Shown: in pieces, positions 1-64,000 of the stretch
How positions within the stretch are numbered: position 1 is the first letter of the stretch
How the letters are laid out: each line of letters starts with the position of its first letter
From: Leptogorgia sarmentosa
Taxonomy: Eukaryota
Direction of reading: 5' to 3'
DNA length: 64,000 nt
NCBI GenBank assembly: GCA_964658305.1
Contig: OZ210885.1
Location: forward strand, 4,216,001-4,280,000
The notes under the pieces: generated by a model
The model's database searches: none
What the model was told of the DNA's origin: nothing
Seen by the model: the letters and a program-made list of their open reading frames with translations, nothing else
Program-made: the position numbers and the translations under genes

Positions 1-1744
1 ATATAGTCACTGCCCGTGTCAAGAAATTGGAAGGTAATGAGTAATAATATAAGTAGTATAAGTGAAATTGCTCGAGTTATTTAAACGATATTTAACTACA
101 GGAAAACCACCGTCGTGCGATCAGTAGCGTATAATAACGAAGTAAATGTACTACTTCATTACGTAAGGGCTAGGAGTAAATTTTTTTGCCGGCATACCTG
201 TGCTTGGAACGAAGTAAGATTAAAAAGTAGCGCTTTACTAACTTTTATGGTATTATTGGTTAAACTTTCATTGGCTTTTAGAAAGAATTTCAAGTTTTGA
301 ATTCGACATCCGTCTAATGGAAACCAATTTGCATGCAATGATACTAGCGAAACTCGATGATTTATGGTTCGTTGTTTCACTTTTGAATTTTCATATAACT
401 AGGAAAAACAACCATCCTCCCTCTACATATCATGCCGGCTCCGTACAGTACTTTTACTTCATGTATTTTGATCTATTTTGCTGTAGTAATTTCTACTTTT
501 ACTCAAGTCGTTTTATTTCGAATTCAGGAGCGTAAATACCGAATATGGCTTGGGCGGTTCATGAAAATCAAACCGATCAATTACTGATATGCGAATTTAG
601 GCCTACTACAGCTAAAACCAGTTAATGCTACGAAAGTACGAATAACTTGTTTTTACCGAAAATATACAATGTATTTTATAGTTGTGATATAGTGGGTTGT
701 AGCAACGGTTAAAGCAGTGTAGCCAGCGAAAAACGGTTGGTCCTGTTTCGAGAATTTACTAGAAAAGTTTGGTCGGTTAAACAATCCCAAAGAGATAGTT
801 TGAATTTTGAATTTTCAATCGTTGCAATTTAGAGAGTACTCAAAGTTGTCTCACTGTTGTCAGGTTCTATTTCTGCGACAATTGTAACGCTGTTATGAAA
901 CGAGGCTTTATAGTAAGAATGCATATTTTCCCGCCAAAATTATATAACCTATCGGCCAAGACGATATGATATTTGCAAATATTCCTTGTCACAGAAGTGA
1001 TAAAAAATATCTTTTTAATATATATTGGCCTCTGTTATGTTGTACATTTTTTCTAGTAGCTATAATTTCCTTTCATTTCCTGTCATAAAGATACTTTAAT
1101 GGTATATTTGCCATCGTTTCAAAACTTGTTTAATGTGACGTCCGCGTCGTGAATTCGCGTTGTAGGTTTCGAGTGCCCTATTATGGCCATGCGACGTTTT
1201 TATTTCCAATATTGCTGTTTGTAAGGCGGAAGTCATTGAACATCAATTTCCGCCTGAAATGGGGTTGACTTCGCTTGTGCCAATAAAATATTATTAATAC
1301 ACGGAATGGAGGACTATAACTGGGCTCGGTTAACTGGATAGAGGCATTCGATTGGTTCATATTCCTTTAATCACATAGACAATCTAAGCAGGGCCGGAGT
1401 TATAGTCACTGCTTTGTTTTCAACAACATATTGATCGTTATTTCAAAAGAATGTGGTCTAAAGTAATGGCGTAGAAGTATATTTAAATTTATTATAGCAT
1501 TACTATATATATATATATAGTAGCAGTCGTAAGTGTGACTTTCACAGTTTTGTAATAGAAAGAAGGTGGCATGAAATGATTCGAAATGCTATGCGCGGAA
1601 TGTACATGCAAGGGAAACATACCTTCAGTTCAGTTTGATGAAACGATTTCTATTCATTTGATTCCATACGTAAAACACACAGAAAACAAACAATTCTGTT
1701 GTCTTGACACAATCTCTAAATTGAAATAATGTTTTCCATTTCAG

Positions 1745-2728
1745 ATGAATGACACAAACTCAGTAGAGACATTCAAAAGAAACCTGAACCTAAATTGCAT
1801 TGATAGCCAGATCACATCACAATTTCTCATTCGGAATAGTCTGGCGTTTGGTATATTCAACATATTTTTAACATTTGCAACGATACTACTCAATTTGACC
1901 ATGGTTGTCGCGTACATGAAATCGAAAATTTTAAAAACAAAGAATGCATATTTTATGGTCTTCATGTTGTCAGTTAACGATCTCATTGTTGGGTTGACAT
2001 CTAATGTCCTATTTGCTACAAATTTGTTGAAAGAATACAGTTCGCAAAGGACCGAATGTCTTCTGAAAAGAATACAAATATTGTTGCTGTTATTTTCCTC
2101 GGGGTGTTCATTCAAAACTCTGGTTGTCATGAGCTGGGAACGTTACGTTGCAATATGCCATCCGCTATTCCATCGAACGAAAGTCACTCAGAAACGTCTC
2201 AAGAAATGTCTGGCATTTCTTTGGTTTCTTGCATTCGTTTGTACAGTACTTTCGTGGCAATTCATTGAATTTTTTGATTACGTGATTGGTCCTGAGCTTA
2301 TTGTGTTCAGTATTTTTTTAGTCTATGTTTACGCAAGAATTTATCTAGCAAGTTCCAGATCGTCTAAAAACGTCATTCAAAATGCAGGACAGCAAGACGC
2401 TGATGCAAACACTGCGAGGGAAGATCAACGACGCCATTTCACATTGAATATCAGGCTAGCAAAGTCTTGCTGTCTGGCTGTGGTGTCTTTTGGTCTTTGT
2501 TATTTGCCATCGTGCATAATTACGAACGGGGCGTTTAACTTTGAAGGAGATTTGCAAATATCAGTTATTGTTTGGGCGGAAACCCTGATTTTGGCCAACT
2601 CGAGTATAAATTCAATTGTGTTTTTTTGGAGAAGTAAACCTCTGAGGAAAGAAGCACGTGCTGTTCTTAAACAAGTTTTCGCGCGAACAACGTTTGTCAC
2701 CAGGAATGTAGAACAAACAGGACGTTAA
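1745..2728 (+). CDS. Single-coding-exon class A (rhodopsin-like) GPCR, orphan, 327 aa
   Basis: Seven hydrophobic segments; TM1 LLN, TM2 LSVNDL, TM3 SWERYVAICHP (DRY-type), TM6 CYLP, TM7 NSSINSIVFFWR (NPxxY variant); N-terminal NDT sequon. An acceptor-like TTTCAG directly precedes the ATG. Confidence 0.93.
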   Translation: MNDTNSVETFKRNLNLNCIDSQITSQFLIRNSLAFGIFNIFLTFATILLNLTMVVAYMKSKILKTKNAYFMVFMLSVNDLIVGLTSNVLFATNLLKEYSSQRTECLLKRIQILLLLFSSGCSFKTLVVMSWERYVAICHPLFHRTKVTQKRLKKCLAFLWFLAFVCTVLSWQFIEFFDYVIGPELIVFSIFLVYVYARIYLASSRSSKNVIQNAGQQDADANTAREDQRRHFTLNIRLAKSCCLAVVSFGLCYLPSCIITNGAFNFEGDLQISVIVWAETLILANSSINSIVFFWRSKPLRKEARAVLKQVFARTTFVTRNVEQTGR

Positions 2729-2810
2729 TGCATGTAGCTAATTAGCCGTTAACTATTTGAGAGCTGTATGTAGCTGTTGATTAGGGGCGAATTAGCAGCG
2801 CCATCGCATA

Positions 2811-3136
2811 TTTCCCTTTCGTAAACGGTCGTTGCTTTCCCAAACAGTCGATGCCTTCCCTGCTCGCATTTTAAATGTTACACAATGCATTTCCACTATA
2901 ACTATTTTTGTTTTCGAAGATTTTTAGCGAGCTCTAAATAATATATATAGCTATATATAGCTCAAGCTCAAGCCACGGTTGGACACTTTCACTTTTTTTC
3001 GCGTTATTGATTTCAAGTTAAAACTCTTTTCTCTCAATATTTTTCCGAATTTTATGGTTAGCGTTTGGATTTTAGGGTTTGGGTTGGGATTTTATAGAGT
3101 AAGCTATATTTTTAAATTTTAAGTTTGTCATAAACT
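2811..3136. mobile_element. Truncated copy of the MITE at 20957-21346
   Basis: Directly similar to 20957-21278 (TTTCCCT.TCGTAAACGGTCGTTG...GATGCCTTCCCTGCTCGCATTTTAAATGTTAC...TAGGGTTTGGGTTGGGATT...TTTGTCATAAACT); right TIR missing. Confidence 0.8.
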
Positions 3137-3429
3137 TGAAATAAATATATTACAAACATATTTCCCCGAACCGTGTTAACATTGCTGTTGTATCATTTCT
3201 GAAATTTGATTGGGTGTGGTCTCTGTAATATAGTTAATATATTCATGTTGTTTAGTTAATATATTCATACGCCCAGTTTGACATTTTTATATGATTAATG
3301 ACTCTGGAGCAGATATACATACAGCAGCAGTCGAACACGAATATATAGAACCTTATATTTGTAATATTTAGAAGCTAGTTAATAAAATTACAAGTTAAAC
3401 TACAGTCTCGATTCGCCAGTGTAAACACT

Positions 3430-6400
3430 AAGGTGTGTGGCCACGCCTTGTTTAGAGTAAAAAATTTGTTTTTACGCACATTCTGTTACCCCAATTCTGG
3501 GCATCTTTAAAATGGTTCCTGTGTGTCTGTAACTGTAAAAACCACAGAGAATGTCAGAGATATTGTATGGTAAACTGGGTGAAATTACCATTTATGACCA
3601 TGTTGGACGTCACATAGCCACCTTAATAAAATTTTACAAGTTACTGTAATACCCTAGAAACAGAGTCTAGTACATGTACTTTTCATGTGTCAAAGAATAA
3701 ATATATAAATTGAAAGGTGAAAGAGATATAGGATGAACAGTTTTAGAAAATATCACCGTGCATCCATAACATTTTTGCCCATATCTTTTGAACCAAGACC
3801 TCAAGTACAAGCATTCTACTAAACTGCTACATTCATCACATCGAGGGCGTTATTTTGATGTGAGAATGATGCCATAAAGTTGCATAGTTCATAGGTTATG
3901 GAGAATTACATTTTACAATTAAATTCAAAATCCAATATGGCCGCCACAATTTTTTCATTAATTTATCAATAACTTGTGAATAAAACGCTGTTATACAATG
4001 AACATATATCAAATTAAAGCCCGTAAAACGAGGAGTGTAATGATATTTGCACCATTGTTTAACACTGTTTCGTTGCAAAGTTATAAGCAAAATTGTAATA
4101 TAATATTATAACACAAGAGCATTTACAGCGCATGCACATTCAAGACAATATTTCTTACGAAAATTCACCATGATACACTTTTTTTTTCTTGAGTATATAT
4201 ATTGTAAACATATTTGCCTTGACCATATTAACATTATAAATGTGTTGCTTGTCTCATATAATTGGGCGTGGTCAGGATTCACCAATGTAAACATTATGGT
4301 GTGTGGCCACGCCCCGTTTCGAGTAAAAAATTGTTTTTCCACACATTCTGTTATCTCGAGTCTGGGAATCTATAAAATGTTTACTGTGTGTCCGTAGCGT
4401 TTAACACCACAGAGATATTGTATGGTAAATTAGGTAAAATGACCATTTATGACCATGTTGAACGACACATAGCCACCTTAATATAATTTTATAAGTTACT
4501 GCAACCACTCAGCAAACTGTGTCTAGTAATGTGTCAAAGAATGAATGGCATACATAGAAACCTACAAGAGATATGGGATGAAAAGTTGTAGAGTTAATGT
4601 AGAAGATGGTAAAATTTTTATGGTGCATATGCATGCTGATACAACTTTTCATCCCATATCTCTTGTAGCTTTCTATGTATGCCATTCATTCTTTGACACA
4701 TTAAAGTAGATGTACTAGACACAGTTTCTGAGTGGTTGCAGTAACTTATAAAATTATATTTCGGTGGCTATGTGAAGTTCATAAATGGTCATTTTACCTA
4801 GTTTACCATCCAATATCTCTGCTGTTTTAAACGCTACAAACACACGGTAAATATTTTATAGATGCCCACACTCGGGATAACAGAATGTGTGGGAAAAATC
4901 TTTTTTACTATAAACGGGGCGTGGCCACACACCATAACGTTTACATTGGTGAATCCTGACCACGCCTAATCATATAAGACAAGCAGCACGTTCATAATGT
5001 TCATATGGTCACGGCGAACATGTTTACAATATATATACTCAAGAAAAAATACGTGTATTATGGTAAAAATTCGTAACAAACATCGTCTTGAATGCGCATG
5101 CGCTAAATGGTGTTACAATATTAAATTACAATTTTGCTTATAACTTTGCACCGAAACACTGTTAGGCAGTGGTTAAAATATCATTAGACTCCTCGTTGTA
5201 TGAACTTTAATTTAATATATCGTTCATTGTATAAAATCTCTCTATTCACAAGTTATTAATAAATTAATAGAAAAAATGGTGGCGGCCATATTGAATTTTG
5301 AATTTAATTGTCATTCTCTACAGCTCATGAACTATACAACCTTATGGGATCGTTCACATATCAAAATAAAGCCCTGAATGTGATGAATGTAGTTGTAGTA
5401 GGAGTAGTTGAATGTCTACTTGAGGTCTTGGTTCAAAAGATATGGACAAGAATGTCATGGTTGCATGGTGGTTTTCACAAGACCATATACCATCCTGTTG
5501 GAATATGTCAACTTTTAACCAAACAACTCTATGCCATTATTCTCACATCGGAATGAAGCCCTCAATGTTATGAATGTAGGAGAAGATGTAGGGTGAAATT
5601 TTAATGGGTAAACGGTGATGTTTTTTTTGTGATTGCAATTTTAATTGATACATGCTGATATTTTTCTAAAACTGTTCATCCTATATCTCTTTCACCTTTC
5701 AAGGTATGCCGTTCATTCTTTGACACAGGAAAGTACATGTACTTGATGCTGTGTCTGGGTCGTTGTGGGAACTTATAAAATTATATTAAGGTGGATATGT
5801 GAAGATCAACATGGTGATAAATGGTCATTTTACCTACTTTACACACATGTAGCCCAACGCACGTGATGACGTAACATTCAATGCCCAACGCACGCGATGA
5901 CGTAACATTCAATAGTATAAATTAAACGCTACAGAGACACAGTAAACATTTTGTAGATGCACAGAATCGGGATAACAGAACGTGTGGTAAAAAAAAATAT
6001 TTATCTATCTCTTTATCTTTTTTTTATCTATATGTTTACGATATATATATACTGAAGAAATAATGGTGAAATTTTGCAACAATATAGTGCAAAATCAAAT
6101 TATGACTATGTTAAACTTCACATAGCCACCTTAATATAATTCTATAAGTTACAGCAACCATCCAGAAAATGTGTCTAGTATATGTACTTTCATGTGTCAA
6201 AGAATGAATGGCATACATAGAAACCCACAAGAGATATGGGATGAAAAGTTGTAGAAAAATATCAGCATGCACCATTTAACAACATCTTCTACATTAATTC
6301 TATAACTTTTCATCCCATATCTCTTGTAGGTTTCTATGTGTGCCATTCATTCTTTGACACATTAAAGTACATGATGTACTAGACACAGATTCTGGCTGGT

Positions 6401-6450
6401 TGCAGTAACTTATAAAATTATATTAAGGTGGCTATGTGAAGTTCAACTTT
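3430..6450. repeat. Large imperfect foldback/palindromic repeat complex (approximate ends)
   Basis: Arms of about 1.2-1.4 kb inverted around ~4610 (e.g. GTGTGGCCACGCCCCGTTT at 4301 vs AAACGGGGCGTGGCCACAC at ~4912; AATATGGCCGCCAC at ~3933 vs GTGGCGGCCATATT at ~5279). A second ~350-bp palindrome of the same module lies at ~6110-6450. Confidence 0.8.
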
Positions 6451-7260
6451 AAAGTTAAATGTCAACTATATACAACCTATGGTAACACCAACAAAAAACC
6501 CAACAAAACGAACTAATGCAAGATATATGACCCAACCCCCTATTACTTCCTACTTTTTTTTTGTCGCTGTATTGTTTTGAACTTATCTCTAAGCTGCTGC
6601 TCGGAGAAGAGCTTTAGTAGGTTATGTTGCTTACAGCCTTTGTGGCACTTAAGTACGTTTGTCCATGACCTGGTTCCTGGTGCCATTTCGCGGCAGCGAA
6701 GATGTTGCCTCCTCGATCAGCTTGGCCTCATATTCTGAGAAGTTTGACCGGCTTCCGATCGAGGAGGACGTTTCTGTGGTGGGAACTGTTACAGTAATTT
6801 CTTCCCCTCGGATCGTAGCCAGGAGTGACCTTGGAGGATGACTTTAGGCTTTTTACATTCGACAGAATGTTGCTTGAGTTGAGGTTGAAGGCTCCTATAT
6901 GATCAAAATCATGAATTATGAAGAGTGAACAGTGATACAAAAGCTTATTCAAACCAGGTAGCTACTCGCCATTGTTGGTTCCTCTTCCTCATCTTCTTCT
7001 TGGCCTTCTGTTGCTGGTTCTTCCTCAGCTTCCTCTTCAGCATATACATCTTTTAATATACAACTCGGAAAATATATATAATATGTTTAATAAACTATAG
7101 ATTGTAGTAATAGCCGTTGGTAGAGTGCTCATTGGTTGACCAGAGCATAACCTTATATTTAGCATAAGCTATCACCTTTCAATATATATATATATATACG
7201 ATAAAGTTTTGGTTAACGAAATGCCAAAAGAGTGCTCGATACCATATAGGTAGAGCAAAT

Positions 7261-7512
<252 letters not shown>

Positions 7513-7889
7513 ACATTTTCAGAAGACATTTTCTTTAACGAAAATTCACATGTTTTGCTACTCGCTATCTATCGAGGAATAGATATCGAGTAGGGTAGCC
7601 AATCAAATTGCAGCATTTGCAATAGTATACGAGTATGATTCTACTAAATATATATATATGTTTTTACAAAAGATCTCCGTGATATATACATGTACCCTTG
7701 TCAGGATATATACAAACACACACATACCGATTGACACCTACACTTTAATCATGTTTATGTTGAAACCATACGATTCCTTCCACTCACCAGCTATCAACAT
7801 ACATATTGGATATATATATATATTGACTCCAGCCCAATATATATTATATTGTACTTCAGTGTTATAAAATTTACAAAACTACGGGAATA

Positions 7890-8350
7890 AACTCATGCGT
7901 TATATAGCCTAAAACTAATTAATAAAAATGAATATAAAGCACTAGAGCATGCAAATATAACTAAGTAAAAAGTAATTAAGAATAATCTATTCTGTTTTTG
8001 GATCTAAACTCACATTTCTTATTAAGTCCATGCGGTTTCAGAGTGCACAATTGCGTATACTCTAATATCCTTCTTTAGTAAGTAGTAAGCAAACGTTTAT
8101 CTGAGGTATTGAATATTGATAACATTATCATTACTTATTTGTTCTATACCTATAAAGCTAAAGTCTGAGAGGTTATGCTCTATCCTATTATAATCGCCAG
8201 CAACTTCACACGTATTCTAATTACTTTTTACTTAGTTATATTTGCATGCTTAGTGCTTTTTATTCATTTTTATTAATTAGTTTTAGGCTATATAACGCAT
8301 GAGTTACATACAACACTGAAGAAGCCCGAACGGGCGAAATGTCTGTTAAT
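7890..8350 (-). mobile_element. Penelope-like retroelement remnant (GIY-YIG C-terminus between inverted repeats)
   Basis: Minus strand reads EHNLSDFSFIGIEQI...QLCTLKPHGLNK (typical PLE endonuclease end). About 85-bp inverted repeats at 7890-7977 and 8219-8305; hammerhead-like motif at 8312-8347. Confidence 0.7.
8312..8347 (+). ncRNA. Candidate minimal hammerhead ribozyme (PLE-type variant)
   Basis: AACA-CUGAAGA-A-GCCCG-AA-CGGGC-GAAA-UG-UC-UGUU: 4-bp stem I, 5-bp stem II, GUC triplet, vestigial stem III. Confidence 0.55.
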
Positions 8351-8503
8351 AAACAACGATTTTTATTTGTCTGGAGTTCGCGTTTCTCTTTCATACTATT
8401 TATACTTCCAAGCGTCTTGTAGGATCCTGTGGATCCTCCAGACAAGTGGGCTCATTCGTTGGTACCAGGTATCATTCAAATTTTATATACATATATATAT
8501 CTA

Positions 8504-8549
8504 ACTACAGACGGAACCGTTTCGTCCTTTTGGGACTCATCAGTGTAGT
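8504..8549 (-). ncRNA. Type I hammerhead ribozyme
   Basis: Minus strand ACUACA-CUGAUGA-GUCC-CAAAA-GGAC-GAAA-CGG-UU-CCG-UC-UGUAGU: canonical core, 6-bp stem I, 4-bp stem II, short stem III, GUC cleavage triplet. Confidence 0.85.
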
Positions 8550-8775
8550 GCAGATGAGCTCATTATGAGTCGTGTGCGATGCCTCACAGATTGTGGGACA
8601 CCGAAACTATGCCAGAGTGCTCAAACTGCGCACGCGCAGTGAGCGTTGCACTTATATATATATATTCAAATTCACCTGATGAGTGTAACAGGGTTCTACC
8701 TGTTATACGAAAGTAAATGTAATATTTCAAGTTTCCTTTTTTCTGATTTGCTCTGCTGTTTGTATTGGGCACTGT

Positions 8776-9912
8776 GTCTACATATAAACCAATACCAGCC
8801 AAAAAATATAATACAAAAAATAATCCGAAGATTAACATCTTGAAACCCAAGATATGAGTTAAAACAAGACAAAAATGAGTTTGTGATATTTCGATTTTAT
8901 TATAAATCATCAGACTAACTAAAGTTACAATATATACACAAGGTCTTATATACAAGTTGGTAATCCATGACAACAATAAACGGAAGTCTCAATCAAGGAA
9001 ACGTGACAGGTTAGCAGTGTGTGAAGTGTGATGACACGTGGGTGTAAGACATGAAGCGTAAGATTATGAAAAAAGGTTGAGTTCTTTGCTAGCTTTGAGA
9101 CCAGAATTTAGACTAGGGTACGATTAGATTTGGGTACGCGTTCCATATCCTGGTAAAGAAACTTTAGTCAAAAAATGCTTAAACTGATAAAATAAAACGT
9201 TGTCTAACTGCTCCGATAAATTTTATTGTCATTTACGACACCAAAAAGTTTTCATATTTTCTTTCGAACAAGGACAAAATTCCCAATCTTGATAAATGTA
9301 ATATAGTTTATGAAATAACATGTCCGGGGTGTTTGGAATCCTATATTGGAAAAACTGAAAGATGTTTAAAGACGCGACTTTCCGAACATATGTACTAATC
9401 CTGCTAAAAGTGCTATAGGATAACACTTTTACAACTGTGAGAACGTTCAACATATAGTAGGTCTACTGTCTACACTTTGCGTTTGACAAACTTAACAATT
9501 TATCTCGAATTCTTCACACCACTAATTCCCGCACGGCGCACACCTAATTTTCTCTTGTTGCTTGAAGCACTCTATATTGAATATCGTCTCCCTAGTCTAA
9601 ATTCTGGTCTCAAAGCTAGCAAAGAACTCAACCTTTTTTCATAATCTTACACTTCATGTCTTACACCGACATATCATCACACTTCTCACACTGCTAACCT
9701 GTCGCGTTTCCTTGATTGAGACTTCCGTTTATTGTTGTCATGGATTACCAACTTGTATATAAGACCTTGTGTATATATTGTAACTTTAGTTAGTCTGATG
9801 ATTTGTAATAAAATCGAAATATCACAAACTCATTTTTGTCTTGTTTTAACTCATATCTTGGGTTTCAAGATGTTAATCTTCGGATTATGTTTTGTATTAT
9901 AGTGTCTACATA
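8776..9912 (+). mobile_element. 5'-truncated Penelope-like element with inverted pseudo-LTR
   Basis: Plus strand 9303-9389 reads IVYEITCPGCLESYIGKTERCLKTRLSEH (GIY-YIG) and ~9561-9630 LEALYIEYRLPSLNSGLKASKEL, with frameshifts. About 250-bp inverted repeats at 8820-9075 and 9635-9890. Confidence 0.85.
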
Positions 9913-11510
9913 TGAAACTTCCCTCCCCGAACTTCACATGCTTCCTACGCCCCTGGACACACACGACCCTTTTCTCACGACACACGACACCGGGGCAAAG
10001 GGCAAATGATAACATCATAACAGTTGACCAGGTGCGATTGTCTCGACCACACAGCACGTTTGGTTTTTCTGTTGAAACATTTGGCCTTGAAAAATTATCC
10101 GTTGGTTTGGATTCTGTAAAGCGTTTTGGCGAACAGTCTTTCATGGAAGTAAGGTAGGAATAAATTAAAACGAAGTATGGTTGTGTCAATTGACCTTTGA
10201 TCTAACGATGCCGTGCGCATTATTTGAATGAGCGCAAGAATTTGTTATCTAGCTCAGTCCTTGACCGTTCTGTTTATTACATATATAAACATGGTACGGG
10301 TGCACAAATTCATTCAAACCTGTTCGCTTAGGCCAGATAGACAAGCAGTAACTGAGTTTAATAATTATCCTTAATATGATAATGAATTGCGCAAGTTATC
10401 TGTGAAATCATACTCGTACAAGATATAATTGTATGAGTGAGTTTAATAATTATCCACATGTGGATAAAGTCAACACGTCCGATTGAATTTGCGAAAGCAG
10501 AAAAAGCCTATTTTATCTCAACCTTATCCAAGCAGGAGTTTTGAGTTTGATTGTATAATCATAATGGCATGTGGCATTTCTATTGAGACAAACTTGGGCT
10601 AGATTGCAGAATACCCGGCCGGTAGTCATATGTCACTGCGTAGCCATAATTTGAGTGGCTATACTGCAGTCATACGCGAATCACACGCGTGGCCGCGCTA
10701 TTTAGTCATCTATCACTGTGTAGTCACTCTTGCGCATTATCAAATTTCAAAATGCATGGATCTGAATAATTAAAGTTTACTGTAAACATGCAAAAATTCA
10801 CTAAAAATATTTGCATGTAGCTTCTGTACACTAGTAAATTAAAAGCGCGCCTACAATATGTAATATCCACATTCAAAAGATTTTTCGCGCACAATATATA
10901 TGGAATATTTAATAGGAAGCTTTACTTTGATAATATTTAGGAATTCGCTTGTTAGTAATTATCACCGTGATATTGTTACGGTCAGGGCTTACTGTTTGGG
11001 TTAGAGTTTACTGTTTGGGTTAGGGATTACTCTTTTGAAACGTCGAATTTTGGTCGCATCGAATGCAATTCAAACAATGGATAATGAGATGACTTACTTC
11101 ATTACCTATTGTTTGAATTGCATTCGATGCTGCCTCATGGTCCAATAGCATTTATCAGAAAATTGTGTTTCGCGACGATCCAAATGCTATAATATTCGTT
11201 AAAAAACGGAATTAACAAGTTTGTACAGTGGCGTCGCCAGACTTCATAAGTGTGGGGGAGGAAAAGGCCTTGGAAGATCAATAACTTGGGGGGGGGGGCA
11301 TATTCGGGCTTCCGCGGCCTCTGGTTATGGAGGAACACCTCTAGAGCAGTCAGCTGTTTTCCAGGAATTAAGAGTTGCTACAGTGTAGTTCCACATCACA
11401 AGTCACAACAGCAATTGATGTGGTAACGTGATTTCGGTAACATCAATTGATGCTCGTTTTTTCTTATCAGATCTTAATCAACCATAAATTCCACTGGTGA
11501 AATTTCTGAA

Positions 11511-14500
11511 ATGAAGGATTCCGCCAAAGTTACAACATCCAATCTTCAAGTCCCAGAAATTGTTCTACCCATGCTAGAAATTAAAGGTAAGCCTTTGCGG
11601 TGATTCGGTGAGATGAATTGACCAAAACCCTATTCTCGTAATTTCACAAAACCAATACTTAATGATTTCAGTCAGTGAGGGAACCATGTCATGAACATAC
11701 AATATCTTGTCTATAGCTAAGTTCTTTTCTTATCATGACAGTAATCTTAAGTTGTTGTTTCTTAATGTGCCTATGCCAACAAGGTAAACCACTGAAGTCT
11801 CTCTAAGTTATATCCGTAATGGCCTCTGTTATGTATTTTAAAGGTTCATGAGAAAGATCAATGTGCTAGATCTATCAAATTGTTGCTTACGCCCGTTTTC
11901 TACTTCATTATATCCCCGCTGGGGGCGAAGAGTTCTGAAAGAGAAATCATTTTTATACATTCAATAACCATAGAAGAATTTGTTCGGCCTCTGCAGTTGC
12001 TGAAAGTTTTCAACCTTTGTCTTACCTTTCACTGGCGGAGCTGAAAAAAAAACGAATTTTATCATATAGTAGACAGGACTGTGAGATCCTTCCCAGAAAA
12101 TACACAGTGAGATATTTTCCATATCTTCACTACTGAAGATATCGATCACGTGATCATTTCCCGCCAATAAATTTGTTTTCAAAATGGTAAAGTTTATCTA
12201 AGAGTAGCGAACCGTTTTTTTATCTTTGTTCAATGAAAAAAAACATGTTTTCGTCGCGAAAATGAAAATACAAGAAAAAACTAAAATGATGCCAAGGCAT
12301 TCTTTGAATTTGGATAATACGATGTGAGTAGTTGAAACGTTTAGCATTATCGATCAAAAATTAATAATATCGACTGGGTTTTACGACTATATAATAAAAA
12401 ATTCCCTCCGCTCATTCGTAAAATATTGTTTTCACCACTTGAAGATAAAATTCATATCTTCGCATCGCCGTCCCTGAAATGTAGAAGTTATCACCAATTT
12501 AGTTTTTTGTCTACCAGAGTTATTGATTCTGTTGTTTCTATAACTTTTAGATCGTATGCAACCAAAAGAAGTCACCGAAAGGACCAAAGTAATGGAGACT
12601 CCATCGAAAAACCCAACATTCAGACTTAAAGTCCCTGAAATTGTTTTGCCCATGCTGGAAATTAACAAAGGTTTGAATTGTTATTAAAATCCTTTACAAA
12701 ATGACGTGTTTCAAGACATTCTGAAGTACTTAGTTTTTGTCTAAAGGCAAGCTGAAGCGAAAAAAATCAGGTCTAAACAGTGGTCTTCAATATGTGTCCA
12801 GTGTTGCATGATTGCGGACAAACTCCAGACGTTCTACTCATTACCGAAACGATACAGACAGATTCCACGTCTCCAACGAAGGCAATTTGTTGAGAATCTG
12901 TTTATATCTTTCTGGTAGAACTTTTTCTACTTGTTGAGTAAACAGCTGCAGCAATTGTGACCTTAAGGATGCTTTCCACTGTTGCATTTTTGCATAGATT
13001 TTTCAAGTGTCTGCTTCTGAAAGATCCCCACACATGGAAAGAACCAGAAAATGATTCCGGTTTTCGAATAGTCAAAAATTACACCATTTTTAGCAGGGTC
13101 GATTTCAGAATATCATTTGTTCTTAAATGACAAATATTATAAGCTTTGTTTAAAAAATCACAGCTGTGGCAGAGATCTTATGTGATGAAGATTTACTTAA
13201 TTAAGCACTCCAGCTAGCGTTCGTGTTTCAAATTGTTCGTAAAATGATACAAACCTACTTTGATATATAGTAGTCCATGCAAACACTTTTAATTTCCACA
13301 TACATAAATTGGCAATTTGCTGTTTTTTTAATAGATCCTATCTGGCCGCAAAATCCAACCAGTAAAGGAAAAAAAACGGAAACCAGTACTTCTAAAAAAC
13401 CAGTACACCTCATTCCAGAAATTACTTTAGCGAAGCTGTCAATAACCAAAGGTGTGCAATTCTTATTTACAATATCAGTAAATATGACTATTATATCTAT
13501 TTAACATCACTTATGCTAATACAATTCGACATGATTTTGCGTGAAAGCTCGGGAAAAATAACGTGTGCATTAAAAGATCAAGTGATAAAATAAAAACAAA
13601 TCAGATCAATTTAATAAAAACCAAAAATAAAGGAGAAAGATAGTGAGCAAAAAGAAAAAAATTCGTAATAGTACTCCCAGTCAAATCTGAAGTGCGATGT
13701 TTCCATATTATATTTAGGTTTAAAAGTTGGCACAACTACATCACGAGCGCAGCTAGTGGCGAAGGTATTCCTGGATAAGTTGGAATATCCACTATCTTTA
13801 AAAAGGAAGTTCAAAAGGTGAGACTATGATCTGATACAAGTGAGATGTTACAGATAAGATCGGAATAATTTTTGGCCCTATATAAAATGTATCGTCAATG
13901 TGTGATTTTTTTACATAAGCCAGGGCCGGTGCTAGAACGTTAATTGGGGTTGGGGGATATTCAGATATTGCCGTTCTGCCGACTAATTTCTTCCGAAATT
14001 AATTGATAAACAACTGATTTCAAAAGTATCAGTCTCAAACTGCGTCTTGTTTTGAATTATATATTGATGATGTCAATTATATATTGAATTATATAATTAC
14101 ATCAAGATGTCCTGTATTTTCGGAATTTGTTTTTTACTTTATGAAAAAACGTCGCGCTTGCAATTATTACAAAGGGCGCCTGGATCCCAGGAACCATTAT
14201 ATCAGGTATATACTATATTTAATGGATATTTCTTCTTTAAAAGGTATCGCCCATGTGAAAAGTTCACGAAACAAGCGGTCAAAACATGGACTACATCACA
14301 AGCGCAGCTACTGGCGAAGGTATTCCTGGATAAGTTGGAATATCCATTATCTTTAAAAAGGAAGTTCAAAAGGTGAGACAATGATCTGATACAACTGAGA
14401 TGTTAGAGATAAGATCGGAACAATTTTTGGCCGACTGATTTCGTTTGGAATTAATTCATAAACAACTGATTTCAAAACAAATCAGTCGGCAGAACGCCAA

Positions 14501-17500
14501 TATATGAATATTTCCCCTCAAGGTGACGATCTTTTTACATAAGCCAGGGCCGGCGCTAGAATGTTAATTGGGGGGGGGGGGGTATTCATATTTTGGCGTT
14601 CTTCCGACTGATTTCTTTTGGAATTAAAAGAAATCAGTCGGCTGAACGCCAATATATGAATATTTCCATCTCCCTCCTCAATTAACGTTCTAGCGCCGGC
14701 CCTGGTATAAGCTCAACAGTCACTAAAATTCTCAATAATACTGTATGCAGAATGTAATGTGGCATGATTATTGAAGTTTCAGTCAAATTGAACACAAGTT
14801 CTAGAAATATTTTAAATAACAATACATGCAACTGGACCTAATCATTTGTTTTGAGAACGTCACTATACAACTCAACCTCTTCAAAAAGAAATTTTACCTA
14901 GTAGTTTGGCAACGTCATTAACTAGGTCAGCGGCGTAGGAAGATTGATAATAAGGGGGGCTCATATTCATATATTCGTGTGCTGCATCATTAATTTCTGT
15001 TGAAATCCATTGTTTTTATCGTCTGTGGACACGAATATATGAATATCAGCCTATGAATATTAGGTGTGACGAATTTTGGAACTTTTTGGGTGCCCACGAT
15101 CAATAAATTGCGGTTGAAGCGGGCGGCACATGTCGTTGCTCAAGGTTATTTATATATTTGCAGACGTCATCCAAACACAGAAACTGTAAAATTATTGTTT
15201 CACGTAAATCAATTCTGGGACGTAGGAACGTTTCAAAAATTGGGGGCCGAACCTCACGAGGCTCCACTATGGTTGGCGCCGAGCGAGAACATTTTGAACG
15301 TGTAGGGTTTGAACTTTGAAATGACAATTTCGGAGTCCAAACTCGACCTTTTTAGTTGGCTTCGTTGGGTATAGAAGTGAAAGATTGTCGACTAAGGCAC
15401 GGCTTTTTGGGAGGGCGGCCCCCTGACGCAGCACAATTGGGGGGGGGGGGTGCGGATAATAGAAATTTTCTTTTCTCCTAACATTTTTCGAAATAGATTC
15501 GACGATCTGGATGCACCCACGTCATCAACTAAAAGACGGAAGGTACGTATTGATGGTACCAATTTTACGTACAAACTTTGCAATGGTCTAAAAGTAAATC
15601 GCGAGCATTAATGCCCTGTTACACGATGTAACTTTTCTTTGATGCAATGAGTCTTCATTAGATTTTCTTAATGACTTTACAAATAAAAAAGTCTTCACTA
15701 ATTTACATGTTTTGAAAGCATGTCTTGAGGTGGAATAAAAGTTTTACAGCTAACCAAATGGTCGAGGATAGGTAAATGCTTCAGTTAGAATGATGCATAG
15801 TAAAATCAGATGTCATTCACCCGCATTTTAGGCAACAAATTACTGCCACAGATTAAGATCACGAAAACGTAATAAACGGTCAAAAAAAGGAAGGTATGAA
15901 TCTCTGCACATTTATTACGTCGCGTTCAAAAGCGTACTTTTAACGGCCGAGAGCGTGCTTTTAAGAGGCCAGAGGCAAAACTGGCGTTGATCGTATTCTG
16001 CTCGGCTAAATACTTTTAAAATTGAAGTACTTATAAACTAAAATTGGGTTTTTATTGATTCGGATAGAGCACAAAAAGTTAGTTAATGATTTCTAGATTA
16101 GTTTCCGAGATATAAAGATTCAGACATTCAAATTTGGCCATTTTATGAAAAAACCATGACCAGCCGACAATTTAAAAAAATAAAGTAAAAAACAAATTCC
16201 GAAAATACAGATTATCGGACATCTTCATTTGAAGATGACTTTGAAATAAAGTCGAAAATTTACAGTCTCAAACTGCGTCTTGTTTTGAATTATATATTGA
16301 ATTCTCAAGATGTCCTGTATTTTCGGAATTTGTTTTTTACTTTATGAAAAAAACGTAGAGCTTGCAATTATTACAAAGGGCGCCTGGATCCCAGGAACCC
16401 ATCATTTCATGTATAAATATATTTAATGGATATTTCTTCTTTGAAAGGTATCGCCCATATGAAAAGTTCGCGAAAGAAGCGGTCAAAAAAGATGTTCAAA
16501 CAAAGGTATGATTCGTTGCCATTCTTGTTGTCATCCGAATATCTGAAAATTACCTCAGACAAATCTCATTTTTGTTAGGCCACCACGACATCTTTAGTTG
16601 GGGAAATATTTCAGTCGTTCTTTCCAAACGAACTAAACAGTTACACGGACAACGAAGTGACAAAATCAATCAGACAACAACCTGTTACACAAAGGTACGT
16701 TATATTTTTAGAATATAAGCGCTATTCAACAATCTGATTGCCTAATAATTGTGCATTGTGACGCATTATATAATACATAATTAACTTCTAACCGTTTAAA
16801 TGGCTAATTATGGTCACGTGACGATGAACGAGCGATTTCTGATGCGATTTTCTCCTTTTGATGGATGTGCTGAGTGCAAACTTCCTCAGTTTTGGACCAT
16901 GAATACTTCTTTTTGGACCATGAATATTTCTTTTTGACCATGAGTATTTCTTATTGACAATGAGTATTTGTTTTTGACTATGGCTATCCCTTTTTGGACC
17001 ATGACTTATTCTTTTTGCACCATGAGTATTTCTTTTTGGACCAGGAGTATTTCTTTTTGGACCATGAGTATTTATTTTTCGACCATGAATATTCATTTTT
17101 GGACCTTGAATATTTTTTTTTTGACCATGAGTATTTCTTTTTTACCACGGGTATTTCTTATTGACCACGAGTATTTGTTTTTGACTATGGCTATCCCTTT
17201 TTGGACCATGAGTATTTCTTTTTGGACCATGAATAATTCTTTTTGGACCATGACTAATTCTTTTTGCACCATGAGTATTTCTTTTTGGACCAGGAGTATT
17301 TCTTTTTGGACCATGAGTATTTATTTTTCGACCATGAATATTCATTTTTGGACCTTGAATATTTCTTTTTGACCATGAGTATTTCTTTTTTACCACGGGT
17401 ATTTCTTATTGACCACGAGTATTCGTTTTTGAACATGAGTATTTCTTTTTGACCAAGAATAAATTCTTTGGACGAGCAAAAATATGAATTGTTTTGAACC

Positions 17501-20500
17501 TTAATCGTAGGTGCACTGGAATGAGTGTGGAAGAGGATCATGACCCAAATATGGAGCACGAGGTAATTTATCTGGGTGTGTAATTTATTGTCATACATCC
17601 AAATATTTCAAGTATCCGGAAGATAGCGTGAAATTAAACTTATCTGACCACAGAAATCACCCCCCCCCCCCTTGAAATGTAGATAAGAAATCATGCAGTG
17701 GTGTTGCTAACTACGAAATTAATCAGATAGATTATTAGATTGATGACCTACATCTCATAAAAGTATTAGGGCGTGATTCCATGAATGTTCTTTCTTTGCG
17801 AAATGCGAAAATTTTCATGTAAAATAATTGTATGCATGTGTGATAAAAGCAAATAAAATTTCTCGAGAAAAAAATTCGCTTCGCCAGGGAGTAGAAGTCA
17901 GTTCTAAAGTGAGTTTCGAAAGTGTGGAGAATTCAGTGGCATTATTCATGTGCGACTATCCGAATTTCCTGAATTTCTATCAGACAATTGCTCGCGGGAG
18001 ATTTCGCTGTCGTGGAATCAGGCCTCTGGCAATTAGTTAACAATATCTTTTTTCAGACAGTAGTAAAGTGGGTTGGTGAACCTGTAAAAGTTTCTGGGGC
18101 AAGAAATTATTATTCCAACGTCCTGGTTGATAACGAACAGGTATTTACGCTGATTGTCAAAATCACGTGATTTGCAGATTGCTGCATGTTGCACACGAAC
18201 TAAAACACATTTGAAGACACACAGTCACCCTTTCACCGATGTGATTTACTTGGCTAGAAATTTGATTTTGTTCCCGAACCTTTTCAAACTTGTGCAAAAG
18301 CAGTGACAACAATATACGGCTCACTGTGGCATTATAGCTAACAGTCTGCCAGACTTACACTGGATCTTAAATTTAAATCCATCTTTCAAAATATCTTTAG
18401 TTTTGGTCTTTAAACGTGACAAATATAATTATATTGTTGCTGTTATTGCCACGACTGCATGAAATCACATCATTCAAAGAGGGACCGACCATGTGTTTTT
18501 AAACTCCTAAAGAGCGCCTAACAGAGACTAACAGATGTTGACGACATAGCGCCCACAGTGCATTTCGTGCTTAGAATTTGAAGAAGGAGATTGACTTCTG
18601 AAAAGACGTTAATTTAAGTTGCATTATTAAACAAAAACGACAATATAATCAATACAATCAATATACTGTTAACGTATAGGTCGATATTGGTGATTATGTT
18701 CGAGTTTGCCCTACGGATCCCAAAGTGCCGCTGTATGTTTGCAAAGTAATTTCAATGTGGGAAAACAATGAAGGCGAAAAATTGTTTCATGGACGATGGT
18801 TCAGGTAAGGTTTGGATACCTTAATCCTTGGACTTTTTGTTTGTATAGATAATATAGTTAATACTGTGAAGGTAAACCTAAAAATTCCCTACCTTGCAGG
18901 TAACCTAGTATGCTATATAGTTAATCTGAGGTATGTTGACATGTTTTTTTTTATTTTCTAAATATAGCCATTGTTGGGACACTGTAATTGGCCATACTGG
19001 CGACCCCAAGGAACTTTTTCTAATTGATCTATGCGATGACAACCCATTAGGCTCCATTTTGGGAAAATGTGTGGTACGTGTACTAATATTACTATTTTAT
19101 AATTTTTTATTATATTCATTGTAGTTGATAAATGAGTTTCGATTGGTCAATTGCATATAGATAAATCAAGCAAAAACGTACCTGCAGATTACTCAGTTAT
19201 AAGAAATACGTTTTAAGCAAATTTTTGTTCAAAACAAACAAAATTACCTCGCCCCTTTTACGAGATAATTATCTTATCCAATTGTCGAGCTCACATATCA
19301 GAGTATAATGGTATGTACCCTCCGTGAAAAAATAAAAACAAATGTAGAATCTAGCTAGAAAATCAAGTGAATCAACAATAAATGAAATCTAAGCTCGTCA
19401 GAAGGAAAATGCACAAAATAAACTACAAATTCACTCAACAAATGTTTCACGATTAATTAACAGACAGAGGAATTGTACACGAGAAACCACGAGAAAACCG
19501 AAATTGCTCGGATTTTAAAGACGTTTTACCTCGAAGCGCGAAAAATGGTCTCGTATTAAGTGCACAAAATGCTAAAAAGCCAGAAAAACGCAAACTACCG
19601 AGAAATCGATTGGCTGCAAAACTCAAACTTGTTCGGCAAAACGAAAGACTGAATATCATTGAAACGATTATACCATTCTGCTTTTCGTATCAATTGTTTT
19701 ATTGAATTTAGGTTAAATACAAACCCCTTAGCGATAACTGGCTCTCGGATTGCACTGGAAAATGTGTCAACAAAGTCAATGACGGGGAATATTATTATCG
19801 AATGTGGTAAGTGAAATAAATCTAAAAATGTCTTTTCTAAGCATCGAGGTTTAATTGTTTTCGAAGCATTTAAACGATATGATTTCATGCATTAGGTTTG
19901 GCGCATGAAAAGTTCGATGTTTGACCTAGGCCTTAGCGGTACAAACGTTTAATGATGGAGGTATCTCATTCATGAAAGCCGGTTTGTCAAGACTTAAAAA
20001 ACATCATGCAATCCAGCAAGACGAATTCACTATTCACGCTTCATAGCTTTCACATCTTTGTACTTTGGAAACAGGCGATGTGTATACGTAGAAGAAATAA
20101 ATAATTACCGTAACCTAAAGCCTTGTACTGTTTCAGGTATGATGACGAATATGCTCGTTTTGAACAACAACTGGAGTATTGCGAGAAGGAGAAAGAAGAC
20201 GAGTGCATTAGTTGCATCAGATCACAAAGAAAAAAACAGGTATATGGTCTGCATACAGTATATGTTTGCAATCCTTAATGTTTCATCCAATACTTTTTCA
20301 AAATCAATTCGGAGGATAAGCTATCTTTATTAGATCAACAAACAGAAAATATGTCCTATGATCAACAACAGCAAATAATGTATGTAGCTATGTTTACCTT
20401 TGTTTTATTTAGTTCCACTCTGCCACCGTAGGGGAACTCCTAACACCTAATGATGTAGCCTCAACTGGGAATTTATTTAGGTAATTTATGATCAAAAATA

Positions 20501-23500
20501 AACCTATAGCTAGTAGCTACATAGATACCGAATCGTGTTATGGAATTTTAATCTGCATCATTTTTTTAGGAATGAAAATTTCTTCACCACATATGTGTAA
20601 TATAGCAGTACCACAACACCTGAAATTTTCAAACATATTTTGTCAATAATATATTCCGCCGATCTCCAAATGTTCCACTGACCCAATGAAAGGTCTTTGC
20701 TCATTTTGTTGAGCTCCGTTTGATCGTTCAAGAAGTGAGTCAAGCCCGTTTTCCACTCCACTATTTCGCAGTCGCCAGTGAAATAATTTGACAGAAAAAT
20801 CATTTTTTTACATTCATTCGCTAGTGAAAAAAAATTGTTCTACATCTCCAGTTGTTCAAAACTTCCAACTTTTGTCTGACCTTCCGCAAATAGCGTCGAA
20901 GAACAGCGAATTGAATTTTTCGGTGGCAAAAATTTTCGCCAGCGGCGACGAAGCTATTTTTCCCTCTCGTAAACGGTCGTTGCCTTCCAAAACGGTCGAT
21001 GCCTTCCCTGCTCGCATTTTAAATGTTACATAATGCATTTCCACTATAAATATTTTTGTTTTCGACATTTTCCAGCGAGCTCGAAATTAGCTCAGACGGA
21101 TAGGCACGCGGTACGTGCGTCTGTCGCAGTTTTAAAGTTCAAGCCCCGGTTCGACACTTTTTTTCGCGTTAGTGATTTCAACTTTTCAATATTTTCCCGA
21201 CTTTTATGGTTAGGGTTAGTATTTTAGGGTTTGGGTTGGGATTAAGCGTATTTCAAATTTTTAAATTTGTCATAAACTAGGCAAAAAGCGAGCAGGGAAG
21301 GCATCGACGGTTTTGGAGGGCAACGACCGTTTACGAAAGGGAAAATTGCGGCGGCGAAATGCGTGAGTGGAAAACGGGTTTGAGACGATTGCTGTTGAAA
21401 CGGGTTTGCTGAACACTAAGAGAACATGTGACATGCAAAGTACGCAGTATCAAACCATTAAAAAATACAGTAGCAAAAAATGTTTACGAGACCTTGACAA
21501 AAAACAAAAAAAAATCATTTGGTAACTATCATATTTTTAAGAACAATCAACATTTTATGCGTTTGATGAACAATGTCTTGAAATAACCTGATTATCAAAC
21601 ATTCCTAAAATAAGCCCAAGAAGGCTTGAAAAGAATTTTTTAGGATATAAAAAAAATTACCAGATCATTTTAGGATACTAGAAAATTTGATCAGGTCATT
21701 CTGAATGATCCTAATCATAAAAAAGTGATGTCGAAATTAGCTACATTGCCACCTTAACGCTACGGTTAATAGTAATAGCTCAATACGTTTTGATCACCAG
21801 GCATGTTATAACATATTCCGCAGATCATTTTATCTTTGTGGTGTTCAGTATGAAATTGGTGACACAGTCTACCTCACACCAGATGCCTTCGATTTCAGGT
21901 AAGCTGTAACTTAATTTCATTTGCTTGTAAAAGAGTCGCATTGTAAATTTTATTCATAATAAAAAAATTATTATAAAATGCGTGAATATTACAGCAAGCG
22001 GAATATACGGAAATTTTGAATCAGAACTAAAATGCAAATTCAACCAACTTCACACAATCGAAATCCATCTTTGGAATGTACAAGTATGTTACGCAATGTA
22101 CAAGTATGTTGCAGTTGGAACGATCAGGACGTGAACCCTCCGCACAGTGCAAATGTTACCCTCTTATCAGTCTTACCTTGCATTTATCTTTTCCAAGATT
22201 CCCACTGGCTGAACCGAAATCGGTTGCAAAAAACTTGGATCATAAGGTAAGTGGAAAGCAAAAATTGTATCTGGGTCGAAAGATAGGTTCCTGCATGTTA
22301 TTTAGAATTCAAGAGTGAAAAATAGAAAAGGAAAAACAGGGGACAATAAATTATTTCATTTGTCAAGGAAAACAGAACTGATATTTTATGCGATTACTTT
22401 GAACTCAAGTTACGTTTACATTGTATCGGATCTCTTGCTTACCGACGCAAAAACCAAGCCGGATTAGGCTTCTGTTTACACCGCAAACGATGAAATAACA
22501 TCAATCTTACAAACAAAACAACCATGCGACGCTCCGCAGTTCGAAGTGGCGCCGATGGCGTGTCGGATCAGCTTTTGTGTCGCTTTTCTTCTAGTGTAAA
22601 TACTAATCGAACCGATTTTGAGTACGAATTTGGAAACATGATTCGAAATGGCTCCGTGGCAAACTCAACAACAACTGTAGGGGCACCGTAAGATGTTTAC
22701 ACATCTGCCGAAGCGCTGCGCGAACGAAACAACAGGTGATCCGATACAATGTAAACGTAGCCTCAGATACTTGTTACATGATGTTTAATTTTTTTAAAGT
22801 CCTATTTCTTTTTCAAAAACAGGACGAGGACCTCTATCCCGAATACTACAGGAAAAAACAAGCGGGACAGAAAATGTCCAATCCTAGACCATTTAACATC
22901 GGTAATGTATACATCATGACCGACTGCGGTGTTAAGGAAGTTAAAAACATAAATATATAGCGCTCAATATACGGTAAAAGCATCAGTAGACAATTAAATT
23001 GCATATTGGCCAATGGATTCACTTGCCATGAAGGGCGTCAATCCTGGGGGGGGGGGGGGGTATGGGGGGGAGGCGTCCCGAAGAAAAATTGTTTTTTGGT
23101 AATCTTAAAACCCCAAGCCTGTATGCTATACATCGTGAATTGTGAAGTACAATCAACAATCTGAGATCAGAAGAAAACTATTCGGAGCCTTCGAATAGTT
23201 ATGCGAATGAAATCCTAATTGGAAAGGCAATAAACCGACCTCAGCCACGTACACACGTTCAAATTTGCTTTTGTCTGAAACCTAGTTTTACCATTCTATT
23301 TTCACCATTTCACCAGGGAGGGAAAAAAAGAATTATCAATTAAAATCATAATATATTGATTCTCTAAAGGACAAATCTTATCAATTAAGAAGAATAAAAC
23401 AAATACGGAGAAAGAAAACGTGATGATGGAATGCACCATTAGAAAATTTTACAGGTATTGCTTTAAACAAATTGAGTCCACGACGGACAAAATGCCACGT

Positions 23501-35500: not shown

Positions 35501-36472
35501 AAATAAGTTGTAAATAAATTACCTGTAATAGTTGAATACATGTATATGCGAAAGGGGAAAGAAATTGATGAACATGGCTGGGATGTACAATCATTTTTGA
35601 AAGTATAGTTGGAAAACCAATGGTTTTAGGGTTAGGGAATATAGGGTTAGGGTATAGCGGAATATATGAAATACGTCTATATCAAGCCATATTGTCGTAT
35701 TCAAGTGTATTTGGTTGGCTTTCCCCTCGGCTACGTCATGCACACTTTTGCAGTATCTACTGGATAAAAATTATTGATGTAAAGCAAGTTTGTCCACCAG
35801 TATTTGCTACACAACGGATCGAAAAACTGGGTGTTCCAGTATTATTGGGACTCTGTCAGAAATCCCTACAGGTGAATTGAAAACATGATCACGAACATAT
35901 GTGAATTTTGCTCATAACTACAAACAATAATAGCATCCCTCCCCTCCCCCTCCTCATTCAATGTTGTTTTGCCAATCCATACACTATTGTACGCGAAAAT
36001 CAAATACTAACTACAGCTAGGGATAATCCCTATTGTGGGGGGATTAGCCTTCAAGTAAATGATGCGATATGGGGTATCTGCCCCACCACATTTGAAAACG
36101 ATTGTACCAACAGGGGTAGCAGACAGACTCCCAATGTTCAGCTCAGGGTATCAGGTATCGCTTGGCGCAAACATTGATGTTCTGGCGAACTTCCTCACTT
36201 TCAGCGACCTCAAATTTTGGCACTGAAAAAGCTCCCTCTCCTCTCTCAGAAATGCAGCTTGTATGCCTTATCCTATTACATGCAAAATTCTTCATAGTCA
36301 TTAAAGCCACCACAAGTGTATTCACAAGTTTCGTGTATGATTTTTAAAAAAATACATTGGTTAACTCTTTGGTAATAATGCAACAGAAGTTATTTTTATA
36401 TAGGTTGGAAATGCAGTTCCACCTCCAGTGGGGAAATGTCTCGGGTTGGCAATCAAACAAGCATTTCAATGA
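11511..36472 (+). CDS. DNMT1: Divergent DNMT1-family DNA (cytosine-5) methyltransferase, 31 predicted coding exons, 1076 aa (BAH1, BAH2, C5-MTase)
   Basis: Hand-spliced GT-AG exons, all phase-compatible, 3231 nt with no internal stop: 11511-11586, 12551-12670, 13335-13451, 13718-13817, 14244-14372, 16448-16505, 16579-16694, 17511-17562, 18057-18140, 18680-18804, 18968-19073, 19712-19806, 20137-20239, 20413-20480, 21824-21898, 22198-22246, 22823-22901, 23370-23454, 23887-23960, 24076-24194, 24381-24449, 25051-25111, 26876-27027, 28241-28369, 29105-29251, 32669-32827, 32991-33083, 33394-33560, 33641-33878, 35351-35467, 36404-36472. DNMT1 signatures: [70 protein letters not shown] (I), GGPPCQG (IV), ENV (VI), QSRHR (VIII), [34 protein letters not shown] (IX), QVGNAVPPP (X). 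Exons from 16448 on are homology-supported; the first five and the start codon are less certain. Confidence 0.93.
14545..14705. mobile_element. hAT-type MITE in a DNMT1-like intron (partial sister copy at 13921-14025)
   Basis: TIRs CAGGGCCGGCGCTAGAA / TTCTAGCGCCGGCCCTG; flanks ACATAAGC and GTATAAGC resemble a decayed 8-bp TSD. Confidence 0.7.
16890..17458. repeat. Minisatellite with a 20-21-bp unit (TTTTTGGACCATGAGTATTTC-like) and a higher-order repeat
   Basis: Over 25 tandem degenerate units; variant blocks (GACTATGGCTATCCC, GCACCATGAG, GACCAGGAG) recur in the same order. Confidence 0.95.
20957..21346. mobile_element. MITE with ~57-bp TIRs
   Basis: TTTTCCCTCTCGTAAACGGTCGTTGCCTTCCAAAACGGTCGATGCCTTCCCTGCTCGC matches the reverse complement of 21288-21346; internal TAGGGTT motifs; second copy at 2811. 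Confidence 0.85.
22409..22761. mobile_element. MITE (PIF/Harbinger-like termini)
   Basis: GTTACGTTTACATTGTATCGGATC ... GATCCGATACAATGTAAACGTAGC inverted termini. Confidence 0.7.
24853..25026. mobile_element. Small MITE with GCATAA micro-repeats
   Basis: AAAGCTGGTTCTCACTGAACATAAGC ... GCTTATGTTCACTGAGAACCAGCCTT inverted termini. Confidence 0.7.
27246..27318 (-). tRNA. tRNA-Thr(AGT)-derived pseudogene or repeat head
   Basis: GACCTCG TA GCTC AGTTGGTA GAGC A TTGGA CT-AGT-AA ACCAA AGGTC GCGGG TTCGATT CCCAC GGAGGCC A. A and B boxes are intact, but there are 2 acceptor-stem, 1 anticodon-stem and 1 T-stem mismatches. It lies inside an inverted-repeat element (27188-27421). Confidence 0.75.
28585..29012. 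mobile_element. MITE with TAG...CTA termini
   Basis: TAGAGACCTTACGATTGGCGT ... ACGCCAATCTTAAGGTCTCTA. Confidence 0.7.
29287..30061. mobile_element. 775-bp almost fully palindromic Tc1/mariner-type MITE
   Basis: TA|CAGGGTGTAT...ATACACCCTG|TA; arms of about 350 bp are near-perfect reverse complements. Confidence 0.92.
30066..31691 (-). mobile_element. Full-length Tc1-superfamily transposon (DD37E/TRT type), 1626 bp, intronic
   Basis: 28-bp TIRs CAGTACGTTCG(T/C)TTTGATTATGCAAATC with 1 mismatch, TA on both flanks, single transposase frame. Confidence 0.95.
30449..31462 (-). pseudogene. DD37E transposase (337 codons) with one premature stop
   Basis: MGKNRDL...[15 protein letters not shown]...FQHDNAPAH...WPPNSPD*NPIENLW. 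The TAA at 30653-30655 replaces the Leu of SPDLNPIE; 37 residues lie between the second D and the E. Confidence 0.92.
34068..34487. mobile_element. Palindromic MITE-like element
   Basis: ACTACCATTTGCAAGCAAACGCGAACGGCGAACATTTTA ... TAAAATGTTCGCAGTTCGCGGTTGCTTGCAAATGGTAGT. Confidence 0.75.
34927..35173. mobile_element. Tc1/mariner-type MITE
   Basis: TA|CAGGGGGGTGGACAAAAAATAGTGGCCCCCAG ... CTGGGGGCCACTTTTTTTTGTCCACCCCCTG|TA. Confidence 0.85.
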
Positions 36473-38019
36473 GCCCAAGTCTCTCCAAGAAGACCTGGCA
36501 TCTACTTATCATGGCACTGTGGGACATATGTGGACTAAATTGGCAGCCTGGCATACTAACATTGAACGGGGACACTACTTGCACTGAATCTTAAGCACAT
36601 GATATTAAAATGTGGTAGTGATACTGTTAGTCAGGTGTCGCATGAATTTGTGATGTGTAATTTTTTCATTTGATCTGACAGGGCTTTCCACATTAATCAT
36701 GGATTTGTTTTTCAAAAATTATGTTATTATAGAAAAATTATTTAACAATTATTGAATGGGGTTGAGCACGATATTAAACAATTATTGAATGAGGCCGAGT
36801 AGGATATGAGGAATTATTCAGGCCGAGGTTAGTGTTATCTGCCGAAGCCTGAGGCAGATAACACAAACCGAGGCCTGAATAATTCCCATATCGTACGAGG
36901 ACCGAATTTAATAATTGTTTTATTATTTATTTGTATATAGCGCTTGCAAAAACACGCAATTACAAGGTACTGGAAATAGAACAATAATATAGTGTTCGCA
37001 AGACTGAATAAGCCAATCAGACTACAAGAGAAAATGTTCTTATAGCTGTTGTACATTTCAAGGTCGCAGTCAGAGCAATTCAACATAGCTAAACAAAAAT
37101 TAAATCAAACAAATTTATTTCAACTCAATATAAACGTTTGGAAGAACCTTTCCTTTGAGGAAGCCATTTGTATTTTCCGCAATTTTCCCGCTTTTGGCAT
37201 ATGCAGAATAAATTAGTCGACGTCATAATGTCGTATAATTTCAATATACGACATAATTACGTCATAATGTCGTATATGAGGATTTATTGCACTGCTCTTA
37301 ACCAATCAAAACTCTTGAATTATTTGAAATAAATAATAAGAATTATCAAGCCCGAAGTTTCCGGTGTCAACCGAAGCTGAGTTTGATATCCGTAAACTGA
37401 AAACTTGATAATTCTTCATATCGTGCGAAAACAGAATTCAATAATTGTTTTATTATTTATTTTATTAATACTCAGAATATTTTAGTACATTCAGCACTAA
37501 ATTCTTCAAAATACTATCAACTTATTCTTTTGCTCTTGAAAAATGTTCTTACGTTTTCTTTCCAAAATACTCTGTCAATCCATGTCGATGTCTTTAGTTG
37601 TTGCCTTTTCCAGGTTCTTTTACGTTTTTTTGTCCAAAAATGTGCGACGGCACCATGTTGTTTCTGTTTAACATTCAACATAACAATGGCATCAGAGAGA
37701 TAATACGACTCTCGTTGTCAAGGTGATATGGCGCAAAGGTGCCAAATTGTAATAATATTCGTGCTACAAGTTTTATCTCAATCTCTAATTGCTTTATTTA
37801 TTTTTGTACGCCCCCGACTCTATGTCTATACATAGACATGTCTATACATAGACATGACTAACTAATGTCAATATGTTACCTCTTCCCTCTTAAAGCTAGC
37901 AGGATGTTATATAACGTAATATGAACGATTCGAATAAACGTGTCCGTGTTTATCATGGTTGATTACATTAGAGTTAGTTCAATGTATGTGAAATGTTTCA
38001 GTTTCTCTTATTTCATGAC

Positions 38020-38320
38020 GTAGTCGTTAGGCAATACTTTAGGTCTGTTTCATCTTCTGGACATTGGTGGATTGGTTGAGATCTGGTGCTTGTGGGACGG
38101 TTGGTTGTTCTTCATCAACATTCTCGGTTTGTTCAGCTATGGTTGGTGGTGGAATGTTTGTCTTTAGTAGATCGCGACGGTTTCATCTGTATTGCTGCTC
38201 ATCTAGTGTAGTGATAGTATATATGATCTTGAAACAAGGACTACTCCTGATACAATACCTGGTACCCAGATGCTGTTCTGACGTTGGTGGAAACTTTCTC
38301 CAATGTCAAGTGGTTGATGA
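38020..38320 (-). mobile_element. Ty3/Gypsy integrase C-terminal remnant
   Basis: Minus strand WVPGIVSGV...RSYI...QQYR*NRRDLLKT with a frameshift and stop; purine tract (minus strand) at ~37879-37892. Confidence 0.6.
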
Positions 38321-38324
38321 CAGC

Positions 38325-38965
38325 ATTATAATATAGTTCTCTTTGTCGTTTTTTGAGATATGGGCTGATGTGCTTGAGTAGACCAAGTCGCTTTGACAAC
38401 TGCTTGCATAAGTGATCGATGTGGGCCTCGTAAGTTAAACTTTTGTCAAGAGTTACACCCAGCAGCTTTTGGCAGGAAACTTGGTCTATTTGAGTGTTAC
38501 CCAGTTTGACAGCTAAAGCTAAATTTTCGTTGTCATTTTCTAATATTTTCTTCTCGAGACGCTTGCCAGTTACCAATAATGACTTCGTTTTGTCGGTGTT
38601 TATAATCATCCTATTTCGAGTCCACCATTCACTAATTTTATCAAGATCATTATTGATGTCTTGAACCACAGTTGGAATATCAGTCCAATGCGCACTCGCT
38701 GACAGTGTTGTGTCATCTGCAAAAATGTCAATTGATGTACGAGTTAAGTGTAATGGTAGATCATTCACAAACAACAGAAACAGTACAGGCCCCAGAACCG
38801 ATCCCTGGGGTACGCCTTGCTTGATGGGTAAACAATCGGACCGTTGTCTTTCAATGGTAACAAACTGAGATCTGTTAGTCACATACGACGTAAACCAAGA
38901 TAGTGCTGAATCACTAACTCTGTAAAGCTTTAGCTTGGTTAATAAAAGTTGATGATCCACAACAT
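38325..38965 (-). mobile_element. Non-LTR retrotransposon RT fragment (CR1/L2-like)
   Basis: DHQLLLTKL...GVPQGSVLGPVLFLLFVNDL...FADDT...KLLGVTLD. Confidence 0.9.
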
Positions 38966-38969
38966 CGAA

Positions 38970-39563
38970 AGCAGTAAGAGACAGTCGTCTGTCTCGAGAT
39001 CAACAACGGAAGCGGAGTATATTGCTCTAAGCAATGCATGTCAGGAAGGAGTTTGGTTAAGAAAGTTGATGTCCGACATTAAATTAAAAGAAGTGGAACC
39101 AACAACAATCTATGAGGACAATCAAGGAGCCATTCAACTATCAAGAAACCCAAAGTTTCATAATCGGACCAAACACATTGACATTGCGTATCATTTTGTT
39201 AGAGAACAAGTTAGTCGTAATGTAATTTCTGTTAAGTACTGTCCAACAGAGAAGATGGTAACTGATGTCATGACAAAACCATTACCAAGAGTATCATTTG
39301 AAAAATTTAGCGACTTGTTAGGAGTAAAGGAAATTAACTAACGGATACATTGGTCATAGGCTTTAGTTCAAGTTTGTGTTTTTAGTTGATCATTAAGTGG
39401 GAGTGTTGGATTCAGTATACTTCATGTTAGTATTTAGTAATAATCAACTATATACCTAAGTCACATGATATAGCAAGCACATGTTTTGTTGTAAGTAGAA
39501 AGCTGTTCATATTTCGACAAATAAAGATGGGTTAACTACTTTCGTTCGAAACACATTTTAACA
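38970..39563 (+). mobile_element. Ty1/Copia 3' fragment: RNase H, PPT and putative 160-bp LTR (39404-39563)
   Basis: SKRQSSVSRSTTEAEYIAL...YEDNQGAI...RTKHIDIAYHFVRE; AAGTGGGAG followed by TGTTGG...TTAACA with an internal AATAAA. Confidence 0.88.
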
Positions 39564-41629
39564 GAAAATGGTCCAATAAACGCTGGGTAAAAATCGTTCT
39601 TCAGCGGAACAAGTGCCTTACCCCTCCCCCCTTAATGTTTGATGTTTATTAGCCTTTGTATAGTGTTTTAGATGAAGTATTTGGGTAGTTTAGGTAGTTT
39701 GTTTGTCGGCAGCAATCTTTTTTACTTTTTATTCGGTGAAATTGTTATAGAGATTTGCTTTTGTTTTGTGTCATATTACTGAACAGTCTTGACTAAAATG
39801 ACTAAGGCTCATTCGGGTAGATTTGGAAAACGACGATTTTGTGGCAATCGCCACACTACAAGCCGGCAGAAAAGCGACGAAGGTCTTCAGGAGTACGCCA
39901 ACATGTGTGGACCCATCTTCTAGTGGTGCTGTCAACAGCAACATCACTTCTACTCCCGCAAGTTCGCCAGTACCCTCTGCTTCAGCAAGAAAAAGTCGTT
40001 ACACCAGAGCCTGTGGAGATTCAGGAAACTGAAGGAGAACCAAAGGGCTATCGACTGATCGATTTGTCAATTGTAAACGATTAGGGAATGTAAACGATTC
40101 ACTCTGGAATTGTTTGAAAACATTTCTAAACATAAAGGCTGTGCTTCTACCCTGGAGCTTCATTGCCAAGCATGTGTATGGAAAGAGGAATTCTACACTT
40201 CTGCCAAGATCAGTTACTTTTTTGAAGTAAACAGACGGTTGGTGTATGATATGAGGTCAGTTGGATGTGGTGGTACTGCTGCTGAAAGGTTCTGTGGTAT
40301 GATGAACATGCCACCAATACCCAGAGCATCACCATATGCTGTCCACAATAAAGCATTGATGAAAGTTGCCAAGGAGGTTTGCCAAGAAACCATGAGTGAG
40401 GCTGCCAAGGAAATTCATGTCGAAGCGAATATGACGTAGTCCATCCGGTGTCGGAGTCACTCATAAAAAGCAGTGGGGCTGCCATCGCAAAAAAAGCGCG
40501 GGAAATAGCCCCTGCATTATGCCTCTAACCGGGAGCCCCCGGCAAACAACTTCGACTTATTTTATAGCATGAGGTTCGTGGGCCGACAACATGCGAGATA
40601 AGCTAAAAAATTCTACAAGTACTGACTACTGGATATGTTGTTCCTAACCTCATAGACCTGACCTTGGTGGGTGCTAGAACTCCAACGTTGTTCGCTACCG
40701 GGCTGGGAACCATACATTTCTCCCTCGTATAATCAGAATTATAGGGGCACGACGCTAAGCGGCGCTGGTATAATTCAAATTATACTTCACACTCTCCGGT
40801 CGAAAGGCGAAGCAGAGGACGAAGTCACTGATTGCAGAATTTCCTGTGATGATACCTGGCAACGGCGAGGATTCTGTTCCTCGAACGGGGGTGTGACTGC
40901 CATTTCCATGGATACAGGAAAAGTCGTGGATGTGGAGGTGATGAGCAGATTTTGCAAAAAGTGCCAAAAGCATGAAGACGATCAAGAAACTCCAGAAAAC
41001 ATTGCCTGGAAGGCTGATCACAAGGCTAAGTGCAAGATTAATTTCCAGGGTTCCACACCAGCCATGGAGCCAGAAGGTGCAGTGAGGATTTTCAAACGTT
41101 CAGTGGAAACGAATAAGCTCCGCTACACAGAGTATTTTGGTGATGGTGACAGCAAGAGCCATACTGCTGTGGAAGAGATTTATAATACTGACAAAGATGC
41201 TGTCCCAGTACGAAAGAGTGTGTTGGCCATGTGCAGAAGAGGGTGGGGACAGCACTTAGGAAGTTCCGTAAGGAGAATAAAGGGATGGGTGGAAGAGGGA
41301 AACTGACAGATACAGTGATTGACAAGCTCCAAAATTACTATGGGATAGCTGTGAGGAGCAACCCTGGTGATCTTGGAGCCATGAAGAAGGCCATTTTGGC
41401 CAGTCTATTTCACTGTGTCTCTTCAGAAAAGAACAACTTGTTGATTTCATAACTTTAATAAACCCTTTTAATACAGTGAAATAAATTGTTCAACCTGTTA
41501 ACAATACAACAAAACACGAGGCATAAAAATAGATACGTAGAATGTTCGTACAAGAATGCATTGCGCAATATCAATTCAACACTCCTTCTCATTCGCAGTT
41601 CGAATGTTCATTTAGCTAAGTTTTACTAC

Positions 41630-44600
41630 TACACCTATAAGTTGTCGCAGCTTTTTAAATTGTTCTATTGCAATACCCTTTGTAAGTAGATCAGCTAACA
41701 TGTCATTTCACGGACAGTACAGTACATTTACTGTTTTCTTCCCAACTTGGTCTCGCACAAAGTGAAACCTTATGTCTATATGTTTAGACCGTCCATGATA
41801 TTGTGGACTCTTCAACATACAAATCCCAGATTGATTGTCCTCATAAATGGTTACTGGTGTCTCTACTTCTACGTTAAGACTTGCTAATAGTTGTCGCATC
41901 CATAAGGCCTCTTGAACGGCTGAAGATAAGGCAATATACTCAGCTTCTGCCGTTGATAAAGCCACGCATGTCTGCTTCTTGCTCCTCCAGCTGACCGCTC
42001 CACCATTCATGCTAAATACGTAACCAGAAGTTGACTTTCTGTCGTTTAAATCACCTGCCCAATCTGCATCGGAAAATCCAACACAATCAGGACTTAAATC
42101 GCACAAGTAGATCAATCCGTAATTTACAGTTCCTTTCAGATAGCGAAAAATCCGCTTTACAGCAATCCAATGCTCCTCTGCAGGATTTGCAGAAAACTTT
42201 GCAACGCTGTTTACTGCAAACGTGATGTGATGTCAGGTCGCGTGGCTGAGGAAAGGTACAATAAACTGCCTACTGCTGACTGATACTTCTCTTTGTTCAT
42301 TGGTTTACTGTCTTCCGTCCCTTTAACCAGCTTCAAACTAACATCGACAGGTGTTCTGCACTGCAGTCTGCCATACCAAACTTCTTTAGCATATTTTCCG
42401 AGTATGATGGTTGGCCAATCCATACCTTTCCATCTTTACGAACTACTTGTAGACCAAGGATATAATTGAGCTCTCCCATGTCCTTTACTCAAAACCTTTT
42501 AGCGATGCCTTTCTTGACTTCCACAATTTATTTACCGGCAAGGATGATGTCATCAACATGAACAGCGACTATGAAAATATTGTTATCTGTTTCCTTAACA
42601 TAAATACAAGGATCGCCTGGCGACTGTGAGAACCCAAGAGACTTCAAGTGTTCATCAAGAACAGAATTCCAGCATCTGGAGGATTGTTTCAATCCATACA
42701 AACTCTTTCTAAGCTTGAAAACACGATTCTCCTTCCCTGCAACCTCGAATGCTTCAGGCTGCTTCATGTACATGTCTTCTTCTAAATCGCCATTAAGAAA
42801 AGCGGCAGTCACATCCATTTGGTGCAAAATTAATCCTCGCTGAACAGATAAAGCTATCACTGTTCGTAGCGATTCAAAACGCACAACTGGAGAGAATGTT
42901 TCATCGTAATCCTCTCCGTATTTCTGTGAAAATCCTTGTGCAACCAGTCTAGCTTTATATCTTTCCACTGACCCATCGGCGTTGCGTTTTACTTTAAACA
43001 CCCATTTGCACCCAACAGCCTTTCGTTCATTTGGCAGTTCGACAAGTTCGTACACATCGTGTTCATTAAGAGAGTCAATCTCTTGTTGCATAGCTTTACT
43101 CCATTGTTTGGCTTGAGGACCTGACAACGCTTCACTCACTGTTGTCGGCTCAACAACTTCCTCACTAGCAACAGTTACCCATTCACGGTCAGGTGGGCGC
43201 CTTTCTTGAATTGGTTGACAGAGATTATTCTCAACATCATCAGCTTGGTAATCATCGACGTTATCTGCTTGATCGTTCTCAAGATCATCATCTGATAGTT
43301 CTAGAGTTACACGTTGATCAGGCTGATATGTGTTACCTGACGACTCTTTCTCAATACCAAACTCATTTTCATTGAATTTAACGTCGCGGCTATATATAAC
43401 TTTGCAACTTGCAGGATCATAAAGACGATATCCCTTGGTTTCAGTTCCATAACCAAGGAGTACACATTTCTTTGCTTTTGGATCGACCTTCTTTCTCTCA
43501 TCCTTTGGGATATATGCGTAAGCAGCACAGCCAAAACTTCTCATATGCTTAACTTCGGGTTTTCTTCCACTCCATGCTTCGAAAGGTGTCATGTCTGTGA
43601 TGCCTTTTGTTGGGCTTCTGTTGTGTAAATAGGCAGCAGTTGAGAGTGCTTCCACCCAAAATTTCTGAGGTAACTTGGACTGGATAAGCATAGCACGAAC
43701 AGCTTCTACCGGTGTTCTATTTAACCTCTCAGCAACTCCGTTTTGCTCCGGAGTTTTGGGAACAGTTAATTCATGCCTAACTCCTTCTGACTTTAGATAG
43801 TCCTCGAACTTGTTGGAAGTAAACTCACCACCATTATCAGTTCTGAGAATTTTTAACTTGTGACCAGACGATTTCTCCACGACAGCTTTCCATTCCAAGA
43901 AACAGCTGAAAACATCACTCTTTTGTTTTAATGGGTACACCCAAACATAACGCGTTTTGTCATCTGTGAATGTTAAAAAATATTTAGCACCACCAGCCGA
44001 CTTAGTGTTGATCTTTCCACATACATCACTATCTGCCCTCTTTGCACCAGTGTTAGGAAAAGGACAACGGTGTAATTTTCCTTTCACACATGCATCGCAA
44101 AACTCCAAATCCTTTTTGGCATCATAGTCTAGACCATCTACTAACTTGTCATTTGCCACTTTCCTTAACCTTTGAACTCCTAAATGTCCAAAGTGTTCAT
44201 GCCACAACATTTCATTGTCAAGTTTAGTTCCCTCTTGTACAGCATTAGAGCTTTGAACAACAGGTTTAAGATCTAAGTAGTACAGACAACCAACCTTTTG
44301 GGCAATAGCAATGATTTTCCCACCACTACAAGCAATGTTACACTTGGTTTCTTCAAAGTTAACCACTTTTCCAGCTTCAGTTACCTTGGACACACTTACA
44401 AGATTGTAGCTTAATTCTGGAACAAACAGTACATTGTAAAGTTTACAATCCTTGTGCTTACCATCCTCCAGATTAGTTTGCACAGAAACAGTTCCATTTC
44501 CAGTTGCACTTAATAATCTCAACAGCCTCATCAAATTCAACAAAGTCTTCAAACAAAGTTTTGTCATTTGACATATGACATGTTGCACCAGAGTCAACAA

Positions 44601-45405
44601 TCCAAGTTTCTTTGTTAATTTCAGAACCACTTGCTGCCAAACTCTGTACAACAAGTCCTAGACTTTCTGAATGAGTGCCTGGCTGACCTTTTCCAGCTTG
44701 ATTTCCTTTTGGCAAATGTGATTTTGCTTTCTCGGCATTTTTGTCCTTTAAATCTTTTCAAAAACGCCTTATGTGGCCAAGTTTTCCACAGTGATGACAT
44801 CTAACTGATTTTATATCAGTTTTCTCCGTTTTTGCTGCTACCATTACTTTACCACTAGGTTTGGATGGACTTTCTTGTTCACCCAATTTCTTTTCTTCGT
44901 AGAGTAATCTTTCAGTCACAACTTCCATCTGTGGAACTTCATTATTTGTTTCTAAAGCAGTGACAAGCATATCATAGCTTTCAGGAAGACTTGCAAGTAG
45001 AGTTACCACTTTATCTTCCTCTTGCATTGGTGCACCAATAACAGCTAAATCGTTAAATATTTCAGTCATAGCTTTAATATGACTTGACATAGAATTTCCA
45101 TCTTTCAGCCGTAGATTAATCAATCGCCGTCGTAAAGATCGCCACACTGTCACAGGGTCTTCAGGATCTCCGAGCAAGTATAACAGTGAAGTATCAACCG
45201 ACAGCACAATAATCGCCAGTGCTTTATCCTTACGGCTAATAAACTTCGCATACTTTTCAGCTTCTGTTGAAGCAGGAGCAGTTTCAGTCCCAGAAACAAT
45301 GCTCCACAGCCCGTCTTTCACGAGAGCCATACGACATTGGACTTTCCAAGTCCCATAGTTTGACCCTTTTAACGGAACAACCGTAACAGTTCTCGCTTCC
45401 GCCAT
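41630..45405 (-). pseudogene. Copia gag-pol polyprotein, frameshifted
   Basis: Gag with knuckle CHHCGKLGH, protease WIVDSGAT, integrase RTDNGGEF/QNGVAER, RT YKARLVAQGF and HVDD, RNase H DADWAGD; broken across ORFs 44758-45405, 44473-44715, 42528-44654, 42211-42423 and 41708-42115. Confidence 0.95.
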
Positions 45406-46912
45406 ATTTGTTTGTCATGTTTTTACTCCAGTTTCAAAATACAATTTCATCGATTTAATTTGTTGAAATATCTCGATTTATAGGCCTACTTTGGGGGCCA
45501 ATGTCGCCTAATGTCGCTGCGACAATGGGCGACATTTGGCGACATTGGGGATTTTCAAAGAAAATTCCTTGCGACATTAGGCAACATTAGGCGACATTAG
45601 GTTAGATAGATGGACAGTATTAGAAATATTTGTCAGCCCAGGGGCTGAATTGGGGGCCACGCCACAATGACCTGGGGTGCTTATGGACAATAATTGACAA
45701 ATTTGAATATTCCCATGATCTCCTAGCCTGGAGACCCACTACTATTCTAATAAAATACAAAAAATAGTAACTCTGAATAACATTGTTTATATTGTACAGA
45801 TGTTTGGACTTCAGCAATAATACAAGGAAGCAAAATGTTATTAGGAGTTAATATTCTTTTATGTGAGTTAATGAACATAAAAATCAAAAAATGTCAGTTA
45901 ATGAGCAGCTATTAATAAATAGCAAAGCAAGTAAATGCAAATCAGCAAGTATTTCAATACTGCAATTCATAATTGGTCAATTAATCAAGTTGTTTAATAT
46001 AGTTATACTCAGCTTATTGAAAAGTATAAACAGATAATAATTAATGCATTATATATTGCACATATTGCCCATGGAAGTATTATTTCTTTACCTTACTAAA
46101 TAACTGTCAACTATTCATTGATATTGTCATATAACTCATATTGAACTATTTAATCAGCATTCAGCCATCAGGGTCACCCTTGTTTGCTGTAAACGGACGC
46201 TTTGTAAGACCTTCCGGGATATGCAGTTGCCTCTAGGAAGTTTACCAAATGATGTATCGTTGGATATGAAAAGCATATCAGTGATTTAATCGTATTTATT
46301 ATCATTGAAAGAAACAAAGTCAATTTCATATTCTAAAAAGTCGTGTTTTCGCCATATTAGCCTGCGGACAGGCAAAATTGTTTCCATAAATGAATAGTAA
46401 CATTCAATTTCCACTTTTCGGCAAACAGATTACTGTGACCACTGACTGTGACGTAAGTGACGTTAAATTTCACAACGCGTATTAATTTACATATTTTTCG
46501 TAACAAGAACGCAATGGGTTAGTTCCTCTTCGTTATAGTCGGCAGGTTTTAATCTCGTTCGTTTGAAAATGACGGACTCGTCGTCTTCGTCTTCACCGAT
46601 TTATATGTCTAGCGACAATGAATCTGGTGAAAGCGAAGCACATGAAATGCCTTCCTGCTCTTCCAAGCGCAAGCACAGACGTTGCCGATCGCCCTCGCGT
46701 CATTCCCATAAAAAGGCCAACAAAAGGTCAAAACGATCATTTTCGCCGCAAGGAAGCAAAAAAAAGAAGAAAAAGAGTCGGCGTGACAATCGACATGGTG
46801 GTCCGAAAAAACCCAAAAAATCGGCAAAAAATAGTGACGCCAATAGGCCCAATACTGATGAGGACAGTGACGCTAGGCCAAAGAGTGCAAAGACGCGTGA
46901 TTCTAATAGGGA

Positions 46913-49900
46913 CAGCGTTTCCACTTTCAAGGAAATTTCCTTTTTCAAGGAAATTTTGACTCCCAGAAGGAATTTTCAAGGATGGAAAAAAAACAAGGAA
47001 ATTCAAGGAAATCTAAGGAAATATCATAAATAGCAATATCTAATAGTAAAAATAGTTAAAAGTTAAAATTTCCTTTTAAAATTTCCTATTCAAGGTATTT
47101 TGTGTACTGATAATTTCAGAACATTTACCATCTTACATCACAGTAAATACATGAATTATCCAGAGTTTTGCGAAAAATGACAGCTGGAGACTGGAACGCG
47201 GTCTCGTCTCCTACACATCTGACATCTTGCATGTTGTCTTCCTTTTAATTAATTACATGAATAAATCATGAAGCGATCAAAAACTGTTGAATCGGAGTCA
47301 GATGGCTCAGAATCTGACCTTTCAGATAAAGATGAACCAATGGCAATGGGCAAACCTGTCACTAAAAAGAAGAAGTACGAGCAAAAATTTTTGAATTCCT
47401 GGCTGTCTGAACCACAGTTCAAATGTTGGCTAGAAAGACGGAAAGATGTGCCCCACTGCAAAATTTGCGATTGCTCACTATCTTGCGCCAAGACGGCCTT
47501 AAAACGGCACATGGAAAATAAAAAGCACAAGGACTTGAGTAAAATAAAAGAGCAAGTAAACAGACCCATAACCTCCACTATGTTCGGACCACGTGCTAAT
47601 CCAGCAAGGATTGAGATAAAACTTTGCTCGTTTATAACCGAAAAAAATCTCCCAATCAGTATTGTGGAAGATCTTGTGCCACTGCTACGAAACCTTTTCC
47701 CTTCAGATCCAGCGCTCCGTGAAGTTAAACTGGGAAAACAAAAGGCCACCAATGTAATTCGACAAGTACTTGGATTCCATGCTATCAAAGAGTGTGTTTC
47801 TAAACTTAGAAACGAGAAATTTTCGGTGATTATCGACGAAACCACGGATAAATCAACAACGTCACAACTTGCCATACTAGCAGTCTATTTCAACGAAAAA
47901 ACATTTAAACTTGAAATCGCTCTGGTCGATCTTGTACCACTCTCAAATGGAGCTGCAGCCACGATATACAAGGCTCTGTTGGATAGCCTGAAAGAAAGAG
48001 GCATTCCAATGAAGAACGTTATTGGCTTCTGCGCGGACACATGCAATGTGATGTTTGGCGCCAATCATTCCGTTGCTCAGATGCTAGTGAAAGATCATCC
48101 ATGGATAATTCCAATCAAGTGTTCCAGTCACTTGATTCATCTGTGCAGTTCACATGCATCAAAAGTTTTCCCTAAAAATGTCGAAGACCTGTGCAGGAAC
48201 ATATTTTCACATTTCAGCATGTCCAGTAAAAGATGTGAAGCATTTAAAGAGTTCCAGCAGTTTTTTGATTTGGATGAGCTAAAAATCCTGCGTCCCGGTA
48301 AATGATATAGTAGTTATATTATTCAAGAAATCAAAATTATTTTTTATCCCAAATTTGGTTTTAATTAATATAGTTTACCTTATTTTCCACTTTTTGTTTG
48401 TTAAAGGTTATACCAGGTGGTTATCCATGAAAGCATGTGTAAAGAGAATCCTTGAGCAGTATGATGCTTTAAAGCTTTACTTTACAAATGTTGCATTTGA
48501 GGATCCCACAAACACTCATGATTCAATCCTAGCAAGTTTAAATAATAAGTTCTATCAGGTCTACTTGGAGTTTATGGACTTCAATTTAGGTAAAAAAATT
48601 AAACACAAAATGTATTTTGTATTTTTGTACATGTAGCTTTATTGAATCTGCATTTTGGCTAACTTGCAAGATAGTCAAAAGCTGATGTTTTAATGAAGTT
48701 AGAAAATGTAATTTGAAATTATTCTTTCTGTATTTAATTATTAATTTAATTATTAATTTAATTGTTAATTTACACATTTGGTTCATAATCAATTTAGGGA
48801 AGTTTGTGTCATTCAACTTGCTATTCCAAAGTGAAACTCCACAGCTCCACCAGCTGAAAGGGGAAGTGGATAGCCTCATCAGGAGTATGTGTCTCGATTT
48901 TATGGACATAGGATATGTGAGAAGTAAGGATGGTCTTAAGATCGATCCATGCAAGAAAGATAAGCACTTGCCTCTGGATAAAGTTTACCTTGGTGTTTTG
49001 GCGACAGATACTATGGCTGCCATCAAACAAGAACTTGGTGATAAAGATCCAAGTATAGCTCTTGTTTATTCCCAGTGTCAAAAGTTCTTGATCGAGGCAG
49101 TAAAGCAAATCCAATCCCGGTTTAGTGATTGCTATCAATTAGATGATCTTGTTTCATGCCTTTTGCCAAATAATGCTTACAACTTGAAAATTCCTTCACT
49201 GCGTGGATTGTACAACAAAATGCCTATCCTCAATGAAGTCGCTGATATACAGAAGGTAGATCAAGAATGGAGAAGTCATTCAATGAACCCCAAGTTGAAT
49301 GAAGGTCTGACTCCAGAGGAATACTGGCAAGTTGTATTCACTGAAAAGCGATCGGCGAGTGACCATGAACTTGCCAGACCAAATTTAGTCAAAGTCGTGA
49401 AAGTCTTGTTGTCTTTGCCCTTTTCCAATGCCGCAGTAGAAAGAGTATTCAGCCAACTAAAGTTGATCAAAACAGATCATAGATCTTGTTTAAAGCAGGA
49501 AAGTTTACTTGCTTTGTTATCAACCAAAATGATGCTTTTGAAATCTAACAACTTAGCATCTGTAAAGCTTGAACCTTCGAAGGATATTCTCAGGCTACAC
49601 AAGGACATGGTAGCAAATGCTGACAATGACGATGTCAACCAGCTAAGGAAAGATTTTTTGAAGAAGATTAACATTACATGAAGATTGAAGAGTTCGATTG
49701 ATCATACAGGGACCAGCGACACAGAATCACATACTGAATGAACAGCGGCAGTGATGCACGTGCACTTTAACAGCACAGCACAATTCAGCACAATCTAACT
49801 TCTCAGGGGTTGGGTTATATTAATTCATGTTTAATATTTACATAATACATTTTCCATTTGTCATTATGCAGCTCATATTTTTTTTCCCTCACAAATATTG

Positions 49901-50041
49901 CTGAATTTATTGTTAAATTGAGTATATATAGGCAAGTTTTTTCAAAGAAATTTTAAGGAAATTTTATTCCTCAATCAAGGAAATCTAAGGAAATATTGAC
50001 ATAAATCTCAGGAATTTTAAAATTTGACTGTGGAAGCACTG
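46913..50041 (+). mobile_element. Complete hAT DNA transposon, 3129 bp
   Basis: Perfect 8-bp TSD AATAGGGA (46905-46912, 50042-50049); imperfect TIRs CAGCGTTTCCAC / CAGTGCTTCCAC; subterminal AAGGAAAT repeats at both ends. Confidence 0.95.
47268..49681 (+). CDS. Intact 3-exon hAT transposase, 698 aa (47268-48297, 48407-48589, 48798-49681)
   Basis: Phase-compatible GT-AG introns give 2097 nt with no internal stop; BED-like CKIC...H...H, IIDETTD, CADTCNVMFG, CSSHLIHL, TRWLS, SNAAVERVFSQL. Confidence 0.92.
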
Positions 50042-53000
50042 AATAGGGAATCAAATTGCACAATTACAGATGCCAATGAAGGTAATGTTGAAATATGGAT
50101 CTTTAAAAAAAGCAAAGTTTACATGGTTTTAAAAGATGAACCCTATACAGTTTCAGTATCTGACAATAGAAGAAGGGGATGAAGAGAGTTACCAACATGC
50201 ACTCACAGTTCTTCCTAATTACTCTCGAGTAACTGTGGAAATGAGTATTCAAAGGATGAAAGAGATAAGTATATCTGGTGAAAGAAATTATCACAGGAAG
50301 GAAGTTGTTGCTGAGGAAATAAAACGCGAAATGGGACTACATGATGACCAAGGGAAAGGAAAGAAAGGGTACATGGATGCTAAATGGACAGCTAAATGTG
50401 ACACACTCATGGAACATGATTCCAGGTTTCTCTTTGAATATGACAAGCTGCAAAGTGGTGTGGAGTTAGCATTTGGAGATAAAAGGTATCTTTTAAATCC
50501 ATTCCAGATCATATGTCCTATTTGTGGGCAAGTAAAATGCTTGGGGAACATGAACCAACCTGTAGCATTGGTCCAACATATTACTACTCAGCATTCTACA
50601 GAAGCCGCTGTAGCATGTACAAAGCGATTGAAAGCATGGGGGCAAAATAATTTTATAACTGCCCCACAAATGGACGGTGAGGCACTTTTGCCTGAAGGTC
50701 TCTTTAATTTAACTTCACTACTGTCAACGCCACGGGTCAGGAATGCCACCCTGGCCCGTGACATTGTTTGAGGGGTGCTTGTCACTTTGATAAATTAGAC
50801 ATGGTAATTTCTTTAAAGTTAATGAGAAATTCAGCTCATGAAACATATATTACTTATACTGTTTGTTTCTCAGCAACTTGTCCAAAATAACTAGTTGGTA
50901 AATAGTCATTGTATAATTGTAAAGTACTTGACAAAATGGAGAGGATCGAAGTCAATACTATACAGTAGATGTACACAAAACTGCATAGTAAAATATTACA
51001 TGCTATTTACTGCTATATTTTACACCAAGTGTCACCTTTTACTATTACCATGCAAATTTAAAGATAAGGTTGACAAGTGCCCCTTAACGATGAGCTATCA
51101 AGGAAGGAAACTACGTACTTAACCTATTGGCTTAAACTAGCCATAGATTCAGGCATAATATCGAGAGAGCATGTACTATATCAATCTGTGGATGCATTTA
51201 TGACATACTGCATATTATCAAATAATGCCGGAACTTGTAAATTCACCTCTTTGGACAAGCCTTGTGAACGATGCGATCAGCAGAAGTGTACAACAAACGG
51301 ATCCCCATGTGTAAGTGCAAAGATACTTCACATTTCATCTGACCAGGCGCCATCACAACGAAAGGCACACATGGAACTGAATGAAGGTGTACCAAGAGAC
51401 ATATTAGATCCAGGCTACATTCAATATGGATTTGGGCTGCTGCACTTTGCCAAAAATTGCATTTCCTCATTGCGGCACTACAGATTGACCAACATGTCTG
51501 GGACATTTTATATTGGACTTATGACTGCAGTTTGGGCATCTAATACCACTGAAGCTTCAAAAATGAAGAAAGCAGCCCCTGCTGCTGTGTTTTCGTTCAG
51601 AGATGCGCATAGCGATGAAACAGGATATAAGTCTGTTTGCAAGGAGATGGAAGAAGTGATGAAGGAAACAGAAGCTATTGTTGCAACACTTGTACCTGAA
51701 CAGTATAAACCAACAGCACGGGAGGCAAAGACCCATGAAATTATTGGTCGACCATTGTATATTACCTGTAACCGCAATGGAGATTTCCTATGGACTGGTA
51801 AGTTTAAAGTGCAAATCTTCAAACAAGAACTAAGGTTGAAAAGTGACTGAGAAAGTGGTGGTGTTAATTGCTGTGCACCATATTGGTACACTGAAAGATA
51901 CTGAAACATGTTAGAAACCAACTACTAACTCAATCATTTTTCACACCTGGGTAGATCATTTCTATTATCTTTCAAAATCCTAAATACATTTGTCTTTCTG
52001 CAATTTTTGATATGTTAACTTGTTGTTAGAAGCAATTTTTGTGATATGTTTTTCTTGTTCGATAGATGCAGAATATGAGTTTGTCGGAATGGGAGACAGA
52101 CATGTACCTACAAAGTGCTTAGCATTAGGAAAATGGGATGACCCTGGTAGGTTCAACTCTACTTTCTCAACTTACGAGAACAAAAGTATGTATTAATTCC
52201 TTAATTAAACGTTTACCATACTATACAATTTTGCAGGTCCTGCTCAGGAAAACACTGTAATTGCATCAAAGGCATCATTCTCCCATCCGTCAGGAATTGA
52301 TGTTATGAAGATCGAACCTGGGAAGAGTGAACAAGCCTTTGTTTGTGATAAAGGTAATTCGTGCATACGGTTCATCACAAATGTACATTCCTTCCATGGC
52401 GATAAGTTTATTGGCACAGTCAAGATCCATGGTATCCCTTTGTCATGGAAACCTGAGGCTTTAACTGTCATTCCCAATTCTCGCACAGTTGCAGTTACTG
52501 AGTCCACAAAAATCTTCCTGCTGAGTCTAGACAATTCCCTCACCTCAGGTAAAATGCACCAAGTTATTGATACCTTGAATGTACCATGTGGACTTTGTGT
52601 ATCTCCAACAACACCAGATTCACTACTTGTGGCAGATGGGAATGATGTTTTGGAAATTAATTTGAACACCCAAAGTGTTGCTATTGTAGCCCAAAACTTT
52701 CGCAAGGCATTTGACATCTCTGTTGATTCCAATGGAACTGTTGCAGTTACAGATGTAATATCACACAAGTTGCATATTCTTTCATCTAAGAAAGCTGGTC
52801 AAATGTTGGAATTACAGTCAACCATTGGCTCAATAAATGGCTGTCTTGATGGTCCTGCATCTAAAGCACTCCTATCTGAACCCACTGGTGTATGCTTTGA
52901 CATGGACACAGCAATTGTTTGCTGCTTTGGTGGCAGATCAAATGGATGTATTAAACTCCATACCACTGTCACATTTGCTTGTGAGATGATGGAAAGCATA

Positions 53001-56000
53001 AGGAAAATCTATGATGCAATTGGGTTTCTTCCTAAAGCAGAACAAAATAGATTAAGACAGCAACAGTCAAAAATTGTGATTCCATTCCACACAGGCCTTC
53101 ATAATCTTATTGATTCCCTTGCATACTTACAAGGTATCACCACTAAACGGGGAGAGTACCTTAATAGTGCAACAGCTGGTCCTGAGGGTACAGTGTATCA
53201 TATTTCCTTGAAAGGTTTTGCTGAGGTTGTAAAGGCGTTAGAAACACATGTGCAAGTTTTTAAAATGGTTGGTATGGCTGACACAGTAGACAATATCAAT
53301 TTGTATGCTTTGCTCAACGAATCCACGAAAGAACATGGCTTTGCCAAGCACAAGCAATCTGGCCAGTACAGACACCCAACAAAGAAACAGTATGTCCAAA
53401 GCAAAGGGCAACATGAAATTGAAACAATCAAGAAAACTTGCAAATGTCCACATTCTTATCACACTAACACATTTAGTGCTTACCAACCAACACATGCCTC
53501 CAACTTGGCATCAACACTAGTTGTTAGTCAGTACAAGAAATGGAGTCAGCAGTTTCAACCAGAAGACATGGCCCCCACAGCAGAGATGAAGAAAAGAATG
53601 AAAAAGGCAAGAATGCTTAACGTCCTAACAAAAGCAAATCCAACTCAAAATATCAGAGACCTATATCGATACAAATGTGGATATGGCCCATGCGTTGTTT
53701 TCCAAAAGGACGCTCTGTTAGATGATGGCAATAATGATTCTCGCCATTACCCCGATTTTGAGAAACTTATGAAGGAATTGGAAGTAAGAAGAGGTGAAAC
53801 TGTTCCAACAGACAGACGGGTAGAGAGTGGAGATTACCTGTTTGTACCTGGTGATATTGTTATCATAAATCCTGGTGTCAATAATGAGATCCCTAGTGCA
53901 GACAAGTGGTGGCTTCTGCAAGTAAACAAAGCCCATCATTCAACTAAAACAGGAAATGCTTGTGTTGTGTATGGATTTTGGCTTGATGAGCAGCTGGAAA
54001 GAAAAGATGATTGTAGAGTATTTTCTCTTATGTCAAACGCAGTAAAAGTATACTTTGGCAGTGTTGTAAAGAATGCAGGGACACCACTCCTTATCCCAGC
54101 AAGTGAAATAACGACAGGATGGCAAGGTGGACAAGTGAGTTAGGCATTCTCAAACGAATACTGTTCCAAGTTAGACCACTTATCAGACCAGCACCGCCTT
54201 TCACTGGAAAGCAACAACATCGACACAGAAGAATCTGATTCTGCAGAGGAAGATGAGATTGATGAAAGTGACAATGATGACAATGACGAAGAACATGATG
54301 TGGAGCTGACCTTGTTGACCAGAAACAGAGTTATCAGGAATTCAGAAGGAAACCGAATATTTTCATACAAAGATCTGGCTGGGGTTGGCAGTAGTGGTAG
54401 AAGGGTGCAACGAAGACAGATATCTCAAGTGGAAAAAAATGATGACCTGGTATCTGCACAAAGGGACAATCCTGAATTTCACTAATTGTATTGTACACAT
54501 AAGAAAGACAAACTTTTTAATAATAATTTAGGCATGGGTGGTATGGGTGATATTTAGACATTTAAATTTGTTGAGTTCCAATGTATACCTCATTGTTGTT
54601 GCATCTCAAAAAAAAATTTTTCTTGAATGATATCTTCGTTACTTGTAGTGCTATAACTGCTGTTCTGTTTTGCTCACTTTTGCCTGAACTTGCCTGACAT
54701 TGGTGAAACCCTCATAAAACCGGGAGAGCCTAATCATATTATAATTAACAATTAGATTACGAGCTCGAGATTTCTATGAGGTGATAGTTGATGAGGGCGA
54801 AGCCCGAATCAACTATCATCTCGTAGAAATCGATAGCGAGTAATCTAATTGTTTTAGTAGAATTAGAGATCAAACATGAAAATATTGCAAAAAATATTTT
54901 AAAACCGCATCTCAGAAGACATTTTCTTGAACGAAAATTCACATATTTTGCTACTCGCTATCTATCGAGGAATAGATAGCGAGTAGAGTAGCCAATCAAA
55001 TTGCAGCATTTGCAATAGTATACGAGTATGATTCTACTAATCATGATTAGTCATACTCACAGCCACTGGTCATAGCAGCGATTAAGAGGTCATTTCCATA
55101 TTAAAAATCCTGAAACTTAATCTCTAATCCTGATCTAAAACCAACCCCAGTTCTAACCCTATTGTTTATTGTATTGGTAATCCTGACTAATCCTAGTGAT
55201 TATCTTTGGGGTGTAAAGATATATGAAAGTGATTTTAAAAACAATTACGAGACGAAAGAATTTATCGACAGAAATAGTTAATTATTAAGTTCGGTCCCAA
55301 TCGCATCCATTGCACGGAAATCAATATGGCGGCCAATATGGGCAATGTAAATTTCAGGATTTAGCAATTTAAAATGTTCCTGTCCGGCCAATTCGTCACG
55401 TATGGTTATGTATGATGTAGGACCACTATAGTTTATAAATGTATTGACATCCGCAACGGAATCATGTTTGAATGCAGTATGCAGACAGGATGTAAGTGTA
55501 TTTTGTAAAGCAGTATCCAGTATGTCACACATGGAAGTGATAAATATCTTAAAATTATATGTGAATATATTCTAATTTATTTGGTTTATGCAAATTTCAT
55601 TTGCATGTTAAACATAAAGTTTTCAGACTGCTACAGTGAACTTGCATACATATTTATACCACCTTCATTTGCTATTTGAAAAAGCATTTCACTTTCAAGT
55701 CCAAAACTGTTCAAAATAGTAATATGTAGGTATACTTTGTGGATAGTATATGAGAATGAATAGAGTTTTGATATTTTTTCCATTTCATCGATATATTGAC
55801 GTTGACGGAATTAGGTTCTAAGGAATGACCCCAGGCCCTGGCAAGGAGCTAGGGCTATTACAGCTATAAGTTCAGCTATGTTCTAGTGTTTCTGCTGCAC
55901 AAAAAAGAAGATCTGTACTATGCTTTGCATTGACCCAGTTGTTTGAAGCAATAAAAGGCCATGTTTTCAATGGGCTGAGTGCCAGGTAGTCTCGACAGAG

Positions 56001-58838
56001 AGAAATTGCTAACTTTTAATATATAGCCTAATTATTAAATGTTAGGCATTGCCTTATATATACCAAAAATCAAGAAAGCCTATAAAAATTAACCAATTAC
56101 TCAAGGATAGGGTAGATATAAGAAGGTAATGCTGGTTGACACTACCTGACATTGGGCAATGATGTGCGCTAATAGGCAGCATTGGGTGACAATGGGCGAC
56201 AATGGGCGACATTGGGCGACATTAGGCGACAATGGGCGACATTGGGCGACATTAGGCGACATTAGGCGACATTGGCCCCCAAAGTAGGCCTATTTATATC
56301 TTCATTCATATCCGTGCCTGGGCCCATAACCTGTTGATTTCATAACTTTAATAAACCCTTTTAATACAGTGAAATAAATTGTTCAACCTGTTAAAATACA
56401 ACAAAACACGAGGCATAAAAATTGATACATAGAATGTTCGTACAAGAATGCATTGCACAATATCAATTCAACACAACTGGCATAACCACTGTCCGCAAGG
56501 TGAAACCAGTTGGTGTGGCTTTATGCAAGATCGAGCAAAAGGAACTAACAACTACAAACATGGGAAAGGTTCACCTTTGCAGGGTGTGACAGCCATCAAA
56601 CCAATCTATGCTAGGTTGAGTGGTGATGAGCCGCTTGCAAAATCCTTAGATTGTAAAACACAAAACCAGAAGAGTCACTCAATGGGATGATTTGGAACCG
56701 GCTTCCAAAACAGGTCTTCGTCCATTCTGAGGTACTGCAGTTGGGGGTGTATGATGCCATCTCCAACTTCAACATTGGTTCAGGTGCTGTCTGTCAGACA
56801 TTAGAGAAGATGGGGATTGGTCCCGGTGAACACTGCTTGATGTGGATCAGCTCATTGACAAGCAACGTATCAGCAATGCCAACGTGAAGTCAACAGAGAA
56901 GACGAGGAGAAGAATTGTAAGGGCTAAGAGGAAAGCCAAGAAGGACCAGCAAGAGAAGGTAGAGGGCAAGACTTATTCCCTTGGTGAATACTGACAATAA
57001 CATGCTGTTATATTCACATTTTCAAGACTAAATCTCTTAATACTCTGATAGCGAAACTTTATGCTTAATTTATTCCATTTTACATTTTGAGCCAATTTAT
57101 GTCGCGCCAACAAAGATTTCTCAAGAACTATTGCACCAAATCACCTGAAATTTTCAATGAAGCTTTGTATATGTTTTATCTGTGTTGTGAACTAGAATTT
57201 TTGAAATTGCTCATATACATCACACACAGTTGAGGTTTTCCTTGGGCAAAATTGGCCAAAAATGGCTCAATAAATGTAAGGGAATGCAAATTATAGTAAA
57301 GTTAAAATTTTTCAACCATTCTAGTTCACAACATAGGTATTATGTATTAGTTACTATTTTCACTGTTTTTAAGTTTTTGTAGTGATTGGTTGTCCTGTAA
57401 TCCTTGTTGCCGCAAATGCCATTTTTCACAGTTGGGGGTAATTATTGCTACATAAATCATTGCTAATAATTACATTTAATCATCATATGGTAAATCATTG
57501 CTATGGCAACTTCTAAGTAGTAAACTGCATAATTCTTCATTATTTGTTCAACCAAATTGTTCTAAGCAAAAACTAGGGATCCAAGGATAGTGCAAAGTTT
57601 CAGAAAGCATGTGATAGAGTGGAGTAATATCAAATTTTGAAACTGAGACACAGCAAAACCGTTGTTGATAGCTTTGCAATTGTTGAAATGATGTTGTATT
57701 CTTTTTATATTAGCTATGACAGTATATTTTATTTCATGATAACGGAACAACGAGTATATAAAATGATTTATTTCCCCATATGTTCAGTGACAAGATGTAC
57801 TGTACGTACAAGATGTACTGCATGGTATGTACTAGCTGTTGTCCTTCTTAGTACCTAGTTATAATTATTGACATCAGAACCAACGGTTTACAGAGTATGG
57901 TATGCATGTGTTCTTGATTAAGTTAGCAATGTTCTTTACGACTGTAAGGATTTGCATGCATGGTTTTGCATGAAGTTCATAAGTATTGATTTCATGCAGC
58001 TTTGGAAAGAATCATCCTTCTTTGGTCATGTCTTCAAAAATCTCACAAGTTTTCATTGTACATCAATTGAAGTCATCTTCGGGAAGATAAGATCACAGAT
58101 ATATTTACGATCGTGGCGGTATAGTTCTCTTATTTAATCATTGGTGGCTGGCAGTTGACAGTTGAAGTACAGATGAATTACTGCATAATATGTATAGTCC
58201 AGTAGTGTCATATTCTTGTTTAATTCGGTGAGTGAAGCAGAGTTTGTATATTTAAGTCATACAGCGCCAGTCATAGGTTTCGCGATCGCATCATTTTACT
58301 GATCTGAAATGAAAATGTACATTGACTTAGTTTAGTTATTTCCCATGATGGTTTTTTACTATAGATGGAATACTATATTAATAAGTAGGTTCTTTACGAC
58401 TAATTGATGACTTCCATGAATATGGGTAAATCACAAGCCTACCTTATTAGTTCCGGCTTTCCTTTACAGAAAATCTCAATGAAAACGATGCATGGTTATG
58501 TCACTATATAAAATGATAAATATTGAATTAATTTGAATCAGGTCCGGGAAACAGGAACTTGAGAGAAAACTGAGACAAAATGAATGAAGTAAACTTACCT
58601 TTTTGTCACCTTGAAGTCACTTTGGGGAAATCTTTTGTCCCTCGCAAGCAGGGACATCAAATCCTCGAGAAACAGGGGGCAGGCGGCCATATACAATATA
58701 ATATATTTATGTTGGTCTATGTTGTGTGAAGATTATTATAACTGGCAGTCCTCATTGCAATTCATCCATAGCTTGATTTTCCTCAACTATTTCAACTATT
58801 ATGGCATTAATTGTTCATATGTTACAAAACTATATACA

Positions 58839-61070
58839 TTAAATTAGCGAGACAAAGATAGGCTTATGATCGCTAAAGTATGATTCTAAAACACCACTGT
58901 TTTCCACTCTCTCAGGTATATTGGTGTAAATGTGATCAATTCGTGATTTATAATCGGTTGTCACTTGGCTAATAAGTTGTACATATTTCTTTCCTTCTAT
59001 TAGGTATTTACAAAGTGTATGTTTGTCGGAAGCATTTTCATTTAGATTAACATTGAAGTCTCCAAGAATTATAACAGGAGTATTTGGATCATTTAAAAAA
59101 GTAGAGTGCAAGTGTTTTAAGGCATCTATGAACCTTGAGATTTTCACTTTTGATGCAGAGCAATAAATTGCTACAATATGCAAATTATTTACTGGTTGGT
59201 TAAGTAACGTGTTTCATTTCACATGTTGTGTGAAATCATTTCTGAATAATTGGAAGCCAGAAATTTTATATAATGCATTGTCATCATTGCTACACAGAGC
59301 AGATTCTACAAACATATTGATATCAGTCGCTTTCACATTGTAATCACTAGCAACATCAGCAAAATGAAGATGTAATGATCTCACATTCTGAAACAGTACC
59401 TTAAATGAACCACTTGTATCTTTATAAAGAAAGGGAATATTTGCTAACAGCAATTTTATTTTCATTTATGTTAAGAATATGCAGTCCCGAGATGCTTCGA
59501 AGTCTGCTACGTGCAACATAATGCATGTGTTCTCGTTTGCATGATGGAAGGTCAACAACTGCTTCATTCAATGTATCTCCCTGACAACGATGAATAGTTT
59601 TAGCTGCAGATGGTATCAAAGGAAATTGTCTGCGAAGAACTTGCATTTGGTGTCTTCTGAACTGCCTTGTCACCTCTAAAATTGGGACCCAATGTTTATC
59701 TATAGTTTGGTTGTAAAGATGAGAGTATTCTTTGCAATAACCTTTCCCAATGTATTCTTCTTGAAATAAAACCCAAATAATACTTGGTCTTGATGAGCCT
59801 GGTACTCGGTAATCAATTTTCTTAATAATACACTCAGCGCCATTAGTCATATCATCAACAACTGATACGTTTGTTGTAAAATCATATTTTGCTTCTTTAA
59901 GTACAGAACAAGTTGAATACAAGCCCATAGTTTTTGAAGGATCGTTTGGTATTTGTTTTTTAAGTCTTTCTTTCAACTCATCAGAAAGATCTCCAAGTAC
60001 AATATCAATTGCTTTTATCTAAACCTTCTCGTTTGTAGATTTTTGAAAAATATCGTGATTATGTTGATCAACTGCCATATTAGTCCTAAATAAGCGAGTT
60101 GAATTTATTGGATAATTAGGATGTTCCGGACTAAGCTTCAAAATTCTTTCTTTTAAAACTTCAATGTCAGCTTCAGTATGTTTTCCTTCTCGGATACGGT
60201 TTAATATTTCAGCAAAGTCTTTGTCTTCCCTTTGTCTCATTACTTCTGATAATTCAAACATTTGGAAACACTGTTGCCAGAGATTAGTTGCTAACACATT
60301 ATACCCATCTTTTGAGTTTTCAAATATCCAATGATCAAAAACTGGTTTAAGTTGAAACAAGTCCCCAACAGTTATTATACTAAGACCGCCAAAAGGTTCT
60401 TTTGTTCCCATAATTTGTTGCAACCGTGTCGAGAAAATTAAACATTCCACTGCCTACCATTGATATCTCGTCAATAAACACAACCTGCATTCGCTGTAAC
60501 TGACATCGTATTGTATTCAATCTGTCTCTATCAAGTGTGCAGTAATTGAAGCCTCTGTTTGCTGGAATCTTAAAGGCGGAATGAAGTGTATTTCCTCTTA
60601 TGTTGAATGCAGCTTTGCCTGTTGGCGCTACTTTAACAACACTAACATCATCGGGATTATTTTCCAGCTGAGCATTTAAGTATCTTATAAGAGCTTCATA
60701 TAAAGCATTTGTGACAGTACTTTTACCAACACCTGCACCTCCGCTTAAAAACAATCTTATTGGCAGCTTTTCAGTCTTAACAGAGTTCAGTACATGGTAA
60801 AAAAACTCTTTTTGTTCGATATTAAGTGATTGCACAAGTTTTCTAAAATCAGCATCTTTCAATCTTTTCACTAAAAGTTCCTCGTCATCATTTGTTCTTG
60901 GATATATACCAATATCATTTATCAAGTCATATTCAACATGTTGTTTATCTTTACCTGGATCAAAGCATCCAAATAGTTCACTAGCTTTTGAGCCAATTTC
61001 TTTATCTTGTTAATCTCGATACTGTGCATTGGGAGCAACTACAGCACTAGATTCCTCACTTTCTATATCA
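58839..61070 (-). mobile_element. Helitron/Helentron remnant: PIF1-like helicase plus AP-type endonuclease, frameshifted
   Basis: SGGAGVGKS, APTGKAA, IDEISMV, GDLFQLKPV, MRQ, QFPL..AAKTIHRCQG, then FQNVRSL, LGDFNVNL, IDHIY, SDHKPI. Confidence 0.9.
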
Positions 61071-61074
61071 AATC

Positions 61075-61703
61075 ATACTTCAGAAGAGCCAAAGAATCCC
61101 TTGGAATGGGGACTGAAACACAAATTGCTTGATTGATCTCTACCGCGCACTGCTTCAAGAGCACGAATGCTTTCCGAATTTGTCAAGAATAATTAAGATT
61201 GCTCTAACTATTCCTTTGACATCGGCATCGACCGAGAGATCATTTTCAAAGCTGAAGATAATCAAAAATCGCCTGAGGTCGACAATGACGCAAGATCGAC
61301 TTGACTCACTAATGCTCATGTCCGTAGAATCTGACATTTGTCAAAAACTTGACATCGGAGAGCTTGTTAAACGTTTTAGTGATGCAGCTCCTCGAAAATG
61401 GAACTTGTATTAATTTGTCGTCCAACAAATTTGAATCCTGTCTTGTGATTTGTTGGGATTTTGAGATTAATTGGGCTTTGCCTAAAATATTTCCTATATA
61501 GCCGATGACATATTTGATATTAGCAAATTACTGTAAGCCGTGTTTCTCACAGTAGCAAAATGTTCATTTTTCTGTGTCAGATGGACCATGGTACTTTACT
61601 GAGTTGGGGGGGGGGGGAGGGAGGGAGTTTCGGGACTCTATCATTGTGCGATTTATAAATTAAAAACTTGCCCCCCCAAAATAAAATCCTGGCGGCGCCA
61701 CTG
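61075..61703 (+). mobile_element. hAT 3' fragment (dimerisation domain and right terminus)
   Basis: FPNL...PLTSASTERSFSKLKIIKNRLRSTMTQDRL; ends CCTGGCGGCGCCACTG. Confidence 0.85.
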
Positions 61704-61719
61704 ATCAGAGTGTCTTTAG

Positions 61720-62910
61720 CATATGAATGTAAAAAAAAGTTGGTCCTTGATTAATAATCTACTTGGGAAAAACTCAAAATCAACCACTATCAATGAAATT
61801 AGGACTGATAGTAATGTAATTCTTACAGATAGAAACCTGATTGCAAACAACTTAAATGATTAATTTGTTAATATTGGTCCTTCGCTTGCACTTGGGGTGG
61901 AAGGAAATAATCAATCTTTAACCAGTCCCTACATATTGGCATATTTGTCAATTAATGGAAATTAGCATGTGTCAAACCGATTTATAAATGTGAGGATAGA
62001 ACCAAATGTGAGAATTACCGTCCAATTTCTATTCTCCCTGTTGTAAGTAAATCTTTGAAAAGGAAATTTTTCAGCAATTATATAGTTATTTATCTGCAAA
62101 CTCACTAATTTCAAAGTTTCAATCAGGATTTCGACCTAAACATTCACCTCTAACCTTACTTCTCCAGATGTGCGCTGAATGGTTAAAAAATATGGATGAG
62201 GGCAAAATAACTGGTGTGGTTTCTCTGGATATCAAAAAGGATTTGATTCAATTTACCATCAAATTTTAATGTCAAAAATGAAAGACCAGTTTGGTATTTG
62301 TGAAAATGAATTGAATTAGTTTACCTCTTACTTGACTGATTGTCAGCAAGTTTGTTGTGTAAATGACCATATGCCCTCTTGGAAATCCATAGAAAGCAGT
62401 GTGCCGCAGGGGTCGATTTGATGTTTTTATTATATATTAATTAATGACTTGCCACAATATTTTACTACTCGGGGATTATATGCTGATGATACGCAGATAT
62501 TTGCCTCGTCTGATGATTATGATGAACTGGTGGATCTATTAAATTTTGATTTGAAAAATATTAGTAAATGGCTTTCGGATAATAAACCGCAACACCATAA
62601 TACTGAAACTAAGCTAATGTTGATAGGCTCTCGTTACAATATCAAAAATAAAATAGGAGATAAATTAGTGATCTTTCGAATAAACCATTAAAACGGTACA
62701 GATCCTTTAAATGTTTAGGAATTGAGTTGGATGAACACCTTAGTTGGGAAGTTCACATTAATGCTATCTGTAAAAAGGTTGATGAAGGGATAGGAGTTTT
62801 AAAACGGACAAAACCATTCGTCGCCGAAGAAACCCTGCACACCATCTATAAGGCGTTAATTTTGCCATACTTTTATTGTTCACCTTTGTGGGACAATTGC
62901 GGAACTGCAG
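61720..62910 (+). mobile_element. Degenerate non-LTR (CR1/L2-like) RT
   Basis: NYRPISILPVVS, FQSGFRPKHS, VPQGS, YADDTQ, LDEHLSW, with many stops and frameshifts. Confidence 0.88.
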
Positions 62911-62963
62911 CTACATGTCCAAACCGGAAGAGGATCAAGACGGAAAAAGCAAACACCTAAAAC

Positions 62964-63813
62964 ATGAATTTTTTACATTCCAAGTTGCAAGAATGCACCA
63001 AGAGCGAACTTGATTTATTCTCGATACCGCAGACACAAACAAGTTTGGAAAAGGGGCAATGGATACATTCTCAACCTGTTTCCAGTGTATCCGCCAGCAA
63101 TCCTATTACCCTTCTCAGTGCAGGTACGAGAAGATTATGTGGACTTGTCAAAAACAATGTTGGTGTAAGGAGGAGCAAAAGTAAGGAGGACGATGCAGAT
63201 TACAAACTAAATTTGATCAAGGCTTATCTCCAGATAAGCAAAATAAAAGTGAGCCCCAGCATTTCCGTTGGTCATGAATTGGTGTTGAAATCGTTGCGTA
63301 GAATGCAAAAGATATATCATTCCTGCTGGAAATCCTTCCCTGAGAAAAGATAACATCTTTAGCGGGCTTGTACTGAAATCGTTTCTCTTTGGGCTGGTCG
63401 CAAGCAATGCGTATAACGGTTCCTACAAAAAGAATCCGTACAACTTTCAAAATTTCAGCATGTCGTTCGTGGGTATTACCGTAAATGGAAAGAAGATACC
63501 TTTTAAACCCATGCAGCTTTCCTATGCAACAGGAAGATACATCGAAGCATAGAACACATTTTCTGGTACAGGAAAATTGAATTACAACACTGGAAACAAT
63601 ATATCGCGAGAAGAGTTCCCCCATGGTTACGCCGGGTATGCCTCGCTTCACTTTAACGCTTCATTTTAACGTGGTACAACGCGGAAATTTGGCAGTTGAC
63701 ATCAAGTTCGCCGAACCGCTAGACGCTGCCGTGAGTCTCGTTTGTTACATGGAATTCGAAAATACCATTTTATTGATGCCGAGAGAAACGTCATTTATGA
63801 TTACTCTGGTTAA
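62964..63813 (+). pseudogene. Polinton/adintovirus major capsid-like gene remnant
   Basis: ECTKSELDLFSIPQTQTSLEKGQW N-terminus, AYNGSYKKNPYNFQNF, GNLAVDIKFAEPL...CYMEFEN; internal deletions and frameshifts. Family recognised from memory. Confidence 0.75.
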
Positions 63814-64000
63814 ATGAACATGGCTCAGATTACCTATGCGCTCCAAAAAGATCCTGCGACGAGCACAAAATTTTGCAGAGTGTTTCCTAGCGACAAGTTA
63901 CTGTTACCTCAAACACTGGACAAATATCCCTGCGGATTTGTGGCCAACACAGATCTGAGCAATAAACCGGGAACACATTGGGTAGTCTTTAACTTTCCAT
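63814..64000 (+). CDS. Polinton/adintovirus adenain-like cysteine protease, N-terminal part (runs off the window)
   Basis: MNMAQITYALQKD...VFPSDKL...FVANTDLSNKPGTHWVVF (NTDxxxxPGxHW motif); ATG abuts the capsid stop codon. Confidence 0.8.
   Translation, partial: MNMAQITYALQKDPATSTKFCRVFPSDKLLLPQTLDKYPCGFVANTDLSNKPGTHWVVFNFP

Follow-up and report, generated by a model that had tools for sequence, protein, structure and literature searches.

A 64-kb stretch of Leptogorgia sarmentosa DNA (the window) carries a real, spliced gene, expressed in one RNA-like sequencing run (X4), whose fast-evolving DNMT1-like product is, judged by its sequence, a member of the DNMT1 family by descent. The best reading of this gene, to which we give a probability of about 0.5, is that it encodes an active methylase that acts independently of UHRF1 and scarcely prefers hemimethylated DNA. 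Duplication in octocorals is the gene's likely origin, and the enzyme would likely write new methylation instead of copying old marks. In animals, maintenance methylation is the task of DNMT1 with UHRF1, and de novo methylation is that of DNMT3. An animal DNMT1 minus both inhibitory modules and with a rebuilt 5mC pocket offers a natural test of what makes DNMT1 a copier, and such a gene could account for lineage differences in cnidarian repeat methylation. No description of this octocoral gene was found in the open-licence literature; its novelty is limited, since other invertebrates are known to have DNMT1 duplicates that lack some of the domains.

Gene structure and expression

The gene lies on the + strand and has 33 coding exons encoding 1,112 aa, in an open frame from the ATG at 11511 to the TGA at 36470-36472, with GT-AG borders at 32/32 introns. 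The original prediction had 31 exons and 1,076 aa, which is corrected here. The features below are given in positions of the window.

11365..36704, + strand: transcribed span of the gene (X4 contig pieces 11361-11584 to 36402-36704; the true 5' end lies further upstream)
11365..11586, + strand: exon 1, 5' untranslated sequence containing an in-frame stop, followed by the ATG at 11511 (X4 contig)
11511-11586, 12551-12670, 13335-13451, 13718-13817, 14244-14372, 15497-15542, 15832-15893, 16448-16505, + strand: exons 1 to 8, basic N terminus (X4 splice joints)
16579..16694, + strand: exon 9, keeping the helix found in canonical DNMT1 between RFTS and CXXC (profile E 9e-6; X4 piece 16577-16696)
16695..17510, + strand: intron 9, expected site of a CXXC exon, with a 21-bp tandem array at 16890-17455 (no CXXC match)
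17511-17562, 18057-18140, 18680-18804, 18968-19073, 19712-19806, 20137-20239, + strand: exons 10 to 15, shortened linker and BAH1 (Pfam, alignment)
20413-20480, 21824-21898, 22198-22246, 22823-22901, 23370-23454, 23887-23960, 24076-24194, 24381-24449, + strand: exons 16 to 23, BAH2 region (Pfam), with no (GK)n linker after it
25051-25111, 26876-27027, + strand: exons 24 and 25, SAM-binding motifs I to III (YAGCGG), E1168 and D1190 equivalents kept
28241..28369, + strand: exon 26, catalytic Cys codon at 28313-28315 and altered catalytic loop (motif and alignment)
29105-29251, 32669-32827, 32991-33083, + strand: exons 27 to 29, ENV and RxR motifs, with TRD residues deleted where exon 29 ends
33394-33560, 33641-33878, + strand: exons 30 and 31, TRD, three Cys and one His kept
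35351-35467, 36404-36472, + strand: exons 32 and 33, motifs IX and X (GNAVPP) and stop codon (motif, X4 contig)

Expression evidence comes from X4 as a single run, which was classed as RNA-like solely on its spliced contigs and on bins without intron coverage, the library type being unrecorded. An RNA check of the exon model had been proposed at the outset; the joints of exons 1 to 9 (eight GT-AG joints) and the 3' end are visible in X4 contigs, but the exon count and length first proposed were wrong. About 63 more nucleotides at the 5' end of the X4 contig found no placement within 7520-16880. Under the 33-exon model, two contigs spanning the middle exons share an overlap of exactly 30 nt, so that no space remains for additional CXXC, GK, or TRD sequence; Logan contigs are assembled at k=31. 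An acceptor for exon 18 at 22171 was dropped in favor of 22198 because the latter yields the 30-nt overlap and eliminates a 9-aa insertion. The in-frame stop upstream of the ATG means that an RFTS cannot be appended to this frame.

The original prediction took the open frame as a sign of selection, and its openness is indeed far beyond chance, with 0/2000 neutral simulations remaining stop-free. Among the few exon variants listed (n=7), 3/3 downstream of aa 236 and 1/4 in the N terminus were synonymous.

Loss of maintenance modules and a new N terminus

Profiles for the DMAP1-binding domain, PCNA box, RFTS, CXXC, and GK linker, built from 76 to 121 canonical DNMT1s, had no match in the six frames of the 64-kb window (best E 0.46 to 3.4), and the same search did recover BAH1 (E 6e-15) and the pre-CXXC helix (E 9e-6), which served as positive controls. 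RFTS, CXXC, and the (GK)n linker are each absent from the transcript model as well. The two lines of evidence agree with the initial claim that RFTS, DMAP1-binding, CXXC, and (GK)n sequences are missing, although the lack of a DMAP1-binding domain is ordinary, since the canonical DNMT1 of Dendronephthya also has no Pfam match to it. No PIP box was found. Intron 9 has a Cys-containing segment at about 16824-16922 that was considered as a CXXC remnant and ruled out, having no Pfam or profile match.

The place of the DMAP1-binding domain, PCNA box, and RFTS is occupied by aa 1 to 236, which carry a net charge of +35 and are encoded by duplicated exons (E1 and E2, 85%; E4 and E5, 96%; E5 and E8, 93%). 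This N terminus contains five hydrophobic-x-V/I-x-L cores. Set against the HP1 chromoshadow-binding motif, with the Drosophila consensus as given in excerpts of PMC12526061, 0/5 cores is a full match and three have one mismatch; the shuffle p of 0.04 to 0.06 for these cores is inflated by exon duplication. HP1 binding by the coral N terminus is a prediction from a weak sequence lead.

BAH and catalytic domains

The BAH1, BAH2, and C5-MTase motifs of the original prediction (PCQ, ENV, QxRxR, GNAVPP) were found by motif and Pfam search, the Pfam BAH and DNA_methylase matches being located on single exons and the motifs at 28310 (PCQ), 29168 (ENV), 32711 (QSRHR), and 36407 (GNAV). In the H4K20me3 pocket of BAH1, with residues taken from excerpts of PMC8093215, the equivalents of human Y775, W796, and D802 are kept, and E819 is replaced by L, E821 by D, and D768 by T; canonical cnidarian DNMT1s vary at position 819 too. 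The conserved Cys/His residues of the BAH1 region are kept.

Motifs I, II, IV (PC), VI (ENV), VIII (RxR), and X (GNA) are intact, motif I having Y for F (F1145 to Y), and the equivalents of C1226, E1266, R1310, R1312, E1168, D1190, and N1578 are kept. With all catalytic residues in place, the enzyme would merit its first description as catalytically intact at the residue level. In total, 42/192 near-invariant MTase columns are changed, and the changes are enriched in the three loops that read DNA, delimited as in PMC6316889 (14/34 versus 28/158 elsewhere; Fisher p=0.005). The catalytic loop carries G1231F, M1232L, N1236P, and Y1240R (human numbering), and the TRD has lost 18 aa where exon 29 ends; the Paramuricea protein shows a comparable loss. 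In the 5mC pocket and loop II the changes are C1499S, L1513K, N1529Y, E1531K, M1533D, and K1535Y (human), with L1500 and W1510 equivalents kept. PMC5062992 lists five hydrophobic pocket residues (mouse C1501, L1502, W1512, L1515, and M1535), two of which are kept here; the S, K, and D at the other three positions occur in 0/122 canonical DNMT1 sequences. The TRD deletion, the altered DNA-reading loops, and the N-terminal exon duplications are features beyond the original prediction.

Phylogeny and relatives

The DNMT1-like protein has tandem BAH domains followed by a C5-MTase with a DNMT1-type large TRD, and its best BLAST match is Dendronephthya gigantea DNMT1 (P0182). In a first tree, a quick search with long branches and DNMT1 rows only (no DNMT3 or CMT outgroup), it is sister to the canonical Dendronephthya DNMT1 with an SH-aLRT of 99, on a branch about five times as long (1.56 versus 0.29). 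Domain order and tree neighbor bear out its description as a derived DNMT1. In a second tree, likewise a quick search with long branches, the octocoral grouping is neither rejected nor established (AU p=0.255), and two other long branches intrude.

Derived related fragments are present in Paramuricea clavata and in other contigs; they carry S, K/R, and D/F at the changed pocket positions and form one clade with the DNMT1-like protein and Paramuricea P0002 (SH-aLRT 99). The relatives P0003 and P0153 look degenerate. Two exon searches for orthologs gave one match each, among 23 and 19 candidates. The matches listed in an alignment search (120 of 1245) were all of canonical type, as were the four DNMT1 loci in a metagenome scan of 91 stretches, and no full-length ortholog appeared in the exon searches, among these listed matches, or in the metagenome scan. 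In a protein-cluster atlas, P0002 matched only generic DNA_methylase clusters and the N-terminal exon had no usable match.

Proposed mechanism and alternatives

We hypothesize that, with RFTS and CXXC both gone, the active site would be open by default. Ser, Lys, and Asp in the hydrophobic methyl pocket would abolish the bias toward DNA whose partner strand is methylated, and unmethylated DNA would then be methylated. Targeting may have shifted to the new basic N terminus and to BAH1, in which the aromatic residues of the pocket persist, favoring heterochromatin; this is the weakest step. The original prediction had drawn de novo activity from the loss of RFTS and CXXC, which is insufficient by itself, since hemimethyl preference sits in the TRD pocket and the specificity of full-length DNMT1 is unaffected by CXXC (PMC5062992). 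The altered pocket, as the seat of this preference, is the better argument. Several points count against the proposed mechanism. RFTS mutations in mouse cells lead to loss of chromatin targeting and of methylation (PMC8093215), and pocket drift is common among divergent DNMT1s, the canonical WCLPH word being missing from 39/203 fetched proteins, including named mite and orthopteroid proteins.

G1231F, M1232L, K1535Y, the changed catalytic helix, and the 18-aa TRD deletion could also cripple base flipping instead of relaxing it. It is conceivable, if unlikely, that the protein is weak or inactive and serves a noncatalytic purpose, such as binding DNA or scaffolding chromatin, most probably in stem cells or the germ line: the changes concentrate in loops responsible for flipping the target base and holding it, and in an annelid whose genome has lost 5mC a DNMT1 still carries its full set of motifs (PMC11292947). 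However, all chemistry residues have been kept across 1.56 substitutions per site. Noncatalytic paralogs such as DNMT3L usually lose them, which argues against such a role here. Less probable again is an active paralog that still prefers hemimethylated CpG and, uncoupled from UHRF1, serves in back-up or postreplicative maintenance. The retained L1500, W1510, Q1536, and R1234 equivalents would fit this, as would the binding and methylation of substrate DNA by mouse DNMT1 BAH-plus-catalytic fragments (PMC5062992), but two of the five positions that form the hydrophobic pocket carry charge and K1535 has become Y, both of which speak against it.

That there is no paralog at all, and that this is the sole DNMT1 of its lineage, diverged while maintenance methylation decayed, we consider improbable. 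A canonical Paramuricea copy was not seen among the matches listed in the alignment search (120 of 1245), and Dendronephthya DNMT1 bears a single-copy symbol, by implication only, in a legend of PMC7826176. Dendronephthya nevertheless keeps a full RFD-CXXC-BAH-MTase protein, knockdown of DNMT1 and UHRF1 in a sea anemone causes global methylation loss (PMC13345969), and the CpG o/e of 0.39 to 0.51 at 48 to 60 kb of the window is a depletion that suggests functioning methylation in the host. A decaying duplicate or young pseudogene is highly improbable: the long branch and the degenerate-looking P0003 and P0153 would suit it, but the open frame, the canonical borders of all 32 introns, splicing in X4, and the failure of every neutral simulation to stay open do not.

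Comparison with known systems

The canonical animal DNMT1s compared were Dendronephthya gigantea XP_028404799.1 (P0182), human (PDB 4wxx/6x9i), and mouse (3pt6/4da4). The coral protein shares their BAH1-BAH2-MTase order, the large TRD with its Cys/His set, and all catalytic motifs, with 61% MTase aligned-column identity to Dendronephthya and 57% to human DNMT1; unlike them, it has no RFTS, CXXC, or GK linker, has the TRD deletion, and bears a new, repeated basic N terminus. The DNMT1 pair of Capitella teleta, for which sub- or neofunctionalization has been proposed, is similar in consisting of invertebrate duplicates with divergent domain sets and retained catalytic motifs (PMC11292947). However, one Capitella copy lacks CXXC and the other RFD, whereas the coral protein lacks both, and the altered 5mC pocket of the coral protein goes unmentioned for the pair in excerpts of PMC11292947.

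Neurospora DIM-2, of the DNMT1 superfamily, acts on CG and non-CG DNA alike, is activated by heterochromatin, and binds HP1 via an N-terminal I-x-V-x-L core that resembles the five coral cores (PMC11315935); it differs in keeping RFTS and in having another TRD. A more elaborate proposal, which we hold only tentatively and consider doubtful, is that the octocoral duplicate may have become an additional de novo methylase independent of DNMT3, no longer dependent on UHRF1 or held in check by autoinhibition, docked to heterochromatin through a newly formed HP1-type motif array and BAH1, and possibly of relaxed or non-CpG specificity. It would then be the animal counterpart of fungal DIM-2, plant chromomethylases, and algal DMT1. 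Chlamydomonas DMT1a/DMT1b are chloroplast enzymes of a green alga and of independent origin, but they too are DNMT1-related paralogs without conserved N-terminal motifs, and they have nonselective de novo activity (PMC9861306). Likened by description and not by sequence, they would be the best functional precedent for the coral gene.

Gene model and transcript

The analysis drew on the window sequence, public sequencing runs, and fetched proteins. The DNMT1-like gene, assembled one exon at a time, comprises 33 coding exons (3339 nt, 1112 amino acids) with a single terminal stop, and GT-AG boundaries are present at 32/32 introns. The open frame of the original prediction stands, although its counts of 31 exons and 1076 amino acids were slightly short, and the catalytic motifs that it named were all located on the forward strand:

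28310, +, PCQ
29168, +, ENV
32711, +, QSRHR (QxRxR)
36407, +, GNAV(PP)

The locus is present in four public sequencing runs, none recorded as RNA. Contigs from three runs of one sample (X1 to X3) read through the introns, and these runs were therefore judged to be DNA; depth over the unique part of the locus (~90-130 in X1 and X2, 165-190 in X3) gave no sign of further near-identical copies. The fourth, X4, a single run from one study, behaves as RNA. Eight GT-AG joints connect exons 1 to 9 in an X4 contig, and a 2031-nt contig matches exons 30, 31, and 33, with a gap between the last two that equals the length of exon 32 (117 nt); joints 1 to 9 and the 3' end of the predicted exon model are thus seen in transcript, with the exon count revised. 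If the transcript is made up of the modelled exons, with 22198 taken as the acceptor of exon 18, a 1074-nt contig anchored in exon 9 shares exactly 30 nt with the 2031-nt one, which is anchored in exon 30. An overlap of this length is what adjacent contigs built at k=31 would show. The exon 9 piece extends two bases (GT) beyond its donor, and the sole AG followed by GT between exons 9 and 10 is exon 10 itself. Because the overlap fits and the extension matches exon 10 only, a CXXC exon cannot be accommodated in the transcript. Exon 1 begins at ~11365; in the window sequence and in the X4 allele alike, an in-frame stop lies ahead of ATG 11511, and upstream domains therefore cannot enter the frame. 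The X4 contig also carries ~63 extra 5' nt upstream of 11361, absent from 7520-16880, which may come from a first exon located far away or from a leader added by trans-splicing.

Missing modules and the 5mC pocket

When all six reading frames of the window were scanned with profiles built on 76-121 canonical DNMT1s, those for DMAP1-binding, the PCNA box, RFTS, CXXC, and GK gave no match (best E, 0.46-3.4), as the original prediction had held for RFTS, DMAP1-binding, CXXC, and (GK)n; the same scan did detect BAH1 and the pre-CXXC helix. Neither RFTS nor zf-CXXC is present on the transcript model. The absence of DMAP1-binding is unremarkable, since the canonical DNMT1 of Dendronephthya also lacks a Pfam match to it. 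The CXXC domain was lost internally, with both flanks retained. A 21-bp tandem array (27.5 copies, 16890-17455) occupies intron 9, where a CXXC exon would be expected; any causal tie to the loss would be speculative. Residues 1-236 are basic (net charge, +35) and arose through exon duplication.

The methyltransferase domain was compared with 122 canonical sequences in human numbering. Equivalents of G1147, G1149, E1168, D1190, C1226, E1266, R1310, R1312, and N1578 are retained, F1145 is Y, and the Cys/His residues of the target recognition domain (TRD), which serve as zinc ligands, are also kept. Changes affect 42/192 near-invariant columns, against 7 at most in canonical rows, a biased control in that the columns were defined on those same rows. 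They concentrate in three DNA-reading loops, the catalytic loop plus TRD loops I and II (14/34 versus 28/158 elsewhere; Fisher p=0.005), with loop limits from PMC6316889 and mouse-to-human offsets added here. The review PMC5062992 credits a hydrophobic five-residue pocket with the hemimethyl preference of DNMT1; in the window protein, 3/5 of these residues are replaced by S, K, and D, and Y stands in place of the cavity-filling lysine. Since the review also reports CXXC to be without effect on specificity in the full-length enzyme, the main argument for a putative loss of maintenance specificity is the pocket change rather than domain loss. Weighing against this argument, the canonical word is likewise altered in 39/203 fetched proteins.

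Descent and selection

The gene is a DNMT1 by descent. In a BAH+MTase tree (quick search; 25 rows picked from 120 listed of 1245 matches, plus Clytia), its protein is sister to the canonical DNMT1 of Dendronephthya (SH-aLRT 99; branch 1.56 versus 0.29). The top exon 28 match is a 165-amino-acid Paramuricea clavata protein (77%; 66% over 170 aligned model columns) with a similar TRD deletion. The derived TRD residues recur in protein fragments P0003, P0153, P0004, and P0122, of which all but P0153 (outside the tree) form one clade with the Paramuricea protein and the window protein (SH-aLRT 99). The host is inferred to be an octocoral, and the duplication to have occurred within that group. Four other proteins (P0001, P0293-P0295), possibly another derived DNMT1 lineage, share a different 169-amino-acid DNMT1-like C-terminal open reading frame (ORF), continuous across the window-gene intron positions and altered in its own way in TRD loop II.

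When 829 codons were randomly substituted until 42% amino-acid change, 0/2000 frames stayed open (mean, 22 stops), in line with the predicted retention under selection. Among the variants listed (at least 7 in exons), 3/3 beyond residue 236 are synonymous and 3/4 in the N terminus are nonsynonymous.

Surroundings and targeting

Other features of the window are as follows:

1745-2728, +, single-exon rhodopsin-family GPCR ORF upstream of the gene (Pfam 7tm_1, E 3.5e-19)
30653-31600, -, Tc1/mariner-type transposase ORF in intron 27, multicopy in X1 to X3 and also represented among the X4 contigs
38241-38999, -, reverse transcriptase fragment
40662-41306, +, Mutator-like transposase ORF
41700-45414, -, Copia-type LTR retrotransposon gag/pol ORFs
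48686-49681, hAT-type ORF
50133-50771, 51074-51850, and 52209-54143, ORFs, the last with a weak NHL match
58800-61009, -, pieces of a PIF1-like helicase ORF, probably part of a Helitron-type element

The CpG o/e falls to 0.39-0.51 at 48001-60000 against ~1.0 across the gene, which suggests germ-line methylation of an element or host gene body. The gene span itself is not CpG depleted (o/e 1.0; CDS 0.75), which weakly suggests something other than a body-methylated housekeeping gene. Nothing in the data ties the gene directly to transposons.

Of the BAH1 H4K20me3 pocket described in PMC8093215, Y775, W796, and D802 are retained and E819 and D768 are not. The N terminus has five hydrophobic-x-V/I-x-L cores, the kind through which DIM-2 binds HP1 (PMC11315935). 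The full, Drosophila consensus of PMC12526061 is matched by 0/5, three being off by one position, and the shuffle p of 0.04-0.06 is inflated by exon duplication; HP1 binding is putative, a lead only.

Possible functions and known systems

The window protein lacks four features of maintenance DNMT1 (RFTS, CXXC, GK, and the 5mC pocket). We give roughly even odds (about 0.5) to an active methylase without hemimethyl preference. The proposed de novo-type, UHRF1-independent enzyme gains from the retained catalytic residues and changed pocket; domain loss alone, on which it had leaned, is not the main argument. The changes in the DNA-reading loops and pocket could equally reduce activity, and a noncatalytic derivative, with which the intact catalytic residues sit poorly, is unlikely. 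Somewhat less likely still is a maintenance methylase working free of UHRF1, against which the altered pocket counts. No canonical DNMT1 of the host or Paramuricea was seen among the matches listed (120 of 1245); that this is the sole DNMT1 of its lineage nevertheless seems improbable. A decaying gene is very improbable, given the frame simulation.

We found no description of an octocoral copy of this kind in the literature (main texts, mostly open licence). Precedents are Chlamydomonas DMT1a/b, with nonselective de novo activity, DIM-2, and a pair of Capitella paralogues. The Capitella copies each lack one domain, whereas the window protein lacks both RFTS and CXXC.

Follow-up and report, generated by a model that had tools for sequence, protein, structure and literature searches.

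In invertebrates, DNA methylation is usually presented as consisting of DNMT3 activity on gene bodies and of maintenance by UHRF1 and DNMT1. A different targeting route is described for Neurospora DIM-2, a DNMT1-superfamily enzyme that inserts a PxVxL-like motif of its N-terminus into the chromoshadow groove of HP1, lacks the hemimethyl pocket in its target-recognition domain (TRD), and is proposed here as a working analogy. DIM-2's RFTS and BAH1 domains read H3K9me3, one HP1 dimer is bound through one motif and a TRD surface, and this second contact orders the TRD and activates the enzyme allosterically (PMC11315935). Among animals, DNMT1 duplicates with domain loss are described in Capitella teleta, in which one paralogue is without RFTS and the other without CXXC (PMC11292947), whereas accounts of DNMT1 otherwise present its architecture as a conserved one (PMC12344493).

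We investigated a window of 64,000 nucleotides (the whole stretch of DNA analysed) from Leptogorgia sarmentosa, contig OZ210885.1. In our preferred reading, to which we give a probability of roughly 0.4, it carries an intact octocoral DNMT1 duplicate with an N-terminal motif array predicted to dock HP1 chromoshadow dimers, so that what is likely a de novo methyltransferase would be directed to chromatin methylated at H3K9. Joining the exons by coordinates gave a DNMT1-derived gene of 33 exons and 1112 amino acids, from the ATG at 11511 to the stop ending at 36472, in one open frame without internal stops and with GT-AG boundaries at all 32 introns. The five repeat exons that encode the array are in phase with the BAH and methyltransferase exons. 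From a helix beginning at 16579 onward, 470 of 893 residues are identical to the Dendronephthya gigantea DNMT1 XP_028404799.1 (P0001), which was both the best match in the first search with the window gene and its nearest canonical relative in the tree. Three listed read runs derive from one sample and yield unspliced DNA contigs that are perhaps the source of the assembly, and hence do not count as independent support. We regard it as almost certain that this is a real gene with a selected motif array.

All of its features lie on the forward strand. Downstream of the repeat exons, the gene model contains three short basic exons (15497-15542, 15832-15893 and 16448-16505), likely a nuclear localisation signal or DNA-binding linker. 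The second of these has about 25 nucleotides in common with the exons at 14244 and 16448, although the model reads it in another frame, and its only role is to recover the phase when exon 15497-15542 forms part of the model. Comparison with DNMT1 identified a relic of the helix that normally follows the RFTS (16579..16694), with no CXXC after it, and the gene model includes a shortened form of the acidic linker that follows the CXXC in DNMT1 (17511..17562). The BAH1 and BAH2 exons (18057..24449) and the C5 methyltransferase exons (25051..36472, stop codon 36470-36472) complete the order characteristic of the DNMT1 family. The catalytic Cys (28313), the Glu of the ENV motif (29168) and the Arg of RxR (32717) are intact in the methyltransferase domain, as are motifs I and X.

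The earlier note had implied that the RFTS is missing, and this is borne out: across the window, tblastn with four DNMT1 queries detected neither an RFTS exon nor a CXXC exon. Since the post-RFTS helix and the post-CXXC acidic linker remain, both domains were apparently deleted from a canonical ancestor. A 21-nucleotide minisatellite of 27.5 copies occupies 16890-17455, within the intron that corresponds to the position of the CXXC exons, and another intron of the gene contains a tRNA-Thr(AGT)-like sequence (27245-27319, reverse strand).

A BAH-profile search (45 matches from 5044 candidates) recovered an orthologue from Paramuricea clavata, CAB3990120.1 (P0171), which is annotated only as a partial DNMT1 and has its motif array unannotated. 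BAH is its sole Pfam family. Like the window gene, it has a repeat N-terminus, the post-RFTS relic helix, no RFTS and no CXXC, and changes in the BAH1 pocket; unlike the window gene, it is a partial model that ends after BAH2 and has a different number and order of repeats, with five clear motif copies and one degenerate copy. The two proteins are identical at 294 of 596 aligned residues, and the junction residues match. When the N-terminal 340 residues of the P. clavata protein were compared with proteins of 363-1157 amino acids, one of the 5015 candidates matched, which was the protein itself. Its single-sequence fold had a mean pLDDT of 33, too low to be informative.

In a tree of 14 rows, from which tick, moth, lamprey, one lizard and one copepod-like sequence were left out, the window protein was nested among animal DNMT1 and paired with CAB3990120.1 with support of 100/100, within an octocoral clade also supported at 100/100. 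A quick tree of 19 rows that included the long-branch tick sequence gave the same result. The pairing indicates that the duplication predates the split from P. clavata, and the stem of the pair measures 0.64 changes per site. The canonical octocoral protein, XP_028404799.1, shares the BAH1-BAH2-methyltransferase order with the window gene, but has the RFTS, CXXC, KG linker and standard hemimethyl pocket, and is without the motif array. A second D. gigantea DNMT1, XP_028404801.1 (P0170), resembles the window gene in being an octocoral duplicate without the KG linker, but retains the RFTS, the CXXC and M1535/K1537. Its contig is equal in length to that of the canonical gene. The protein is a possible intermediate stage; its grouping with the window gene received support of only 57/42, and the alternative was not rejected (p-AU 0.45). 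Residues 23-30 of this protein, near the N-terminus, form one LxIxLxRV motif with a basic residue at +4.

The five [VI]xLxxL peptides named in the earlier note are present where it placed them, in five consecutive AG/GT-bounded exons with phases that join, and each motif is located near the 3' end of its exon. Repeat exon 1 (11471..11586, predicted start 11511) carries copy 1, with its core at 11544-11582 and the central Ile at 11559. Gene model and comparison place copy 2 in repeat exon 2 (12551..12670; core 12625-12663), copy 3 in repeat exon 3 (13335..13451; core 13406-13444) and copy 4, of the AxVxL type and followed by a basic stretch, in exon 4 (13718..13817; core 13750-13788). Exon 5 (14244..14372; core 14305-14343) was identified by DNA comparison as a recent chimeric duplicate carrying copy 5. 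The sequence 5' of 11511 is read as untranslated because it contains a stop and is one nucleotide shorter than exon 3, and a non-coding exon upstream of repeat exon 1 is implied. The 5' part of repeat exon 1 (11471-11510) is still alignable with exons 2 and 3.

The motifs, called PxVxL-like in the earlier note, do not match PxVxL strictly, as the cores are PxIxL in three copies and AxVxL in two; the six frames of the window hold 39 strict PxVxL, none of them among the five motifs. The 236-residue N-terminus contains the [VI]xLxxL pattern five times; in 20,000 shuffles the average was 0.21 and five was never reached, although the five copies are duplicates and not independent, so that this comparison overstates the surprise. 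Exons 1-3 are homologous to one another at the DNA level. Exons 4 and 5 share 96% identity over 83 nucleotides, inside a 143-nucleotide duplication that extends over intron sequence, and exon 5 is chimeric, with its first 41 nucleotides 93% identical to exon 16448-16505 and its 3' part derived from exon 4. Between exons 3 and 4, DNA homology was not significant at p<0.05. A derivation of exon 4 from the post-RFTS helix exon was considered and rejected, as it was not significant against shuffles.

The earlier note described the motif as the conserved part of exons with divergent and probably disordered flanks. Conservation centred on the motif is correct for copies 1-3, while for copies 4 and 5, at 96% identity, the flanks are not divergent. 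Disorder is supported only in part: in a charge-hydropathy plot, residues 1-236 as a whole fall on the disordered side, but residues 1-104 fall on the ordered side. Searches with the motif repeat returned no profile match and no usable match in the atlas. In the 6,652 residues that precede the RFTS in 38 further DNMT1 proteins, many of them redundant, a comparable pattern occurs five times, and two of these occurrences are in isoforms of the second D. gigantea copy.

The motif is also conserved in the one orthologue available, where the core stands out above its flanks. Lack of conservation in orthologues, which the earlier note had named as a refutation, was not observed. Across 11 copies (five from the window, six from P. 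clavata), Leu at +5 and Leu or Ile at +2 are invariant (11/11), Ile or Val occupies position 0 in ten, Pro position -2 in seven and Leu position -5 in six. One P. clavata copy is LxVxL, strict PxVxL is found in none of the six, and the segment that matches copy 4 has a degenerate core, GxAxL. Between species, the core (-5 to +8) showed 112 of 210 pairwise identities, compared with 34 of 249 in the ungapped upstream flanks; gapped flanks gave 5-8 identities of 24. Between copies 1 and 2, pN is 0.03 and pS 0.41 in the core, compared with 0.43 and 0.42 respectively in the flank (Fisher p 0.00065; p 0.014 by shuffles that allow for the chosen 13-codon window). By these substitution patterns, the core of copies 1 and 2 is under protein-level constraint, that is, purifying selection, and the result covers the type of copies 1-3. 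Such constraint also provides indirect evidence that these exons are translated.

These comparisons bear on the simplest alternative, that exon duplication in an N-terminus under relaxed constraint produced the repeats incidentally, with no binding function for the motif, or that the exons are absent from the mRNA. Duplication at this locus is indeed local and ongoing, and the motif lies at exon ends, where splicing signals constrain the sequence too. However, core synonymous sites diverge like those of the flank while replacement sites do not, the junction residues match between species, and the best core pair across species (11/13, copy 2 against a P. clavata copy) is more conserved than BAH1 (109/170). 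We therefore consider this explanation already largely refuted and highly improbable. The array is, very probably, a set of protein-docking strands, several per chain, which would provide avidity.

We considered three possible partners for such strands. For an HP1 ligand, as proposed in the earlier note, the hydrophobic frame (-2, 0, +2, +5) fits, but the access code defined for Drosophila HP1a is followed by none of the 11 copies. A hydrophobic residue at -2, Val or Ile at 0 and an aliphatic residue at +2 occur together in all five window copies (Ala at -2 in two) and in five of the six P. clavata copies. In the solved complex of Chp2 and Mit1, from the HP1 family, a central Ile occupies the groove (PMC6499331). 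HP1a ligands typically carry hydrophobic residues at -5, +5 and +7, and the access code consists of a basic residue at +4, three to six basic residues within -4..+4, and no acidic residue at -6, -3, -1, +1 or +5 (PMC12526061). Ligands of this type share the alternating hydrophobic core and Leu +5 with the window copies, which are missing their basic cluster (PMC12526061). Three basic residues within -4..+4 were found in 0/11 copies and a basic +4 in only 5/11, and Glu at -1, preserved by selection, was present in six of the seven Pro-type copies. The scarcity of basic residues together with this Glu accounts for the failure of all copies against the code. Basic residues are frequent in mammalian HP1 ligands too, which likewise counts against HP1. 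In DIM-2, an acidic residue, D133, lies beside the motif centre (PMC11315935), indicating that the Drosophila charge rule is not universal. Degenerate PxVxL-like pentamers are present in more than half of a proteome, and ten of 20 candidates failed in cells (PMC12526061). Our chromoshadow alignment comprised 32 animal sequences from metagenome loci, with Pfam PF01393 confirmed in both of the two tested. Counting residues, the acid beside the centre of the DIM-2 motif would pair with an Arg of the groove, at a position occupied in these animal sequences by Thr, Ser or other uncharged residues; an octocoral HP1 carrying a basic residue at this point would be the preferred partner for Glu at -1. 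A KAP1/TRIM28 peptide was cited in the earlier note as having the same spacing as the window motifs; in the papers searched, we found no confirmation for the KAP1 and CAF-1 peptides. Judged from the sequences of the copies, the HP1 chromoshadow groove may be the receptor, at a little under even odds.

The second possible partner is the AHD of AF9/ENL, for which the ligand consensus is LxVxIxLxx[VL], with the form LxAxIxLxxI in CBX8 (PMC8022399). The spacing of [VI]xLxxL equals that of this consensus, and AHD ligands have the alternating core and Leu +5 found in the window (PMC8022399). Copies 4 and 5 read LxAxVxLxxL, as in CBX8, and copy 3 reads LxPxIxLxxL. Nevertheless, the Leu-x-Val start of AHD ligands is missing here: the consensus Val is found in none of the 11 copies, Pro stands in its place in seven, and the first Leu is present in four. 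The best-fitting copy, copy 4, is moreover degenerate in P. clavata. The replacement of Val by Pro in seven of 11 copies favours HP1 over the AHD, which we consider quite improbable as the receptor.

Alternatively, the array might dock elsewhere, for example on an octocoral-specific chromatin or small-RNA factor or on an HP1 paralogue with an altered groove, and the protein would still be a retargeted de novo methyltransferase. In its favour, strong selection acts on a motif with Glu at -1 and Met at +4, both avoided in known HP1 ligands, and the repeat has no profile or atlas match. Against it, no candidate can be named, and the hydrophobic frame suits the HP1 class with no extra assumptions. 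We rate a partner of this kind as unlikely, although ahead of the AHD.

Under the HP1 reading, as under the last alternative, the enzyme itself would have left the maintenance pathway, and the TRD is relevant here. In mouse DNMT1, the hemimethyl pocket is formed by C1501, L1502, W1512, L1515 and M1535, with further contacts by K1537 and Q1538 (PMC5062992). Rewiring of this pocket was overlooked in the earlier note. Alignment of the target-recognition exon (33641..33878) identified changes at four of these seven hemimethyl-CpG positions, in mouse numbering C1501S, L1515K, M1535D and K1537Y, giving the set SLWKDYQ in place of CLWLMKQ. The latter is found in 110 of the 160 aligned sequences that were scored (from 162, some of them short fragments that enter introns at the last positions), among which Lys replaces L1515 in four, Asp replaces M1535 in three and Tyr replaces K1537 in two. 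A fragment of 136 amino acids (P0010), the top match among 1.84 billion representatives at 73% identity, has the same contact set, which is thus not private to this genome. As CAB3990120.1 is without the methyltransferase and P0010 without the N-terminus, the window provides the only chain on which the array and the rewired TRD are observed together. Strongly altered contact sets were also observed in other DNMT1 fragments, including P0011 and P0127 (e.g. SLCRFLQ and FLCKDFQ), which suggests repeated or rapid diversification of DNMT1 specificity.

We additionally identified changes outside the contact set. A TRD segment of 30-43 residues in the other 49 of 50 sequences is reduced to 18 in the window, with about 18 residues missing, the catalytic loop reads YSFLN in the window alone among 67 sequences, and the gene has lost the KG linker that 32 of 40 sequences possess. 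BAH1 retains three of the four residues that define the H4K20me3 pocket (PMC8093215), namely Tyr, Trp (18797) and Asp, while the fourth, a second acid, is Leu, and an extra Trp precedes the conserved Asp (18797-18804, 18968-19040); the Leu and Trp changes are also found in P. clavata. The histone mark bound by this BAH1 may accordingly differ from H4K20me3. Together, the changes in the TRD, catalytic loop, linker and BAH1 would suggest an enzyme no longer bound to the maintenance mode or, alternatively, one of reduced activity.

The TRD deletion, in particular, could impair the enzyme, and a weak or inactive methyltransferase might function chiefly through its array, in the role of a scaffold or cofactor. 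The uniqueness of the 18-residue deletion and of the YSFLN loop (1/67), and the stem branch of 0.64, are in keeping with this, but the sequence retains motif I, the catalytic Cys, ENV, RxR and motif X in intact form, and the 470 matches among 893 residues aligned with canonical DNMT1 also argue against it. A scaffold role is, in our view, very unlikely, more so than docking on the AHD.

We accordingly return to the reading of an HP1-docked de novo methyltransferase. The DNMT1 duplicate, with one open frame of 33 exons and its catalytic residues intact, has lost the RFTS and CXXC and gained its motif array by tandem exon duplication, under purifying selection in two species. Under this reading, the motif would then serve as a docking strand, with avidity provided by several strands per chain, and the HP1 chromoshadow groove would take Pro or Leu at -2, Ile or Val at 0 and Leu at +2 and +5. 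The absence of both autoinhibitory domains, together with the altered hemimethyl pocket, has presumably removed the dependence on UHRF1 and on a methylated template, so that the enzyme would act independently of both and might prefer another sequence context. We consider such independence, with a possible shift in sequence context, probable.

The analogy with DIM-2 drawn in the earlier note is a loose one. Both systems would place an N-terminal motif in the HP1 groove, but DIM-2 retains its RFTS and needs a second HP1 contact, so that a replacement of the RFTS by HP1 binding, as the earlier note proposed, would exceed the DIM-2 mechanism rather than copy it. The window gene further differs from DIM-2 in its descent from animal DNMT1 and in its motif array. 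Orthology with DIM-2 is not supported, as the identity to animal DNMT1 is 53% compared with approximately 16% to DIM-2, and the octocoral clade is supported at 100/100 in a tree that contained no DIM-2 sequence. If the HP1 reading holds, the gene functions as DIM-2 does while lying outside the DIM-2 family. The chromodomain insertion typical of plant chromomethylases is absent from the methyltransferase domain, which is colinear with that of DNMT1. The fullest form of the proposal, a heterochromatin-directed de novo methyltransferase that arose in octocorals from a DNMT1 duplicate, with multivalent HP1 recruitment and a new specificity, and as an independent counterpart of DIM-2 and the chromomethylases, is tentative and rather doubtful as a whole.

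As in Capitella teleta, the window gene is an animal DNMT1 duplicate with domain loss, but a double loss accompanied by the gain of an array is not described in the available part of that study (PMC11292947). The presence of DNMTs in cnidarians has been reported in a paper of which the available part contains no paralogue of this kind (PMC8857923). Across the literature searched, which did not extend to supplements or to most subscription papers and was in part available only partially, no octocoral DNMT1 paralogue was described that is without RFTS and CXXC and has a motif array. A DNMT1 copy without its autoinhibitory domains and hemimethyl pocket, and with a selected array, is a candidate third targeting route of independent origin, and with this paralogue one can ask directly whether DNA methylation guided by HP1 is able to evolve anew in animals. 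If the array docks on HP1, an animal would have gained a fungal-style route for methylating silent chromatin. Even with a partner other than HP1, octocoral methylation outside the standard maintenance logic is predicted, which is checkable by bisulfite or nanopore data.

Finally, we inspected the surroundings of the gene. The nearest recognised coding sequence upstream is an intronless rhodopsin-family GPCR (1730-2728, forward strand). A Tc1-type transposase (30653-31600, reverse strand) lies inside an intron of the gene. Downstream are reverse transcriptase fragment, Mutator-like, copia, hAT and PIF1 helicase sequences, with transposon or helicase stretches at 38241-38999 (reverse), 40662-41306 (forward), 41708-45414 (reverse), 47265-49681 (forward) and 60380-61009 (reverse), and an NHL-repeat open reading frame at 52209-54143 (forward). 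The observed/expected ratio of CpG is 1.0 over the gene (11470-36472), which thus carries no footprint of gene-body methylation, as would fit restricted expression. No depletion of non-CpG contexts was evident in the window. The local transposons are CpG-depleted, with a ratio of 0.68 over the transposon block (38000-64000) and 0.54 over 50000-64000.
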